From: a virus
Taxonomy: Duplodnaviria; Caudoviricetes
Length of the DNA stretch: 64,000 bases
IMG/VR virus record: IMGVR_UViG_3300025392_000232
Span: 1 to 64,000 of that record
Strand: one strand, 5' to 3'
Below are positions 1-64,000 of the stretch, piece by piece. The translations under genes were made by a program, and so were the position numbers. The notes under the pieces were generated by a model. It did not search any database. It was not told the origin of the DNA and saw only the letters and a program-made list of their open reading frames with translations. The first letter of the stretch is position 1. Each line of letters starts with the position of its first letter.

Positions 1-285
1 TCTTTTAGCTGTGCCTTTGCTATTAGGATCATTCTCGCGATCAATGAATAGTGTATCCAAGACTCGTTCAAATGCTTCTGTAGCTTCTTTGATTAGAATT
101 TCTTTATGTTCTTCTGTAACGTATTCACTAATGTTATCACCCGCCCAAAAGCGTTTTTGATCACGTTTCATTTTAAAACGCAATACATCCGCTAGATTTG
201 CTTCTTGATAATTTTTATCATCATCACCTTGCTGGTTAGCACCAGCAAGAATGTTTTCGTGTTCGTATATTCTGGATTCAGTCAT
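1..285 (-). CDS. folE: GTP cyclohydrolase I (N-terminal part, runs off window edge)
   Basis: Hand-translated, not in the ORF track: MTESRIYEHE...RFWAGDNISEY...LFIDRENDPNSKGTAKR, a typical FolE N-terminus; SD AGGAG upstream. Confidence 0.85.
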   Translation of the reverse strand, partial: MTESRIYEHENILAGANQQGDDDKNYQEANLADVLRFKMKRDQKRFWAGDNISEYVTEEHKEILIKEATEAFERVLDTLFIDRENDPNSKGTAKR

Positions 286-302
286 TATTACTCCTATGTT
301 AG

Positions 303-332
303 TATTATATAGGTTTATTTAGGTTTTTGCAA
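303..332 (-). promoter_or_regulatory. Composite sigma70 (TTGCAA-17-TATAAT) plus TAAATA promoter of folE
   Basis: Minus strand reads TTGCAAaaacctaaataaacctaTATAAT. Confidence 0.7.
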
Positions 333-533
333 GGAATTATCTGCTCGAAGTTTCCGGCAAGCTTCTTTAACAGGAATAGGGTAGTCCGGACTTATTTCCG
401 AAATGGAGCAATCATATTTGACAGTTATATGCGGATGTGTGTAATTCCAGTAGATAGCAAATACTACTAATAGTATTCCCAGTATTAGTACACTATAAAA
501 ATCTAAATTTTGTCTGAAAGTAGAATCTTGCAT
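315..533 (-). CDS. Small membrane hypothetical protein
   Basis: One hydrophobic segment, two Cys; overlaps its neighbour as in an operon. Confidence 0.6.
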   Translation of the reverse strand: MQDSTFRQNLDFYSVLILGILLVVFAIYWNYTHPHITVKYDCSISEISPDYPIPVKEACRKLRADNSLQKPK

Positions 534-715
534 AATTGATAGTCCTTTTTTGATTTAAAACGAAACAGCATACAATCGTGGTACGGATGACTTGTAAAAC
601 GATCTCCGGGTAATCCAAATATTTCTACTACATCTGCACAAACTTCATTCCACCAATACTTGTTTTGGTTATCCCAAAGGAGTTTAATTTCCCATATAGT
701 ATCAACTGTTTCCAT
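503..715 (-). CDS. Hypothetical protein
   Basis: Likely start METVDTIW; WWNEVCA..FGLPGDRF segment. Confidence 0.6.
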   Translation of the reverse strand: METVDTIWEIKLLWDNQNKYWWNEVCADVVEIFGLPGDRFTSHPYHDCMLFRFKSKKDYQLCKILLSDKI

Positions 716-1082
716 TTTTATAGTTACCCTTTTCTGGAATAACGTGGCGAACCCCGCCACGAGGATCTTCCATATCTCCCTTACGTCTTGGGATCATATG
801 GACATGCGGATACATTACTGTTTGGCCAGCAACCTGCCCAACATTTTGTCCGATGTTGAAGCCTTCCCATTGTTCTGTTTCAACACCATCATACCCGAAC
901 TTGTAAGCGGCTTTGAAACACTCATATAAGTTTTCAGATTTTTTGTAGGTAGGCACAAATAACAAGTGCCCTTGGGTAACTGGATACGCATCTCGGAAGA
1001 CCCAGAAGTCTTTTGTTCGATATTCGATTTCTGTCCACGGTGCAAGTTTTTCATCAAGTGCCTTTATTAGATCGTTCTGCAA
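702..1082 (-). CDS. HIT-family nucleotide hydrolase
   Basis: D-A-Y-P-V-T-Q-G-H-L-L, GFNIGQNVG..AGQTV, histidine triad HVHMIPR. Confidence 0.92.
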   Translation of the reverse strand: MQNDLIKALDEKLAPWTEIEYRTKDFWVFRDAYPVTQGHLLFVPTYKKSENLYECFKAAYKFGYDGVETEQWEGFNIGQNVGQVAGQTVMYPHVHMIPRRKGDMEDPRGGVRHVIPEKGNYKNGNS

Positions 1083-1233
1083 GTTCTACCTCTTTAAGTT
1101 CGTCTTCTAAATATGCAATATAGTCGGATAAGAAAATCTTTCTCCGATCTCCTCCCTCGAGCCCCTCTGCTTTGATCATGTCTTTCTTAACCATCTCAAT
1201 TTTGTCTCGATATTCTTGTGCAGTCAATGTCAT
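1054..1233 (-). CDS. Small hypothetical protein (59 aa)
   Basis: Hand-translated MTLTAQEYRDKIEMVKKD...; fills the gap, with ATGA overlap. Confidence 0.6.
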   Translation of the reverse strand: MTLTAQEYRDKIEMVKKDMIKAEGLEGGDRRKIFLSDYIAYLEDELKEVELAERSNKGT

Positions 1234-1427
1234 TTTTTAGATCCAAAACGTAAACCAGTTAAACTACCAAATACTAGGAAATATGCAAGCCAAGTTTCCC
1301 ATGTATACGGAATATGTAACATTGGGAACAGCGTATTCAAACCCCAAATACCGGCTAGTGGCCCAAGTGTTATAGCAATTACAATTAATGTAATACCAAA
1401 AATAAGTTTAATTAATGCCGATGTCAT
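1230..1427 (-). CDS. Small membrane protein
   Basis: Two hydrophobic segments; start MTSALIK overlaps the PRTase stop. Confidence 0.6.
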   Translation of the reverse strand: MTSALIKLIFGITLIVIAITLGPLAGIWGLNTLFPMLHIPYTWETWLAYFLVFGSLTGLRFGSKK

Positions 1428-1912
1428 TTCCAAAATTCCTCCCAAGGATAAACTAACCAACAGTCTTCTTCTGCTTTATTAACTTCCCAGTATGTATAAT
1501 CAACGTCTTCTTTACTAGATAGATTATTAGTAAGTGTAGCAAAGCGTACATTCTGTCCCCATACTTGTTGCCATTGTGTTTCACCGGGTAAGCAACTTGA
1601 TTGCCAATCTTGTTTAATCCAAGCAATAGTAGAGCCTTGATCGTTAATGTCGTCGACTACTAAGATGTTAACACCGTTGTAGGCGTCTTCGGCCATACCA
1701 CAATCACTTACTTTAATACCACCATCTCTAAGGCTAACCATTAGTGTAGCCATAGGGATATCTAAATACTGACTGATTAAATTAGCAGGCGTTAATCCAC
1801 CACGGCTGATACCTACAATATATTTAGGTAACCAGCTATCTTGAACCATTTGGCGAGAAAGATCTAAGCAAGCACCTTCTACTTGTTGCCAAGTATAATA
1901 TATTTTCTTCAT
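1424..1912 (-). CDS. Purine phosphoribosyltransferase (Gpt/Hpt-like)
   Basis: IVGISRGGL and PRPP loop ILVVDDINDQGST; C-terminal W-x-V-Y-P-W-E. Confidence 0.9.
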   Translation of the reverse strand: MKKIYYTWQQVEGACLDLSRQMVQDSWLPKYIVGISRGGLTPANLISQYLDIPMATLMVSLRDGGIKVSDCGMAEDAYNGVNILVVDDINDQGSTIAWIKQDWQSSCLPGETQWQQVWGQNVRFATLTNNLSSKEDVDYTYWEVNKAEEDCWLVYPWEEFWK

Positions 1913-2139
1913 GCTGTTAGTGCTGACGCTAAAATAGTCATTTCCTCTTTAGTCATAAAAAAGTTGTAAGTGGCAGTATCTTGTACTACACCATCTTTCA
2001 AATGTTGTTGTTCCATGTCAACACTGAACAAGCCTTTAGGGCTTAGTACTTCGTGTTTTTTCAACACAAGGCGAAAACCTTCGTGTTCTTTGATTACTTG
2101 TTCTGTATAAGTATCTTTAATTGATTCATGTAGTTCCAT
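1909..2139 (-). CDS. Hypothetical protein
   Basis: Likely start MELHESIK with GGAG upstream. Confidence 0.6.
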   Translation of the reverse strand: MELHESIKDTYTEQVIKEHEGFRLVLKKHEVLSPKGLFSVDMEQQHLKDGVVQDTATYNFFMTKEEMTILASALTA

Positions 2140-2497
2140 CTTCATCTCCTTTAATAGTTTCCCACATTCTATATTTGGACAATTCCTTAATATAGTCGTC
2201 ATGCATCTTTTTAAGTTTTGGATGTTTAGCTTCTAGTTTAACATCTCTTTCTGGAATTTGCAAGACTTTTTCAATTGTCTCTAACCGTTCTTCTAAATCT
2301 CGTCCATTAATAACCATGTTACCTTTAACTTCTATGGTAGGAGGATTAGTTTGATTAATCTTCATTACTTCACTAACTGGGTTAGACCAAGTGGAAGTAC
2401 CAGTGGTATAGACTGGACCAGTAGTTGTGCTAGGGATGGATGTTAAAAACTGACCCGATGTTCCGTTAGATTGCGTTATTGTTTTAAAGTATGCCAT
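2126..2497 (-). CDS. Hypothetical protein
   Basis: Thr-rich N-terminus, coiled-coil C-terminus. Confidence 0.65.
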   Translation of the reverse strand: MAYFKTITQSNGTSGQFLTSIPSTTTGPVYTTGTSTWSNPVSEVMKINQTNPPTIEVKGNMVINGRDLEERLETIEKVLQIPERDVKLEAKHPKLKKMHDDYIKELSKYRMWETIKGDEDGTT

Positions 2498-2966
2498 TCT
2501 TTCTATTAATCAAGTAATTGTCGTTGTGGATCCATTCGTTGTTGACCCAAAATCCCCATTCACGACGTTGTGGTCCCGGCATAAACATAGTCCAAGCAGT
2601 CACACCTTCTTTTAATTCAATACGATGATAACTGTTTGGGCTACAAATACGGAAATGTCCAGGTCCACGCCATTTGCGTACTTCACAGTTCAGTGTACCA
2701 TCTTCATTAAATTGTGGAATCCATTCGTAGTAACCACCTGCTAGAATTAATGTGGCATAAGGCCATGGATGATCATGAACATCGTCCGGGTCACCTTTTA
2801 AGAACTTGTGTAGAAAAATATTAAACGGAAAACTTTTACGATCTTTCAAAAAGATATAATAACGTTCCAGATATGGCTCGTTATCAACACGATCCATAAT
2901 AATACGTTTACGGTCGTTGCGTTCTAGCCAATTAAGGAAGCGGTCTCTGATCTTCTGGAGTGTCAT
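2484..2966 (-). CDS. Cupin-like metal-binding protein
   Basis: H-D-H-P-W...E...H-R-I-E-L pattern typical of cupins. Confidence 0.6.
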   Translation of the reverse strand: MTLQKIRDRFLNWLERNDRKRIIMDRVDNEPYLERYYIFLKDRKSFPFNIFLHKFLKGDPDDVHDHPWPYATLILAGGYYEWIPQFNEDGTLNCEVRKWRGPGHFRICSPNSYHRIELKEGVTAWTMFMPGPQRREWGFWVNNEWIHNDNYLINRKNGIL

Positions 2967-3327
2967 AGTGGTCTTTTACTAGATAATAAGTTGTTTTAAA
3001 TTTTTCAAATGCTATTTTTAATCCAGGATATTGTTTGCACATTTTTTGAATTCTATCAAAATCTGGCATAGTATCTACAAATTCTTCCGGAAGTTTAAAG
3101 TTCCAATCGTATCCAGTACCGGCGCCACCAATAGAACTAATAGTTACATTACCGGTTCCAATACCAATAGAACCACTGACAGCTCCGCCGTTGTTAATTG
3201 TTATAGTTCCGCTATTACCGCCTATACCTGCACCGGTATAGTAGTAACTACTACCTGTACTATTGCTTATGGTAAGTGTATCATTTAATGTTGTTGAGTA
3301 GATTGTTGGCGCTGAAGAAGTTGTCAT
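2932..3327 (-). CDS. Hypothetical protein
   Basis: Gly/Thr-rich N-terminus; MCKQYPGLKIAFEKF C-terminal domain. Confidence 0.65.
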   Translation of the reverse strand: MTTSSAPTIYSTTLNDTLTISNSTGSSYYYTGAGIGGNSGTITINNGGAVSGSIGIGTGNVTISSIGGAGTGYDWNFKLPEEFVDTMPDFDRIQKMCKQYPGLKIAFEKFKTTYYLVKDHYDTPEDQRPLP

Positions 3328-4348
3328 TTAAATCCTTTGCTTGTTTACGTATGGATGGTATTCTTGTAGAGTAATTATCCATATGTTCCATTATTTTACG
3401 GCATAAATCTGGACGGTATACAGTGTATGTGTCGTAATCGTTGGTCCATACACTTGGATACTTAAATGTATCGTAGTACATCTCGCTATAACTTAAACGA
3501 TCTGGAACCATGGGAATAGCATCAACCACCGCACCTTCATAGCAACTGATGCCTAGTGTTTCTTGTAGATTAGCACTAAACACCATCTTTGCTTCGCCTA
3601 ACAAGTTATGATATTCGTTTTTTGTCAGCTGTTGATCCTGACATACTACAAATTCATACTGCGGTAAGCGTGTAGCCAAGTCTCTAAAAATATCAACTTG
3701 TTTCTCAGGTGCAATACGATGCGGGAAAAGAATAAGATTTCGCTTGGGCATATTCTTATACACAGTTAATGTATCATCCATATATTCCATTGGCCAACCT
3801 GTGCGTACTACTTTTTTAGTTACATTAGCTTCTGGAACATACGCACTTTTGCCTAGTAAGTTCTTACCAAACATTTCAATATGAAATTGTGTAGCAAAGT
3901 AGTTATGGTCAAATGCATGATAGAAACTTTGTTCTGCATGACGTACCCAGGGCTTATTACCAACTAAGCGTCCAAGAAAGTCTTGAGGATCATAACTACC
4001 GGCATGCCAAAGTCCATGTGTAACTACTGGAATATCCAGTAGTTCACTCATGTATTTTAAATTTATGATGCCTGGATGCCAAGCGTCAGTAAAAATAAAG
4101 TGGTCGCCAGCATGAACGGATCCATCACAAAATAGACGACCCAGGGTTTCAACTTGCTTAGACTTATATATATTGGTGCCACCAAAATTAAGAAAAGCAC
4201 CAGGAGTAGTGGCTGAAGGAATATCTTCAGGGCCACAGATAACTTGAACATTATGTCCTGCCTTTCGTAAGAGATTAGGTACATGGCGTTTCCATTCGCC
4301 AGTGTACCTAGTTTCTACAGCTTCTAGATCAATTAGAAATACGTTCAT
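3281..4348 (-). CDS. GT-B (GT4-like) glycosyltransferase, probably DNA-modifying
   Basis: FPHRIAPEKQ and the E-x7-E signature ETLGISCYE. Confidence 0.8.
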   Translation of the reverse strand: MNVFLIDLEAVETRYTGEWKRHVPNLLRKAGHNVQVICGPEDIPSATTPGAFLNFGGTNIYKSKQVETLGRLFCDGSVHAGDHFIFTDAWHPGIINLKYMSELLDIPVVTHGLWHAGSYDPQDFLGRLVGNKPWVRHAEQSFYHAFDHNYFATQFHIEMFGKNLLGKSAYVPEANVTKKVVRTGWPMEYMDDTLTVYKNMPKRNLILFPHRIAPEKQVDIFRDLATRLPQYEFVVCQDQQLTKNEYHNLLGEAKMVFSANLQETLGISCYEGAVVDAIPMVPDRLSYSEMYYDTFKYPSVWTNDYDTYTVYRPDLCRKIMEHMDNYSTRIPSIRKQAKDLNDNFFSANNLLNNIK

Positions 4349-4589
4349 TGTTGTAAGGACGTGGATTCTTGCCTAAATAAGGTTTACGTTCACCAGTGAA
4401 CGGTTTCTTAGGACGACGTGATTTGTCAAAGTTACGCCATTGCCAACTTTCTCTGTTGTAAAGATGAGATTCATTGAACTCACACAGTTCTAATCGGCAC
4501 CAATCACGAAATGCCTCTAAGTCGTCAAACAATTTGACAACATCGGGACGGTTCTCGAAATAAGCGTAGTCCTTATAATTCTTAGCCAT
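4329..4589 (-). CDS. Hypothetical protein
   Basis: Likely start MAKNYKDY. Confidence 0.6.
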   Translation of the reverse strand: MAKNYKDYAYFENRPDVVKLFDDLEAFRDWCRLELCEFNESHLYNRESWQWRNFDKSRRPKKPFTGERKPYLGKNPRPYNNERISN

Positions 4590-4602
4590 TATAGCTTTCC
4601 TT

Positions 4603-4998
4603 TTAATATTTGATAAACGAACCATTTTCTCCGTCTTCGGAGACCTCAATCCAAACCTCACGGTCGGGATACTTTTGTGAAATCATGTCATGTAATTCGT
4701 CTGACATCATTTCGCAACTTTTATAATCTAGCGACAGTACGCCTTCGTTGCTAGAATACAACCGTTCAAGCCACCGCTTGAACTGAATGAACTCAATATC
4801 TCTATCATTGTGTGTAACGCTAATCCAAACGCGGAAATGAAAAATATGGCGATGAGGACTAGCAAGAAACGATACATCATATTCATCTCCTGTAGCTAAA
4901 TTTGGATCTGTTGCGGCTGCTGGATAGCAATGTATACCTTCTTTACGGAAAGTAACCCAGATCATTTTATTTGGTCGAATGTCTTGTCTAATAATCAT
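4603..4998 (-). CDS. QueD/PTPS-like T-fold protein
   Basis: H...HRH metal triad, DRDIEF, SCE, terminal VSEDGENG strand. Confidence 0.6.
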   Translation of the reverse strand: MIIRQDIRPNKMIWVTFRKEGIHCYPAAATDPNLATGDEYDVSFLASPHRHIFHFRVWISVTHNDRDIEFIQFKRWLERLYSSNEGVLSLDYKSCEMMSDELHDMISQKYPDREVWIEVSEDGENGSFIKY

Positions 4999-5534
4999 GT
5001 TGGTGTATCTTGTGTATATTGATCCCAGTGAGTATATTTGTCTTTACTCATTAAATCATGTAGTTGATGAGTCCACACACCTGGATTAGTAGCACCCCAG
5101 GTGCGATCATCCAGTTTAAGTGTAGCATTGTAGTTGAGTTGGTTAATGTAAGGTAACTTAATACTGATCATGGGAACAAATCTAGGGTATTCATTATAGG
5201 AAGATTCTAATACACCTTCGATATGTTCAACACCGAAGTCTAAAGTTACCCAATAGTTTGCTTTAAGGCAACCAATGATAACTTCATCCCATGCTCGATA
5301 TTCTTCGTGGCTAATTGCTTTTGGATTAAAGCTCTGACTAGTACCAAAGTAGATATGTTTGATACGTTTAGACTCATCCAAGAATGATTGGGTATCATCT
5401 GCCTTACGTAAGATTTCTTCTAATGGAGGAGTACCTACAACAAATAATGTAAACATACCGTGACAAATAGTATGTTCGACTTCGTAGCCTGTAAAGTAAA
5501 CGACATCTTGCCGCTCTTCAGTGTTTAGTCCCAT
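4995..5534 (-). CDS. Conserved phage hypothetical protein
   Basis: YFTGYEVEHT...HIYFG...ATNPGVW. Confidence 0.7.
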   Translation of the reverse strand: MGLNTEERQDVVYFTGYEVEHTICHGMFTLFVVGTPPLEEILRKADDTQSFLDESKRIKHIYFGTSQSFNPKAISHEEYRAWDEVIIGCLKANYWVTLDFGVEHIEGVLESSYNEYPRFVPMISIKLPYINQLNYNATLKLDDRTWGATNPGVWTHQLHDLMSKDKYTHWDQYTQDTPT

Positions 5535-6430
5535 TTAATATAACCTCTACTATAACCACTCGGACGATTAACGCCGTCCGCAAACGCTTGTTCCCATTCA
5601 GTAGTACGATTGTAACACCTTGTCCAAAAAGAATCAACCTTTAAGTAGTCTTTTTCGATAAAGTATTTTGCCATTTGCATACAATCGATAAATGCTGGAT
5701 TTCTAGGACTTGGACGAACTGTAGTAACAGCTTTCCATAATTGTACTTGTGCTTCTTCCTTATCAATAGCTTTGCCTACACCATCAATAATAGTAGCGTT
5801 GTTATTTAGGTTTATGTCTATACCTAATCGATATTTTCCAGTGAGGTCTACAACTACATCATAACTTTCTGAAGTAGTAGTCTGCAATTTATCCCCCCAA
5901 AGTTCTTTGTTATTATTACCTAAAATATCCACATGAAAGATATAGCCATTTATTTTCATAGTATGATACGCAACCCAGGAAAGAAAACCACTACCAATAA
6001 TAAGCATACGATTATTTTCGTGCCTGCCTTGTTTATCTTGTAAGTATTCTTTAGATTGATTAATAAGATTAATACCACAAGCTACCGGCTCAAGAATATA
6101 TTTTGGATCTGCTTCAGGAACTACAACATATTCTTCAATCTTAACATTATAATAGTCAGCATAAGCAGGCTCGCCTCGTGTAGCAACAATATCACCTACT
6201 TGAGTTTTGCCAATACCCATACCTACTTTAGTTACGATACCTAGACCTTCGTGACCTTGCATGTGCAATGGCAACGGGCCAAAGTCTCCTTGCATCATAT
6301 CAATATCGCTACGACAAACACCAGTCATTATTGATTTTACTTCAATTTCATATTGTCCTGGCTCGGGCTTATCGAATTCTACTTCTTCAAAATAGCCTTG
6401 ACCAGTTGTTTGTAAGCATTTTACTTTCAT
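5525..6430 (-). CDS. Zn-dependent medium-chain dehydrogenase
   Basis: GVCRSD, GHEGLG, LEPVAC, IIGSGFL Rossmann motif; start MKVKCLQ. Confidence 0.85.
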   Translation of the reverse strand: MKVKCLQTTGQGYFEEVEFDKPEPGQYEIEVKSIMTGVCRSDIDMMQGDFGPLPLHMQGHEGLGIVTKVGMGIGKTQVGDIVATRGEPAYADYYNVKIEEYVVVPEADPKYILEPVACGINLINQSKEYLQDKQGRHENNRMLIIGSGFLSWVAYHTMKINGYIFHVDILGNNNKELWGDKLQTTTSESYDVVVDLTGKYRLGIDINLNNNATIIDGVGKAIDKEEAQVQLWKAVTTVRPSPRNPAFIDCMQMAKYFIEKDYLKVDSFWTRCYNRTTEWEQAFADGVNRPSGYSRGYIKWD

Positions 6431-7308
6431 AAGTTTTCTATTCTTTCGTGTATCCAAGTATCGATATCAAATTGATCTAACCAAAACTGATAGTTATCTA
6501 CATTATCTAAGGCATCTTTGATCATTGCTGTATATGCTTCTTCTGGGCACCATCCTAAATTGAATACTTCTACACTATTATCCTGCATAATAAACTGTAT
6601 AGAACTATCTTCAGTTGTCATACTTCGCCAATCTGCCTGACACCCCCATTTGCTACCAAAGTCAATGTGGCACTTGTCGTCTACATCGTAGACACCATTA
6701 GGATTAACTACCCCGTAGTCGGTGCTTTTGATATCTTCTAAATTCCACATCATTTGTGAGCCGCTACCGTTGACTGATTCGGCTCTCCATTTAGGATTCA
6801 TAGCAACATATAAACTTAATAAATGTGGCATCAAGTCTCGGCTAACACCTCCAAAAGCTAGTTTACGTGTAGTAAACCAACTACCGGGACTAGGAATACA
6901 ATTCTTTCTAACCCACCGAATGTTTACTATCCTTGCTCGACTTGCTGATGCTTTTAAATCAACAATATTGTCACGCCACATGTTATTTTTAACCATCATA
7001 AATCGTGTGCGGGGGAAATCGGTTATTAGTTTAATCCAAGACTTACTATTAACAACACCCGGTTTTTCGATAAACACTATTTTAGTTACTGGTGCCAATT
7101 TACGTGCGATTTCTTCGTGGGTAAAATTAGGTGTGCAGATGTGAACAGTATCAAACATGCGACATTCTTCAATAGCCGCATCTACTGTTAAGAAGTCTGC
7201 ATTTTTATTAGAATCTTGATCTACAGTAATAACACCGTGACCAAGTTTATTCAGCACAGTAGCATATAAGTTTCCAATACCCATTCCTACAACTAGACTA
7301 GTTTTCAT
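6427..7308 (-). CDS. Gfo/Idh/MocA-family oxidoreductase
   Basis: GMGIG, ICTPNFTH, IEKP, GGVSRDLMPH. Confidence 0.88.
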   Translation of the reverse strand: MKTSLVVGMGIGNLYATVLNKLGHGVITVDQDSNKNADFLTVDAAIEECRMFDTVHICTPNFTHEEIARKLAPVTKIVFIEKPGVVNSKSWIKLITDFPRTRFMMVKNNMWRDNIVDLKASASRARIVNIRWVRKNCIPSPGSWFTTRKLAFGGVSRDLMPHLLSLYVAMNPKWRAESVNGSGSQMMWNLEDIKSTDYGVVNPNGVYDVDDKCHIDFGSKWGCQADWRSMTTEDSSIQFIMQDNSVEVFNLGWCPEEAYTAMIKDALDNVDNYQFWLDQFDIDTWIHERIENL

Positions 7309-7549
7309 TACTATCTACCTTTGATTGTTCGTATTGCTGGAATAATCTAGTTACATCTTCCATACGTTTAGCAAATATGTCCGGAGCACCTTCTGCCGCA
7401 TGATTCATATCGTATTCGTTAGGGTAATGACGTAGACATGCCCTTGCTTCATCTTTAACAGCCTTAGGAATTCTAGGAGTAGTTAAGATTTTTAATAAAA
7501 ATCTTTGAGTCTGTACTACTGCTCGATATCTTTCATCAGGTAATGTCAT
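7298..7549 (-). CDS. Small conserved hypothetical protein
   Basis: MTLPDERYRAV...ARACLRHYP. Confidence 0.7.
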   Translation of the reverse strand: MTLPDERYRAVVQTQRFLLKILTTPRIPKAVKDEARACLRHYPNEYDMNHAAEGAPDIFAKRMEDVTRLFQQYEQSKVDSNEN

Positions 7550-9239
7550 GTACGCTTGCTTCTAATGCATCTAGTTTATCAATTGCAGAATCGTCAAAAT
7601 CTGCTTCATCTTCTAATTGTACACTATCCCCGTCTACTTCTTCAAACAATTCGGAGAATTTACCACTAGCATTGACTGTTTTCTTACCAATAGCACCACG
7701 TGTACCTGGAATAGCTTGCCAAAATTTATCAAATCCATCAATAATAGCAATAGCAGTTTCTCGATCGGGCGCACTAAAAATGGCATCAACTACATCTTTA
7801 AAGTACACTCGTTCAAATTTTTCATCTACTAACATAGCAGGACAAAGTCCAGCATCGTATTGTCGATTAGCTTCTTGTACACTATTGATATGCATCCAAA
7901 CATTATGACCCATCATAATAGCATAGGTAAAACTATCCCAACTTGTTTTGCCTTCTTTGCCTATCTTATTTAGGTCGCCAGGCCCGTAGATACAAATATC
8001 TTTAACCTGAACACCGTCCATTAGTGGACTAGATTCAAAATTAGTAAAATGTTTGTCTTGTACAACAACATCTTTGAATAGTCTTGTATCCTTGGAATAT
8101 TTCTTGTTATCTAGACTAGGCAACATTCTGTACAACCATTTTTCACGATCTTTAATTTCTGTTTGTACATAAATTTGTCCGTTAGCTGTAGCAAGAAATG
8201 GACTAGCACAATCAAAGCTAATAGTAAAGTCAGGATTATGATATTTACGAATAGCACGTTGAATATCTGTTAGTAGTAAAGCCCATTCTAATTTACTTGT
8301 GCCTAAGAAATGCATCCAATCTTGATGTCCTTGTTCCAATAGTCCATCAAACTTTAACGCAACTAGTCTGCGTAGTACCAGGTCTACGTCACACATGTTC
8401 TGGCCACCCATTGCCCATCCGTTAAATGGTTTGTCATATTTTGTTGGATCGCAAAAGTCTTTCATCTTTTGATACCAATCTTCTGCTTGTCCGTGATTTT
8501 CGCCTTGTAACACGTTTAAAAATTTACAAGCACCGGTACGATGTTTAATAAAGTATTCGTTATTGTACTTTGTAGCCGCAACAGCTTGATCGTAATCGGC
8601 AACACCACTATTCTTAGCACCAACTGGGCTACGACCAACCCATGCCGGAATATCAAGTACCATACCATAATCCATTAAGGCATCCATCCATGCTAGTACC
8701 TGCTCACGTTTCTTTTGTGCCGCATCCAATTTAGCTTGATAAATTTTAACGTGATCAACTTTAGTATATTTTGGATTGCCGTTCTTATCTGTCTTAGGAT
8801 GTCCAGTAGGATGTAGTTGTGGTACTAGTTCAATACCTTTGGCAATGGCTTCAGCCATTCGTTGTGCAACTACAGGACCGGTTGGATCGTTCCATTCGCC
8901 TTCCCATACGCCCTTACCAATCTGGAAACCACCTGAATCGCCTAACACCCAACTTGTTTTACGATCTCTGTTGCGGAACATATCTTCACTTGGATCTGGT
9001 TTAGACAAATCTAAGTTAGCGTGTCCTGCTGAATACAAACAATGATCAAAGTAAAACGACGCATTTGGATTTAGATAGTTCATAGCTTCGATACCTATGG
9101 GCCCAAAGCTAGCAGGAATACGAGCAGGATCTACATAGTTATTATAACGTTGTTTACCTATGTATGTACTATAAAATCCTGATGTTGCTGGCAGGAAATA
9201 TGCATAATCGTTTTGTGTAGCAGTTAAGTTTTTATTCAT
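7536..9239 (-). CDS. dpdA: DpdA/TGT-like DNA guanine transglycosylase
   Basis: TGT-fold motifs DSGGFQ, LDIP, VLQG, GWAMGG, MHFLG, SFDCAS, HN; lies near folE; start MNKNLTAT. Confidence 0.75.
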   Translation of the reverse strand: MNKNLTATQNDYAYFLPATSGFYSTYIGKQRYNNYVDPARIPASFGPIGIEAMNYLNPNASFYFDHCLYSAGHANLDLSKPDPSEDMFRNRDRKTSWVLGDSGGFQIGKGVWEGEWNDPTGPVVAQRMAEAIAKGIELVPQLHPTGHPKTDKNGNPKYTKVDHVKIYQAKLDAAQKKREQVLAWMDALMDYGMVLDIPAWVGRSPVGAKNSGVADYDQAVAATKYNNEYFIKHRTGACKFLNVLQGENHGQAEDWYQKMKDFCDPTKYDKPFNGWAMGGQNMCDVDLVLRRLVALKFDGLLEQGHQDWMHFLGTSKLEWALLLTDIQRAIRKYHNPDFTISFDCASPFLATANGQIYVQTEIKDREKWLYRMLPSLDNKKYSKDTRLFKDVVVQDKHFTNFESSPLMDGVQVKDICIYGPGDLNKIGKEGKTSWDSFTYAIMMGHNVWMHINSVQEANRQYDAGLCPAMLVDEKFERVYFKDVVDAIFSAPDRETAIAIIDGFDKFWQAIPGTRGAIGKKTVNASGKFSELFEEVDGDSVQLEDEADFDDSAIDKLDALEASVHDIT

Positions 9240-9589
9240 TTTATCCAATGCTGTGCTAGTACCATTAAGCTCAACCAAGCCCACATGGTGTTAAATCCTA
9301 CTAGTGTTGGCAATGCTTTTTTACGACTTGCCCATATCAGTGTTACACTAGTTAAGAGTGTTAGGTAGTACAATTCCCAAATTTGAATACCAAAGATTAA
9401 ACCAGGAATAATAATGATAGCCTTTGCTAACCAACTAATAAATTCTACTGTATTATATCCTGTCCAGTATTCTTTTGTAAACCACATAGCATAACAGTCG
9501 CGCATATTACGCCAACCGCTATGTGTATAGCTAATGGCCATAAGTACCAACCAAATTCCTACCGCTAATAAAATTTGATCCAATGTCAT
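9236..9589 (-). CDS. Multi-pass membrane protein
   Basis: About four hydrophobic segments. Confidence 0.65.
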   Translation of the reverse strand: MTLDQILLAVGIWLVLMAISYTHSGWRNMRDCYAMWFTKEYWTGYNTVEFISWLAKAIIIIPGLIFGIQIWELYYLTLLTSVTLIWASRKKALPTLVGFNTMWAWLSLMVLAQHWIK

Positions 9590-9762
9590 TCAGTTTTACC
9601 CCATTCAATTTTCAACCAGATTCTCTCGTGAAAATAGTGAACTGCGGTTAACACAATATGTATTAGTACTGCACTTGCAAGGCCAGTCCACAATGCAGTG
9701 ATTAACAATGCTATAACGCGATAGGTTATTGCCCTAACAACAGTTCTTTTATGTGTTTCCAT
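9586..9762 (-). CDS. DUF2061-like small membrane protein (58 aa)
   Basis: Hand-translated METHKRTVVRAITYR...YFHERIWLKIEWG. Confidence 0.7.
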   Translation of the reverse strand: METHKRTVVRAITYRVIALLITALWTGLASAVLIHIVLTAVHYFHERIWLKIEWGKTE

Positions 9763-10493
9763 TACTTGCTTTGTGCTGGGAGAATATATTCGTATTCAGC
9801 AATACCGCTGTCTACAGTAATTTGTAGTGCGCCAGCATCTGCAATACGGATAGTTTTATCACCGTTCAAGTTTAAAATGCTTTGAACTTGTGTAACAGGC
9901 CATGCCCAAGTCTGTCGTAGTTTACCTTCAACATTTGCTTGGAATACAAAAGAACCTGCGTGTGTGCTTGCATCACCAAAGCTGAATACCAAATTGCTGT
10001 CTTCTGTTTTAACTTGGAATGTAAGTTCTTCTGTATGAGCACTAGCTTGGAATTTTAATTTTTGGATACTAGCCATTGCTGGTGTAAACTCGATGTCCCA
10101 CTTGGCACCCTTATACTTAACCGACTTTAGCTTTTCATTAATGATGTCGCTATTCATAAAGCGATAGTCATTTTCAAAGTCGCCAGCACCGTTTTGGAAG
10201 TGTAGTCCTGTTGGAATAACTTCTCCATTACGTTCTTGCTTAACTACATTAATAGTGTAGTTTTCTTTGTACTCTGGGCACTTCAAGTGAATATCTAACT
10301 TGTTTAAGTTAGGCATACCAAATACGCCTTCGAAATCTTCAACAGGAGTTTTTGATTTAGCATTTAAAATAACGCTACGATCTTCTGCCATCGATTCGAT
10401 TTTTGTTTCTTCTTCTGTTGCGGTTACTTTAACTAAAGGCAAAAAGCCCAAGCTATGTGTATGTGCTACTAGGTCTTGTAAAAAGTCTTTCAT
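9762..10493 (-). CDS. Sliding clamp (T4 gp45-like)
   Basis: About 243 aa with a clamp-like beta/alpha pattern, next to the polymerase; start after GGAGAATCAT. Confidence 0.7.
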   Translation of the reverse strand: MKDFLQDLVAHTHSLGFLPLVKVTATEEETKIESMAEDRSVILNAKSKTPVEDFEGVFGMPNLNKLDIHLKCPEYKENYTINVVKQERNGEVIPTGLHFQNGAGDFENDYRFMNSDIINEKLKSVKYKGAKWDIEFTPAMASIQKLKFQASAHTEELTFQVKTEDSNLVFSFGDASTHAGSFVFQANVEGKLRQTWAWPVTQVQSILNLNGDKTIRIADAGALQITVDSGIAEYEYILPAQSK

Positions 10494-10513
10494 ATGATTC
10501 TCCATGTTTGTTT

Positions 10514-10541
10514 ATTATATAGGTTTTTCTGACAATGTCAA
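10514..10541 (-). promoter_or_regulatory. sigma70-like promoter
   Basis: TTGACA-16-TATAAT upstream of the clamp gene. Confidence 0.65.
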
Positions 10542-11314
10542 GGATTTTTCCTAACCTTTTTGTTATATTTGATAGCGGATTCTACCAATGTATGTGATTG
10601 ATTCATCCGATCTGAATAGTGCATATAGGCATTTGTATCTTTTGGAAAACATGCACCACCAAAGCCTCGCTTACCATCCGGGCCGGGAACTAGCGTATGA
10701 CTATTTCCAATACGGTTATCGTGTACTAGTACTTGTCTAACTATGTTAAAGTCGGCACCATTTTGTTCACAAATATCGTAAAGTTGGTTAAAGAATGAAA
10801 CCTTGAGACTTAGAAAACAGTTAGTAGCATATTTGATTGTGCTAGCCTCTGCAATGCTAGTGTTGAATACTAGTTTACAGTCAGGCAATGCTTTTTTAAA
10901 TATACTATGCCAAAATCCTTCTGGATCCTCTCCACCGATTACCATATACCTTTGTTCGGCAAAATCTTTTACAGCAGTGGCCGCACGTAAAAATTCTGGA
11001 CTGTAACAGATAGAATGATGCTCGTATTTTTTTACAAGTTTTTCTAAATAGTCTGGCGGAACAGTAGATTTAATTAATATAGGTACATGAATCGGAGTAT
11101 TATCTAAAACATTTATAACCTGGCTGATGTCGCAATCCCCGACAGCATCACTAGGAGTACCTACACATATAATGATACCATCTGCATATTTGAAATCGCT
11201 TATTTGATTATCGTTTATTTTAGGATCTACTATGTGTACAGCCGTTGTACTCTTAAGGCTTTCGACGACTGCCTTACCTACAAATCCATATCCTGCAATT
11301 ATAATTTCTTTCAT
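10538..11314 (-). CDS. UDP-glucose/GDP-mannose 6-dehydrogenase (short phage type)
   Basis: GYGFVG, ICVGTP, KSTVPP, PEFL, catalytic GFGGACFPKD; lacks the C-terminal domain. Confidence 0.88.
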   Translation of the reverse strand: MKEIIIAGYGFVGKAVVESLKSTTAVHIVDPKINDNQISDFKYADGIIICVGTPSDAVGDCDISQVINVLDNTPIHVPILIKSTVPPDYLEKLVKKYEHHSICYSPEFLRAATAVKDFAEQRYMVIGGEDPEGFWHSIFKKALPDCKLVFNTSIAEASTIKYATNCFLSLKVSFFNQLYDICEQNGADFNIVRQVLVHDNRIGNSHTLVPGPDGKRGFGGACFPKDTNAYMHYSDRMNQSHTLVESAIKYNKKVRKNP

Positions 11315-11315
11315 A

Positions 11316-13985
11316 TTAAAACTCGAATAAACTGTTAAAAGTATTTTTCTCTTCGGTACTGGTAATGTCCCAATTTAATACACCGATTAAATTATCTAAC
11401 TTATTATCAATAATTGTCTGCTCCATTTCAGCATGGTCAAATGGAAGATCTTTAAACCATTGAGGCAATCTTAGTTCGTCTACCGGATATGCAACACTGG
11501 TGAATCCTAACGGATTAGGTTTAAGTTTACAAACAATAACTTTTGCACCATCGGTAATTGCCAGACTGTACTTGTCGTTATACATACGCTTTAGTGTATT
11601 CCAGTTGATACTAGCACGAACATGTCCTGGCATGTTAGCTTTACCTTGCTTTACTTCCTTACCTTGATATTCGGTAATCTTGTTAGCACGTTTAGGACTA
11701 CCCTTTTCCCAGCCAGGTCTAGCTTTGAACTTGATTCGGAATTCACTAACAGCATCTAAAACTTCTTGTTCTGGCTTGCCCATCAATACCATTTCAAGAA
11801 TATCACTCAAGAAGTTTTGAATAAATTCTGGAGTATCACTACGCTTGAGATCTAATCCCATGGCCTTGATCTTGCCCGGTTTGCCATCTACATCAGTACG
11901 CTTGCCTTCTTTATCATAGTACAATACTGCATAACGTTTTTTAGTAATGAATAAACTCTTACTACCTACAATCTCACGACCAGCTTTGATAACTTCGCCA
12001 CGTGCCTTAGGTACATGAAATGTATCTAACATAAACTGTGGGAATGTAGTATTAACTTCTTCACCGATTTGGTCATACAATTGAATTACACTTTCTCTAG
12101 TCCAAGGTATAAGACCTTTATCGATATCTTTTTGTAATGTCTTGTAAGCACTAAAATAACAAGAGTCTGTATCACCATAGATAACTGCTTTGCCACGATA
12201 GTCATACTCGCCAGCAATAATCTCGTTCACCTTACCCGCCATATGTTTAACAATTTGACGGCCTGTGAGAGTAGTACTTTGTCCAATGCGTTTATCAAAG
12301 AAGCGACAACCACTGTTAAGAATAGCACCATACAAACTGTTCAAGTTAATTTTCTTAACTAGTTGTCGTTTGTCCCAATATTCTTCTTCAACTTTGTTCC
12401 CTGCCTTGATTGCATCTTTTAACTTGGCTTGCATTTCTTTACGTTCAGCGTACCAACGTTTTAATAAACCTGGAATGATACCTTCTTTCTCATAAGTGAA
12501 AATTGTGCCGTTAGCACTTAATACCCAAGGCTGATTACTTTCAAAAATTAATCTATATACTTCTGCCGCACTTAGAATATCACTATCTCCGTTCTCCCAA
12601 TCAATAGTAATATCAGTGCCAATCTCTTGATTCATAACGGCTGTATATTCTAACGAACCAAAGATACCTTCCCAAGCCGCCGCAAAACTTTTACCTTTAG
12701 CCATTTGTGCGTCAATATATTCTTCGGTCATTGTTTGACGTAGCTGACCGATAATAGTTTCTGGCCCCATGTTTAACGCACGAATAGCTGACGGGTACAG
12801 TGAGTTAATATCTAACGATCCAATCCAGTCATGTATACCTTCTTTAGGATAAGCAACATACGCACCAGCGGCCGCAGTATTTTCTTCGCGATCGCTCATT
12901 TTAGTTCTATTAGGAACTTGGAAACCTCGGCGATGTGACTCGTTAATAATAGCCTGTTCAGTAACAGCCACGGCACCCATTGTTGTTTGTAACAATACAG
13001 TATTTTCATGTGCCAGTGTGTTGGCAAGATCCATAAATTTTAATTTTTTATCTAAATCGTCTAGGAGTTTACAGTCGTTAATGTTATATTCGACAAATGT
13101 ACGGAAGTCATTGTTGTATAATTGATCTAGTGTACCTTCGTATTGTGTTTTACGTTGACCTAGTTCATATTCAGCAATAGCATCTAGTCGATATGAATGA
13201 CGTTCTTCGTATGTGTATTTGCGATATAGTTCAAGATAGTCTAAATGTACTCGACCAATGTAGTCATATGTAGTACTAGTACGACCATATTTTTCATATT
13301 CACGTTTCTTTGGTAATTGATCAAACAAACAGAAACGTCTTGTATCCTCTTTGCTCAATACTTTGATTACACGATTGGTAGTATAGGGAATATCAAAGCC
13401 TTCTGAGTTCCAACCACTGATAATATCTGCATCTTTAATTAGATCTAAGAACATATCTAGCAAGTCTGCTTCGTTATCAAACAAATATGTATTGGGAAAG
13501 TCTTTGATCATTTCCTTGGCATCTTCCATCTTAAGTTTCTTAGGAGGAATAGCCAAGCATACCATTGTTTCTAACCATTGTAGGTAGACAGCAATCGCAG
13601 TAATTGGCATGAACGCATCGTCCGGACTAGCATAGCCACGCTCTGGATCAAAGTCTACCTCAATATCGAAAAACGCTACATTCAGTTTAGGAGCATCTTG
13701 ATTTAAGTAGTGTTCGCTTAAGGTTGTAAAGATTGGATTAATGTCCGATTCAAACATTTCCTTGCCACTGTTAATGGCTTGTTCTTTGCGTAGTTCTTTT
13801 GTGTTCTTACAGACAATGCGAGTTAGTGCATCTCCGTAGATTGATTGAAATTTGCCGCGTGGGTCTTTAACATAAAATGTATGACGTACAGGAATGTCTC
13901 TAAATTCCCTATCGCCTTTCTTATTGCGTTCGACTACTTTAACGATATCGTTTTCGCGGTCAAACCATGCGTCTACATACGACAT
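11316..13985 (-). CDS. Family B DNA polymerase (T4 gp43-like)
   Basis: Exonuclease DIE, GWNSEGFD, YNIND; polymerase DINSLYPS, KINLNSLYG, YGDTDS; clamp-binding tail NSLFEF. Confidence 0.97.
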   Translation of the reverse strand: MSYVDAWFDRENDIVKVVERNKKGDREFRDIPVRHTFYVKDPRGKFQSIYGDALTRIVCKNTKELRKEQAINSGKEMFESDINPIFTTLSEHYLNQDAPKLNVAFFDIEVDFDPERGYASPDDAFMPITAIAVYLQWLETMVCLAIPPKKLKMEDAKEMIKDFPNTYLFDNEADLLDMFLDLIKDADIISGWNSEGFDIPYTTNRVIKVLSKEDTRRFCLFDQLPKKREYEKYGRTSTTYDYIGRVHLDYLELYRKYTYEERHSYRLDAIAEYELGQRKTQYEGTLDQLYNNDFRTFVEYNINDCKLLDDLDKKLKFMDLANTLAHENTVLLQTTMGAVAVTEQAIINESHRRGFQVPNRTKMSDREENTAAAGAYVAYPKEGIHDWIGSLDINSLYPSAIRALNMGPETIIGQLRQTMTEEYIDAQMAKGKSFAAAWEGIFGSLEYTAVMNQEIGTDITIDWENGDSDILSAAEVYRLIFESNQPWVLSANGTIFTYEKEGIIPGLLKRWYAERKEMQAKLKDAIKAGNKVEEEYWDKRQLVKKINLNSLYGAILNSGCRFFDKRIGQSTTLTGRQIVKHMAGKVNEIIAGEYDYRGKAVIYGDTDSCYFSAYKTLQKDIDKGLIPWTRESVIQLYDQIGEEVNTTFPQFMLDTFHVPKARGEVIKAGREIVGSKSLFITKKRYAVLYYDKEGKRTDVDGKPGKIKAMGLDLKRSDTPEFIQNFLSDILEMVLMGKPEQEVLDAVSEFRIKFKARPGWEKGSPKRANKITEYQGKEVKQGKANMPGHVRASINWNTLKRMYNDKYSLAITDGAKVIVCKLKPNPLGFTSVAYPVDELRLPQWFKDLPFDHAEMEQTIIDNKLDNLIGVLNWDITSTEEKNTFNSLFEF

Positions 13986-13999
13986 AAATTTTCTTCTCC

Positions 14000-14054
14000 T
14001 TTGTCATTTGAGGCTGACAAATACCTTCACGCGGTTTATGGCCCGCCGACCTTT
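14000..14054 (-). promoter_or_regulatory. Tandem hairpin element in the polymerase 5' leader (candidate translational operator)
   Basis: GCGG-GCCAUAAA-CCGC and UUUGUCA-GCCUCAAA-UGACAAA, each preceded by AAGGU, abutting SD AGGAG. Confidence 0.55.
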
Positions 14055-14068
14055 CTTTATATACTTAT

Positions 14069-14326
14069 TTAGATACGTTTGGTAATATCTAAAATTGCTT
14101 CAATTTCTTCCCAATCAGAATTATGAGCTTGCCAATCACCTTTGTGGGCAATCTTAATTGCTTTGTTAATAACACTGGGTTTGATTTGCAGTTCTTCTGC
14201 AACTGCTTTGACAGTTTCTTTAAGACCTTCTGTTAAGTCTTCTACTTCACGAAGTACTGTAGAGCCTTCGCTAATTAATCTTTCTAATTTTGCCTTTTCT
14301 TCTGCACCGTAACTGCGTCCTGACAT
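14069..14326 (-). CDS. dsDNA-binding protein (T4 DsbA-like)
   Basis: 85-aa helical protein, LKETVKAVAEEL.IKPS.INKAIKIAHK. Confidence 0.65.
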   Translation of the reverse strand: MSGRSYGAEEKAKLERLISEGSTVLREVEDLTEGLKETVKAVAEELQIKPSVINKAIKIAHKGDWQAHNSDWEEIEAILDITKRI

Positions 14327-14349
14327 GTAAATCTCCTAGTAATATGCCT

Positions 14350-14378
14350 ATTGTATAGTAATTATGCCTAAAGGTCAA
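14350..14378 (-). promoter_or_regulatory. sigma70-like promoter with direct repeats
   Basis: TTGACC-17-TACAAT; TAGGCATA(A)TTACTA occurs twice. Confidence 0.6.
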
Positions 14379-14404
14379 TAGCTAAAAAATTTTATTTAAT
14401 CAAA

Positions 14405-16747
14405 TTATTGAGTAGGGTAACGCTCTGGGTGTTTGCGAGGATCTGGATTATTAGGTGTGTCCATACCTACTTGTCCTGCTCGATAGCTTTGTTGTTGTTT
14501 GTTAGGAGTATAGCTTTTTACGTTGGATGGTTCATCATCTAGAGCTTTATCTAGTTTTTCCATTCCAAAGTTAATTCCAATATTAGTTAATGCGGCTGGT
14601 AATCCATCTTTGACTAATATACTTGCAAATCTTGCCAGTTCGGCTGCATTCAATTTATATAAAGCAATAGCAAGTTTTTTAGTAGCAATCATCATCGATG
14701 GCACATCTGGTAAGAAAAGTCTTAGTGCTTTGATTACTTTACTAAGAACACTAGCAATTCTTTCAACAGAAGGCCATGCTTTGACAATAGCTATTCCAGG
14801 GCCAGCACCTAATGTTTCTGGCCCTGTGAGAACGCTTGTAATAAATGATGCAGATACAATTCCAAGGTCATTGATTAAATCTAAGTATGTGTAATATTTA
14901 AAATCTGCAAAAACTGGAGTTTGTAATTTATCCCATATAGTGGATAACATGGCTGTCGATACTGCTATGCCTCCAGCATCTGTTGCAATTTTTGGTAGAT
15001 AGCCGATGTTATCTTCAGCTACTTTTTTTTTGACTGATGTTACTGAACACTTGGGTACAGACATGCCGTTTTTAATTTGTGTACCAGTTTGTGTTTGCCC
15101 TGCACGACACACACTTGTTTTTGCTTTAGGCTTAACTATTTTTGATGCAGTAGGCTTCGAAGCCTTGATTGATGGCATTACAGCTTCACCAATGTGTTTG
15201 TCTATGTTGCGACTTCTACGTCCACCTTGTTTGCGTATTTTAGCCAATTCTGCAATGCCATGTTCAATTAAACGCATATTATCAGCTAGTTCTGGAAACT
15301 GACGAGCAATAGATTCCCATACGATTAATTCGTTACTATCAACACGGCTTGCTAAATCTTTTATTTGAGCACGAGCTCTCATAATACGATATTCAATGGT
15401 TCCAGGATTAAGTCCAGGCAAACCGACATCTGTTTGAATAGGATTTGCTGTATTTAATTTCCCCAACGGCATTTCATCAATAACTGTATCAATCATACCC
15501 GGCCCAACACCGCCGGTAAATCCCATACTATGTCCAGGAATTTCATTTTCATTTAATCCTGGGATAGGATGTAGTCCATGCGGCACATGTCCGTTCCAAT
15601 GCTGTGTATTATGATGTTTAGAAGGCAAATCTCTAACTGCATTAGGTTCAGCTAGTTCGCAATGTTTTGTATGATGATGAAAAATTGTACTACCACAATC
15701 ATAGCAAGGATAGTTGTCTAACGGACTTTCTTCTCTGCGATCTCGATTAAAATCAAACTCGTTTACAACTTTCTTTTTGCCCTTCATTGCGTTACTTAAC
15801 AATGCAGTGCCTTTATCTTTCTTATTAAATTCTTTAGCAACTGATTGTTTGATGCCTACTTTCTTAGCAAACTCTGGATTGTGTGCTGCCGCTGCCATAG
15901 TACGTGCTTGTTTTTCAGTAGTACTTACTTCGTTGACTGTGCTTTCTTTAGGTACGCAGTTAGGAACCATCTTACGTCCCTTCTTTTTCATACCTACTTG
16001 CTTGTACTTGTCCCAACAGGCTTCGTCTAAACTTTCTTTCATCAAGACACGTTCAGCAATGATACTGGCATATTGATTGATTAGCTGACGCTTTTCAGTT
16101 TTTTCACTAGTTAATTCTTCTTCTACTTCTTTAAAATATTTACGGATAACACTATCGCGCCCAACAGGTTTATGTGTAGATTCTTCTTTTTGATAGTGTT
16201 GCATTGCCATCTGAACTGGCAAACTAACTTTGTGCGGATTAGCACCTTCGTTAAGAATACTAACATCGTTCTTTTTAACTATAGATAAAAATTTATCTAG
16301 ACTATTTTCTTGTACTGGAGTTCCAACAGGCTGATTAATATCATTAATGCTAGGGCCTTGATAAGGTTTATCAGCACCACCTACTATTTGTGACATTTCT
16401 TCTGGACTTTTTTGTAATTCTTTAGGTAAACGTGCATTGGCCGCATTTATGTTTGCTTGTACAGTTTTACTAATATCTACACCTTGTACTAATGGTGTAA
16501 ATGTAACAGGTAATGGTGCTATACCTGGCCCGAATGACATAGTTGGTGGTAATGTTGATTTGTTATACAAGCCAGAACTAAATCTAATATATTCAGATGC
16601 TTGCTCTTTAGGATCACCGTATTGCGGAGTTGATTGATTAATGTCTGCTTCGCTAACCACACGAAGAAACTTTGCCATGTCATTAGCACCTGCTACAGGC
16701 TTAGTAGCAACGCCATCCATCGCCTGTAGTATGCGCTTCATATCCAT
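14405..16747 (-). CDS. Modular hypothetical protein (probable head-internal polyprotein)
   Basis: Short modules (CWDKY..PNCVP, KQARTMAAAAH, CYDC..H..C) separated by [LIV]xE sites. Confidence 0.7.
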   Translation of the reverse strand: MDMKRILQAMDGVATKPVAGANDMAKFLRVVSEADINQSTPQYGDPKEQASEYIRFSSGLYNKSTLPPTMSFGPGIAPLPVTFTPLVQGVDISKTVQANINAANARLPKELQKSPEEMSQIVGGADKPYQGPSINDINQPVGTPVQENSLDKFLSIVKKNDVSILNEGANPHKVSLPVQMAMQHYQKEESTHKPVGRDSVIRKYFKEVEEELTSEKTEKRQLINQYASIIAERVLMKESLDEACWDKYKQVGMKKKGRKMVPNCVPKESTVNEVSTTEKQARTMAAAAHNPEFAKKVGIKQSVAKEFNKKDKGTALLSNAMKGKKKVVNEFDFNRDRREESPLDNYPCYDCGSTIFHHHTKHCELAEPNAVRDLPSKHHNTQHWNGHVPHGLHPIPGLNENEIPGHSMGFTGGVGPGMIDTVIDEMPLGKLNTANPIQTDVGLPGLNPGTIEYRIMRARAQIKDLASRVDSNELIVWESIARQFPELADNMRLIEHGIAELAKIRKQGGRRSRNIDKHIGEAVMPSIKASKPTASKIVKPKAKTSVCRAGQTQTGTQIKNGMSVPKCSVTSVKKKVAEDNIGYLPKIATDAGGIAVSTAMLSTIWDKLQTPVFADFKYYTYLDLINDLGIVSASFITSVLTGPETLGAGPGIAIVKAWPSVERIASVLSKVIKALRLFLPDVPSMMIATKKLAIALYKLNAAELARFASILVKDGLPAALTNIGINFGMEKLDKALDDEPSNVKSYTPNKQQQSYRAGQVGMDTPNNPDPRKHPERYPTQ

Positions 16748-16753
16748 TGGAGT

Positions 16754-18436
16754 TTATCCCAATAGACGTTTTGTCAATGCACGGATTTGATCAACTTCGC
16801 GGTTTTCAACTAGTGCTGGCTTTTCATTACGATTCAACCGAGCCATTTGTTCTTGCATACGTGTAAGTTCAGAAGACTCGTTAACAGTTTCTTTCTTAGC
16901 ACGTAGTTTAGCTAAGTCATCACCGTCAATTTTACCATTCTTGTTTACATCAATTTTTTCTTGATTGCCTGGCAAGTTTTTAGTTGCGGCTTTCTTTTCG
17001 GCCATATAAGCAACGGTTTCTTTCATGTTCTTCCACATAGCGGCTGCGGCAATCTTTTCGCCCTTTTCGCCACCGCCAGCTTTCTTAGCTAGCTTATCAA
17101 AACCTTTACCTGGTTTACCAATGTCGCCACCTGCTTTAGCTTTCTTAACTACAGCAGATTTTTTCTCTTTGCTTAGACCTGCGCTTGGTTTACCGCCTTC
17201 TGCTACACCTTCTTTAACGCCAAAGTCTTGTGGCATTCCGCACCACCCACGTATAGTTGTGCTTAATATATTACCTTGTTCATCAAAACGGAAATGTTTC
17301 TTATAAGGAGTTTTGCAACTGCTACAAGGAGTATTAGGGTCTACAGGATATCCTGGATGTCCATCTTCATTTAAACTTTTGTTATTCTTGCCGCCTTTTT
17401 CATCTTTACCAAGACGTCCAGCGATAACATCACCGCGTGTAATCTTATCATATGGTTTAGCATTGTTGGCTAGGTTACCGTCGCCTTTCTTTTTAGCTTC
17501 GTAAACACCTTGATCTGTAGACTCTTCTTTCTTGCCAAACTTCTCTCCGCCTTTCATACCCCAAGTGTTACCTGTATGCTTAGGTAATTTGATATCATTA
17601 CCTTTTTCAGCTTTCTTAGTAGCAGAATCTTTAGCCTTGGCATGTGACTTAACACCTTTACCTGATTTGGCAATTGAATCTAACTCATCGCCGCCGTCAT
17701 CGTAAGTCGATGATGGACGCTCGTGCTTTAAACCTTTTTCAGTTTTAGTTACTGTGTTACCTTTGTGGGTTTTAGTGGAGTCACCAGTCTTCTTTAAAGA
17801 ATCAAAGTCTTCAGATACTTCTTCGTCATCTGGAATACCATTGTGATTCTTGTCTAGACGCTTACTAGCGGCATGGAATGCCTTGGCTTGTTTGTTGTAT
17901 TTTTCAACTTTGGATTTAACATGATCGGGAATTGCTTTTGGCTCTTCATACATCATACCTGTTCCGCCACATTCTGAACAAGGACGTTCGCCACCACTTA
18001 GAATGCCTTCTTCTATTTTCTTTTCTTTAACTTTTTCAGCTTGGGTCTTTTTAAGATCTTTCATCTTATCTTTAGCTTCAGCTAATAATTCTTTGATCTT
18101 CATTTTTTGTCCTTCGCTTAATGTGTCGCTATTATCTAAATGATGAGCATACTCAGTAAACTTCATTTCATATTCTAAATAATGGTATACGCTGGCAATG
18201 TAGTCAGCGGCTTTGGTAATCTTAGCCTGTACCCAAGATTCTAATTGATCTTGATCACTTAGTTGTTGATACAATTTGTGTGAATAGTTGGCTAGTTTAT
18301 ATAAATCTGCTTTAGCCATTGCACCTTCACGATCGCTATCGCCGTGTGCTCCGATTGGATCAGATGATCCTAACTCTGGTTGGTATTCGGCTGAGGCGTC
18401 TGTTTGTGGTCTTGTGTTGTCTAAATCTGCTGGCAT
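16754..18436 (-). CDS. Modular Lys-rich hypothetical protein (probable head-internal polyprotein)
   Basis: WVQAKITKAADY module, CxxC Zn motifs, EF-hand-like DVNKNGKIDGDD; [LIV]xE linkers. Confidence 0.7.
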   Translation of the reverse strand: MPADLDNTRPQTDASAEYQPELGSSDPIGAHGDSDREGAMAKADLYKLANYSHKLYQQLSDQDQLESWVQAKITKAADYIASVYHYLEYEMKFTEYAHHLDNSDTLSEGQKMKIKELLAEAKDKMKDLKKTQAEKVKEKKIEEGILSGGERPCSECGGTGMMYEEPKAIPDHVKSKVEKYNKQAKAFHAASKRLDKNHNGIPDDEEVSEDFDSLKKTGDSTKTHKGNTVTKTEKGLKHERPSSTYDDGGDELDSIAKSGKGVKSHAKAKDSATKKAEKGNDIKLPKHTGNTWGMKGGEKFGKKEESTDQGVYEAKKKGDGNLANNAKPYDKITRGDVIAGRLGKDEKGGKNNKSLNEDGHPGYPVDPNTPCSSCKTPYKKHFRFDEQGNILSTTIRGWCGMPQDFGVKEGVAEGGKPSAGLSKEKKSAVVKKAKAGGDIGKPGKGFDKLAKKAGGGEKGEKIAAAAMWKNMKETVAYMAEKKAATKNLPGNQEKIDVNKNGKIDGDDLAKLRAKKETVNESSELTRMQEQMARLNRNEKPALVENREVDQIRALTKRLLG

Positions 18437-18462
18437 GAGTATACTCCGTTTTCTATATATAT

Positions 18463-19128
18463 TTAGCGTCTTTTGATGATAGCGGCTTTCTTACCGGACG
18501 CTTTTTTCATACTTTCCATAGGTGCTCCGAACAGGCTTACATCATCTTGATCTAATGCATTAACACTTTTTACTGGCTTGCTATTAGCATTATTCGCATA
18601 ATTTGGGTTTGCAACAGTAGCTATGTTAGCACTACTTGTAGCACCTACAGATGCTGATTCACCTAGCGGAACATGAACATAAACTATCGAATGTCCATGA
18701 CGATTTTTACCATCGTCTTTTACTTTATCTTTACCGTATTTTTTTACAGCTTCTTCGTAACTTAGACTAGTCTGCTTCCAGCGTAGGCTTTTTGGATCTT
18801 CAATTTTGCCATTAATATGACTAGTTTCTTCTAATGATTTATGTACAGTAGCACCCTTAATTTTTTTAGCAACATTACTAGCATGGCCATGAGAACCAAA
18901 TGTCTTCCATTTTTTACCGTTAATATGTACATCGTGCGGAACATCTATTTGGTGTTGACGATGTCTACGAGGATCGCCAGCACCAATTCTATCATGTGCC
19001 GCACTGTAATCCCATGAATCTTCGCCTTCATCGTTACCAGGAGCAAGGCTCATGCCGCTGTCATCGTAACCGTGTCTATTTTCCACTAGTTCTTTAGGAC
19101 TAAATCCTGTTAAATCTTTAATATTCAT
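18463..19128 (-). CDS. Hypothetical protein, probable internal head protein
   Basis: MNIKDL...LVE leader; ESASVGATSSANIA module. Confidence 0.65.
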   Translation of the reverse strand: MNIKDLTGFSPKELVENRHGYDDSGMSLAPGNDEGEDSWDYSAAHDRIGAGDPRRHRQHQIDVPHDVHINGKKWKTFGSHGHASNVAKKIKGATVHKSLEETSHINGKIEDPKSLRWKQTSLSYEEAVKKYGKDKVKDDGKNRHGHSIVYVHVPLGESASVGATSSANIATVANPNYANNANSKPVKSVNALDQDDVSLFGAPMESMKKASGKKAAIIKRR

Positions 19129-19364
19129 CGTGTTCTTCCTCTAAAACCTGGACTGCCAGGGATGTATGCGGTTTCACCGCCCATAAACTTTGGCAAACTA
19201 AACCACAATTTAAACCATTCGTCTGTACCAGGTTGTATGTTTTGCTCTCGTTCTATAATCTTTTTCTCTGTACCAGTTATACTGATATTACTTCCGCTAT
19301 AAGGTTGCAGTCCTGCATATTCAGTAATACCTGCTAACTTCTTAAGACGTGCTAAATCATCCAT
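19125..19364 (-). CDS. Small conserved phage protein
   Basis: LKKLAGITE leader; IQPGTDEWFKLWF. Confidence 0.7.
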   Translation of the reverse strand: MDDLARLKKLAGITEYAGLQPYSGSNISITGTEKKIIEREQNIQPGTDEWFKLWFSLPKFMGGETAYIPGSPGFRGRTR

Positions 19365-19801
19365 TATTTTAAACTAGCCCTTAACATCCAACTGTGTTTT
19401 TTATGTGCATCTTGACGATCGGCTAAGAAGTTACTTAATCCATGATCGCCGTTTTGTTCAGCCATGGAAAATGTAATTTTAAAAATTTCTGCCATTCTTT
19501 CACTGTCTGTTAATAATTCTTTCAGCATGTCGCTCCATTCTGGCACACGATTTTCATCTTGCACAGTAGTCAGCATACTGAATTTTTGTAAACTTGCTGG
19601 AGTATATACTTGTAGAGCACGAAGGTGTTCAGCAAATGTATCAATGCTACCATATACTTCTGTATAAATTCTTTCAAACAATTCATGTAACTGTCCAAAT
19701 AATGGACCTTCAACATTCCAATGGAAATTATGTGCCTTTAGATAAAAACTAAATTCACTAGCAAACGCTGTTTTAAGTGCTAAATGATATTTCTCGTCCA
19801 T
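19364..19801 (-). CDS. dps: Dps ferritin-like DNA-protection protein
   Basis: KAHNFHWNVEG.LF..LHELFE, D..AE, H.K..WML. Confidence 0.93.
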   Translation of the reverse strand: MDEKYHLALKTAFASEFSFYLKAHNFHWNVEGPLFGQLHELFERIYTEVYGSIDTFAEHLRALQVYTPASLQKFSMLTTVQDENRVPEWSDMLKELLTDSERMAEIFKITFSMAEQNGDHGLSNFLADRQDAHKKHSWMLRASLK

Positions 19802-19802
19802 G

Positions 19803-20273
19803 TTAAATTCCGTATTGATTTCGTTTAATCTTAGCTACTGGGCTAACTTTATTATTTTGTAAGGGTTCTTCGCTACCATGCGTACTGAGTTTTTCTGCTT
19901 TAAGACCTTGACGTTTGATATGTGTGTTTATAGTCGCATGTTCTTGCTCACTAAATGGTAATATCATACCAGTTTGGCCAAGCGCATCTACTCCAGGAAT
20001 ATTACGTTCACCGCCGGCAATGGCCATGCCTAATCTATATAAGTCGTAGGGATTTTCGTTAGGAATACCTATTGCACCTCGCATTACTAATTCGGCTTCT
20101 GGATTTAATTTATCTCTATGGCTACCGTATTCGTTAGCATCTTGTGTTCGGCTATGTGTATTATGAGCTTCTAATGGATCGTTAGGCACCCCAAACTTGC
20201 CGTGAGTAAAATGTTTAGCTTTATAAATTACAGCCTTACCGCCTTGTTCGGATAAAAATTCTTTAGCTCTCAT
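19803..20273 (-). CDS. Hypothetical protein, paralog family (YRxGMA...NxYGI)
   Basis: MRAKEFLSE leader; C-terminal VSPVAKIKRNQYGI. Confidence 0.7.
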   Translation of the reverse strand: MRAKEFLSEQGGKAVIYKAKHFTHGKFGVPNDPLEAHNTHSRTQDANEYGSHRDKLNPEAELVMRGAIGIPNENPYDLYRLGMAIAGGERNIPGVDALGQTGMILPFSEQEHATINTHIKRQGLKAEKLSTHGSEEPLQNNKVSPVAKIKRNQYGI

Positions 20274-20274
20274 A

Positions 20275-20649
20275 TTAGATACCGTACTTATTACGTTTAG
20301 GTTTATTTACCGGACTCACTGTGCTTGTGTCTTTAGGTTCTCTACTTGGAGTATGCGGCCGAACTTGGTCATATTCTGTAGGTATAACTTTTTTAACTTG
20401 ATTGATCATTTTATGTTCTATATCAGTAAATGGATGCAAAGTCCAAAACGGTCCCATCCAGCTTTCGTGATCTATGTCCAATTTGTTGTTGCCACCGTTA
20501 GCCATAGCTAATGCCATACCTGTACGGTACTGATGATAACTTGGATAGTAACCACCAGGATCTCGCTGTCGACTAAACCCTTGATGCACACTATCATGAT
20601 GTGGATGCGGTCGTCCAGTACGTTCAACGATAAATTCTTTTGCTCTCAT
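20275..20649 (-). CDS. Hypothetical protein, paralog family (YRxGMA...NxYGI)
   Basis: MRAKEFIVE leader; C-terminal VSPVNKPKRNKYGI. Confidence 0.7.
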   Translation of the reverse strand: MRAKEFIVERTGRPHPHHDSVHQGFSRQRDPGGYYPSYHQYRTGMALAMANGGNNKLDIDHESWMGPFWTLHPFTDIEHKMINQVKKVIPTEYDQVRPHTPSREPKDTSTVSPVNKPKRNKYGI

Positions 20650-22061
20650 TATATACCGTACTTATTTTTCTTTCTTGTAGCTACCGGGCTGACAATATTT
20701 CCGCCTTCTGCTTCGTTACTATCACCGTCTGTAAGATGTGTAATAGCACCAGCACCAATAGATTTAGCCGCATCTTTTACTTTTTGCATGTCTGCATCTG
20801 TATAAGCAGTAATTAACGGATCACCACTCATAGCACCTGCACGGGGCATATTAGGATTAGCCATTGCCATACCAAACCGATATTGCATATACGGACTACC
20901 GTTAGCTTTATTCATGCTAATATTAGGAATACTCATAGCATTTTTAAGTGCTTGAATATGCACGTGATGTAATTTTTCGGAACCCTTACCAGCATAAGGA
21001 ACATCGCCTTCTGCTAGATTTTTACGCATAAATTCTTGTGCTCTCATTTCTCTTAGTACCTTGTTAGCTTCTTTAATTAAGTTAAAGGCTTTTAAATTCT
21101 TTTTTGGTGTACTACTATTTACGTCTACTGTAGAATTCTGTTTTGTAATAATACCCACGCCTGCGGCGTCTTCTGCTGTGGCTTTTTCCTTCTTAGCACG
21201 TTTAACTTTTTCAGGGTGCTGTCCCAATGCTTCTGCTACAGTTTGAAAATATGTCTTACCTTGTACTGTTAGTTTAGGGTCAACTCCGGCTAATCTGTAA
21301 AATGTTTCTTCATCACCAGCTCTTGCGGCATTGCGTAGTTCTGTAGCACTAGTTACACGGGGACTTTCAACGTGGATAATTTTAGCAAAATTGTAATAAC
21401 CATGATTGCCTTCTTTACCGTTGTAATCATTCAATAGCTTTCCACTCCAGGCCCAGTCAGTATGATCTGTAACATAAGCAATGGTAGCGCCTTCGCCCAC
21501 TTTTTGGAATATTTTAGCCGCAAGTGTAACAACACTTTGCTCTCCAACAATATGACCTTTTACATGAGGATCAATAGCTGTCATCCAAGCAGATTTAACT
21601 GCAAACGGTAAAGGATCATTTGGACCAATAGTAGAAGGATTAGTACCTATGTACCAGTGTTGTCCAGCGTGAGCTACTGCTTCCCATACTCGAGCATGAC
21701 CCTGATGTGCAGGATTAAAACGACCAAAACAAAATGCCGCAGTTGCTTTGTGTTTGTTTTCAAATAATTTACTTCCCCCTAACAAGGGTCCTTTACCGAG
21801 ACTGGTTTTAGAAAGTTTATCTAAAGCGGCTTGTTCTTCTCTGTCTAAATCCGCCATTTGATCATTGTAACTTTTGCTTGCCGGTGTAGTATAAGTTTTC
21901 TTTCTATTAGCGGTTGCCTGGGCTTGTATTTGAGCAGTATCTTTATCCATTGCCGCAAGTTGTTGGTCAATTTTACTATTTGCAGACCCAGGCCCGGCTG
22001 GTAACTTTGATGGTATGATATTACCAAATTCTAATTCATTAAGCAGTTGTCTTAATCTCAT
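20649..22061 (-). CDS. Cytidylyltransferase-like (HxGH) protein fused to a YRxGMA paralog domain
   Basis: FGRFNPAHQGH, NDPLPF..K, SATELR; C-terminal VSPVATRKKNKYGI. Confidence 0.8.
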   Translation of the reverse strand: MRLRQLLNELEFGNIIPSKLPAGPGSANSKIDQQLAAMDKDTAQIQAQATANRKKTYTTPASKSYNDQMADLDREEQAALDKLSKTSLGKGPLLGGSKLFENKHKATAAFCFGRFNPAHQGHARVWEAVAHAGQHWYIGTNPSTIGPNDPLPFAVKSAWMTAIDPHVKGHIVGEQSVVTLAAKIFQKVGEGATIAYVTDHTDWAWSGKLLNDYNGKEGNHGYYNFAKIIHVESPRVTSATELRNAARAGDEETFYRLAGVDPKLTVQGKTYFQTVAEALGQHPEKVKRAKKEKATAEDAAGVGIITKQNSTVDVNSSTPKKNLKAFNLIKEANKVLREMRAQEFMRKNLAEGDVPYAGKGSEKLHHVHIQALKNAMSIPNISMNKANGSPYMQYRFGMAMANPNMPRAGAMSGDPLITAYTDADMQKVKDAAKSIGAGAITHLTDGDSNEAEGGNIVSPVATRKKNKYGI

Positions 22062-23275
22062 TGTGGAGCTCCTATAGGCTTCTTACCAGGAGCCCAGCTA
22101 GTTGGAACAATTTTAATGTTTCCATATTTGTGCTGTGGTTGTGCATAACGCACATGTCCTTCACCGTGTGTATCCCATATTTCTTTACGTGGTTGCTGTT
22201 TAATTGCCGCATCCACAGTATCCTTCATATTGCGTATACCTTTGATTAGATAGAATATAGCGTCTAGTCCACCAGGATGTGCTTGTATCATATCAATGAT
22301 GTGTTGTATCTTTTTAGGACTTTTGCCTTTCTTTTGCATCCATTCGATAAACGTATGACCGGAGATTGTACCAAAGTCTTGTTCAGCGTTAGCATGTTTA
22401 TTACTCATGTCATTAAAGAACGGATAGAAAATTCCATTCTTATCAGGGTCGGGTAAACTGTTAAGGAAATTATCAATTGCGCCGCCGTGTGTATTAACAT
22501 ATTTGATCATAGCATCAACAGCAGACGTGTCTATGTCAGGTGCTGACTCTGTATAGATTGGACCCTGTACAATAAGTCCCGGAGTTTGATTAAACTCGTC
22601 AAAGTTATCTTTAGGAACTTGTTCCCTGTCACCAGCACCGAATGAAGGAAACTCCGCATGACCTACTACCATAACTTTTGATTGTGCAATACGCTGGCCT
22701 AATTCACTGGCGGCATCTACATGATAGCAAGTATTTGATAATGGATTAGGACAGAATGTCCACACGCCGTTAGCAAGTTTTTTGTTTAGTCCTGGATCGA
22801 CACCGTATAGTGCATCCGCATAAACAAATCCTACAAAGTTTTTAGGAGTAGCGGCATCAAATAATGGATACAGGTTTGCAAAATTTTGTGCAAAGTTATT
22901 GCGTTTTTCTTGTTCTTCAGGACTCTTAACATTGCCACTTTGGTTAGCAATGAAATCGTAAACACCTTCAGGGCTGTCTGACTTTACACCTCGGCTCCAT
23001 TGATTGTGTCCAGCTAGTATAAGTGGACCGTTTTTCTTTTCACGTCCCCAGTATACTTGTGGGTTACCATCCCACTTTTTTCTTACGGTAGTGTTGCCTG
23101 TTTTTTCACCAGCCATTTCTTTAAAATGATTAAGAGCTTCTAATGTTCCGCTAGCACCTTTAAAAAATACTAAATGTTCAGGATGATTAAACGGGCGGCC
23201 GTATTTGGCCATACTGTCATCTTCAACAGCTGGGTTTGCTTTAGCCTCAAAAAGAAATAATTCTCTAAGTAACAC
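22058..23275 (-). CDS. DUF6267-like protein with ligase-type KWDG motif
   Basis: NHPEHLVF, KWDGNP, F.PN...Y, GEG.V. Confidence 0.7.
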   Translation of the reverse strand: MLLRELFLFEAKANPAVEDDSMAKYGRPFNHPEHLVFFKGASGTLEALNHFKEMAGEKTGNTTVRKKWDGNPQVYWGREKKNGPLILAGHNQWSRGVKSDSPEGVYDFIANQSGNVKSPEEQEKRNNFAQNFANLYPLFDAATPKNFVGFVYADALYGVDPGLNKKLANGVWTFCPNPLSNTCYHVDAASELGQRIAQSKVMVVGHAEFPSFGAGDREQVPKDNFDEFNQTPGLIVQGPIYTESAPDIDTSAVDAMIKYVNTHGGAIDNFLNSLPDPDKNGIFYPFFNDMSNKHANAEQDFGTISGHTFIEWMQKKGKSPKKIQHIIDMIQAHPGGLDAIFYLIKGIRNMKDTVDAAIKQQPRKEIWDTHGEGHVRYAQPQHKYGNIKIVPTSWAPGKKPIGAPQ

Positions 23276-23277
23276 TA

Positions 23278-23649
23278 TTAGTCCTTGTAAACACCATCTT
23301 CGATGTGCTTGAGAATATCTTCTTTTAATTTTTTACAAATATCTTCGCATGTTTGCTCATCGAGATGATTTGGTAATTCTCTTATAGGAAACTTTTTTAG
23401 GTATGTTTTATAGGATTCTTCTACTGCTGTTTTAAAAATATCTGATTTAGGAGTTTTCTTAGCATTGATACCTTCTACACATTTCATAATGTTGGGATAT
23501 AAATGGCGACGATAAGCATGATCATCGTTATGCATAAAGTGTATTAAATCGTCTGCTAAATCAAAGTCAATTTCGCGTTTTTCAGCAGTATGCTTGATGA
23601 ACGGCGTATCATCAAAGTTGCTGTTTTCTAATAGTTCTCGTATGCGCAT
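23278..23649 (-). CDS. Hypothetical protein
   Basis: MRIRELLE leader; DDL..FMHNDD..YRR. Confidence 0.7.
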   Translation of the reverse strand: MRIRELLENSNFDDTPFIKHTAEKREIDFDLADDLIHFMHNDDHAYRRHLYPNIMKCVEGINAKKTPKSDIFKTAVEESYKTYLKKFPIRELPNHLDEQTCEDICKKLKEDILKHIEDGVYKD

Positions 23650-23718
23650 TTTTAAGCCCGTTTTAATTGATCAGCAGAATACTCTGCGGTTAGAGTATTT
23701 ATCGCTTTTGTAACGAGT

Positions 23719-24348
23719 TTATTTTTTAACAATACGCTCTATTTTGCTAATACACCCGCCGAGATGCATCTTAGCCATGAGTAAGTTATTATCGCCTGTA
23801 ATATAAAAGTGTGTGCCGCCCCAGCTACGGGTCTTTGACAAGTCTCTAATGCAACTTTTTGTTAGTTTAACTTTAGCATTTGTTTCAGCCCAAGATACAA
23901 ACGCTGAACATTCATTATTGGTTTTACCTAAGGTTATTCTAAAATCAAAGTCCATCTTAGGCATAATAATTGTATCTTCAGACAATGCGCTGTTAGCTGG
24001 CGGAATAGATACGTATTTTACACGATCTTTATCTAAATTTATTAATTTGTCTACGTTTTTCTTATTGCTTGTATATACACTGATCCACGGAGTTTCTACA
24101 CGAATATCAATATCTGACATTGAGGAAAATGCAGTTTGTAATTTAAATGCATAATCTAAGTCTTCTTGATTCTTTATCATAGCATGTTTGTAAGAGTGCG
24201 CAGACGGTTTAGATAAATCTATTTTGTTTAGATTATCTAATAAAGCAGTCATATCGCCGTGTCTAAATAAACCTGCGCCAGGTACTACCAGTACAATCTT
24301 ATACTGGTAGATTCCCCTGAATAATTTTCTAGTAGTCTTAAATTCCAT
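23719..24348 (-). CDS. Hypothetical protein
   Basis: 209-aa ORF overlapping the clpA stop. Confidence 0.7.
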   Translation of the reverse strand: MEFKTTRKLFRGIYQYKIVLVVPGAGLFRHGDMTALLDNLNKIDLSKPSAHSYKHAMIKNQEDLDYAFKLQTAFSSMSDIDIRVETPWISVYTSNKKNVDKLINLDKDRVKYVSIPPANSALSEDTIIMPKMDFDFRITLGKTNNECSAFVSWAETNAKVKLTKSCIRDLSKTRSWGGTHFYITGDNNLLMAKMHLGGCISKIERIVKK

Positions 24349-26617
24349 CTGGTAATGTAACTAAACTAGGATTTGCATCTACACTTAACAATGGAACTTT
24401 TGGTTCTTTAGGTGTAGATAGCAGTACTAACTTATCTTCGTTTACTGTAATACTCAGCAAGCCGCCAGATTTCAAATCTCCAAACAACATTAACTTAGCT
24501 AACGGACGCTTGATTTCCTTGTCAATTACACGCTGTAATGGACGAGCACCCATCTTAAGATCAAAACCTTTAGCAATAAGCCAGTTAGTACTTTCCTTAT
24601 CTAGTTTGATCTTAATGCCTTTTTCTTTAACTTGAGCACGTAGTTCGTCCATAAACTTAGTAATAATCTTGGTCATTGTTTCTTTACCAAGTTTATTAAA
24701 AGTCATAATGCCGTCTAAACGATTGCGGAATTCAGGAGTAAAGAACTTCTTTAAATCCTTATCACTGTAATCTTTATCTTGTGTACCAAAGCCAATAACG
24801 TTCTTTTCAGCATCGGCAGCACCAGCATTAGTTGTAAGAATCAAGATTAAATTGCGACAATCTGCACGTTTACCGTTTGAACCAGTAACAAATCCGTTAT
24901 CCATCATTTGTAACAATACAGTTGTAACATCTGGATGTGACTTTTCTACTTCATCGAACAACAAAACAGCATTTGGATTTTCTTGAATTTGTGTAATCAA
25001 CAATCCGGCATTCTCTTCGAATCCTACATAACCCGGAGGGCTACCAATTAGCTTAGAGATGCTATGCTTCTCTTGGTACTCTGACATGTCAAAGCGTAGT
25101 AGTTTGACACCCAAGTGCTTGGCCAGCGACTTGGCAGTTTCGGTCTTACCGCAACCAGTTGGCCCCATAAACACAAACGATCCAATAGGCTTGTTTTCGC
25201 TTTTTAATCCAGCTTGTGCAACCATAATCTTATCTACTACTTCTGTAATAGCAAGGTCTTGGCCGTAAACTTCTTTTTCAAGTTTACCTTGTAATGTACT
25301 TAGGTTGGCACTTTCTGTTTCTGCAACCTGTTCTTCAGGTAAGTTTACTAACTTACTAAGTTCAAATTGTACTTCACGTTCGCCGATAGTGCGATCTTCG
25401 GATAATTTCAAGTTGAATCGTGAACAAGCCAAATCAATTAAATCAATTGCTTTATCTGGTAATTTCTTATCCGACTGATACTTAACTGATAACTTAATAG
25501 AAGCATCAATTGCATCATCTCGAATCTTAACATTATGGAATCCTTCGTAATATTTCTTAATACCTTTAAGGATTTGCTTGGTCATCTCAATAGTAGGCTC
25601 GTCAACAGTGATGCGTTGGAAGCGACGCATTAAAGCACGATCTTTCTCAAAGTGCTTGCGGTATTCTTCCCAAGTAGTTGATGCAACTACCTTAATGTTT
25701 CCTTTGCTTAGAGCAGGTTTCATCATGTTGGCGAGATCATTTGCTGAATTGCCTGCCGAACCGGCACCGCTGATCATGTGTGCTTCGTCGATAAACAAGA
25801 CAGTTTTACCTTTCTTGCTTAGGCCTTTAAGTACTTGTTTGAATCGTTCTTCAAAGTCACCGCGGTATTTACTACCAGCAAGCATAGCCGAAATATCTAA
25901 ACTATAAACTTTATAGTCCTTAAGGAAATCTGGAACAGCACCTTTAACGATATTATAAGCAAGTCCTTCTGCTATAGCAGTCTTACCTACACCAGGATCC
26001 CCAACAAGGATTACATTGTTTTTACTACGACGACCTAGACTCAATGCAATATTTTCTAGTTCATCAATACGACCAATAACTGGGTCAATTTTATTTTTGG
26101 TTACTTGGTCATTCAAGTTAGTTGTATAAGCAGATAATGCTCTGTCACTATTTGTATCTGTAGGAGCTTCATCATCGCCTTCTTCTACAGTATTATTAAT
26201 AAAGTCGTTAAACTTATCTTTATCAATATTAGCTTTTTGTATGTAGAACTGTGCCCAACTACGCTTTTCCCCGATCATTGCCAAGAAAATATCTGTAGGT
26301 TCGATACGCTGACGACCGTTGAATAAGACCTGTGTGAACGCACGATTAAGTACACGCTCAACTGCTTGTGTCTTTTTAGGCTTGACCACTACATCAGGTA
26401 CTGTAATTTCACCGCATTTATTTTGCAAATAGTCGGTTAGATCGTTCTTCATGTCATCGGCGTTGGCTCCAAATCCTGTAACAGTACTTGCAAAGCCTTC
26501 TTCTAAGAGCATAGCAAACAATAAATGTTCTATTGTCAAATATTCGTGATGTAATTTTTTAGCAGTTTCGATTGCTCGCTCAAATACTGCTTGTAAGTTA
26601 TCACTTGGTTCTACCAT
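24338..26617 (-). CDS. clpA: ClpA AAA+ chaperone/protease subunit
   Basis: Clp N-domain HEYLTIEHLL; two Walker A motifs (GDPGVGKT, GPTGCGKT); LPDKAIDL; IGF loop. Confidence 0.95.
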   Translation of the reverse strand: MVEPSDNLQAVFERAIETAKKLHHEYLTIEHLLFAMLLEEGFASTVTGFGANADDMKNDLTDYLQNKCGEITVPDVVVKPKKTQAVERVLNRAFTQVLFNGRQRIEPTDIFLAMIGEKRSWAQFYIQKANIDKDKFNDFINNTVEEGDDEAPTDTNSDRALSAYTTNLNDQVTKNKIDPVIGRIDELENIALSLGRRSKNNVILVGDPGVGKTAIAEGLAYNIVKGAVPDFLKDYKVYSLDISAMLAGSKYRGDFEERFKQVLKGLSKKGKTVLFIDEAHMISGAGSAGNSANDLANMMKPALSKGNIKVVASTTWEEYRKHFEKDRALMRRFQRITVDEPTIEMTKQILKGIKKYYEGFHNVKIRDDAIDASIKLSVKYQSDKKLPDKAIDLIDLACSRFNLKLSEDRTIGEREVQFELSKLVNLPEEQVAETESANLSTLQGKLEKEVYGQDLAITEVVDKIMVAQAGLKSENKPIGSFVFMGPTGCGKTETAKSLAKHLGVKLLRFDMSEYQEKHSISKLIGSPPGYVGFEENAGLLITQIQENPNAVLLFDEVEKSHPDVTTVLLQMMDNGFVTGSNGKRADCRNLILILTTNAGAADAEKNVIGFGTQDKDYSDKDLKKFFTPEFRNRLDGIMTFNKLGKETMTKIITKFMDELRAQVKEKGIKIKLDKESTNWLIAKGFDLKMGARPLQRVIDKEIKRPLAKLMLFGDLKSGGLLSITVNEDKLVLLSTPKEPKVPLLSVDANPSLVTLPDGI

Positions 26618-27101
26618 TACGTTTCCTTTGTTTTTTAATTGCCATTGCTAGCTTTAGTGTGCTAATATTGTCTGTAAAACATACACCGTTCAGATGATCT
26701 AGTTCGTGTAAGAAACATCTAGCATCGATGCCTGTAAGTGATATTTTACATTCTTTTCCAGTTTTGTCAAGGTATTCGGCTTCGATTGAACGAGGACGTT
26801 TAACATTTAACCAAAGGTCTGGGAAACTTAAACAGCCTTCTTCGCCATCTTGTTGCTCTTTGCTTGAGCTTATAACTCGAGGATTGAACATGGCAAAAGG
26901 CTCGGGATGATTTTCTATTTGTATTACAAATACACGTTTAAGTAAACCAACTTGATTACCAGCAAGTCCACGTCCGCGATGTGCCTGCATGATTTCTATC
27001 ATCTCGCGTTCGATTGCTTCTGAATCAGTAGGTTGATTAAAATTCCACTCTTCAGCAGAAGATTTTAATACATTATCTGGTGCGAGTATTAATTTGAGCA
27101 T
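26601..27101 (-). CDS. def: Peptide deformylase
   Basis: GRGLAGNQ, EGCLS, HELDH. Confidence 0.95.
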   Translation of the reverse strand: MLKLILAPDNVLKSSAEEWNFNQPTDSEAIEREMIEIMQAHRGRGLAGNQVGLLKRVFVIQIENHPEPFAMFNPRVISSSKEQQDGEEGCLSFPDLWLNVKRPRSIEAEYLDKTGKECKISLTGIDARCFLHELDHLNGVCFTDNISTLKLAMAIKKQRKRNGRTK

Positions 27102-27942
27102 CTAATTCTTTTAGTTTTGCTATTAAATCTGGGTCGGTTACGGATGGTGTACGAAGATTGATTACAGTAACAAATCTTCCTTTCATGCCATTATTTACAT
27201 TAGGAAATCCTTGTCCGTGGCTAGCAAATTCTGTACCGTGCTCGATACCTGCACGTAATTCTAAATCAACTGTGCTTCCTGATATTGTTTGAATAGTTTT
27301 CCTACATCCTATCATTGCTTCAATAGGGCTAATGAAGATAGTTGTATATAAATCATCACCCTTACGACTAAATTTAGGATCTGGTTGTACCATGATAGTA
27401 ACATTAAGATTACCACGAGGCATTCCATTTATACTATCGTCTCCAAGACCTTGATAGCGTATTGTGTCACCTTGTACAACACCAGGCGGAACATTAATGA
27501 TAACATTTTGATCTCGGCCACTTGGTAGTTTGTAGTTTGCTTCTAATTGTTTGCCAGTATAACTATCTAAAAAACTAATAGTACATTGTATGTTTAAGTC
27601 TCGATTTCTACGCATAGCCTGCTGACGCATAGTACCAAATATATCTCCAAATGGATTACCTTGCGGAAAGCCCTGTCCGAACATATGACCAAAAGGATCA
27701 AATCCTTCGGTGGTAAATTGTACATGGGGTCCGTTGCCAAATCTGCGGCGATTATCGTATTCGGCTTTCTTTTGCGGGTCGCTTAAATTTTCATAAGCAA
27801 CACTAATATCCTTGAATCTGGCTTGATCACCGCCTTTATCAGGATGGTGTTTATTAGCCAAGCTTCGGTATGCTTTTTTAATTTCATCTGGGCTAGCACC
27901 TTCGCTAACACCTAGTGTTTGGTAATAATCAGTCATAGTCAT
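27073..27942 (-). CDS. dnaJ: DnaJ class II co-chaperone (no Zn finger)
   Basis: J-domain DYYQTLG...HHPDKGG, G/F region, C-terminal domain; start codon uncertain (27942 or 27936). Confidence 0.9.
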   Translation of the reverse strand: MTMTDYYQTLGVSEGASPDEIKKAYRSLANKHHPDKGGDQARFKDISVAYENLSDPQKKAEYDNRRRFGNGPHVQFTTEGFDPFGHMFGQGFPQGNPFGDIFGTMRQQAMRRNRDLNIQCTISFLDSYTGKQLEANYKLPSGRDQNVIINVPPGVVQGDTIRYQGLGDDSINGMPRGNLNVTIMVQPDPKFSRKGDDLYTTIFISPIEAMIGCRKTIQTISGSTVDLELRAGIEHGTEFASHGQGFPNVNNGMKGRFVTVINLRTPSVTDPDLIAKLKELDAQINTRTR

Positions 27943-27987
27943 AAAAAAATCCAATTTAATATAGTAATTATACTATCTTAAACTGGA
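27943..27987 (-). terminator. Intrinsic terminator after the lysis cassette
   Basis: 17-bp imperfect stem followed by a U-run on the minus strand. Confidence 0.55.
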
Positions 27988-27995
27988 CCTGTCAA
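27967..27995 (-). promoter_or_regulatory. Consensus sigma70 promoter of dnaJ-def-clpA
   Basis: TTGACA-17-TATAAT. Confidence 0.8.
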
Positions 27996-28007
27996 GTTTT
28001 TGGTTTA

Positions 28008-28193
28008 TTACTTTTTCTTTTTAGGTACCACAGTGTCTGGTTTAGTTCCAGATACTTGAGTGCCATCGGCTTTTTTATGATGTTTAACTTCTTTTTTAAC
28101 AGCCGCCGGTTTTTTTGCTGGCTCTGCGTGTGCTACTTCAAAACATACAATGCTCCATATTACAATGTTTAATGCAATTAAAAACTTTTTCAT
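28008..28193 (-). CDS. Small secreted Lys-rich protein
   Basis: Sec signal MKKFLIAL...AHA followed by a basic tail. Confidence 0.6.
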   Translation of the reverse strand: MKKFLIALNIVIWSIVCFEVAHAEPAKKPAAVKKEVKHHKKADGTQVSGTKPDTVVPKKKK

Positions 28194-28203
28194 AATATTT
28201 TCC

Positions 28204-28866
28204 TTATAGTGCTGGTTGATCGAAAGTTGGAATAACTTTCTTGCCGCTTGCGTTTACTGCTGGTGTTGATGATACTGGAGTTGGACTGACTGCTGTTGAA
28301 GGTGAGCTTCCAAACCCGCCTCCGCCAAAACCACCTGTTGTGGGTGCTGGCGTTGAACCAAAACCACCGGTGGATGAACCGAATCCTCCTGCCGCAGGTG
28401 CGCCAAATGTTGAGCCGCCGCCCATTGATGAACCGAATCCGCCATTACTTGCTCCTCCAAAGCCGCCGGTACTTCCGCCAAAGCCGCCGGTACTTCCGCC
28501 AAAGCCTCCACCCATGCCGCCTTGCATACCACCCATTCCTCCTGTTGGAACGCCTGACATATTAGTATTATTTGTCATAGTTTGACTAGTTGATGTTGGA
28601 TTTGCGGCTGTACCTGCTAGTTTTTCTTGTGTACGACCAAATGCCGCAATACCTAATACAGCACCCATCGCAATGTGAAATAACCCAGCACCTTGTAAAC
28701 TTAGTGGATTCCACTGAGTAATAGGCACATGATTAACACCTTGCCATAGTGCCCATAATACTGGGAATACAATCATATCGCAAAAACACACCAACATGTA
28801 CATCCAGCCCATAGCTGGGCGCCATAGTTTTTGCATCCATTCTGCGTTGTCTTTTTCTTTTGCCAT
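28204..28866 (-). CDS. Holin (GTA 3TM-like) with long Gly/Phe-rich tail
   Basis: WRPAMGWMY...GAVLGIAAFGRTQEK; located in the lysis cassette. Confidence 0.8.
   Translation of the reverse strand: MAKEKDNAEWMQKLWRPAMGWMYMLVCFCDMIVFPVLWALWQGVNHVPITQWNPLSLQGAGLFHIAMGAVLGIAAFGRTQEKLAGTAANPTSTSQTMTNNTNMSGVPTGGMGGMQGGMGGGFGGSTGGFGGSTGGFGGASNGGFGSSMGGGSTFGAPAAGGFGSSTGGFGSTPAPTTGGFGGGGFGSSPSTAVSPTPVSSTPAVNASGKKVIPTFDQPAL
28457..28506. repeat. 21-bp tandem repeat (about 2.4 copies) encoding GGFGGST
   Basis: ccaaagccgccggtacttccg x2 plus ccaaagcc. Confidence 0.85.
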
Positions 28867-28896
28867 AGTTCGCTCCTTTTGGCTTAATAGTAGTAT

Positions 28897-29160
28897 TTAT
28901 TTTACGCTGTCAAATATCTTCTGTTGAGAATTATACCATTCTATCCAACTATCAACCTTGTCCTTACAGCTATAATATTGACCATAGTTATCCGCTATTA
29001 CAGGCAATACATCGCTTAATTTGCTTGTATCGGGGATTTGATTTAAATCAGGACATGCTATTAACATATCTGCAGGAACATTTGGAAATTTCTCTGCTAC
29101 ATGGACGCCGGCCGCACAACCTGTAAGTAATAGTGCTATTACTAATATAAGATGTTTCAT
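28897..29160 (-). CDS. Outer-membrane spanin (Rz1-like lipoprotein)
   Basis: Lipobox LLTGC, Pro-rich segment, conserved Cys. Confidence 0.8.
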   Translation of the reverse strand: MKHLILVIALLLTGCAAGVHVAEKFPNVPADMLIACPDLNQIPDTSKLSDVLPVIADNYGQYYSCKDKVDSWIEWYNSQQKIFDSVK

Positions 29161-29621
29161 TTATTATCCTTTTTAAGAGGATTTTTTGCCGCATCGTTTA
29201 GATCTTTAATTGCTTCCGGAGCAACTTTACATTCTGCGTCTATGACTTGTGTATCTTTAACAATACGCTCTTTCACAGTAGTAATGTATTCTGTACGAAC
29301 CTTAGCTTTCTTACTGCGTTCGTCTGCTAGTTTAGCATTAGCATCTGCACTAGCCGCTTCTGCTTTAGCCACTCTATCTTCTGCTTCTTTTATCTGTGCC
29401 TTCCATACTGCGGTAACACCATCACCCCCGCACATAAATGTACCACCTAAGCAAATAATTATACAAAAAATTCGAAAAGGTTCTTTATAAGTTAATAAAA
29501 ACGGGACAAATACAAATATCAACCCCGAAAACATGTAACCTGCACCGCCTACACATGCAATAGTTAACCATACCCAAAAAGGTATTAAACCAACAATGTG
29601 TAATATTAGCCAGCTGAACAT
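29157..29621 (-). CDS. Inner-membrane spanin (Rz-like)
   Basis: N-terminal TM segments plus coiled coil; lies between endolysin and o-spanin. Confidence 0.75.
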   Translation of the reverse strand: MFSWLILHIVGLIPFWVWLTIACVGGAGYMFSGLIFVFVPFLLTYKEPFRIFCIIICLGGTFMCGGDGVTAVWKAQIKEAEDRVAKAEAASADANAKLADERSKKAKVRTEYITTVKERIVKDTQVIDAECKVAPEAIKDLNDAAKNPLKKDNK

Positions 29622-29623
29622 AA

Positions 29624-30253
29624 TTAACCTTGTAGTATTTGGTGTGCTTGTGCAGTATGTTGTTGACGTTCAGCCAATCCTAATGTTCCACCGTTAACTT
29701 TTTTAGTAATCCCTAAAACATCACCTCTGTCGGCTAGAGCATTTAAGTTATTGTTTTCCCAGAACCAGCAAGCTGATTGTACAGCACCTTCAAATGTTCC
29801 TAAAAATTCTGGAACTTGATCTACTGGAGTATCAATACTTTCAGCAAATGCCGCATAATTAGCCTTGCCTGTAATTTGGATTAATCCACGACCACAATAA
29901 TTCCAACCATCGCCACTGGCTTCGTCACCGTTGCCCATACGTCCTGCGTATGCTCTGTTGGCAATTTTTTCTGGTTGATGAGCATATTGATTTGCCACAT
30001 CCATATTAGGAAAATGACTAGGCCAAATTTTAACTAATGTTTCTGGACGATAATTAAGATTTTCTATAAGTGCCTTGTATCCAGCACTTTCTACCATAGT
30101 CTGCCCTAAAAAACATGCTACACGCTCTGGTGTATTAATATCATAATCAGGCAAAATTTTGCACAATGCCTCGTGCCAGTGTTCGCTATATGGATTATTT
30201 TGCAGTATTGCTGTACATTTCTCTTGAGAGAAATCAAATGTAAAATCTGTCAT
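29624..30253 (-). CDS. Endolysin, glycoside hydrolase family 19
   Basis: FLGQ..VES, ENLNY, GRGLIQITGKANY, TKKVNGG..GL.ER. Confidence 0.92.
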   Translation of the reverse strand: MTDFTFDFSQEKCTAILQNNPYSEHWHEALCKILPDYDINTPERVACFLGQTMVESAGYKALIENLNYRPETLVKIWPSHFPNMDVANQYAHQPEKIANRAYAGRMGNGDEASGDGWNYCGRGLIQITGKANYAAFAESIDTPVDQVPEFLGTFEGAVQSACWFWENNNLNALADRGDVLGITKKVNGGTLGLAERQQHTAQAHQILQG

Positions 30254-30984
30254 TATGCTTTCCTTTTAAGTGCAACGGCCCAGCCGTTATTTTCGAATAT
30301 AAATGCATCGCCAATTTTATTAATATTATAGTTACCAATAACTTTAGTTAAAAACATAACCTCAGCCATGTGTTGACTTTCTAAAATTATAGGGCCTTTA
30401 ATGTTGTTGTATATTTCTTCTTTAGTACCACTTGATATAATATCAAATGCTACAGTACCGCTGTATGTTCTATTAAATGTAATGCTTTCATCTAGTACAA
30501 TAATATCATCAGCATAACTGCGACTAAAAAATTCACTGAAATTATTCAGCGGATGACGTGTAGCGGCAATTTCGTATGCGGCTTTATCGGTTGGAATAGC
30601 GGCCGCTAGATTTTCTTCAGTAGCTTCTTCGCTTTTAAAATTTTTAAAATATCGAAAACGCATAGTTTCTAAACCAGATAATTTTTTAATACCTTCAATG
30701 ATTTCAAAAATTTGTTCTGGTAAATGTCTTGTGCGTTCGATTTCTACAAAAACTTTATAGTGTCCGTCATCAGTTTCACCGGGTGTTACATCTGCATCTA
30801 ATACAAAGTTGTAACCCATTTCGATAAAGTTTTCTAAATCCTTTGCAGGATCTTGTGTGTCTACAATGAATGTTAATACACATACTTCTTCATCGTCGCC
30901 CATTTTACTTTTGTGACTATCAATTTCAAATGTTTTCTTAATTAAATTTCTAAGATCGCTAGCACGTAGACTTTCATTTATCAT
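30253..30984 (-). CDS. Conserved phage hypothetical protein
   Basis: IDSHKSKMG...DL..FIE.GY.FVLDAD. Confidence 0.75.
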   Translation of the reverse strand: MINESLRASDLRNLIKKTFEIDSHKSKMGDDEEVCVLTFIVDTQDPAKDLENFIEMGYNFVLDADVTPGETDDGHYKVFVEIERTRHLPEQIFEIIEGIKKLSGLETMRFRYFKNFKSEEATEENLAAAIPTDKAAYEIAATRHPLNNFSEFFSRSYADDIIVLDESITFNRTYSGTVAFDIISSGTKEEIYNNIKGPIILESQHMAEVMFLTKVIGNYNINKIGDAFIFENNGWAVALKRKA

Positions 30985-31559
30985 ACTGGTGCTCCGCCTG
31001 CTGGTGCTCCGCCTGCCGGAGCCGCTGGAGCTGGTCCTGCTGGTGTAGGTGCCGCTGGAGCCGCTGGAGCTGGTGCCCCTGCTGGATTAGTACCACTAGT
31101 CGGGCCTGGTTCTACTTCCTTGTCCTCGTTTTTCATCTTGTCCATGTAACCTTTGTAGACATCAAATGCAATTTGTTTAGGCATTGCAATTTCTACAATC
31201 CATATAGGTTTGCGGTCCATTAGTCCTTTCTTGCTATTAGGACGAATGTCTTCTGGTGTACGAATCTTGCGTGGCTCGAGCAAATGGCTCTTTTGATAGC
31301 TAACTTTACATCCTAGTTCTGTTAATCGCTTGGCAGCCACAGGGTTTGGCATTTTATCTTTGTCCCACATGAATCCTGCTGTGATCCAGTGACGATCAAC
31401 TTTAGGCCCATAGGCTAGTTCGCCATCTTCCCAGTTTTCATATACATACATATCCATTTCGTCAAGAACTCGTTCAAAGTCCTTTAATACAGCTAGACTG
31501 CTGTTATTTTCGTATAGATCCTGTATGTTTTGAATAACGTCTAAAATATCGTGGTGCAT
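30981..31559 (-). CDS. Conserved phage hypothetical protein with Pro/Ala tail
   Basis: DFERVLDE..YVY.NW..GEL..GP...RHW. Confidence 0.75.
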   Translation of the reverse strand: MHHDILDVIQNIQDLYENNSSLAVLKDFERVLDEMDMYVYENWEDGELAYGPKVDRHWITAGFMWDKDKMPNPVAAKRLTELGCKVSYQKSHLLEPRKIRTPEDIRPNSKKGLMDRKPIWIVEIAMPKQIAFDVYKGYMDKMKNEDKEVEPGPTSGTNPAGAPAPAAPAAPTPAGPAPAAPAGGAPAGGAPV

Positions 31560-31717
31560 GTGTAGTCCTAGGTGATCTTATACTTATTTAGCTGGTTTGA
31601 AATCATAACATAACAGTTTATATTTCTAAGTATTCGTTAAATAATAGTGTAGGACCTCTGTAGTTATCAGGGCGGTCGCTACAAGTCTTACTTTTTTATA
31701 AGAGTAGGAGCAACTAG

Positions 31718-32437
31718 ATGAGTAAACAACGAGTGAAAAAGCGTTTTACATCAGAAGTTAATATCATTGATTTTCAGCCGTATCTTCCGGCAAAAAAGCA
31801 ACGTGTAACAATTCAGGCACGTAATGCTAATCAGAAACTATATCTCAGTAAATTGTATGCGGAGCAAACTAGCATAGTACTTGCTATTGGCCCAGCCGGT
31901 ACAGGTAAAACTATGTTGGCCGTACAACATGGGATTAAAATGTTTCAGGAAGGAAAAGTTGACAAGATCGTGGTAACAAGACCCGCCGTCTCTGTGGACG
32001 AGGATCTAGGATTTTTACCAGGTACATTAAATGAAAAAATGGCGCCATGGACAAGACCTATATTCGACGTTCTTGGAGAATATTACCAACAAAAAGAAAT
32101 AGCACACATGTTAGAGGAAGGAACTATCGAAATAAGCCCATTGGCCTACATGCGAGGCCGCACATTCAAAAATGCATACATCGTTGCAGATGAGATGCAA
32201 AACGCTACAGTAAATCAAATGAAAATGTTACTAACTCGCTTAGGCGAAGGAAGTAAAATGGTAGTTACAGGAGATTTAGCTCAGGCAGACCGAGTGAGCG
32301 ATAACGGTTTAATAAACTTTTGCAACCTACTCTCGGAAAAACAAGGACTTCATCATATCGATATTGTTAGATTTGATGCCAAGGACATCGAACGCCATAA
32401 TGCCGTGAAGGAGGTGCTTGCGGTTTATGGAGAATAA
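31718..32437 (+). CDS. phoH: PhoH-family ATPase
   Basis: GPAGTGKT, LGFLPG, YMRGRTF, DEMQN, TGDL.Q.D. Confidence 0.95.
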   Translation: MSKQRVKKRFTSEVNIIDFQPYLPAKKQRVTIQARNANQKLYLSKLYAEQTSIVLAIGPAGTGKTMLAVQHGIKMFQEGKVDKIVVTRPAVSVDEDLGFLPGTLNEKMAPWTRPIFDVLGEYYQQKEIAHMLEEGTIEISPLAYMRGRTFKNAYIVADEMQNATVNQMKMLLTRLGEGSKMVVTGDLAQADRVSDNGLINFCNLLSEKQGLHHIDIVRFDAKDIERHNAVKEVLAVYGE

Positions 32438-32465
32438 AATAGCTGTGCTATTTTAGATAGTCAAC

Positions 32466-32492
32466 AAAAAAGGGCCTTGATGGCCCTTTTTT
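32466..32492. terminator. Bidirectional intrinsic terminator
   Basis: AAAAAAGGGCC-TTGAT-GGCCCTTTTTT between convergent genes. Confidence 0.85.
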
Positions 32493-33267
32493 ATTTAAGT
32501 CCTAATTCTTTACGAATTTTTGTAGCACTAATATCTGTTACGCTTTCGTCAAATAATTCCTCGCCCGATGTGTATCCAACACCACGACCCCAGCCTATAT
32601 GTATAATGTTAGGAACAATCTGAATTTCATATTGTCCTTGATATAATGGATCTAAATCTCGGCGAATAAAATTTTTAACCTTTTCTACTTCAAAAGGATT
32701 GCTACCTTGCCACCCTTGTACATCGCGTACTTGAATAATAACTTGTCCGGTACGTGCTAGTAATCTTTCAAATAATGCACGGTGTCCATCATGCCACGGT
32801 TGCCACCGTCCTAGCATCTGTACAGTTTCTTTCTTCCAATCAAATACAGGACGTCTACGATTATCTAGAATATGCTCTGCAATGAAGTCCGCCCATTTTT
32901 CTGCATCTTGCTCTGTTATACGGAAATCATAGACTTCAGGTTCCTGGAACATAGCGTTGGTGTCTGCATATCTACCTTCACGGATAGTATCTACCCAAAT
33001 AGTCCAATCTGCTTTAAAGTTATTACGCATCTCTACTAGCGGTGCAACAAAGTCGCAAATAACAAATTTTGCATGACTATCATCAGCTAGGTTGCGCATA
33101 CGATGGCTTTGACGAATACGACCTTCGTGGCTAAAATCCCAATCATTGTATTGTTTACGAACATCATCGGCATTGAACCACATAGCATCTATTTTGTCTG
33201 CCAGCAACTTTGCTAATGTAGTTTTACCAGATCCTGGCAATCCCATGATTAAAATACGTTGTGTCAT
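32491..33267 (-). CDS. APS-kinase-like domain fused to an HxGH nucleotidyltransferase
   Basis: GLPGSGKTT, NADDVR, DFS.EGR..Q; second domain GRWQPWHDGH and ISATKIR. Confidence 0.85.
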   Translation of the reverse strand: MTQRILIMGLPGSGKTTLAKLLADKIDAMWFNADDVRKQYNDWDFSHEGRIRQSHRMRNLADDSHAKFVICDFVAPLVEMRNNFKADWTIWVDTIREGRYADTNAMFQEPEVYDFRITEQDAEKWADFIAEHILDNRRRPVFDWKKETVQMLGRWQPWHDGHRALFERLLARTGQVIIQVRDVQGWQGSNPFEVEKVKNFIRRDLDPLYQGQYEIQIVPNIIHIGWGRGVGYTSGEELFDESVTDISATKIRKELGLK

Positions 33268-33890
33268 AAATGATCCTTTATTTTACTTTTTATTTCTTCA
33301 TAATTTGCAGGTTGGGGTGTTTTAAATATAGTCGGGTCCGTTAATCGGTCAAAGTCTTCATACCATAAGTCCAAATCTATCTTAGCAGGTATATTATCAA
33401 CACTATGGTTTCGTACCTTAATAATTTCAATACATTGTCGTATGTCATTATCATCAATTGGCACTGTTTCTTTTAAAAACTTTTCAACTAATTCAGGAGG
33501 GTTAGTATGTACATTATACATCCACATATCTCTGCTACGTGCAATATAATTACTTGTAACTTGATCCAGCAAACTACGCCTACGTATCCTAATTTTAAAA
33601 CTATTAAATTGTAAATCATCGGCAATGTGCGGATACTGATTTCGTATGCCTTGTATCACACCTGAGTTGAATACATCATATGCCATTGTTTTTACAATAT
33701 ATGTTTTGTTCCTATGTGCATATTTGATGAATTCAGTAGGATCGACGTCTCTGCCGAGAGGCTCATTAAAATATTGTAGTTGTTTGAATTTCTTAGATAG
33801 TATTTCTCCAATAATACTACAACCAGTGCGTGGACTGGCATAGATAACAATCGGAAATTTAGAGATGTCTAAATTGGTTAAATCAAACAT
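33264..33890 (-). CDS. Sulfotransferase-like protein
   Basis: 5'-PSB-like SPRTGCS, FNEP, R...DQ..S, YED. Confidence 0.65.
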   Translation of the reverse strand: MFDLTNLDISKFPIVIYASPRTGCSIIGEILSKKFKQLQYFNEPLGRDVDPTEFIKYAHRNKTYIVKTMAYDVFNSGVIQGIRNQYPHIADDLQFNSFKIRIRRRSLLDQVTSNYIARSRDMWMYNVHTNPPELVEKFLKETVPIDDNDIRQCIEIIKVRNHSVDNIPAKIDLDLWYEDFDRLTDPTIFKTPQPANYEEIKSKIKDHL

Positions 33891-34803
33891 TCAAATGGCT
33901 CAAACGAATCAACGTCGCGGCCAGATTAATTTCGGGATCACTTACTAGCGTGTGATCTACTAGCCCTTGCTTGATAAGAAGGATAGCATTATCTTGTACT
34001 TTGCCTTCTCCAAAGATAGATACATTATCATATAGCCAGCGATAAATTTCTTCTATTTCTTCTGGTCTAGCTTGTCCACAAACAAGTTTACGAGCTTCGG
34101 TAATTTTGCCGGCTTTAAATAATTGCACCATCTCTATTTTGTAATCTGCTTGTCCGGTATCTCCGCGCTCCGGACTATGCAATTTACCATCGAGACTATT
34201 CATTTGTACTGTATTAATGCATTTACGCAAGTCAGGGTATGTTGCTTTAACAAATGTATCTAACGTATCTAGTTCAAATTCAACAGCTTCTGTGATTAAA
34301 ATCTCTGCCATACGAGCAGTAAATTCTGTAATGTCTACACGTTCAATATGGAATCCCTGGCAACGACTATGTAGTGCAGGTATGATACGATTAGGATAAT
34401 TACAAGTGAGAATAAATCGAGCAGTGGTATGATATTCTTCCATAACTCCGCGAAGTGCCGCTTGTGCGTTAGGGCTTAGATAGTCCGATTCGTCTAGCAA
34501 TACTACTTTGAAATCGCCAAACGGAATCATTTGCACAAAATTTACAATTTTATCTCTAACATCTTCCACAGAGTTTGTACGACTAGCATTAATTTCTAAT
34601 ACATCTAAGTCATTAATATCCAACTCATTAAACAAAATTTTAGCTAGAGTTGTTTTACCAATACCTGCATTACCGCTAAACAATAAGTGCGGAATACTTT
34701 TTTGCTTAATCCAATTTTCTACTTGTTCTTTTTGATGAGAATCTCTAAAAACATATCCATCGATAGTTTTAGGACGATATTTTTCAACCCATAATTCTTT
34801 CAT
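33883..34803 (-). CDS. Clamp loader ATPase (RFC / T4 gp44-like)
   Basis: WVEKYRP, GNAGIGKTT, INAS, LDESD, SRC motif. Confidence 0.93.
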   Translation of the reverse strand: MKELWVEKYRPKTIDGYVFRDSHQKEQVENWIKQKSIPHLLFSGNAGIGKTTLAKILFNELDINDLDVLEINASRTNSVEDVRDKIVNFVQMIPFGDFKVVLLDESDYLSPNAQAALRGVMEEYHTTARFILTCNYPNRIIPALHSRCQGFHIERVDITEFTARMAEILITEAVEFELDTLDTFVKATYPDLRKCINTVQMNSLDGKLHSPERGDTGQADYKIEMVQLFKAGKITEARKLVCGQARPEEIEEIYRWLYDNVSIFGEGKVQDNAILLIKQGLVDHTLVSDPEINLAATLIRLSHLNV

Positions 34804-34823
34804 ATGATTCCTTAGTTTTGTAT

Positions 34824-34852
34824 AGTATACAGGTGGAAACAGGACTAGTCAA
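34824..34852 (-). promoter_or_regulatory. sigma70-like promoter overlapped by an inverted repeat
   Basis: TTGACT-17-TATACT; the AACAGGACTA/TAGTCCTGTT stem carries the -35 box in its loop. Confidence 0.6.
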
Positions 34853-34875
34853 TAGTCCTGTTGCTCGATTAGAAC

Positions 34876-35277
34876 TTATTGTTCGAATGATGGTCTGGCA
34901 AATGTTCCAGGATCAAATGTCTGGTGCTCTACTTTACTGTGGCTACCAAATGTGTTATCGCCGGGATTTTCGTCGGTGACCATTAAGATACCTTTTATAT
35001 CTGCACGACGGATAACGATCTCGTTACCATCTTCGTCTACAACAGTAACACCGCGAGTCCAACGGCCATGTTCTAATAAAATCCATTCGCCGACTTTGAC
35101 ATCTTGTTGTTTTGGCCCGACCGCCCAAACTCTTCCCCAACGATGCCTAACACCTTCGCTTTTGCCGTCATCGCTTGGCAATACAATGCCTCCGGCAGAT
35201 ACTCGGACATCAAAATTCATATCCGTTACTAGTACATTGTCACGGATTGGTATAATTTTGCCAGTTACTACATTCAT
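34876..35277 (-). CDS. groES: GroES-like co-chaperonin
   Basis: PIRDNVLV, SAGGIVLP, G.V.AVGP, VKVG. Confidence 0.85.
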   Translation of the reverse strand: MNVVTGKIIPIRDNVLVTDMNFDVRVSAGGIVLPSDDGKSEGVRHRWGRVWAVGPKQQDVKVGEWILLEHGRWTRGVTVVDEDGNEIVIRRADIKGILMVTDENPGDNTFGSHSKVEHQTFDPGTFARPSFEQ

Positions 35278-35549
35278 TCTTTACCCTCTGGATCCATACT
35301 ACTAACATCTTTCTTAGCAGGTAGTGCTAAAGATTCTTGTATTTGATCTGGAACTCCAGCAGTATTAGCTTGTAGTTCTTCACGCTTTTGAATGATCTGT
35401 CCACCAGGACCGATTTTATCACCTCGGGCATTGACCTTCATATTACCTACTGCTAGGGTCATTTCATTTTTGTTGACTAATTTATTTAAATCAACTTCTT
35501 TACCGCGGGCGGTGCGATAAACTTGTCTTTGTTGTTCTTTCATTGCCAT
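35274..35549 (-). CDS. Conserved phage hypothetical protein
   Basis: YRTARGKEVD...AVGNMKVNARGD.IGPGG. Confidence 0.75.
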   Translation of the reverse strand: MAMKEQQRQVYRTARGKEVDLNKLVNKNEMTLAVGNMKVNARGDKIGPGGQIIQKREELQANTAGVPDQIQESLALPAKKDVSSMDPEGKE

Positions 35550-35575
35550 ATTAATCTCCTCGATTATAATACTAC

Positions 35576-36085
35576 TTATCTCAGGAATTCCTGCCAGTCT
35601 AAATTATATTTGACAGAATCCACTTGGTGTACTCCTAGTAAAAATAGCACAAAACTGGCTACACTGGACCCACGTCCTAAACCCCAAACTATATTATTTT
35701 CATTACAAGTATCTACAAAATGTTTACACCATTGTAGTAAGGGAATCATTCCACGAGCTTCAAATGCATCTATTTCAGCCTCTACCCGAGCAATTTGCTC
35801 TGGAGTTGTACATCTTGCCAAACACCATTCTTCTACATCAAAGTCTTTGTACTCTGCAGGCATGAACCAGTCGCTTTGAAGCGCAGAGTCAAAATCTTCG
35901 ATATCTATTTGATCTAATTGTTCGTTAAATTTCTGGAATGTAAATCCAGCAGTTTGCTCCAACTGCTCAATATCTTCAGTATAGTCTACTGTGATGTCTT
36001 TGAGGTTGGTTAATTTTCCTTGATAAAGGATTTTGAATATATCTAACGAATTAAAAATAGGATTACCGAATCGATCTAGGCGCAT
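35576..36085 (-). CDS. Stand-alone DNA polymerase III alpha (DnaE) fragment
   Basis: GLGRGSSVASFVLFLLGVHQVDSVKYNL...FL; ends before the catalytic PDID. Confidence 0.8.
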   Translation of the reverse strand: MRLDRFGNPIFNSLDIFKILYQGKLTNLKDITVDYTEDIEQLEQTAGFTFQKFNEQLDQIDIEDFDSALQSDWFMPAEYKDFDVEEWCLARCTTPEQIARVEAEIDAFEARGMIPLLQWCKHFVDTCNENNIVWGLGRGSSVASFVLFLLGVHQVDSVKYNLDWQEFLR

Positions 36086-36092
36086 AGCCTAT

Positions 36093-36121
36093 AGTTTAGT
36101 TGACTTTAACTAATTTGTCAA
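36093..36121 (-). promoter_or_regulatory. sigma70-like promoter giving a probably leaderless mRNA
   Basis: TTGACA-17-TAAACT, with ATG 7 nt downstream and no SD. Confidence 0.6.
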
Positions 36122-36320
36122 GGTTTTTATTGTCCATTAATTTCTTCAAAGCCGCATTTCTTCGATTGGACAATTCTTCTTTGTAGCTGTCTAGTAACCC
36201 TGCAATCTGATCTCTTACTAGAAAATTACTAGTCATAAAGTATTTTTTGGATAAGTCGCCGATTTTTAGTTCAAGCTCGGCGTCCTTGATTTGACTCAAA
36301 TCACCTGCTAGCGGATGCAT
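36096..36320 (-). CDS. Hypothetical protein
   Basis: 74-aa helical ORF. Confidence 0.7.
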   Translation of the reverse strand: MHPLAGDLSQIKDAELELKIGDLSKKYFMTSNFLVRDQIAGLLDSYKEELSNRRNAALKKLMDNKNLDKLVKVN

Positions 36321-36913
36321 TAATATTCACCTATGTTTTTAAGATATACAGTAGCACCTGCATTTACAGTCCATGCTTCGATAACTTCAATTTTTCCATT
36401 AGCTACTGATACAGTTGGAGGAGTTGTTCCGCCCGACCAACCAGTTGCAGTTCTGAATGTTCCGCCACCCGATGTTGCTAGCGTAGTAGTGTATGTACTA
36501 ATTCCTCCTACTAACAAAATTTTAACAACCGCGTATTGATTATTAGCAGGCCAATTGGTAAATGTTAGTACAGCATTGCCTCCAAGTGTAACTTGTTGGA
36601 TAGGACCATTATTTAAATCAATGTTTGTGCTGGCCGCAACAGTTCCATTATTAAAGAATTTACCGTTAAATTGATAATAAATTCCGTTATGTAGCGTAGT
36701 ACTTAACAAGTCGGTAGTACCAGAAAATGTGTCATCATTTCCAAAACTAGCAACTCTTATAGCATTAGCCTGTAGAGTAGTAATTTCTGTTTGTGCAGAT
36801 GCCAGTGCGGATTGGATAGCTGTGAAATTATCACGGAATCCTTGGCTGTCGTTATCTTGCCCTGCTACCGGGTAAGTTGTACTAATTGTAGAGGGGTTTA
36901 TCAAACTTGTCAT
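36320..36913 (-). CDS. Virion structural (baseplate/tail) protein
   Basis: YPVAGQDNDSQGFRDNF coiled-coil N-terminus, beta-rich C-terminus. Confidence 0.65.
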   Translation of the reverse strand: MTSLINPSTISTTYPVAGQDNDSQGFRDNFTAIQSALASAQTEITTLQANAIRVASFGNDDTFSGTTDLLSTTLHNGIYYQFNGKFFNNGTVAASTNIDLNNGPIQQVTLGGNAVLTFTNWPANNQYAVVKILLVGGISTYTTTLATSGGGTFRTATGWSGGTTPPTVSVANGKIEVIEAWTVNAGATVYLKNIGEY

Positions 36914-39900
36914 ACTGTTATCCTATCGTTTTTGAATACTAGGTATTTATCGCCTAGATATCCGGTTACACTGTCTATTATGAATCTATCTACTGTATAG
37001 TCTAGGGCTTTAAAATCAAACCCACTAAATTTAATATTCAGTAAAATAGTATCGGCTGTTCCTGGTTTACAAAAGCACAGCGGTACACTTAATATATACC
37101 CTAATTGTTCTTTATTTCCTTTTGGAATACTACGCATCCAAAGGGGTAGATAATTGCGTTCTGTTATTCCTACAGCGTTTAATCTATCTTGCCAATTAGA
37201 TATACTATTGGGAAAATATGTATCCGGATTAGGATTACTAGCTTCGTAGCCAGTACTATCTACAGTGATTTGAGGTAAATCTCTATGGCTATCTGGAGCA
37301 TCAATAGTTAAGTTAGCAGAATCTACTGTCCAATAATTTACACTATTGTCTACAGTAATTGTATCAGATTCTGTTCCTGGAGTGTATACAATTTTTTGTG
37401 GGCGGCGTTTGCCGTTAGATTCGGTAGGATCTATCATTTGAATGTATATAACTTCATAAACAGTGGCGCCGCTAATTGGATCTACAGCTAATGCTTTCTT
37501 TATACTGCCAAACTGGAAACGTTTCTTTTTATGATTTAGTCCCATTGCTCCTATATAGGCTGCCGCTGACTGTGTTTGGATTCCTGCATAGACTAACATT
37601 TTTAAATCAGATTGTAATCCAAAGTTTGGATCATTAGTTCTATAGATACTGGTACTTGGAAAGATGCTACTATTATTAATAAATGATTTCCACAGATCTC
37701 TTTGATCCGATTTTAAATATGGACGAGTTATTATATTACTGTATGCTACCGCATTTGGTGTATTAACAGTAATACTAAATTCTTGGGTAAGCGCACTGTA
37801 ATTGTATTGATCTCTTGCTAGTACTGTAAATTTAAACACACGATCTATGCTAGTTGTGTTTACATCAAAAGTTACTCTTCCGCCGTCGAATGTTGTTAAC
37901 CCTGGATTGCCAGTGGCAGGATCAAAGTACTGGCGAGTAGTACCAATAATTTCTCCGTCTAGATTTAAAGTCAATCCGGGTGGCAATCTTCCTGACTGCA
38001 ATTGATATAACATTACTGCATCTGGCACAGTAGTCGTTGCACTAATAGATAACGTACTAATATAGTTTGCAGGAATAGTTCCTAAATTGCCAGGAGTATT
38101 CCAGGAGATAACACTATCGACATCTCCTACAACAGACATAGTAAATGTTCTACTAGAGTTTAGATACTCTTTAACATTGTCGCCTAATCTTGTAGCAGTG
38201 ATTGTAAAGGTATAGTTGGTTGTAACTGCTGGCTGGTAAGGTAACTGCCCATATACATCTCCAGTTCCAGCATCAAAACTCAATCCTTCTGGCAATTGAC
38301 TTAACGACCCAATATAGAATGGAATACCATTAGGTATTGGCAGTTGCAATACTTTGTTTAATGTTAGTCTGTATCTACTATTAACTAGTGTTTCTACGCC
38401 AACAATTTCATATATTAATTCAGTAGCGCCGTCTACGTAGTTGTCAAAGGTAAAGTATTGACCAACAGCCAATGTACCTTTTACATTGCCAACTGTAACT
38501 TGATTACCACCGCATAACAATGTAGTTGCATAACTTGTTCCTAATGCACCTTTAGAAAGTGTGATTGTCGATATTGTTTTAGCAACAATAGTAGTGCCTG
38601 ATGCAATATTTGTACCACTTACTAGTTGTCCAACAACTAAAGAGTTTGCATTTGAAACATTAGATACTGTTGTACTATTAGCAACGAGATCTCCGCTAAA
38701 AGCTAACCCTGTAAAGTTATCAGTATTGTTAACTTGATATGTTACAGCATATACTTCTTCATTAGTTGTTTCTAATCTAAATAGTACATCCAGTGTGTCA
38801 TATAGTGCAACTGGAATAGTTAGATAATTATTAGCTCTAAATGTTCCTAAATGACTGTTTGTAATCCATACAGGAGCTCGTAAATAAGTAGCATCGCTAC
38901 TAAATCCATCTGCCACTCCATTAAAGCTAGTGTTGTCAGCACGGAATTGATCAGTACCTACTACAAATATTTTAAATATTCTTTGTGCATAGTTTACACC
39001 ATCAGTCAATGTAACTCTAAACTGATAGTTTACATTGAGTGTAGTCGGCGGTGCCTGTGTACGGTTAAAGTCAAAGAATACATCATCGTACTGATAGCTG
39101 TCGTAACCGTCAGTAGGAGTCTTACCAAAGTCAAATGCTACCGCATCGTAATATGCATCATCATATGTACCGTTGCCGTCTTTAGGTGTAATTTTAACAG
39201 TAGGCTGAATAAATCCGCTTAACAATCCGTCAGGACTTAATGTAATACCGGCAGGTAACGCACCATCTTCGCTAGCGATAAAATAAGTCAATTTTTGTCC
39301 GACTGCGGTGTTTAGATCAAAAGACTCGATTTGGTAGCTGACATAAGTTTGATCTAATACATATAATTGTTGTCCAGGCCCAATTGGTAAGTAGCCCTCT
39401 CCAGTAACAAAGTTTGGAAAATTTTGTCCAGAAACTGTGATAAAAAATGCTCTGTCGCTAACACTAGATCCTTGGTTAGCACGTATACAAAAATTATAAG
39501 TTGTATTATTAGATACAATATAAGGATTACCTTGAATCCTTGGCCCATGAAGATGTAATCCTGGCGGCAATTCTCCACTAATAACTTGCAATCCTAAATT
39601 AAATGTATCGGCATACAGACCAGCAGTTCTTGCGGTTACACTATTAACATTGCCTGCTAATAAATCTGCACGTTCGACAGCAACAAACGCATCGGCTTGC
39701 ATGTGAACAGTATCGGTATTACGCAAAATTATATCTGATAATGTACTAGATCTTAGCCATGCTAGATCAGTAGGAGCCCACGGTAAATTTTCAAACCATT
39801 GTTGATCACCGTCTCTCACATTTAACATTTGGTTTACAATGATTTTCTGGAAAGTAGTGCCGACCATTGCTCCTACAGCTGGATCTTCTGCTAAACCACC

Positions 39901-41304
39901 TACCCACAGGTCGATGTTGTTTACATCTGTATAGGCAGTTTGAAGTGCAGTAACTACAGAACCGTCAGATGATATTTGCGCAAACGTTGTATAAGGTGTT
40001 AGGCCTAGTACTGTACGCATTTGATTTAAACTTGGTAAACCAAGATCACGACCGCGTTGTATATTTGTAGCGGCCAAATCCATTGCGGCAGGCGGATCAT
40101 TCAACAAGTTTCGTAAATCATCGATAATATGTATGTCTAACTTGTTTGATGTATCGCTAGCTAGTTTACGTAAGAAACCATCAGCACCGCCATTACGTTC
40201 AAACTGTGCAGGTGTTAAGAAAAATGCCTGTGCAAGTGTTAAAGACTCGGTTATATTTCCTGCCTCGTCAACTCTGTCTTGTGCATCGGATACAATACTA
40301 TGACCAAAACGCATAGCGGCAGCGGCAAATTCTACAGTTATAGTTCCATCGACGCCAGGTTTAAATCCTGTGTATGCTGGAATATTATCTGCACCAACAA
40401 CCTTTGGTAACCATTCTTTAAAAGTTATATTTTGAACTTCTGCAATGACAATACTACGAGCACGTTGATATAATTGCTCACCAGTCCAGTCTGGATGTAA
40501 TGTTTTTAACTTGGCTACATGCCAGTTATGTTCTCTAATGAATAATGTTTGTACCGATGTTAAGTCTGGATTTTCAGCACCACGCGGATCGCCAAAAATG
40601 AATTGTCCTGTTACCGGATCGATAGGACCATACTGCCCGTTGCTAGTAGTTAATAATTTACCTGTAGTGGCAATCTGTCCACCTTCGCGCAAGTTAACTG
40701 GATTTTGAAAAGGTGTTGGCCCTTGTGGAACTCCCGGTGGATATGCAACTCCATACACCACACTAGCATCGATCCATCCGGTAACATCGTTCATAGGTAA
40801 TGCAGGATGTTGTGCATCGGTTCCAGTATTCGGTGCAACTGCACTTCTTGTAACCGGTATGTGACTACCGGGAGTTAGTTCAGTATCGCCTGCCGGAACT
40901 ATAACATCAATATTACCTGTGCCAGATCTTGCAAACTCTAAGTCATGTGTTAAGAATTGGCCAAACGCATACATGAATCCACTGTAGCCGTTCGGGTCTG
41001 CTTGATTGCCATGAAAAACTGGATCTTTAACAACCAAGTTACTCACTGTTCTTGCATTAGGTAAATCAGAACGCATCTGATGTATACCATCAACATAGCT
41101 GTTTACACTTGCTCGAGCAAATGGAGCACCTGCACTATTTCTTAAAGGTGCGGTAGGATGATGACCAGATCCGTCAAAACTTGGAGGAGGTACGCCGTTA
41201 AACGCCGCCGCACTTGCTAGCGGTAAAGGTATGTCTACTGGTAGTTCCTGGGGAAATGTTCCAAGTGAAATACCAGATTGCTGTGTCCAGACATTTAACG
41301 CCAT
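36910..41304 (-). CDS. Baseplate-like Ig-repeat structural protein carrying an animal-type heme peroxidase domain
   Basis: Peroxidase motifs FGQFLTHD, TGWIDAS..YG, GDPRGAEN, REHN, RFGHS, NIQRGRD.GL, IDLWVGGLAE, RDGD; then repeated G.LP.GL Ig-like units. Confidence 0.85.
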   Translation of the reverse strand: MALNVWTQQSGISLGTFPQELPVDIPLPLASAAAFNGVPPPSFDGSGHHPTAPLRNSAGAPFARASVNSYVDGIHQMRSDLPNARTVSNLVVKDPVFHGNQADPNGYSGFMYAFGQFLTHDLEFARSGTGNIDVIVPAGDTELTPGSHIPVTRSAVAPNTGTDAQHPALPMNDVTGWIDASVVYGVAYPPGVPQGPTPFQNPVNLREGGQIATTGKLLTTSNGQYGPIDPVTGQFIFGDPRGAENPDLTSVQTLFIREHNWHVAKLKTLHPDWTGEQLYQRARSIVIAEVQNITFKEWLPKVVGADNIPAYTGFKPGVDGTITVEFAAAAMRFGHSIVSDAQDRVDEAGNITESLTLAQAFFLTPAQFERNGGADGFLRKLASDTSNKLDIHIIDDLRNLLNDPPAAMDLAATNIQRGRDLGLPSLNQMRTVLGLTPYTTFAQISSDGSVVTALQTAYTDVNNIDLWVGGLAEDPAVGAMVGTTFQKIIVNQMLNVRDGDQQWFENLPWAPTDLAWLRSSTLSDIILRNTDTVHMQADAFVAVERADLLAGNVNSVTARTAGLYADTFNLGLQVISGELPPGLHLHGPRIQGNPYIVSNNTTYNFCIRANQGSSVSDRAFFITVSGQNFPNFVTGEGYLPIGPGQQLYVLDQTYVSYQIESFDLNTAVGQKLTYFIASEDGALPAGITLSPDGLLSGFIQPTVKITPKDGNGTYDDAYYDAVAFDFGKTPTDGYDSYQYDDVFFDFNRTQAPPTTLNVNYQFRVTLTDGVNYAQRIFKIFVVGTDQFRADNTSFNGVADGFSSDATYLRAPVWITNSHLGTFRANNYLTIPVALYDTLDVLFRLETTNEEVYAVTYQVNNTDNFTGLAFSGDLVANSTTVSNVSNANSLVVGQLVSGTNIASGTTIVAKTISTITLSKGALGTSYATTLLCGGNQVTVGNVKGTLAVGQYFTFDNYVDGATELIYEIVGVETLVNSRYRLTLNKVLQLPIPNGIPFYIGSLSQLPEGLSFDAGTGDVYGQLPYQPAVTTNYTFTITATRLGDNVKEYLNSSRTFTMSVVGDVDSVISWNTPGNLGTIPANYISTLSISATTTVPDAVMLYQLQSGRLPPGLTLNLDGEIIGTTRQYFDPATGNPGLTTFDGGRVTFDVNTTSIDRVFKFTVLARDQYNYSALTQEFSITVNTPNAVAYSNIITRPYLKSDQRDLWKSFINNSSIFPSTSIYRTNDPNFGLQSDLKMLVYAGIQTQSAAAYIGAMGLNHKKKRFQFGSIKKALAVDPISGATVYEVIYIQMIDPTESNGKRRPQKIVYTPGTESDTITVDNSVNYWTVDSANLTIDAPDSHRDLPQITVDSTGYEASNPNPDTYFPNSISNWQDRLNAVGITERNYLPLWMRSIPKGNKEQLGYILSVPLCFCKPGTADTILLNIKFSGFDFKALDYTVDRFIIDSVTGYLGDKYLVFKNDRITV

Positions 41305-41326
41305 TGCTCATGTCCTAAAAAGTTAA

Positions 41327-42856
41327 TTACTGTAATCTGTACCATGTAGTGCCAGTAGCTCTATATACATAGGTAAATGTTGTTGGTGCAGTTACGCTTC
41401 CGGCAAATGTTCCTGATAATGTTGGGCCAGCAGTTAATGCCAATGTTACTGTGTTTGTATGTACAGCAAATTGACAAATTTGCCCATCAACTGGTGCCGA
41501 CGGGAATGTCAATGTTGCAGTTAATGATCCAGCAGTTACTAACAATATATTAGTACTACTAGTTGTACTTAATACATACGTTGTTGATGAACTTACAGTT
41601 ATATAATTTGGAACACTAATTTTTAAACCAGAATGTGTCAAACTTCCGCTAACCGACATACTACCATTGTGTGTTAATAATTGTGTATGATCGATAGTAG
41701 TAGCTAATGTAGATACACCTGAACTATTGGTTGTAGAAAATTTAATTTGTCCCGGAACAAATGTAGCACCTGGAGCGGTACTTGTAACAATTTGAATAAT
41801 TGCCGCAGTTGCCGCAGTAGATCCGTTATAATATCCGCGACCCACAAGACTCATTAATACATCTTGAGATTGTACAGCAGAAGGTGTTGCATAAGTTCCT
41901 CTTGCCTTATTAAAACTTATAGTTGGGCCGCTGGCATCTGAATAAAAATTGTCAAAACGCCCAACCGGTGCACCTGTACTAAGAGCAGTTTGTCTAACAA
42001 TTAAACGTCCCGAACCACCCTCTGTTGTAGTACTTGGCCCAAAAAATATCTGTCCGTCATTACCAAAACGAGCCACTGGTTGGTCGTTACCTGCCGCATC
42101 GCCTATGAAAAACATCAAATTACCTGGCACAATACCAGCTGTAGGAGTTCCTACTACTAGTGTATTAATATATGCAGAATTTTGGAAAGCAGAACCATCG
42201 TAACCTTGCCAAGTAAGACTATGAATAACATCACCAGTAGCTAGTGCTGTTGGAGTTATGTTAGTGCCTCTGCCTTTTCTGAACAATATACTATTTGCAC
42301 CGCTAGCAACGTTGTTATAACTATCTAATATAACTACACCACGACCAGAGTTGTTAGCAGTGACCTGTATGGTACCGTTGATATTTTGTAATAAGTTTGT
42401 AGTTTCATTCCAAGTAATATTTGCACTTGCACTTAAGGCAGTTCCGTTCGCCGCATAATAGGCCAAACTGTTTGTTGTACCTGAATTGATTACCGAGCTA
42501 CTAACTGGAACAGATGCTGTAATTCTATTATTAGCATCATCATATGTAAATGTAATATTAGTATTATAAGCGTTACCCGCAACAAATGCCGCTGCCACTG
42601 CATCCTGAGCACGTTCTGTTGTAAAGTACAAGTTAGTTGGACTACCACTTGCTTCTGCAATGTTATCAGCAGTAAGTACAACCGCACCAGTTTGTGTGTT
42701 TACTGAGCTAACAAGGCTAACAGGATTACCACCAGCAGTGGTACCGTCACCTATATAAACTTTTTTAGTATCGGTAGTATAAATTATTTCGCCAACACCC
42801 GGTGTTATTGCTGTTCTAGCTGTACCGTCTAAACCTCTTCTTAATTGTAATGCCAT
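41327..42856 (-). CDS. Tail fibre / spike protein
   Basis: N-terminal LQLRRG...GEIIYTTDTKKVYIGDG; two RGT...P.A....D repeats. Confidence 0.75.
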   Translation of the reverse strand: MALQLRRGLDGTARTAITPGVGEIIYTTDTKKVYIGDGTTAGGNPVSLVSSVNTQTGAVVLTADNIAEASGSPTNLYFTTERAQDAVAAAFVAGNAYNTNITFTYDDANNRITASVPVSSSVINSGTTNSLAYYAANGTALSASANITWNETTNLLQNINGTIQVTANNSGRGVVILDSYNNVASGANSILFRKGRGTNITPTALATGDVIHSLTWQGYDGSAFQNSAYINTLVVGTPTAGIVPGNLMFFIGDAAGNDQPVARFGNDGQIFFGPSTTTEGGSGRLIVRQTALSTGAPVGRFDNFYSDASGPTISFNKARGTYATPSAVQSQDVLMSLVGRGYYNGSTAATAAIIQIVTSTAPGATFVPGQIKFSTTNSSGVSTLATTIDHTQLLTHNGSMSVSGSLTHSGLKISVPNYITVSSSTTYVLSTTSSTNILLVTAGSLTATLTFPSAPVDGQICQFAVHTNTVTLALTAGPTLSGTFAGSVTAPTTFTYVYRATGTTWYRLQ

Positions 42857-42871
42857 TATATTTCTCCTACC

Positions 42872-43342
42872 TTAAAAGGTACCTAAGTCGAATCCGTTTG
42901 CGGCAGGATTTGAAAATGTTCCCTGGTCGCCAAATGTTGTAGCCAGTAACGTGTTTAACTGGTTTTGTAATGCTCGCATATCTATGCCCCATACTGTAGC
43001 TTGTACATCTCCAGTACCAGTTATATTATGACTGTTTAAATTTAAATTGCTACCCAGTGTTGCATTAGTATCTGACGATAATGTATATCCAGCAATATTA
43101 ACCGATGTTGCCGTTGAAGTAACAGTTATACCATTACTACCGGTAATTGATTTAAATTGCAATATACCTGCTGTATCTGCTACAAAAACACCCTGCCCAC
43201 TACCTAAGTTAGTACCATTTATGTTGGTAATTTGACTATACAAATCTGTAAAATTTGAATTAGTTTTAGTAAATGCGGTACGGAGATCGTCCCCTGTACC
43301 GTCATTTGCATAGCTACCTAGGTTAATTGTTAGTTGAGTCAT
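42872..43342 (-). CDS. Baseplate/tail protein with T4 gp9/gp10-type N-terminus
   Basis: INLG..ANDGTGDDLRTAF.K.N.NF..LY. Confidence 0.75.
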   Translation of the reverse strand: MTQLTINLGSYANDGTGDDLRTAFTKTNSNFTDLYSQITNINGTNLGSGQGVFVADTAGILQFKSITGSNGITVTSTATSVNIAGYTLSSDTNATLGSNLNLNSHNITGTGDVQATVWGIDMRALQNQLNTLLATTFGDQGTFSNPAANGFDLGTF

Positions 43343-43378
43343 TTTATCGTGTTCCTATTAGTATTTACCAACTTTTCG

Positions 43379-46300
43379 TTACGCTCTTCCAACAGCTACT
43401 TGAATTATGCCAGCTTCGCCGTAGTCCTTGTCTTCTAGGGCTTTTCCAACAATACTGCCCAATGTTGGAGTTAATGCTTTAACAGCATAGCCAGGAGTGG
43501 CACTAGTTGTCAACATATCGCCTTTCTTAACACGACCGACAACCTTACAACTTACTCGTCCTGCAAGTGCAATCAAGTTCTTCTCGCCTGGACATGCATC
43601 ATACATGATGTAAGCCGCATTGTCAGAAACAATACCAGCTAGTCTTGTATCATTCATTGTGTCAGTAGTAGTAACTTCTTTATCACCGCCAAACACTAAG
43701 ACAGTACCAATTTCATAAGTCTTGTCGCCTTCATAGTATTCTGCTAAGTCAGCGGCATAGGTAGCTGTAATAGTTGCATTAGTACCCAAACTCCAAGCTC
43801 CGTTGATTGTGCCAGAACCGTAAGTTCCAGGACCGTTACCATTTAATGTAGCAGTGTTAACTGCACCACTAAAGTGTCCAGAGCCGTCGTCTGAGTTTAA
43901 GAATATACTAGCAGTACCGTTAGATGCCACATACAATCCCCACTTGCTATTAGAAACACCACCAGGATTTTTAATAGCACCGCCTGCTCCGCTATATCCA
44001 AAACCAACACCGTACATAGTACCTAGGTCAGTGCTACCTGGAGCATAAGTTCCACCAATGCTATAAATTACACCTGAAGTACTTGTAGTTTCTACACTAG
44101 GATAGTTACCGTCTAAGTAACCTAGGCCTGCGGCAGTGCGGCGTATCTTACCGTTATGCGACCAGTTACCAGTTATAGTACCAGCGGTAGTTGCACTACC
44201 CGATGTAATGTTAGTAGTTTGTAGTGTACCGTTGTTGAAACTGAATACAGCATTTGCACCTAATGCCCATGAACCATATAACGAACCAACAATACTTGTA
44301 TCTGTAGTAGTAGCACCAGACTGAATACTGACACTTTGTATAGTTGCATTTAACAATCCATTAACAGTTGTAGTTGCACTACCAGCCACATCAACTGTTG
44401 ACAAGAAATTAAATGCACCTGGTGTATAGAAGTTTAATGTACTACCAGTAGAATCAATGGTCTTACTACCATTAACTTTTAATTGCGTTGTAGTAATTTC
44501 ACCGTTGGTACCAGTTTTAACAATCTTACTTCCAGAGCCAGTTGTTGTAATTCCTAATAATCCATAAGTGTTGTTGCTAGTATTACTATTGTCGTATTTT
44601 GCTAACATGACACTAGCCGCCGCATCGGTAGTTACGCTATTGGCAGCTCCAAACAAAACGTTCTTTATACCGTCACCATCTGTAACTACGTTAGCTGGAG
44701 TAATTAACGATGGCACTGCTGGAACACCGCTACGGTTACCTAACAAGTAACCAGTGGCCATTTGACGTAGTTTACTTAATGCAATACCGGTAGTTGAGCT
44801 AGTAGAGTCTAATAAATCTACCCAACCTGTTCCACTTACGTTAAACACATTATTGTTGAATACACTTAGACCCAAGTCTGCCTGTACAATAGCACCTGCT
44901 AGACCTGAACCGCTGGTGTTAGTTGCTAATCCTTTAGCAACGTTCATTGCTAACTTGCTTTGAACAATAGCCGCACTGGCATTAACCATGCTGTCAACAA
45001 TCACACTTCCTTGAATTGTAGTTACTAGTGTACCTGGAGTACCGTGTGTAAATGTGAATCCAATATGTGATCCAGCTGGACTACCTGTAGGAGCACTAGA
45101 TGCAGGAGGAGCAATATTGGTCCACTGACTTAGTGTGCTATCGTATAATAAGAAGTTTCCGTTAGCGTAGCTTGTGAATACAAGTGTGCCGCTAGCACCA
45201 GTTAAGTTTCCACTGAGTGTAACTGTACCACTTGCACCTGCTGGGAATAATCCTGATGTAAGACTAACTGACAACACAGTTTGTCCGCCAGTATACCCAG
45301 ACCCTGATTGTAGAACCATACCAGGAACAATAGTTCCATATACACTACTCAAACTCAATGTATATACAGTAGGTAATCCGCCACTTGCGGCAAATCCTAC
45401 GTATGTTCCAGTAGCTTTAACAGCAACATCGCCTAATTTGTAAAGATTGTTTAGTCCTGTTGAACTCGCATCTACATAGCCTCTATTTACAGCATCGTAT
45501 TGTGTAATACTACTGTTAGGCATGAACAAGTTACCAATAGTGTAACCTGCCATGTTCAAGTTACCCTTCATGGCTAATGCACCGTTTAATGCTAGGTAAC
45601 CTGGCCCAATTAAGTTAGTATTAGCAACTGGAGTACCACCATAGTCTAGACCCAATCTGTAATCAACAAAGCTACGAATAGCACTTTGGGTTGGCACAGT
45701 ATCTGGTGCGTTCTGTGTCATATTTGCATCTGTTGAGAATTCAGATACAACCACACCGCGTTTGAATCCTAGACCGTCTAAGTTACTTAACGCAATACTA
45801 GCGGAGAATGTAACTGTACCTGTACCTTGGTCAACTTTAAAGAAACGTCCTACACGGAAAATACCGTTTTGGTCTGTTGATACGTGGAATACACGACCTA
45901 CTGTTTCTTCTACAACGTCATTACTATCATTACTTGCAATAGCCGCATTACCATAAATTTGGTTTGGATAGTTTGTAGTAATGAAACCACCAGTACCAAT
46001 ATCTAAAAAGTCATGTCCTGTAGCACGACAAGTACTAATACGAATAGTAATTTGTCCAGTTTGTGTCGCTGGATAACCCATACGCAATGTTGTACTTTGA
46101 CTTGCATTAAATGGACGACTAATACCTAAACTACTACTTGATGCACTAGTTACTTCTTTTGCAACTACAGTGGTAGCCGCCGCACCTGCTGTACCTGGAC
46201 TAAACGGATAGATTAAAGTAAGTGTTGTACTTGATGCAGTCGAATTAGCAGTTAACCAGTAACCGTTATACAATGAGTTTGTATTACCAGTTACACGATA

Positions 46301-49300
46301 ATATGTTCCAGCAGTAATACTTGTGCTAGGAATTGTAAACGATACGTTGTAGTAATTGGTATAAGTTGTACCATTGATAGTTTGTGTTGCTGTCAATGTT
46401 GGAGTACCAATGGCACTTGGAGTAATATCCTGATTAATACCACCATAACTTGGTGAGTAGAACGTTGTAGTTGCACTACTACTTGAAGTAATAGTTGTTA
46501 ACGCACTACCGCCTTTAGTATTAGCAATAGTAATGTTATTACCAGATAAACTAACAATATAGAACGTTGGGTTAGCAGTACCAACACCTGAACCTATACC
46601 AGTTGCTTTAAAAGTTGTACCTATGTTGTTATTAGCCGCACCAATTGCAGTAAAATCTGTATAGTTTGTAGTACTACCGGATGCATTAATACCGGCACCG
46701 CTCACGATTGTATAGGAGTTACCAATTACAAACGATCCAGCAGTCACAGCCGCAGTTGGAATCCCACCAAACGCTGTTCCACCAAATATAATCTTATTAC
46801 CAATACTTACATTAGTTACTGAACTCAATGTAATAGTACTTGGACTTGTAGTTGTAGTAGCATTACCACTTGTACCTGGGTCTGTTGGATACAACAAACT
46901 CATATTGATTGTGTTTGTACTTGCAGTAGTTGTAGTTACAACTTGTGGATTAGATGTTAATACTGCTGTCAATACACCGGTACCTGGTGTACTCCATGTC
47001 ATTTGACTTCCGCTACCATCAGTTAACACAAATACAGGAGTTAGAAGATTAGATCCACTTACTGTAATCTTATTACCAATAATACTTGCAATATAGTAGT
47101 TGGTTAATGTTTGTAAATTACCAAATGTTGTTCCGCTAAATGTAATTACGGCACCAGTTTGTAGATTAGCAGTAGAATTTAATGTGATTAAATTAGTACC
47201 GCTAGTTGTAGTCGATGCAGTTCCTGAATTACCGCTTAGTGTAATTGTCGGAATACTAGTATATCCAGATCCAGGACTTACACGAGTAACAGAACTAATA
47301 CTACCAAAGGAATCAATTGTACAAGTTGCAAGTGCATGACTTGTACTATTGTCTGCTAGGCCACCACCTGAGAACTTGATAGTCGGTGCTTTAACATATC
47401 CGCTACCTGCATTAGTAATTGTGATACTGGCTACAGTTGCTACTAGTATCGCAGTAATACTTGTGCTAGGTTGTACCCATACACCTGGACTCACTGTAAA
47501 CTGAGTACTGCTATCAACACTCTGTACAATAGTTGAACCACTAGGTGTTGTAGCGGCACCTTCGACGAATGCACCACTAGCACTAGTTGTTATAACCATA
47601 CCAACTTTAATATTAGTAGTATCTGCTACAGTAAGCTGACTTGTATTAGTTATTGCTGTAACTAGATAATTACCGTTATAGTTAGTATTGGCATTACCTG
47701 TAACACTCAGATAACTATCAACTGGAGGGTATGCATATATTGTGTTGAATGGAATCTGGTAAGTAACAACTTTACTTGTAGTACTACCAGTTGCTAGTGC
47801 ATCACTGATATAGGTCATACTGTTAATACCAGTACCATAAGCACCAATATTAGCTACTGGGTTACTATCTATTTGTAGATATCCGTTTACACTAAATCCA
47901 CCAAATGTAATCGAACCACTTGGAGTTCCAGTAGCCGGTGTATCAAGAATAACTACTGCTTGTGTATTTGTAGTTCCAGGGATAACACTAGTTGTATAAG
48001 ATACAACTTTTTGTGTTCCATTAAAACCAGTACCAGTTATAATTTGTCCTGCACTTATTGTACCTGAAAAGTTTTGTACTGTTAAAGTATATGTAGTACT
48101 TACTGCGGTGTAAGCACTATATAAACCAGTACCAACGCTAGTAGGTTGTACATAGCTGACAACACGATGTGTTCTGCCATTCCAAGCAAACAAGTAAGTA
48201 CCAGTATTCATCTGACTGATTGTTGCGGCATCGCTAATCTGTAATACTGCAATCTTGTTATCGCCTATATTACCACCTTGTGTGCTAGTTGAGAAGTATA
48301 CCGATCCTACTGCGGAAATAGCAGGAGTTCCTGACAATGTTATTACAGTATTAGCACCTGACACACTGGTACTTACAACTTTGATATTTTGGAATCCATA
48401 TCCGCCAACATATTGTCCTGTGGCAATACTACCGACAATAGATGAAGTTATCACATACAATGTTGTTCCACCACTTGTTGGAGTCAATGCTACATTAGCA
48501 GTTGCCACAGTTACAGTTGGATCAGCATTAAACATGTTGCTGGTATCAACAACAAACTTGTAGTAGACAAACGAGCTGTCAAACTGTAACAAACTTTGGT
48601 TTGCCGGTAATTGTTCACCAGTGGACTGTACCAAGTTATACGCAATAATACGATAAATGGTAGCCAAGTTGTTTGTGTACTGCAATGCGGTACTTGGACG
48701 AACTGGTTTTACGTTATCAATGTTATAGAACAAGATATTTTGTAGTACACGCATTGTAATAACTTGTCCGTCATACAATGGATAAGCCAATCCGCCAGTT
48801 GCAGTATTTTCTGTACCAGCAGTACTCAATGTTAGTTGTAATACGTTTTGTCCGTTAACTGTTACACTAGTATGTGTGACTGTACTGATCAAGTATCTAG
48901 TAATGCCACCACCAGCTAAGGTGTGGTCAATTTCCAATTCAGTTGTACCAGGTGGAATGTATTCCCAACCAATAGCATAAACACTCAACGCTGCCTGTGT
49001 AGCAGTAGGAGTCATTGTAGCTGTGAACGCACCTTGCTTATAGACACGAGCACTTTGCATCATGTTATAAGATAAGTTTACACTATCTGGTTGTTCGGTA
49101 ACGTCACTACCAGTACCACGTAGACCATATACACCGTTGGCATTAGAACCAGCTACCGAACGAATCTGGCCACCATTCAATGCCCAGTAGGCAGTATAGC
49201 AGTAGTAGGTAAATGTTGAAACTTGTTCAGTTAAACCAGCGTTGGTACACAAAATACCATAACCTAAGTCGTTGATCTGTGTATAATCGTTGGCCAACAT

Positions 49301-52300
49301 GGACTTGTTACCGCCCATTTCCATATTAATACTAATTCCAGCACCGTTGTTAACGTATGTAATTGTATTAGATGTTAATGTTGTCTTGGCAGTTACGATG
49401 TTGTTATAATCTGTAACCAGTGCGGAAGTTTGCCCATTAATCATTGATGTTAATGGAGCAGTTCTAGTGCTAGTATCAAATTTGCCATCGGCAACATAGT
49501 CTGTAAATATAGCGCATAGTGTAGCTAGTGTAGTGGCTTCTGCGCTAGTACCTGCTGTGCCTGTAGTATTTTGTGTAAGCACATTACCAGCACTCTTGGT
49601 CACAGCAGTCTTTTGAACTATCTGTCCAACAATAGTACTTAGGTAACCAATTGCGGCACCATTCAACAATATAAGATTGCTATTGTATATCCATTGAGCA
49701 ACGTCATAGCTAGCAGTTGTACCAGTATATAACATGTCATATGTCAATGCGTCAATTGCAAATCCAATATTATTGCTCATTGTTACTGCGCTGTAACTAC
49801 TGTAACTTGCTACGTTGTAGTTAGCGGCAAGTCTTGCTACAATTTCTGCTTGTATAAATGCACGGTTAGCTTGTAATAATGTTTTTGCATTTGTTACATT
49901 TGCAGTAGCGTTTGTTGGATTAGGGAATGTTAGTGTAGGAATACCTGCACTTGTATTACCATAGATACCGTTGACAATAATGTTGTTAACAATATTAACA
50001 CTACTTGCTGCCGAACTAATGCCAGCCGCATCAACTGTTCCAAGAGTAGCAATTTGAGTTGCTATATAACTGAACGCTTGTGTTACTAGTGTTTGTGGTA
50101 CACCGACTACGGCATTTTGTGGTTGCAAGAATACAATACCATACTTGACACTTTGGTAATTAGAACCAAATACCAAGTCAAGATTGACAGCATCAATTAA
50201 ACTAGGTGCTGTTACACTAGCACTATTTACTGTAATAGTTCCGCCTGACAGGTTTGTAGTTAAAATGCTGTTGCCATAACTTGCACTTGGATAAAATGGT
50301 GTAGCGGTATCTAAACCAAGTACGGCAGTATATGTTCCACTGTTATAACTTAGTACATTATTAATCTGATAACGTGCTCCTGATACATAGAACGCACAAG
50401 GTGTTTGTGGTGGGCGAACATCCAATCCACTGTTCAAGTAACCAGTAACTGTGATAGTTTGACCAAGGCTGGCAATACTAGTAATAGTTCCTTTTAATCG
50501 TCCTGCAAATCCGTCAATGAACTGTCCACCAGCAAAACGCTGACGGTTAGTACTTCCGGAGAAGCTAGCAGATTCTTGTGCGTACGGTGATTTAGTTTTG
50601 ATCTGACCTGTTGGGTCAAGCACCATCATGAAACCGCCGTGTCCTTGACAGCTGACTAACTTAATACGAGTTGCATCGTTACACAAGAATACGTCCATCA
50701 ACTTGTTATTCTTTGGAGTACTTGTAACATCTAATGGATTAGTCAAGTAGTGACGTCCGTAGTTAAATGTGCCATAGATATGCCAGTTGCCAACTGTATA
50801 AGTTGCCACTGTTGCAAATGGATAGATAACAGTACAACTCATTGTGTTGCCGCTAACAGTATTAATAACAGCCTTACCAGCAGTTCCTGTTTCGCTAGTT
50901 GCATCAACAATGATCTTACCAATCCAATATGGACTTGCTTGTCCAGATCCTAGAGTAGCAGTAATTGTTCCAGTTGTTCCATTGATAGATAATGTTGTTC
51001 CTGTAATGGCGGCAAAGTCAGAACTAAAATCAATCAAACCCAGTTGCAAACCGTCAATGACTGCATCGCGATAGAAGAATGTTGTTCTCCATGGAGATTG
51101 TGAAACACGATCTAATGGACGAATAATTGTACGACGGAAGTCGTCACCGAAGATAGAAACGTTAGCTGGTAATTTGATTGGATAATCTTCGTAGTAAGTT
51201 CCTGACTCGACAAAGATTTTAATGTTCAAGTCTGCTACAGTTTCACCAAAGTCTAGCTTTTCACCAAATGTCGCATTGCTGTTAGTTAAATTACTTAGTA
51301 ATGCTTTGTTCAACGTTACAGTATTGCCACTCACCCCAGTTACAAATGTTCCAGTAGCAATTCCACCACCAGTTACACCCATGCCAACTGTAATGGTACT
51401 AATGCTATTAAATGGAATTGTATAAGTAGTTGATGATGCTGTGAGTGTATACTGTCCAATTGTTCCGGTAACAGTAGTTGGGACTACATTAAAGAATCCA
51501 GGGCGAGTCATGTTGACAGTAATTGTGTCGTAGTTTGTACTTACACCTGCGGTGTAACTTATAATTTGTCCATACGCACTACTGTTAACACCTACTAATA
51601 CCTTACCAGGAATAATATGATTACTACCAGCTTGTCCTTGGTCAACAGATCCGTTACCACCGTTAGCAAATGTAATAGTGTAATAGCCAGTACCAAAACT
51701 TGGTGCAGGAGCCGCACCAATACCGTTGGCAATAATACTAACAATAGTATTCATGTTGGCATTGAACTCTGTAATTGGTGTAGCAGTAAATGTTAGTGTA
51801 GCACCATTACCAGGTGTGCCAGCTGGTGCCGCACTAATAGTAACCAAAGTTGGGCTTAGTATATTTGTAATTGTTACAGATGTAGTATTGGTAAATCCAC
51901 TACCTGAAATAGTCATTCCTGGTACTAGTGTGCCAGTAACATTTGATAATGTTAATGTGGTTGTTGTATTACTTACAAATGCCGCAGTAGCAGTATTAGT
52001 TCCTACTGTGGCATTATAGGTTGTTCCAAGTGTAGCATTGGTCTGTTGTGTTACTAGTGTTTGATAACGTGTTTGTGTAACTTGATTCAAGCATTGAGTA
52101 GCCAATTGTTGTGCAAACTGTATGCCGTCAACTGTTTCTGAATATTGTGTACCAATAGCAATAGCCTTGGCTGACACGTTTTTGTAATAACTCTTACCAG
52201 CAGTGATACTTTGATATGTACCATCTGTTAATAAGTCTATGATCATCCCATCGATGATATAGCCTATATCTCGTGAACATGTAGCTTGATTATAACTAAA

Positions 52301-55300
52301 TCCGCCTGCAAATGTAGTTGATAGATAACTTATTACACTATTACTAATAGTAACTGCATTGTTTTCAATAATGCCAAATGTGGTTTGTAAACTAGAACTA
52401 TAGTTAGTAGTATCGGGGTAAGTGGCAACAGCAATTTGTACACTAGTACTAATAACACCAGTTACTAATGCTACTAAAGTAGTGATAGTAGTTGCTTGAC
52501 CTGAACCAGCACTCCAGCTAGCATTGCTAACTTGATTTGTAATCTTACCGGCAACAGTTTGACTACCAGTAACTGTTGAAGCAAAGCTAACGCTTGTTGC
52601 TGTACAATTAGTTACAGTCCAGTAACCGTTGTAACCAGTAGGAGCCATTCCCTGAATGGTAATAACTTGTCCATTGGTATAAGGTGCAGATCCTTGATTA
52701 GCAAAAGTTATTGTGGCAGTTGTACCATTACCACTAGCTCCTGTTGTTGTAATATAGTTTCCAGGAGCAGGACTTGACGCACTATTAGATATGACATCTC
52801 TAACTACGTTGCTTAGATGGTTAAGGCCGGCTAAACATGCATCTTTATGTGAAGGCAATAATTGTGCAATACCGTTGGCATAATATTGATTGGCAGCCTG
52901 CACAGTTGCAGAGTTACCGCCATAGGTAATATCATATGCCAATGCTTCTAATACATAAGTTACATCTCGTGTTGATTGGCTTAGGCTGTAAGGAACATTA
53001 GGATATGCGTTAGTCATAAACGCATTAATCTCAGCTGTAATATAAGGTATGTTAGCTATAATGGCAGCTTGTGCGGCAACATTACTAGCGGCCAATCCAC
53101 TTGGATTAGTAAATGTTGGAGTAGTTCTAGAGTTGATACCTTGGTTTACTAAATTTAAAATATTATTAAACAAGCTGGCGATTGTTGCTTGTTGTGTAGG
53201 ATCGTTTAGAACTGGGAAGTTATTGTTTACGTAGGTAACTGCGCTGGTTTCTAAAGCAACTTTATTATACTGAATAGTTCCACTAGCAGGATTTGTAAAT
53301 GCTCCAACGATTCCAGTTAATGTACTTGATACACCAGTTAATACTGGATAGATAGAAGTTGCACTTGGCTGACTTACGCTATTAACAATAGCCTGGATAC
53401 TTGCAACGTTAGCACTAATAGAACTACTAGCAACACTACCTCCAGATAATGTTACGTTAGCATACTGAATAACACCAGTTTGATATAGTGTAGCTGGTGG
53501 GTTATTGGTAATAACAGCCTGTGCTAATGTGTTGATATAACCAATTGCCGCAACAGTTCCAGATTGTTCGTAGCTGGCAATTTGTAATTTACTATTCAAC
53601 CAATATGATAATCCAGCATAGATACTTGCACTATTTCCTCCATACATTGTATCGTAACATAGTGCCCAAACAATATATTTGACATCGCGTTGGCAAGTTG
53701 TTTTACTGAATGTCAGTGTTGGGTAGTTAGCTTGCAAGTATGCAATGATTTCTGTTTGAATAAAATTAATGTTGTTTAACAACAATGATACTGCACTAGT
53801 TTCACCACTGCTAGAAACATAAGTTTCATTTAAGAACAAGATAACATTTGATTGTATAGTACTTAGACCGGTTAGTACAGTTGTACGTGATGGGTTCTTA
53901 GAGTAGTTTACACCGTATGTATAACTTGGAGCAACACTTATTGGATTAGAACTTAGACCGTTATTGATAACATTAATCACATAACCTAAAAGTGTACTAA
54001 CTTGTGTTGCAGCCTGCGAACTTCCTACACCAGCAGTAGTACTTTGTGTAGTATTATTACCAACAGACTTGGACCAACTTGTACTACCGGTAATTATAAA
54101 ACCGATAATACTTTGCAATCTAGTAAATGCACTAGCTACCTGTGCATATTCTTGACTAATAGTACTTACACCGCTACCATTATAGTAAGCATCTACCGCA
54201 ATGACAGTAGCTGTGTTACCACCATATAGCAAGTCAAATGTTAATGCATCGATTAGGTATCCTGTGTCTCTACGACAGTTGTCTTCGTTATACAATGGAA
54301 TGCTGCCAGGTACTAAATTAGCATTAATGTATGCAATAGTCTCGTCAATTAAAAATTGGCGGTTAGCAATCAATTCAGCCGCGCCATTTGTAACACCAGA
54401 CAATGCACCACCTAGTGTTGAACCTGTTGGATTACTAAATGTTAATGCTGGTGCACCTACTGTACTTACAGCGTTGATAATACTAGTAACCACATTCATA
54501 CTATTAGTAATGCTAGTAATAGCCGCAGAGTCACTTAGTAACGCAATTACTTGATCTCTAGCGTAGTTTAAACCTGCAATAGTCTGTGCTTTTTGACTAG
54601 TAGTCACAGTTGAACTATAACTTCTTAAGTAAGAAAATGCCGCAGTGATTGTGCGATAATTAGTGCCAAAAATTAAATCATCTAATACTGCATTAACAAT
54701 CAATCCAACGTCGCGTGAACATTTGTTAGTGTCATATGTAAATCCAGTACTTTGACTGACTGCTGGGAATGATGGTGTCGGTAGGATGCCGGTAACAATT
54801 ATGTTACCAATATTGGCACAAATTGAAGTAATAGTAGCTGTTGCACTAGGAACTGCGGCTACAGCAGGTATTGCATTAATATTGACAGCAAGATTATTTA
54901 ATGTACTTACAATTCCTGATGGAGCAGTAGTGCTAGCCTCCATCGATCCACCATCAGTAGTTAAACCATAAGTAGGACCATTTAGTGTTTGACTAATTGT
55001 AATTGTTGCACTGTCTAGAATACTTGCAATGTAATAAGTATTACCTGTAATTATATTACCAAAACTTGTTCCGCTGAAAGTAATAGCAGTTCCTACTACC
55101 ATACTCTTCGTACTGGCTACTGTGATAGTATTGTTAGTTCCTGTTATACTTATTGGTGCACCTAGCGTACCTGCATTTTGACTAATGCTAACTGTGTATG
55201 TACCTGCAACACCTAGACCAGTTAATAGCCCAGTAATTTTCGTACCAGCTGTTACACCAAATCCAGTAATAGTCATGCCAACTGCAAATCTACCAGCGAT

Positions 55301-57091
55301 AGTTCCTCCTACAGTTAATACTGTTCCTGCAATGAAACTTTGTGTTCCAGTAGCAACACCACTAGTAGCAGTTGCCTGAGTATTAATTATAGTTGCAGTT
55401 GTTTCTAAACCAGTGTTTGCATATGAGAATGCCAAGGCTGCCTGAATGCTATTATAGTTAGTTCCTAATAATAGATCGTAACAAACAGCATCTATAACTG
55501 TGCTTAGGTAAGTTTGTAAATTAGTTGTGCTATAAGCATAATTTAGAATCTGACTCTCAGCATTTTGAATAGCCGCTACAATAGTTGTTAAGTTTCCAAT
55601 AACATCGGAGTTGTATGCATCAAATAATTTGCTGGCCTGTGTTACACTGTTAAAATTAGTGCCTTCCAACAAGTCATAACCGACACCTGTTACAATGTCT
55701 TGTATAATTTTGTTATAACGTGTTTTGTCAAAACTAAACGTGTTTACATATTTTTGATTCAGATAAGCAAGTGTTTCGTTTTGGATAAAAGATTTATTAG
55801 CTTCTAACAAACTAGCGGCATCTAAATATCCTTGTACTCCGCTATTACCTCCGCTAAATGTGACACTTAAAATACTACTTTGATATTGGTTAGGTCCAAT
55901 GGTATAAGCAATGGTCTGACGATATGGTCCAGGTTCGCCAAACGCTAATGTGATCAAATTGTCAGCTTGCAAACAGGCCGCGCCCACTGTCTTATAAGCA
56001 TAGCGTGGACTACGACCTTCTCGACCAGCAGGTGTGTTCTTTTGGGTATCATCTCCAGCCATGCTTACATATAAGTTTACATTACTGTAGTAGGTACTAT
56101 TATCTACATAAAATTTAGTAGCGGCTTGTAAGTCATCTTGACCATTTCTAACACCAAAGCCACTCATGCTACCAGGATGGTCGCTAAGTGTCAGAGCACC
56201 AGTCATCTTATCGCCATCACGTAGTACTACATGTTTACGTTGTACAGCTTCTTGTCCTGTATAATTACCACTTAGTGTTGGATCATAATCTGGTTCGTTA
56301 GTTTGCGCAATAGTCGGCATTTCACGTACACGTAATGGTCCAGTAACTTGTCCATTAACAACTTGTAAGTAATGATTATTAGCATAGTTAACTGTTACTG
56401 CTAACTGACCTAACGTAGTTTGTACACCACTCTTGGCATAAACAGCGTTGAATGCATCTACCAAGTTACTACTTGGATCACTTAAACGTCCAATGGTAAA
56501 CAAGTTGGCATTGATAGGAGCACCCATAGTAGGTTGATTATCACTAACAAGACCTGCGGCATTAGCAGTAATCACCACTTGTGCATTATTTCCAGAGTCA
56601 ATAGTAATACCGTCACCAGCTACTAGATTTCTAGCACTTAGACTTCCGCCTGTTGTGCTACCCATAATAACTTGATTAGCACTATACGGAGTTCCAGTGA
56701 TTAAACCAGTTTGTGTAATTGGAGATGTAACTGTACTTGCAAATGTAACACTAGTTGCAGTAGAATATAAAACCTTATATGTTCCGTTATAAGTAGCCGG
56801 AGTAACTTTGCTGATAACAATGTTCTGTCCAATGCTAAAAGGCAGTCCTAATTGCGGAGCACCATTGGTAAAGTTAATTGTAGTATTAGTACCATTACCG
56901 CTAGCAGTGGTAATTTGATAAGCAGTCGTACCTGGAGCATCAGCAAGCTGTCCAAAACCAATACTACCGCCAGCACCAAAAATAGCATATATTTCTGTAA
57001 AGTTTGAGTTAACTTTTTCAAACGATGTACGTATACTATCGCCTGTGCCGTCATTACCTTGGATACCAATATCAATTATTTGTTGTGTCAT
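43379..57091 (-). CDS. Giant (4570 aa) tail fibre / virion structural protein
   Basis: gp9/10-type N-terminus NDGTGDSIR..F.KVN.NF; helical CxRD repeats; Thr/Gly-rich beta units; C-terminal ADLAEYY autocleavage-chaperone-like domain. Confidence 0.85.
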   Translation of the reverse strand: MTQQIIDIGIQGNDGTGDSIRTSFEKVNSNFTEIYAIFGAGGSIGFGQLADAPGTTAYQITTASGNGTNTTINFTNGAPQLGLPFSIGQNIVISKVTPATYNGTYKVLYSTATSVTFASTVTSPITQTGLITGTPYSANQVIMGSTTGGSLSARNLVAGDGITIDSGNNAQVVITANAAGLVSDNQPTMGAPINANLFTIGRLSDPSSNLVDAFNAVYAKSGVQTTLGQLAVTVNYANNHYLQVVNGQVTGPLRVREMPTIAQTNEPDYDPTLSGNYTGQEAVQRKHVVLRDGDKMTGALTLSDHPGSMSGFGVRNGQDDLQAATKFYVDNSTYYSNVNLYVSMAGDDTQKNTPAGREGRSPRYAYKTVGAACLQADNLITLAFGEPGPYRQTIAYTIGPNQYQSSILSVTFSGGNSGVQGYLDAASLLEANKSFIQNETLAYLNQKYVNTFSFDKTRYNKIIQDIVTGVGYDLLEGTNFNSVTQASKLFDAYNSDVIGNLTTIVAAIQNAESQILNYAYSTTNLQTYLSTVIDAVCYDLLLGTNYNSIQAALAFSYANTGLETTATIINTQATATSGVATGTQSFIAGTVLTVGGTIAGRFAVGMTITGFGVTAGTKITGLLTGLGVAGTYTVSISQNAGTLGAPISITGTNNTITVASTKSMVVGTAITFSGTSFGNIITGNTYYIASILDSATITISQTLNGPTYGLTTDGGSMEASTTAPSGIVSTLNNLAVNINAIPAVAAVPSATATITSICANIGNIIVTGILPTPSFPAVSQSTGFTYDTNKCSRDVGLIVNAVLDDLIFGTNYRTITAAFSYLRSYSSTVTTSQKAQTIAGLNYARDQVIALLSDSAAITSITNSMNVVTSIINAVSTVGAPALTFSNPTGSTLGGALSGVTNGAAELIANRQFLIDETIAYINANLVPGSIPLYNEDNCRRDTGYLIDALTFDLLYGGNTATVIAVDAYYNGSGVSTISQEYAQVASAFTRLQSIIGFIITGSTSWSKSVGNNTTQSTTAGVGSSQAATQVSTLLGYVINVINNGLSSNPISVAPSYTYGVNYSKNPSRTTVLTGLSTIQSNVILFLNETYVSSSGETSAVSLLLNNINFIQTEIIAYLQANYPTLTFSKTTCQRDVKYIVWALCYDTMYGGNSASIYAGLSYWLNSKLQIASYEQSGTVAAIGYINTLAQAVITNNPPATLYQTGVIQYANVTLSGGSVASSSISANVASIQAIVNSVSQPSATSIYPVLTGVSSTLTGIVGAFTNPASGTIQYNKVALETSAVTYVNNNFPVLNDPTQQATIASLFNNILNLVNQGINSRTTPTFTNPSGLAASNVAAQAAIIANIPYITAEINAFMTNAYPNVPYSLSQSTRDVTYVLEALAYDITYGGNSATVQAANQYYANGIAQLLPSHKDACLAGLNHLSNVVRDVISNSASSPAPGNYITTTGASGNGTTATITFANQGSAPYTNGQVITIQGMAPTGYNGYWTVTNCTATSVSFASTVTGSQTVAGKITNQVSNASWSAGSGQATTITTLVALVTGVISTSVQIAVATYPDTTNYSSSLQTTFGIIENNAVTISNSVISYLSTTFAGGFSYNQATCSRDIGYIIDGMIIDLLTDGTYQSITAGKSYYKNVSAKAIAIGTQYSETVDGIQFAQQLATQCLNQVTQTRYQTLVTQQTNATLGTTYNATVGTNTATAAFVSNTTTTLTLSNVTGTLVPGMTISGSGFTNTTSVTITNILSPTLVTISAAPAGTPGNGATLTFTATPITEFNANMNTIVSIIANGIGAAPAPSFGTGYYTITFANGGNGSVDQGQAGSNHIIPGKVLVGVNSSAYGQIISYTAGVSTNYDTITVNMTRPGFFNVVPTTVTGTIGQYTLTASSTTYTIPFNSISTITVGMGVTGGGIATGTFVTGVSGNTVTLNKALLSNLTNSNATFGEKLDFGETVADLNIKIFVESGTYYEDYPIKLPANVSIFGDDFRRTIIRPLDRVSQSPWRTTFFYRDAVIDGLQLGLIDFSSDFAAITGTTLSINGTTGTITATLGSGQASPYWIGKIIVDATSETGTAGKAVINTVSGNTMSCTVIYPFATVATYTVGNWHIYGTFNYGRHYLTNPLDVTSTPKNNKLMDVFLCNDATRIKLVSCQGHGGFMMVLDPTGQIKTKSPYAQESASFSGSTNRQRFAGGQFIDGFAGRLKGTITSIASLGQTITVTGYLNSGLDVRPPQTPCAFYVSGARYQINNVLSYNSGTYTAVLGLDTATPFYPSASYGNSILTTNLSGGTITVNSASVTAPSLIDAVNLDLVFGSNYQSVKYGIVFLQPQNAVVGVPQTLVTQAFSYIATQIATLGTVDAAGISSAASSVNIVNNIIVNGIYGNTSAGIPTLTFPNPTNATANVTNAKTLLQANRAFIQAEIVARLAANYNVASYSSYSAVTMSNNIGFAIDALTYDMLYTGTTASYDVAQWIYNSNLILLNGAAIGYLSTIVGQIVQKTAVTKSAGNVLTQNTTGTAGTSAEATTLATLCAIFTDYVADGKFDTSTRTAPLTSMINGQTSALVTDYNNIVTAKTTLTSNTITYVNNGAGISINMEMGGNKSMLANDYTQINDLGYGILCTNAGLTEQVSTFTYYCYTAYWALNGGQIRSVAGSNANGVYGLRGTGSDVTEQPDSVNLSYNMMQSARVYKQGAFTATMTPTATQAALSVYAIGWEYIPPGTTELEIDHTLAGGGITRYLISTVTHTSVTVNGQNVLQLTLSTAGTENTATGGLAYPLYDGQVITMRVLQNILFYNIDNVKPVRPSTALQYTNNLATIYRIIAYNLVQSTGEQLPANQSLLQFDSSFVYYKFVVDTSNMFNADPTVTVATANVALTPTSGGTTLYVITSSIVGSIATGQYVGGYGFQNIKVVSTSVSGANTVITLSGTPAISAVGSVYFSTSTQGGNIGDNKIAVLQISDAATISQMNTGTYLFAWNGRTHRVVSYVQPTSVGTGLYSAYTAVSTTYTLTVQNFSGTISAGQIITGTGFNGTQKVVSYTTSVIPGTTNTQAVVILDTPATGTPSGSITFGGFSVNGYLQIDSNPVANIGAYGTGINSMTYISDALATGSTTSKVVTYQIPFNTIYAYPPVDSYLSVTGNANTNYNGNYLVTAITNTSQLTVADTTNIKVGMVITTSASGAFVEGAATTPSGSTIVQSVDSSTQFTVSPGVWVQPSTSITAILVATVASITITNAGSGYVKAPTIKFSGGGLADNSTSHALATCTIDSFGSISSVTRVSPGSGYTSIPTITLSGNSGTASTTTSGTNLITLNSTANLQTGAVITFSGTTFGNLQTLTNYYIASIIGNKITVSGSNLLTPVFVLTDGSGSQMTWSTPGTGVLTAVLTSNPQVVTTTTASTNTINMSLLYPTDPGTSGNATTTTSPSTITLSSVTNVSIGNKIIFGGTAFGGIPTAAVTAGSFVIGNSYTIVSGAGINASGSTTNYTDFTAIGAANNNIGTTFKATGIGSGVGTANPTFYIVSLSGNNITIANTKGGSALTTITSSSSATTTFYSPSYGGINQDITPSAIGTPTLTATQTINGTTYTNYYNVSFTIPSTSITAGTYYRVTGNTNSLYNGYWLTANSTASSTTLTLIYPFSPGTAGAAATTVVAKEVTSASSSSLGISRPFNASQSTTLRMGYPATQTGQITIRISTCRATGHDFLDIGTGGFITTNYPNQIYGNAAIASNDSNDVVEETVGRVFHVSTDQNGIFRVGRFFKVDQGTGTVTFSASIALSNLDGLGFKRGVVVSEFSTDANMTQNAPDTVPTQSAIRSFVDYRLGLDYGGTPVANTNLIGPGYLALNGALAMKGNLNMAGYTIGNLFMPNSSITQYDAVNRGYVDASSTGLNNLYKLGDVAVKATGTYVGFAASGGLPTVYTLSLSSVYGTIVPGMVLQSGSGYTGGQTVLSVSLTSGLFPAGASGTVTLSGNLTGASGTLVFTSYANGNFLLYDSTLSQWTNIAPPASSAPTGSPAGSHIGFTFTHGTPGTLVTTIQGSVIVDSMVNASAAIVQSKLAMNVAKGLATNTSGSGLAGAIVQADLGLSVFNNNVFNVSGTGWVDLLDSTSSTTGIALSKLRQMATGYLLGNRSGVPAVPSLITPANVVTDGDGIKNVLFGAANSVTTDAAASVMLAKYDNSNTSNNTYGLLGITTTGSGSKIVKTGTNGEITTTQLKVNGSKTIDSTGSTLNFYTPGAFNFLSTVDVAGSATTTVNGLLNATIQSVSIQSGATTTDTSIVGSLYGSWALGANAVFSFNNGTLQTTNITSGSATTAGTITGNWSHNGKIRRTAAGLGYLDGNYPSVETTSTSGVIYSIGGTYAPGSTDLGTMYGVGFGYSGAGGAIKNPGGVSNSKWGLYVASNGTASIFLNSDDGSGHFSGAVNTATLNGNGPGTYGSGTINGAWSLGTNATITATYAADLAEYYEGDKTYEIGTVLVFGGDKEVTTTDTMNDTRLAGIVSDNAAYIMYDACPGEKNLIALAGRVSCKVVGRVKKGDMLTTSATPGYAVKALTPTLGSIVGKALEDKDYGEAGIIQVAVGRA

Positions 57092-57097
57092 TTTAAC

Positions 57098-57421
57098 TTA
57101 AACTCCGAAACTGCTACCGCAGCCGCATTTGGTTGTTGCATTAGGGTTGTTTATAACAAAGTTACTACCCATTAATTCTTCTTTATAATCTATCTCTGCA
57201 CCTGTCATATATTGCATACTCATGCTGTCTACAAGTACTCGAAATTCATCTAGGGGGATTTCAAAATCATCTTCGTTGGCTACTTCGTCTAGAGTAAAGC
57301 CGTAGGAAAAACCTGAGCAACCGCCACCTTGTACAAACGCTCGTAATGCTAAACTAGGATTTCCTTCTTCATAAAGGATATCTTTAATTTTTTCTTTTGC
57401 TGACGCTGAAATTGTGATCAC
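57098..57421 (-). CDS. erpA: A-type Fe-S cluster carrier (ErpA/IscA)
   Basis: [14 protein letters not shown]...CGCGSSF. Confidence 0.92.
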
Positions 57422-57481
57422 ATTTAGCCCTCGATATAATATTTATCAAAGGCATTTTATAATCTTAATGTAAATAACTGT

Positions 57482-57775
57482 ATGTACTTGACCACAGAAT
57501 ACCAGCATACACAGTATGTACGTACCAGCAAGCGCGGTAAACATCATACATATAGTCGTAAAAAGACTATAGTTGTGTTTAGGTGTGATTCATGTCAGGG
57601 TATTTTCAAGAGAGATAAAGGAAGTATGGATCCTAATCGCTTGAATAACAACTATTACCACGTGTGTGGTGATTGTGATGCTAAAAAGTTTGCCCAGGAA
57701 AAGGGTGTAGAAAGTCGTAAAGTTTGGGATATGCCTGTAAGTAGTCTTAAGACGTTAGGCCAATTCGGGAGCTGA
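57482..57775 (+). CDS. Small basic Zn-ribbon protein
   Basis: CDSC...CGDC; TAAATA directly upstream. Confidence 0.7.
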   Translation: MYLTTEYQHTQYVRTSKRGKHHTYSRKKTIVVFRCDSCQGIFKRDKGSMDPNRLNNNYYHVCGDCDAKKFAQEKGVESRKVWDMPVSSLKTLGQFGS

Positions 57776-58307
57776 CAATATTCCAGTTGATAATCGTCCA
57801 CTGGTTAGATAGATAACGCTTTTTATCGGCTTGATAATCTAAAGCCCACGCATGTTCCCACCAGTCAACTAGTAGTACTATATCCATCTTTACTTGATGA
57901 TTTTTAATAGTTTTTATTTCACCGTTAGTAGCTAGATAAATCCATCCTGAGCCTTGTATTTTCATAGCTTCTTTTTCAAATTCAGTTTTAAAATTATCAA
58001 AACTTTTGAAATACTTGTTGATAAAATTACCAGCAATATTAGTTGGTTGATTCGATGCTACCGGTGCGTGATATTGTGTGAATAAAATATGGTGTAAAAA
58101 TGCACCTGCTTCGTTAAAATCAGCATCTCCTTCACCATTATTAAAACGATCAACATATCCTTTGTACAATTTACCATAATGATAGCGCATTGTGTCTTCG
58201 GATATAGCCGGCTCTAATTCATCCTTTTTATAAGGAAGTATTGCCTGCTCTAAAGTTTTGGGACTTTTACCCTCGTTTAGACTAACATATCTAATAAAGT
58301 TGTACAT
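57747..58307 (-). CDS. Fe/Mn superoxide dismutase
   Basis: LPY...LEP.IS..T..YH, GAFLH, GSGW..L, DWWEHA. Confidence 0.92.
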   Translation of the reverse strand: MYNFIRYVSLNEGKSPKTLEQAILPYKKDELEPAISEDTMRYHYGKLYKGYVDRFNNGEGDADFNEAGAFLHHILFTQYHAPVASNQPTNIAGNFINKYFKSFDNFKTEFEKEAMKIQGSGWIYLATNGEIKTIKNHQVKMDIVLLVDWWEHAWALDYQADKKRYLSNQWTIINWNIVSSRIGLTS

Positions 58308-58348
58308 AATGATATTTATCGTATAAATATTCTACAGGAGATATAACC

Positions 58349-58639
58349 ATGTTACATCACATTAAAAAATTATTTGGCACTAAACCTAAAGAAGCACCAG
58401 CACCGATCAGATATGAAGATCAAATACAATCAAAAATTGATATTTCATTTCCAGATTCAGCAGTTGCTCCATATAAAGTAGAAACACCGTCACCTGCTGT
58501 TGAAGCAATGGTAACTAGCTTAGTAGTAGAAGGGGCCGGGACTGTTGAAGTTCCAGCTAAGCCAGCTAAAAAAACTGCGGCCAAAAAAGCACCAGCTGAA
58601 AAGAAGCCACGTGCTCCACGCAAGCCTAAAGCAGAGTAA
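58349..58639 (+). CDS. Small protein with histone-like Lys/Ala/Pro tail
   Basis: PAKKTAAKKAPAEKKPRAPRKPK; SD AGGAG. Confidence 0.7.
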   Translation: MLHHIKKLFGTKPKEAPAPIRYEDQIQSKIDISFPDSAVAPYKVETPSPAVEAMVTSLVVEGAGTVEVPAKPAKKTAAKKAPAEKKPRAPRKPKAE

Positions 58640-59651
58640 GTTTCTTAGCCTGCTCGTATAGAGCAAAGCTAGCAAGGTTTTTACCTTTGGATTCGCACAT
58701 AATATCGTGTGTATTTAAAAAGCTCAAAGCCCATTCATTCGATGCTGTATTCCAGTAAAAATCTGAATGTGCTCTGAGCTTTTGTTTTTTGTAACCTTCT
58801 TTTAGTAAGTTTTCGTGGTGCGGCATTATACTAGTGTCATGATCTACGAGATAGTCTTCGCGAGATATTGAATAATGACAAGTAGGGCGCAGACCGCGCC
58901 AACTATCCACGACACGCTTAACGCGACTATCCTGGTTACTGATGTATTCGCCTTCACGTATCCAGTGATGGTGTATATCAAGCACAATAGGAACGATATC
59001 GCTAATAGTAAGACAGTCATCTAATCCCCATAAGTTTTCTTCGTTTTCAATTGTAATACAGTTGCGGGCTTCGGGTGAGAGTTTGTTGTAGGCACGTCGA
59101 ATACCTTCGGGACCTTGTTTACCCGAGATGTGGACATTGATTTTAAAATCCTGGAAGGTTTTACCGTAGCCCATGTAACGTGCCATATCAGCATGATATT
59201 CAAACTCTGCTATTGACCGTTCAACAATGCCTGGGTTATCACTTGCCATGACTGTAAACTGCCCAGGATGCATAGACAACCGAACATTGCTATTGCGAGC
59301 AATATCGCCCACTCTTTTGAACGCGGCGGCCGCGTATGAAACCACGTCAGGTTTATGCCAATAACTAGCATAGTCAGCGTGAGTATAAGCAGGCAAGATG
59401 TCACTACTAATCCTAACCATCCTAAGATGAGGGTCAAGTGTACTGACACGTTCAACCAATCTCCGTGTTGCTTCGATATTGCCTACCATTAGGTCCCATA
59501 ATTTCTGCTCCGCGACTTCTCTCGATTGTCTATTTAACCAAGAAATAGTTGTTGTACCAGTATTATACTGTTTGGCATCGTCCTTTGGACCAATGCCATC
59601 TGTTTGATGTGGAAAATCGATCCACTTACATGCAAAGCCTATACGTTTCAT
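58626..59651 (-). CDS. uvsE: UV-damage endonuclease
   Basis: IGFAC, RISS, RLSMHPGQF, NVH, IENEE, LDIHHH, HYS, AHSD, MCESK.K; true start MKRIGFAC. Confidence 0.92.
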   Translation of the reverse strand: MKRIGFACKWIDFPHQTDGIGPKDDAKQYNTGTTTISWLNRQSREVAEQKLWDLMVGNIEATRRLVERVSTLDPHLRMVRISSDILPAYTHADYASYWHKPDVVSYAAAAFKRVGDIARNSNVRLSMHPGQFTVMASDNPGIVERSIAEFEYHADMARYMGYGKTFQDFKINVHISGKQGPEGIRRAYNKLSPEARNCITIENEENLWGLDDCLTISDIVPIVLDIHHHWIREGEYISNQDSRVKRVVDSWRGLRPTCHYSISREDYLVDHDTSIMPHHENLLKEGYKKQKLRAHSDFYWNTASNEWALSFLNTHDIMCESKGKNLASFALYEQAKKLTLL

Positions 59652-59809
59652 TACCAATGCCTTATGACGCCTGCGATTATAAAAGTGTTTGTAAGTATAT
59701 ATGATAACACAATTAGGGTACGAATGCAAGCAATTCGATCCGATTCCTCGTCTGTTTTGCCTGCTTTTTCTCCTAAAGCCTTGGCCCAAAGTCGCCAAAG
59801 CCTCTTCAT
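59651..59809 (-). CDS. Small membrane protein (52 aa)
   Basis: Hand-translated MKRLWRLWAKALGEKAG...IIAGVIRHW; TAATG-coupled to both neighbours. Confidence 0.7.
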   Translation of the reverse strand: MKRLWRLWAKALGEKAGKTDEESDRIACIRTLIVLSYILTNTFIIAGVIRHW

Positions 59810-60063
59810 TAGCTAGCCCAATATTTAATTATTCCTACAACATACATAATACAAACTATGGCTTCAACGATAATCAAAGACCATTTACGCCAGATGATGC
59901 CTGTAAACAACCAAAGTAGATTGGTTACGAGACTAGCGTACAAGTATTCTGGATAGTAGTTGAGACTGGTAAGTGCTACTGATATCAAAAAAGATACAGT
60001 AGCAATCCATTCAATATAGATCTTACCCTTCGTAAATAGCTGAGTTAGCACCGTGTTCTGCAC
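59809..60063 (-). CDS. Small multi-pass membrane protein
   Basis: Three hydrophobic segments; start uncertain. Confidence 0.55.
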   Translation of the reverse strand: MQNTVLTQLFTKGKIYIEWIATVSFLISVALTSLNYYPEYLYASLVTNLLWLFTGIIWRKWSLIIVEAIVCIMYVVGIIKYWAS

Positions 60064-60472
60064 ATTCTACCCTTACACAATAGCAACGACCATTGCTTTT
60101 TTCTCTAATCAATTGATCGGCAAAATTGAAAGCATGTTCTGCAAATTTCTCTGCACCCACACCATCAAACATTCTAATTTCGGCTAGGCCTAATTCTTCT
60201 AGTTCTTGAAATTTGGCTAAGTGTGGATCTGCCAAATCCAAAGCCAATTTGTGATCAAACTTGTCTTCAAGCCATGCTTTGAGTTGTTTGAGTCCACCAA
60301 AGTCTACTGCCCAATTTTTATCATCTAGTGTGTCGCAACCAAATGTAAATGTAAATGCTAGACTATAACCATGTAGCAAATGACAATGACTATGATCCGC
60401 ATTGGGCTGTCTAAATACGGCACTCAATCCAATGTTGTGTCCGTAATGTTTTGTACTGTAATATTTTGCCAT
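60023..60472 (-). CDS. queD: 6-carboxy-5,6,7,8-tetrahydropterin synthase
   Basis: C..LHGY, VDFG.LK, FDH, E.FAE, terminal E...NSA.Y. Confidence 0.9.
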   Translation of the reverse strand: MAKYYSTKHYGHNIGLSAVFRQPNADHSHCHLLHGYSLAFTFTFGCDTLDDKNWAVDFGGLKQLKAWLEDKFDHKLALDLADPHLAKFQELEELGLAEIRMFDGVGAEKFAEHAFNFADQLIREKSNGRCYCVRVECAEHGANSAIYEG

Positions 60473-60487
60473 CTTTCATTTCCTTTA

Positions 60488-60536
60488 AGATGACACGCAG
60501 AGTTTATAATGCGGGATGAGCGTCTAAGTCCGCAAT
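60488..60536 (-). ncRNA. Candidate preQ1-like riboswitch/pseudoknot in the queD leader
   Basis: UGCGG-ACUUAGACGCUCAUC-CCGCA-UUAUAAACUCUGCGUGUC between the promoter and SD. Confidence 0.45.
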
Positions 60537-60541
60537 ATAGT

Positions 60542-60570
60542 TATTATACAGGTTTATTTAGTAATAGCAA
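60542..60570 (-). promoter_or_regulatory. Composite sigma70 plus TAAATA promoter of queD
   Basis: TTGCTA...ctaaataaacctgTATAAT; 19/20 identical to the folE promoter core. Confidence 0.7.
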
Positions 60571-60572
60571 GA

Positions 60573-61982
60573 CTACTGAGCATCGATTCTGCCAAAGCCT
60601 GCCCATTCACCCGGTGTACCTGAAGTAATACATACCCAACCAAGATAACTGCCTACTTGCGGATTTTGATTCCAGCAAATATCACCTTTATTGAATGTCC
60701 CACTAGTTGGGATAGTCATACTATTAGTAAAACGTTTTTCGCCAATATGTACATCACCATTTACTGCAAAGTTAAGATCTGCGTCAGGGTTATTAATGTT
60801 TACACTTAGTTTACCAAATACTTTTACAGGTTTAGTTTGATCAGATTTATCTCCAATGCTAACTTGGGTACCATCACCATAAACAACTTCTTTTTCATTT
60901 ACAGTTAGTTTGATTTGTTTGCTAGAGTTAATTTGATTATTACTCAGAGATAAACTTTGTGTACCGTCATTAAGTGTAATATTATCAACAATAATGTTAC
61001 TAAAACTAGCATCGCCTGCAACACTTAACGATTCTAGTACACCTACATTAACTAGATTAGAATTTAATATATTTGAACCGAGACTGTTGCTAGTAATTAC
61101 AGATTTGCCATCGATATAGTAACATTGGTCGGCACCTACTTCGATACTTTCACTTGAGTATAATCTTTCAGGATTTTCTAAAAGGATTAGTTGTCTTGTA
61201 CGATCTTCTCTTGCCCATAATAGTCCAAGCCCGTAGATATCAGTATCGCGTCCTGCAAAGAATTGCAATGGGTGACTACGATCAATTCTATTGTCTGTTT
61301 GTATGGATTCTACTGTTAAAGTGCCAGCGATATGTAAGTTTCCAACTACAGTAACATCGCCGCTATTCTTAACAACAATACGTTGCTGACCGTCTGTTAT
61401 CAACGCTAAATCGTGATTGCTATGTGTTCCGATTGTAGCTAAGTTTACTACAGGACTACCAATAACAATATTAACATTATTATCTAAAATATCGATACTT
61501 GCGGCTGGCTCTTCATTGCCAATACCTAAACGATTAAACGAACTATTAAAAAACGCAAAATCGCTAATTACAGCATCACCGCTTACTTCTAAACTAGATA
61601 ATGTTCCAATTTGAGTAAGATTACTTTTAGTAATAGTACGGCCTAGTTCGCCAGCACTTAGTACAGGAATATCATCAATGTTAAAACTAGATCCTTGGGC
61701 TAAATCAATTATGCCATTAGTCCATAAACGTCCGCCGGTACGATAGATTAATTGTGTGTTACCGCCACCCCAAGTCCAGCTAAATCCCTTACCAGCTAGG
61801 TCTGTTTCTAGATTAACTATCCAATCACCAACATTATTATTGTTTTGCGAGTCGCTTACAACAAGTTTACCAACGGTTACTGTTCCGTTGATTGTATAAT
61901 CGCCGTTGTGTACAAACTCGCCTGTTGAATTGGCCAGCTCTGAATTTAACAGTTGTACTATGCTATCTTGAATTTGGGTCAT
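60573..61982 (-). CDS. Tail-fibre-like structural protein
   Basis: Repeats SNL..[IV]G.L.SL.V.G; C-terminal PTSG....GDI.WN.NP..G...GWVC. Confidence 0.65.
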   Translation of the reverse strand: MTQIQDSIVQLLNSELANSTGEFVHNGDYTINGTVTVGKLVVSDSQNNNNVGDWIVNLETDLAGKGFSWTWGGGNTQLIYRTGGRLWTNGIIDLAQGSSFNIDDIPVLSAGELGRTITKSNLTQIGTLSSLEVSGDAVISDFAFFNSSFNRLGIGNEEPAASIDILDNNVNIVIGSPVVNLATIGTHSNHDLALITDGQQRIVVKNSGDVTVVGNLHIAGTLTVESIQTDNRIDRSHPLQFFAGRDTDIYGLGLLWAREDRTRQLILLENPERLYSSESIEVGADQCYYIDGKSVITSNSLGSNILNSNLVNVGVLESLSVAGDASFSNIIVDNITLNDGTQSLSLSNNQINSSKQIKLTVNEKEVVYGDGTQVSIGDKSDQTKPVKVFGKLSVNINNPDADLNFAVNGDVHIGEKRFTNSMTIPTSGTFNKGDICWNQNPQVGSYLGWVCITSGTPGEWAGFGRIDAQ

Positions 61983-62026
61983 GGAAAATACTCTCTTTTG
62001 AGTATTTATCCATGTTTGCTAGACCC

Positions 62027-63226
62027 TTATGCTACTTTTAGCAGTATTATGTCTTCGTTAATGCGTCCATTCATTTTAGTGTCTGTAGCATTAATGTCTT
62101 CTAAGAACTTGCGTAGTTGTACTTTACCTGCGGCTTTGAACTCTTTGAGCTTTTCCTCGGGCTTGCGTACAGTCTTTTGAATACTTTTGAATTCATCAAA
62201 TCCTGTAATTGTAGTGCCCTTGACCCCCAAGTCGTTAAATTCAGAGGCCACATACTTGCCCAATTTACGTGTCTTAGTGTTAAAGATCCAAAGTTCCTTA
62301 GTACCAATGATATCGGCAGGGTTAATGGACACTAACTTCAACGGCTCGTTCGATTTCATGTACTTGAGTTTGGCAACCAATTTCTCTTTAGGAACCGACT
62401 TCTTAGCACGTGGAGCACGATTAACTTTGGCTTCTTGTGCAAGCATATCACAGGCACTCATAATCTCTTGATAAAATGCAATCAAATTCTTAATTTGCTT
62501 CTTTGTACGATGGGCATAGCCCTCACGTAGCTGTTCATCTGCCTTGCCGGATGCCAACTCCTCCAGTTCAGCTAAATCCCTGCTGTAGAGGGTTTTAATA
62601 AGTCTAGCATGTGCGGCTTTGACTTGTTTTCCCTTGAGCAAGTTCAAAACTTTGAACGCTTTTGGATCAAAGTTTTCTGGATCATTTTGAAAACCTTCAA
62701 TGGCATCTTCCAACTCTTCAGTCATTCGGTAAGCGGCTTCTTTAACACGCTCTTGAATTGACGGTTGAACAACTGTAGGCTTTGCGGCCTCAGCGGCTTT
62801 TGCGTCATCTTCGTCGATATCGTTCTTGCCCTCTGCAATAACTTGTGCAATTTGACCACGCAACCAAGCGGCAGTGTCGCGTCCATCGTTAAAGTCTGCT
62901 CGAACTGCGGGCATACCGCGAAGCAAACAACTAGCAATGGCACCCATTGTAGTGTTACAACGACCATCTTTAGTCTTCTTAAATGCTACGATGTCAGCTT
63001 TGGTACAGCCAATATCAGTCATCCATTTGATAACTGCGGGCTTCAAATCCTTGCCGCTAAATTCCAATCGGTAGTATTCCATAGCATGATGCCAGTGACG
63101 CAGAAATTGTTCTGCTGTCATCTTCTCGACATTTTCCCAAACTGGGCTGTGATCTTTTACAGCTCGTGTGCGATGCGCAATTACCTGCTTTTTGGTAACA
63201 CGAGTTTTGGTTGCTACTTTAGCCAA
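62027..63226 (-). CDS. Conserved phage hypothetical protein (early)
   Basis: 399-aa basic protein; SINP..IIG..ELW.FN.KTRKL, NGRIN; TTG start after AGGAG. Confidence 0.75.
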   Translation of the reverse strand: MAKVATKTRVTKKQVIAHRTRAVKDHSPVWENVEKMTAEQFLRHWHHAMEYYRLEFSGKDLKPAVIKWMTDIGCTKADIVAFKKTKDGRCNTTMGAIASCLLRGMPAVRADFNDGRDTAAWLRGQIAQVIAEGKNDIDEDDAKAAEAAKPTVVQPSIQERVKEAAYRMTEELEDAIEGFQNDPENFDPKAFKVLNLLKGKQVKAAHARLIKTLYSRDLAELEELASGKADEQLREGYAHRTKKQIKNLIAFYQEIMSACDMLAQEAKVNRAPRAKKSVPKEKLVAKLKYMKSNEPLKLVSINPADIIGTKELWIFNTKTRKLGKYVASEFNDLGVKGTTITGFDEFKSIQKTVRKPEEKLKEFKAAGKVQLRKFLEDINATDTKMNGRINEDIILLKVA

Positions 63227-63257
63227 TTTTAGCTCCTGTTGTGTTTAACATGTGTAT

Positions 63258-63286
63258 ATTATACTGCCAATTGGTTATCATGTCAA
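63258..63286 (-). promoter_or_regulatory. Consensus sigma70 early promoter
   Basis: TTGACA-17-TATAAT. Confidence 0.85.
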
Positions 63287-64000
63287 CCGCTCATTTTCCT
63301 TAATAAATTTGAAAATTTCATGGGCCATCAGTCTATAACCTTCTCTGCTAGGATGCATACAATTGGTAATGTATTTTGAAGGCCATTCCAATTTTGAGTA
63401 ATAATCGTGATATGCACCCAACGCCAATTCTTCGTGATTTTCGTGTCCTTCAAACTTCAGTAGCAAATGCATAAAGCTGTTACAATTTTGGGGATATAAG
63501 AAGTTGCCCCACGGAATAGAATCAACCAAATCTGTAAAGTCTCTATCTGTTTTATTAATATTTTTAACAAATGAATCTCTCGTAATCCTTTGATCAAACG
63601 CACTAGCAATTATTAATTGCCAGCCATTGGCTTTACAAATCATTTCGGCTTCACGTAAGTTTAATAATGTTTCTAATGCTACAAATCGTTCACTCCAAAT
63701 ATCTTCTGCGTACACAGTCCATAAAGATTTATTAGTGGTATTCTTATCCCACGGATTTGGCCACATGGCAAAGAAGTGTGATGTGTCAGGAAAGTCTCGA
63801 TTAATAAAATCAAATCTTTCCATGCCACTTAACATATACACTACAATTACTTCGCTAGCATTACTAAGTTTGATTTCAGGATTAAGATACAGTTCTTTAA
63901 CAGATGCGCGATTACCCCTGCCCATTTGACCTAAGTTAATAGGAAGCCAGCCGTGTAAGTAACGATTGCACAGTTGAGATACCCAACTGTTTTCATACAT
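63278..64000 (-). CDS. SGNH/GDSL-hydrolase-like protein (5' end outside window)
   Basis: NLG..G.GN block and C-terminal xxHP...GY; N-terminus truncated. Confidence 0.55.
   Translation of the reverse strand: MYENSWVSQLCNRYLHGWLPINLGQMGRGNRASVKELYLNPEIKLSNASEVIVVYMLSGMERFDFINRDFPDTSHFFAMWPNPWDKNTTNKSLWTVYAEDIWSERFVALETLLNLREAEMICKANGWQLIIASAFDQRITRDSFVKNINKTDRDFTDLVDSIPWGNFLYPQNCNSFMHLLLKFEGHENHEELALGAYHDYYSKLEWPSKYITNCMHPSREGYRLMAHEIFKFIKENERLT

Follow-up and report, generated by a model that had tools for sequence, protein, structure and literature searches.

How does a haem peroxidase domain come to lie within a phage protein encoded among fibre genes, and what might it do there? The gene that raises this question is located on the minus strand at 36910..41304 of the window, i.e. 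the whole 64,000-nucleotide stretch analysed here, and its frame is open throughout with no stop codon. The source, about 360 kb in size and not cultured, is a jumbo myovirus related to the Atu_ph07/Rak2-like phages. The encoded protein of 1464 aa (P0001) consists of an N-terminal stub (aa 1-29, 41218..41304, with the pattern MALNVWT..G..G.F...LPL in alignments of homologues), a peroxidase cassette (aa 30 to about 564, 39613..41217, with limits set by analogy with the L007/L008 indel described below), an Ig-like region of He_PIG repeats (aa 565 to about 1183, 37756..39612, based on Pfam and a structural model) and a 2H-like C-terminal module (aa 1184-1464, 36913..37755, based on homologue comparison and a model), all on the minus strand. 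A profile search places the An_peroxidase domain at aa 42-540 (39685..41181, minus strand), in agreement within about 30 bases with the coordinates 39680-41150 given in an earlier note on this DNA.

The assignment to the peroxidase superfamily is clear. PF03098 matches the 1464-aa frame with an E-value of 3.8e-116 and 389 bits over profile positions 3-530 of 530, far above the curated cut-off of 25 bits, and a search of the phage's own genome gives An_peroxidase at 392.7 bits. The earlier note had read all core peroxidase-cyclooxygenase motifs in the translation; each of the six is present there with codons checked, namely QFLTHD, TGWIDAS (T175-S181), GDPRGAEN (R241, E244), RFGHS (H335), QRGRD (R417-D420) and DLWVGG. 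The best relatives of solved structure are 8s6c (E 3.5e-79) and DdPoxA, 6erc (E 4.7e-63), and alignment to these two assigns the residues of the active site. In the distal helix motif (40942..40959), Q116 is the halide-site Gln, H120 the catalytic His and D121 the Ca-ligand Asp, and the distal R-x-x-E is formed by Arg241 and the ester-forming Glu244 (40573..40584). The proximal haem ligand His335 (40300..40302) and its partners Asn414 (40063-40065) and Arg417 (40054-40056) align with His325-Asn403-Arg406 of DdPoxA. The distal Ca2+ site is complete, with D121 and the T-x-x-x-D-x-S loop (T175, W177, D179, S181). An_peroxidase and He_PIG are the only families matched in the protein; the RTX or dockerin modules of the long peroxicins and peroxidockerins (families 5 and 6, Zamocky et al.) are absent from it.

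The exception is Thr119. It occupies the position of the Asp that forms the second haem ester, as the earlier note had recognised and as alignment to GQFLDHD of 8s6c and GQFLIHN of 6erc confirms. The D-H-D signature with Asp just before the distal His, which characterises the two-ester enzymes (LPO, EPO, peroxidasin, LspPOX), is thus not found in this domain. Lacking the ester Asp, the domain would work like the two-ester group (families 1, 2 and 6) without being a member of it, and the non-acidic residue at this position predicts a single haem-protein ester bond.

These features are shared by the phage domains in 46 protein clusters. R241, E244, N245, H335, W177 and D179 are invariant (46/46), N414 and R417 are kept in 45/46, and Q116 and H120 are present in all 46 when the cluster alignment is combined with direct motif reading in five clusters whose domain is interrupted internally and in which GQF[LI]TH[DE] is read directly. 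Position 121 is Asp or Glu in 41/46 aligned clusters and, by direct reading, D or E in the remaining five; position 119 is Thr in 43/46 by alignment, and the other three, aligned as Ile, have Thr on direct reading. In other words, the Asp of the second ester is the only catalytic or haem-binding residue that is missing. The peroxidase domain is under strong purifying selection, with the lowest dN/dS in the protein (0.05-0.08, compared with 0.07-0.19 in the Ig region and 0.09-0.13 at the C-terminus), the figures being rough because dS is near saturation. The encoded protein is quite likely to be an active haem peroxidase.

The domain is a true insertion into a pre-existing phage protein. We found 927 homologues of the scaffold, most of them 820-1100 aa long and without a peroxidase. 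This widespread family combines the 29-aa stub with He_PIG Ig-like repeats and, at the C-terminus, a module whose 2H-phosphoesterase fold is degenerate. Alignments show that the stub is common to members with and without the peroxidase and that, in peroxidase-less homologues, it runs straight into the Ig repeats; it appears to form the opening strand of the first Ig-like domain. Two phages (L007 and L008) with the same gene order and flanking DNA that is 99.5-99.7% identical differ by an exact in-frame 1599-bp indel, i.e. a block of 533 codons that contains the peroxidase and has CCAGG at both junctions. The homologue alignment and this block together bear out the insertion that the earlier note had proposed, and He_PIG matches the Ig-like repeats that it had seen after the domain.

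The cassette is also dispensable and mobile within the scaffold family. The phage peroxidase domains form one clade. Their distribution over the scaffold tree is patchy, and well-supported branches force at least 8-9 changes between presence and absence. Nine clusters have the domain at a second site, immediately ahead of the C-terminal module, and in another sub-lineage it is placed about 1000 residues farther down the protein. Because most family members, near-identical phages included, do without the peroxidase, infection as such does not require it. The architecture and the gene order are common to about 46 protein clusters from independent metagenomes, the same open frame is found in JGI, ENA and Logan assemblies on contigs of up to 172 kb, and the same fusion occurs in 15 further IMG/VR contigs; in the phages of a 50,697-record collection the domain is absent. 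That the in-frame fusion is real is virtually certain.

What kind of protein has received the cassette? The Ig region is modelled as strings of cadherin-like beta-sandwiches. The C-terminal module, the most conserved part of the scaffold, is common to gp329 of Agrobacterium phage Atu_ph07 and gp119 of Sinorhizobium phage Phosso, and its model (pLDDT 79, pTM 0.72) has the two-lobed alpha+beta fold of 2H proteins. The best fold match is Usb1 (5v1m, Z 11.1, rmsd 3.5 over 171 residues), followed by LigT, CPDase, AKAP18 and Acb1; the top 20 VIA matches are all 2H proteins, after which scores drop to Z 4.6. The two catalytic H-x-T/S-x motifs of 2H enzymes are missing: across 24-54 homologues, aa 1150-1464 contain no invariant or near-invariant His. 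The module is thus related by fold only and is probably non-catalytic. The C-terminal part matches gp329 with 27% identity (tblastn, E 2e-14; Foldseek, E 1.4e-26). This homology is distant, the 27% identity being confined to the C-terminal third. The description of the protein as baseplate-like, offered in the earlier note, finds no support here: the whole protein matches neither a PHROG family nor any Pfam family of baseplate proteins, and fold searches of the scaffold return Ig strings and 2H proteins only, in line with a predicted cadherin-like Ig string and a 2H-phosphoesterase-like C-terminal domain. A weak gp9/10_N match is confined to the neighbour at 42872-43342.

The flanking genes are of the fibre type (Mtd_N, gp9/10_N and PHROG tail fibre). 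Upstream on the minus strand are a 509-aa tail fibre with an Mtd_N-type N-terminus (41327..42856), a protein of 156 aa whose N-terminal domain resembles T4 gp9/gp10 (fibre connector; 42872..43342, a weak gp9/10_N match) and a giant fibre-like protein of 4570 aa (43379..57091), which matches PHROG tail-fibre families and no Pfam family. The downstream neighbour, of 197 aa (36320..36913, minus strand), overlaps the stop codon of the peroxidase gene, is syntenic in relatives, matches no PHROG family and has an N-terminus that looks fibre-like by eye only. In every relative examined, the scaffold lies between fibre genes.

A further link to the particle comes from Atu_ph07, in which gp329 was found by ESI-MS/MS among the virion proteins together with its neighbours gp326-328 (PMC6102473, Table S5), the detection of gp329 consisting of only three peptides, or 2.08% coverage, in PEG-purified phage (PMC6102473). 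With its Peptidase_S8 and He_PIG domains, gp329 is laid out like the peroxidase protein, an enzyme in the N-terminal part being accompanied by He_PIG repeats and a homologous C-terminal module, and its gene likewise adjoins fibre genes. The peroxidase scaffold protein is probably a virion component, a claim we hold slightly less firmly than that of its activity. The earlier note had the domain displayed on the particle; the fibre-gene setting and the three gp329 peptides lend this indirect support, and display itself is something we infer.

In a first alternative, the protein would be no stable part of the virion but a soluble oxidative or antioxidant enzyme made late, acting inside the infected cell or released at lysis, and fused to an Ig-repeat protein by chance. 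Known phage-encoded peroxidases are cytoplasmic auxiliary gene products, e.g. ahpC (PMC12542629), and the downstream side of the peroxidase gene borders replication genes. By contrast, the fusion is in frame within a conserved scaffold that keeps its place between fibre genes, the homologue gp329 belongs to the virion proteome of Atu_ph07, and relatives of the scaffold bear modules of extracellular type, e.g. CBM5/12 in other family members and the subtilisin-type S8 peptidase in gp329. We regard this alternative as unlikely.

We favor a model in which the peroxidase acts on the host surface. The domain contains no cysteine, as inspection of its sequence shows, and we suggest on this ground that the protein would fold in the cytoplasm; it would also bind haem b and form one covalent ester via Glu244. 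It would then become part of the particle as an appendage resembling a fibre or whisker, held in place by its conserved N-terminal stub, its 2H-like C-terminal module or both; a point against this is that the whiskers of Atu_ph07 appear to be mainly capsid-associated. Outside the cell, ambient or host-released H2O2 would be used to oxidise envelope or matrix components of the host, either directly or via iodide, thiocyanate or organic radicals, which would help the phage to adsorb or penetrate. The proteolytic counterpart of the peroxidase would be the S8 protease that the Atu_ph07 and Phosso scaffolds carry. The full chain from in-frame fusion through active peroxidase and virion appendage to host-surface oxidation is, in our view, quite possible while falling somewhat short of probable; the role in surface oxidation is a tentative suggestion.

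A protective role would place the same enzyme on the particle with the opposite purpose. Here, the peroxidase would consume H2O2 or organic peroxides near the particle or where it enters, thereby sparing the virion some oxidative damage or dampening an oxidative response of the host. Peroxidases do remove H2O2, and the lineage invests in handling reactive oxygen: a Fe/Mn superoxide dismutase (57747-58307) and an Fe-S assembly protein adjoin the fibre block, and superoxide dismutase is found across the phage lineage. However, the dismutase is equally present in phages with a peroxidase-less scaffold, which leaves no specific link. On physical grounds, a few enzyme molecules on a particle cannot lower the level of a freely diffusing solute around it; moreover, peroxidases depend on a co-substrate and yield oxidants, here right next to the virion. 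Protection seems a shade less likely still than a soluble enzyme.

Two further alternatives are both improbable, and to the same degree. The domain could serve binding or adhesion, with catalysis irrelevant or lost, since in peroxinectins cell adhesion goes together with a peroxidase domain, and the one retained by dual oxidases is inactive (PMC4420034); the loss of the ester-forming Asp and the inserts of 75-190 aa inside the domain in five clusters fit such a role. Yet residues that matter only for catalysis (the distal Gln, His and Arg, the ester Glu and the proximal His-Asn-Arg) persist in 45 or 46 of the 46 clusters, down to about 50% identity, and a pure binding role would not demand this. 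Alternatively, the peroxidase could form dityrosine or similar bonds that tether the particle to the host or harden the appendage. Peroxidasin, which cross-links basement membranes, is a precedent from the same superfamily, and its multidomain architecture resembles the Ig-rich scaffold; but it acts via HOBr, which one-ester enzymes make poorly, and nothing in our analysis indicates a target for cross-linking. Finally, that the fusion is an artefact of assembly or gene calling, as might be suspected of a single metagenomic contig, has a negligible chance of being correct given its recurrence in about 46 clusters and 15 further contigs in a frame without stop codons; many independent assemblies are represented among these, which excludes a chimera.

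In its widest form, the surface-oxidation model holds that some freshwater jumbo phages carry an active, particle-borne peroxidase whose H2O2-driven oxidants breach or modify the envelope or matrix, and that the enzyme is a self-contained cassette gained, lost and moved between loops of one Ig-repeat appendage protein, with an ancestry in common with a circularly permuted peroxidase of lake Chloroflexota. We offer this synthesis as speculation that is rather unlikely to hold as a whole. If true, it would describe the first cofactor-dependent, oxidative virion enzyme. Consistent with the earlier note, which knew of no characterised virion peroxidase, our literature searches found no virion haem peroxidase and no paper describing the peroxidase-scaffold family; with the scaffold's distant relative gp329 in virions, the peroxidase is possibly the first example of an oxidative enzyme borne by a phage particle.

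Among known systems, DdPoxA of Dictyostelium discoideum (PDB 6erc) is close in its chemistry. It shares superfamily and fold class with the phage domain (E 4.7e-63 over aa 42-533), as well as both triads (Gln-His-Arg on the distal side, His-Asn-Arg on the proximal side) and the Glu that forms the ester, and in both proteins a non-acidic residue replaces the ester-forming Asp. In DdPoxA, this residue is Ile and one ester bond is formed; iodide and thiocyanate react at >1e8 per M per s, bromide at ~15 per M per s and chloride not at all (PMC5787809). By analogy, we expect the phage enzyme to oxidise iodide and thiocyanate fast, bromide poorly and chloride not at all. However, DdPoxA is a secreted, glycosylated, stand-alone eukaryotic enzyme, while the phage domain has Thr, lacks cysteines and a signal peptide, and is nested in a phage Ig-repeat protein.

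Bacterial peroxidases of the superfamily (the 528-aa 8s6c, LspPOX-type enzymes and a Paeniroseomonas aquatica RTX 'peroxicin'-like protein) are among the closest relatives in sequence, with 45-51% identity over the whole domain and the same catalytic residues and Ca site. They differ in that 99 of the 115 short homologues matching the motif pattern have the canonical D-H-D, and in that they bear RTX, dockerin or T9SS modules for secretion; none belongs to a phage structural protein. The 626-aa peroxidases of planktonic freshwater Chloroflexota (a Lake Biwa TK10 bin and a Lake Zurich MAG) form the sister clade of all phage domains (parent node support 99), with about 50% identity and the same Thr substitution (GQFLTHE). 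Unlike the phage domains, they have a cellular gene context and are circularly permuted, the quarter with the distal His coming after the remainder. This common ancestry may point to the phage host, but the divergence is too deep for a donor or a direction of transfer to be named.

The scaffold has its counterparts in Atu_ph07 gp329 and Phosso gp119, described as 'extracellular serine proteinase' or S8 peptidase. Both have the enzyme near the N-terminus, He_PIG repeats and the homologous C-terminal module and lie beside tail-fibre genes; they differ in carrying a subtilisin-type protease, in having only 23-27% identity in the common part and in coming from cultured phages of soil rhizobial hosts. 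To our knowledge, the virion depolymerases and lysins described to date are all cofactor-free hydrolases, lyases or peptidases. Tailspike glycosidases, lyases and tail lysins (reviewed in PMC5380687) follow the same design in that an enzyme on an appendage is directed against the host surface. By contrast, the phage haem peroxidase, as a haem-dependent and H2O2-consuming oxidoreductase, would bring a different chemistry to this design.

The ORF at 36910-41304 on the minus strand encodes a 1464-aa protein (P0001) that includes a complete An_peroxidase domain, which spans aa 42-540 (window 39685-41181; E 3.8e-116, profile positions 3-530 of 530 in the Pfam search) and is followed on its C-terminal side by He_PIG Ig-like repeats. 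The earlier note had recognized a haem peroxidase here from the motifs QFLTHD, TGWIDAS, GDPRGAEN, RFGHS, QRGRD and DLWVGG; all of these are present in the translation, and the full-length Pfam match over aa 42-540 (E 3.8e-116) bears out that assignment. We conclude that this protein, encoded in a fibre gene cluster and of appendage type, carries a dispensable, mobile and selected peroxidase cassette.

The closest solved structures are 8s6c, a bacterial enzyme of 528 aa (E 3.5e-79), and Dictyostelium DdPoxA, 6erc (E 4.7e-63). Alignments to these two identify the distal triad as Q116, H120 and R241 and the ester-forming Glu as E244, and alignment to 8s6c and 6erc gives the proximal triad as H335, N414 and R417 and the Ca site as D121, T175, D179 and S181. 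The Thr that had been noticed in place of the second-ester Asp is Thr119, which aligns at exactly that position; 8s6c has D-H-D there, while DdPoxA has I-H-N. The missing ester Asp is the sole lost feature of the phage domain, and DdPoxA is its characterized precedent: with Ile at this position, DdPoxA forms a single ester via its Glu, and it reacts with iodide and thiocyanate at >1e8 per M per s and with bromide at ~15 per M per s, with no reaction with chloride (PMC5787809). By analogy, the phage domain is predicted to bind haem, to be active and to share the halide profile of DdPoxA.

All 46 phage clusters keep R241, E244, N245, H335, W177 and D179, and all 46 have Q116 and H120, with five interrupted clusters read directly; N414 and R417 are kept in 45 of the 46. 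These five clusters (P0029, P0030, P0040, P0044 and P0045) have the domain at the same insertion point as P0001 but with a beta-rich insert of 75-190 aa after position ~140. The alternative that these domains are truncated and have lost the distal His was ruled out, as GQF[LI]TH[DE] is kept. The insert lies close to the breakpoint of the circular permutation in Chloroflexota relatives described below. In pairwise comparisons, dN/dS is lower in the domain (0.05-0.08) than in the Ig region (0.07-0.19) and the C-terminus (0.09-0.13), values that are rough because dS is near saturation. The domain in the window contains no cysteine, as is the case for 29 of the 46 phage domains, and a cysteine-free domain would fit folding in the cytoplasm, as required of a phage structural protein.

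Most relatives of P0001 lack the peroxidase. The C-terminal 315 aa have 927 matches, most of them in proteins of 820-1100 aa with He_PIG repeats and no peroxidase. These homologues have the first 29 residues in common (MALNVWT..G..G.F...LPL) and then run straight into the first VISG.LP.GL repeat; aligned with them, the peroxidase is a clean ~535-aa block between this stub and the first repeat. The insertion proposed in the earlier note is thereby upheld, and most clearly so by a pair of near-identical loci. At these loci, L007 with the cassette and L008 without it, the encoded proteins P0007 (1466 aa) and P0233 (933 aa) share 99% identity apart from a gap of 533 residues, the genes are the same, and the DNA is 99.5-99.7% identical either side of the cassette. 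The difference at the gene is an exact in-frame indel of 1599 bp with CCAGG at both junctions. Elsewhere in these loci, the upstream Mtd_N-type fibre gene (L007:7250-10095) is a divergent spot, with ~750 bp unaligned and the next 2.1 kb 95.3% identical, which suggests targeted diversification or recombination of a receptor-binding fibre.

Further pairs with and without the cassette are 83-92% identical and differ in length by 533-539 aa. When a tree is built from the C-terminal module (FastTree, unrooted), presence of the domain is scattered, and branches with good support require at least 8-9 changes. By contrast, the phage peroxidase domains form a single clade in their own tree (FastTree, unrooted), in which P0018 and P0026 are sisters despite being far apart on the scaffold tree. 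Because presence is scattered and pairings differ between the trees, the cassette has been exchanged, lost or both, repeatedly; gain and loss are not separable, since both trees are FastTree and unrooted.

The architecture recurs well beyond the window. The IMG/VR record from which the window takes the first 64 kb is 95 kb long, and its CheckV completeness of 26% implies a genome of ~360 kb; a 161-kb relative is 44% complete (CheckV). A search of 5.8 billion proteins returned ~46 clusters with An_peroxidase and He_PIG (1330-1640 aa, domain identity 48-97%); their source contigs, in JGI, ENA and Logan assemblies, reach 172 kb, and 15 more IMG/VR contigs carry the same peroxidase-bearing architecture. 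Gene order is kept in four other loci. The peroxidase gene is preceded, in this order, by genes for a giant fibre protein, for a small protein that in the closer relatives carries a gp9/10_N-like domain, and for a protein of fibre size whose N-terminus is of the Mtd_N type in the closer relatives. It is followed by a ~200-aa protein, replaced by larger genes in locus L006, and then by a DNA_pol3_alpha fragment, Cpn10, clamp loader and PhoH. Because architecture and gene order recur across the independent JGI, ENA, Logan and IMG/VR assemblies, the chimeric assembly that the earlier note had raised against its own reading is excluded.

The cassette also occupies a second site. The P0035, P0047 and P0046 groups, nine clusters in all, have a homologous domain after the last Ig-like repeat, directly before the C-terminal module and ~1000 residues away from the insertion site in the window. 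Other scaffold homologues carry different modules, i.e. an N-terminal ubiquitin-family domain in P0201 (E 1.9e-12), a CBM5/12 module in P0164 and a weak E1_FCCH match in P0046 (28.9 bits against the Pfam cut-off of 29.5). The scaffold behaves like a platform for display that offers several permissive loops. Locus L006 encodes a separate S8 peptidase of 550 aa, two genes downstream of its peroxidase protein.

The nearest cellular proteins are ~50% identical to the phage domain. In a tree including shorter homologues, the sister of the phage clade consists of 16 clusters of 626-aa proteins (support of 99 at the parent node), near-identical copies of which are found in freshwater Chloroflexota MAGs (98% in a TK10 bin from Lake Biwa, 92% in Lake Zurich); at the one 626-aa-protein locus examined, the gene neighbourhood is cellular. 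The next group out comprises RTX-type bacterial peroxidases with D-H-D. Given the Asp of these RTX proteins, Thr119 could have been a phage-only change; this was ruled out because the closer Chloroflexota clade shares the Thr (GQFLTHE). The 626-aa proteins are circularly permuted (P0257, L112:2417-4297; L113 and L114; Chloroflexota MAGs): their residues 75-442 correspond to aa 171-540 of P0001 and their residues 479-594 to aa 42-160, so that the part that carries the distal His, the N-terminal quarter, is placed after the rest of the domain. The permutation and the insertion into two loops together suggest that the domain has its two ends close in space. With divergence this deep, no donor can be named, and the kinship with Chloroflexota is only a lead to the phage host.

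The peroxidase gene lies in a fibre gene cluster. Upstream of it, a giant fibre-like protein of 4570 aa (43379-57091, minus strand) matches only PHROG tail-fibre families and no Pfam family; the length of this ORF in relatives varies from 2618 to >4381 aa. The flanking proteins are one of 156 aa with a gp9/10-like N-terminal domain, one of 509 aa with an Mtd_N N-terminus and one of 197 aa with no family match and an N-terminus that is fibre-like by eye. The term baseplate-like, used in the earlier note, found no support: P0001 matches no baseplate family in PHROG or Pfam, a PHROG search with the whole protein returned no family, and the scaffold is modelled as a series of cadherin-like Ig domains. 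In Foldseek, the PDB matches of this 924-aa model (pLDDT 66) are all generic, of cadherin-like Ig type. The model of the C-terminal 280 aa (36913-37755, minus strand) has a 2H phosphoesterase fold: in a VIA search, the top 20 matches are all 2H proteins (Usb1, Z 11.1), after which scores fall to Z 4.6, and phage structural proteins are absent from the 2H-fold matches; Foldseek gave no match below E 1e-3 for this model. As the aligned homologues have no conserved histidine, the C-terminal module is probably non-catalytic and structural.

The rest of the window encodes a family-B DNA polymerase, ClpA/B, DnaJ, peptide deformylase, holin, GH19, PhoH, clamp loader and GroES, and this content resembles the published layout of phage Atu_ph07. 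A stand-alone 169-aa fragment (35576-36085, minus strand), conserved in position in all relatives, matches the NTPase part of DNA polymerase III alpha and no other part of that enzyme; the genes listed for Atu_ph07 likewise include a short one (534 bp) named "DNA polymerase III alpha subunit". Adjoining the family-B DNA polymerase, a cluster with ADH_N, GFO_IDH_MocA and UDP-glucose/GDP-mannose dehydrogenase (5525-11314, minus strand), of sugar-nucleotide type, may serve DNA or surface-glycan modification.

We suggest a model in which the peroxidase-bearing protein would be incorporated into particles, where the enzyme would act outside the cell, with H2O2, on the envelope or matrix of the host. 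The C-terminal part of the scaffold is similar to the C-termini of gp329 of Atu_ph07 and gp119 of Phosso, both rhizobial phages (23-27% identity, E ~1e-14; Foldseek E 1.4e-26). These proteins have Peptidase_S8 near the N-terminus followed by He_PIG repeats, and their genes are beside tail-fibre genes; the protease would be the proteolytic counterpart of the peroxidase on the same scaffold. The Atu_ph07 virion proteome includes gp329 (3 peptides, 2.08% coverage) and likewise its neighbours gp326-328 (PMC6102473 Table S5), and the detection of gp329 is the sole experimental tie, an indirect one, of the scaffold to particles. Among the rival readings, the domain could be a protective H2O2 sink or a soluble enzyme set free at lysis, a reading to be set beside the detection of gp329 in virions. 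It could also act as a cross-linking enzyme. An adhesion module without catalysis has to be weighed against the near-complete retention of the catalytic residues. The window also encodes an Fe/Mn SOD (57747-58307, minus strand, 186 aa, Sod_Fe_N and Sod_Fe_C) directly upstream of the giant fibre gene, and we considered this enzyme, ~17 kb upstream, as a dedicated source of H2O2 for the peroxidase. Close SOD homologues are present in at least 596 IMG/VR stretches, including records with the peroxidase-less scaffold; the SOD gene belongs to this jumbo phage lineage as a whole and, because it is spread across the lineage and found without the peroxidase, not a dedicated partner. The SOD gene is separated from that of the giant fibre by a gene for a 107-aa HesB/IscA-type Fe-S assembly protein (57098-57421, minus strand; PF01521, E 6e-19).

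If the model is correct, infection success would depend on the H2O2, iodide, thiocyanate or phenolic substrates available locally in lakes. The near-identical phages with and without the cassette are ready-made controls for the effect of the domain. The family also illustrates that loops of a small Ig-like domain can take up a large cofactor-binding enzyme at two sites, and that the enzyme can be permuted in a cellular relative, knowledge of use to protein engineering and phage display. For the bacterial members of this branch of the superfamily, which have no known physiological role, the phage context could provide the first functional handle.

The earlier statement that no characterized virion peroxidase is known is in line with full-text literature searches, which gave no phage or virion haem peroxidase but only HRP reagents and ahpC-type auxiliary genes, the latter being the phage peroxidases reported so far (PMC12542629). 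Likewise, among 50,697 phage records derived from INPHARED, neither the gene (megablast) nor the peroxidase domain (tblastn) had a match, and only the C-terminal part was matched, in Atu_ph07 and Phosso. A virion-associated enzyme on an appendage protein is a known concept, and what would be new is cofactor-dependent oxidative chemistry on such a protein. To our knowledge, the phage-borne enzymes acting on host surfaces described so far are all hydrolases, lyases or peptidases. If it is located on the particle, the haem peroxidase would bring redox chemistry to this repertoire.
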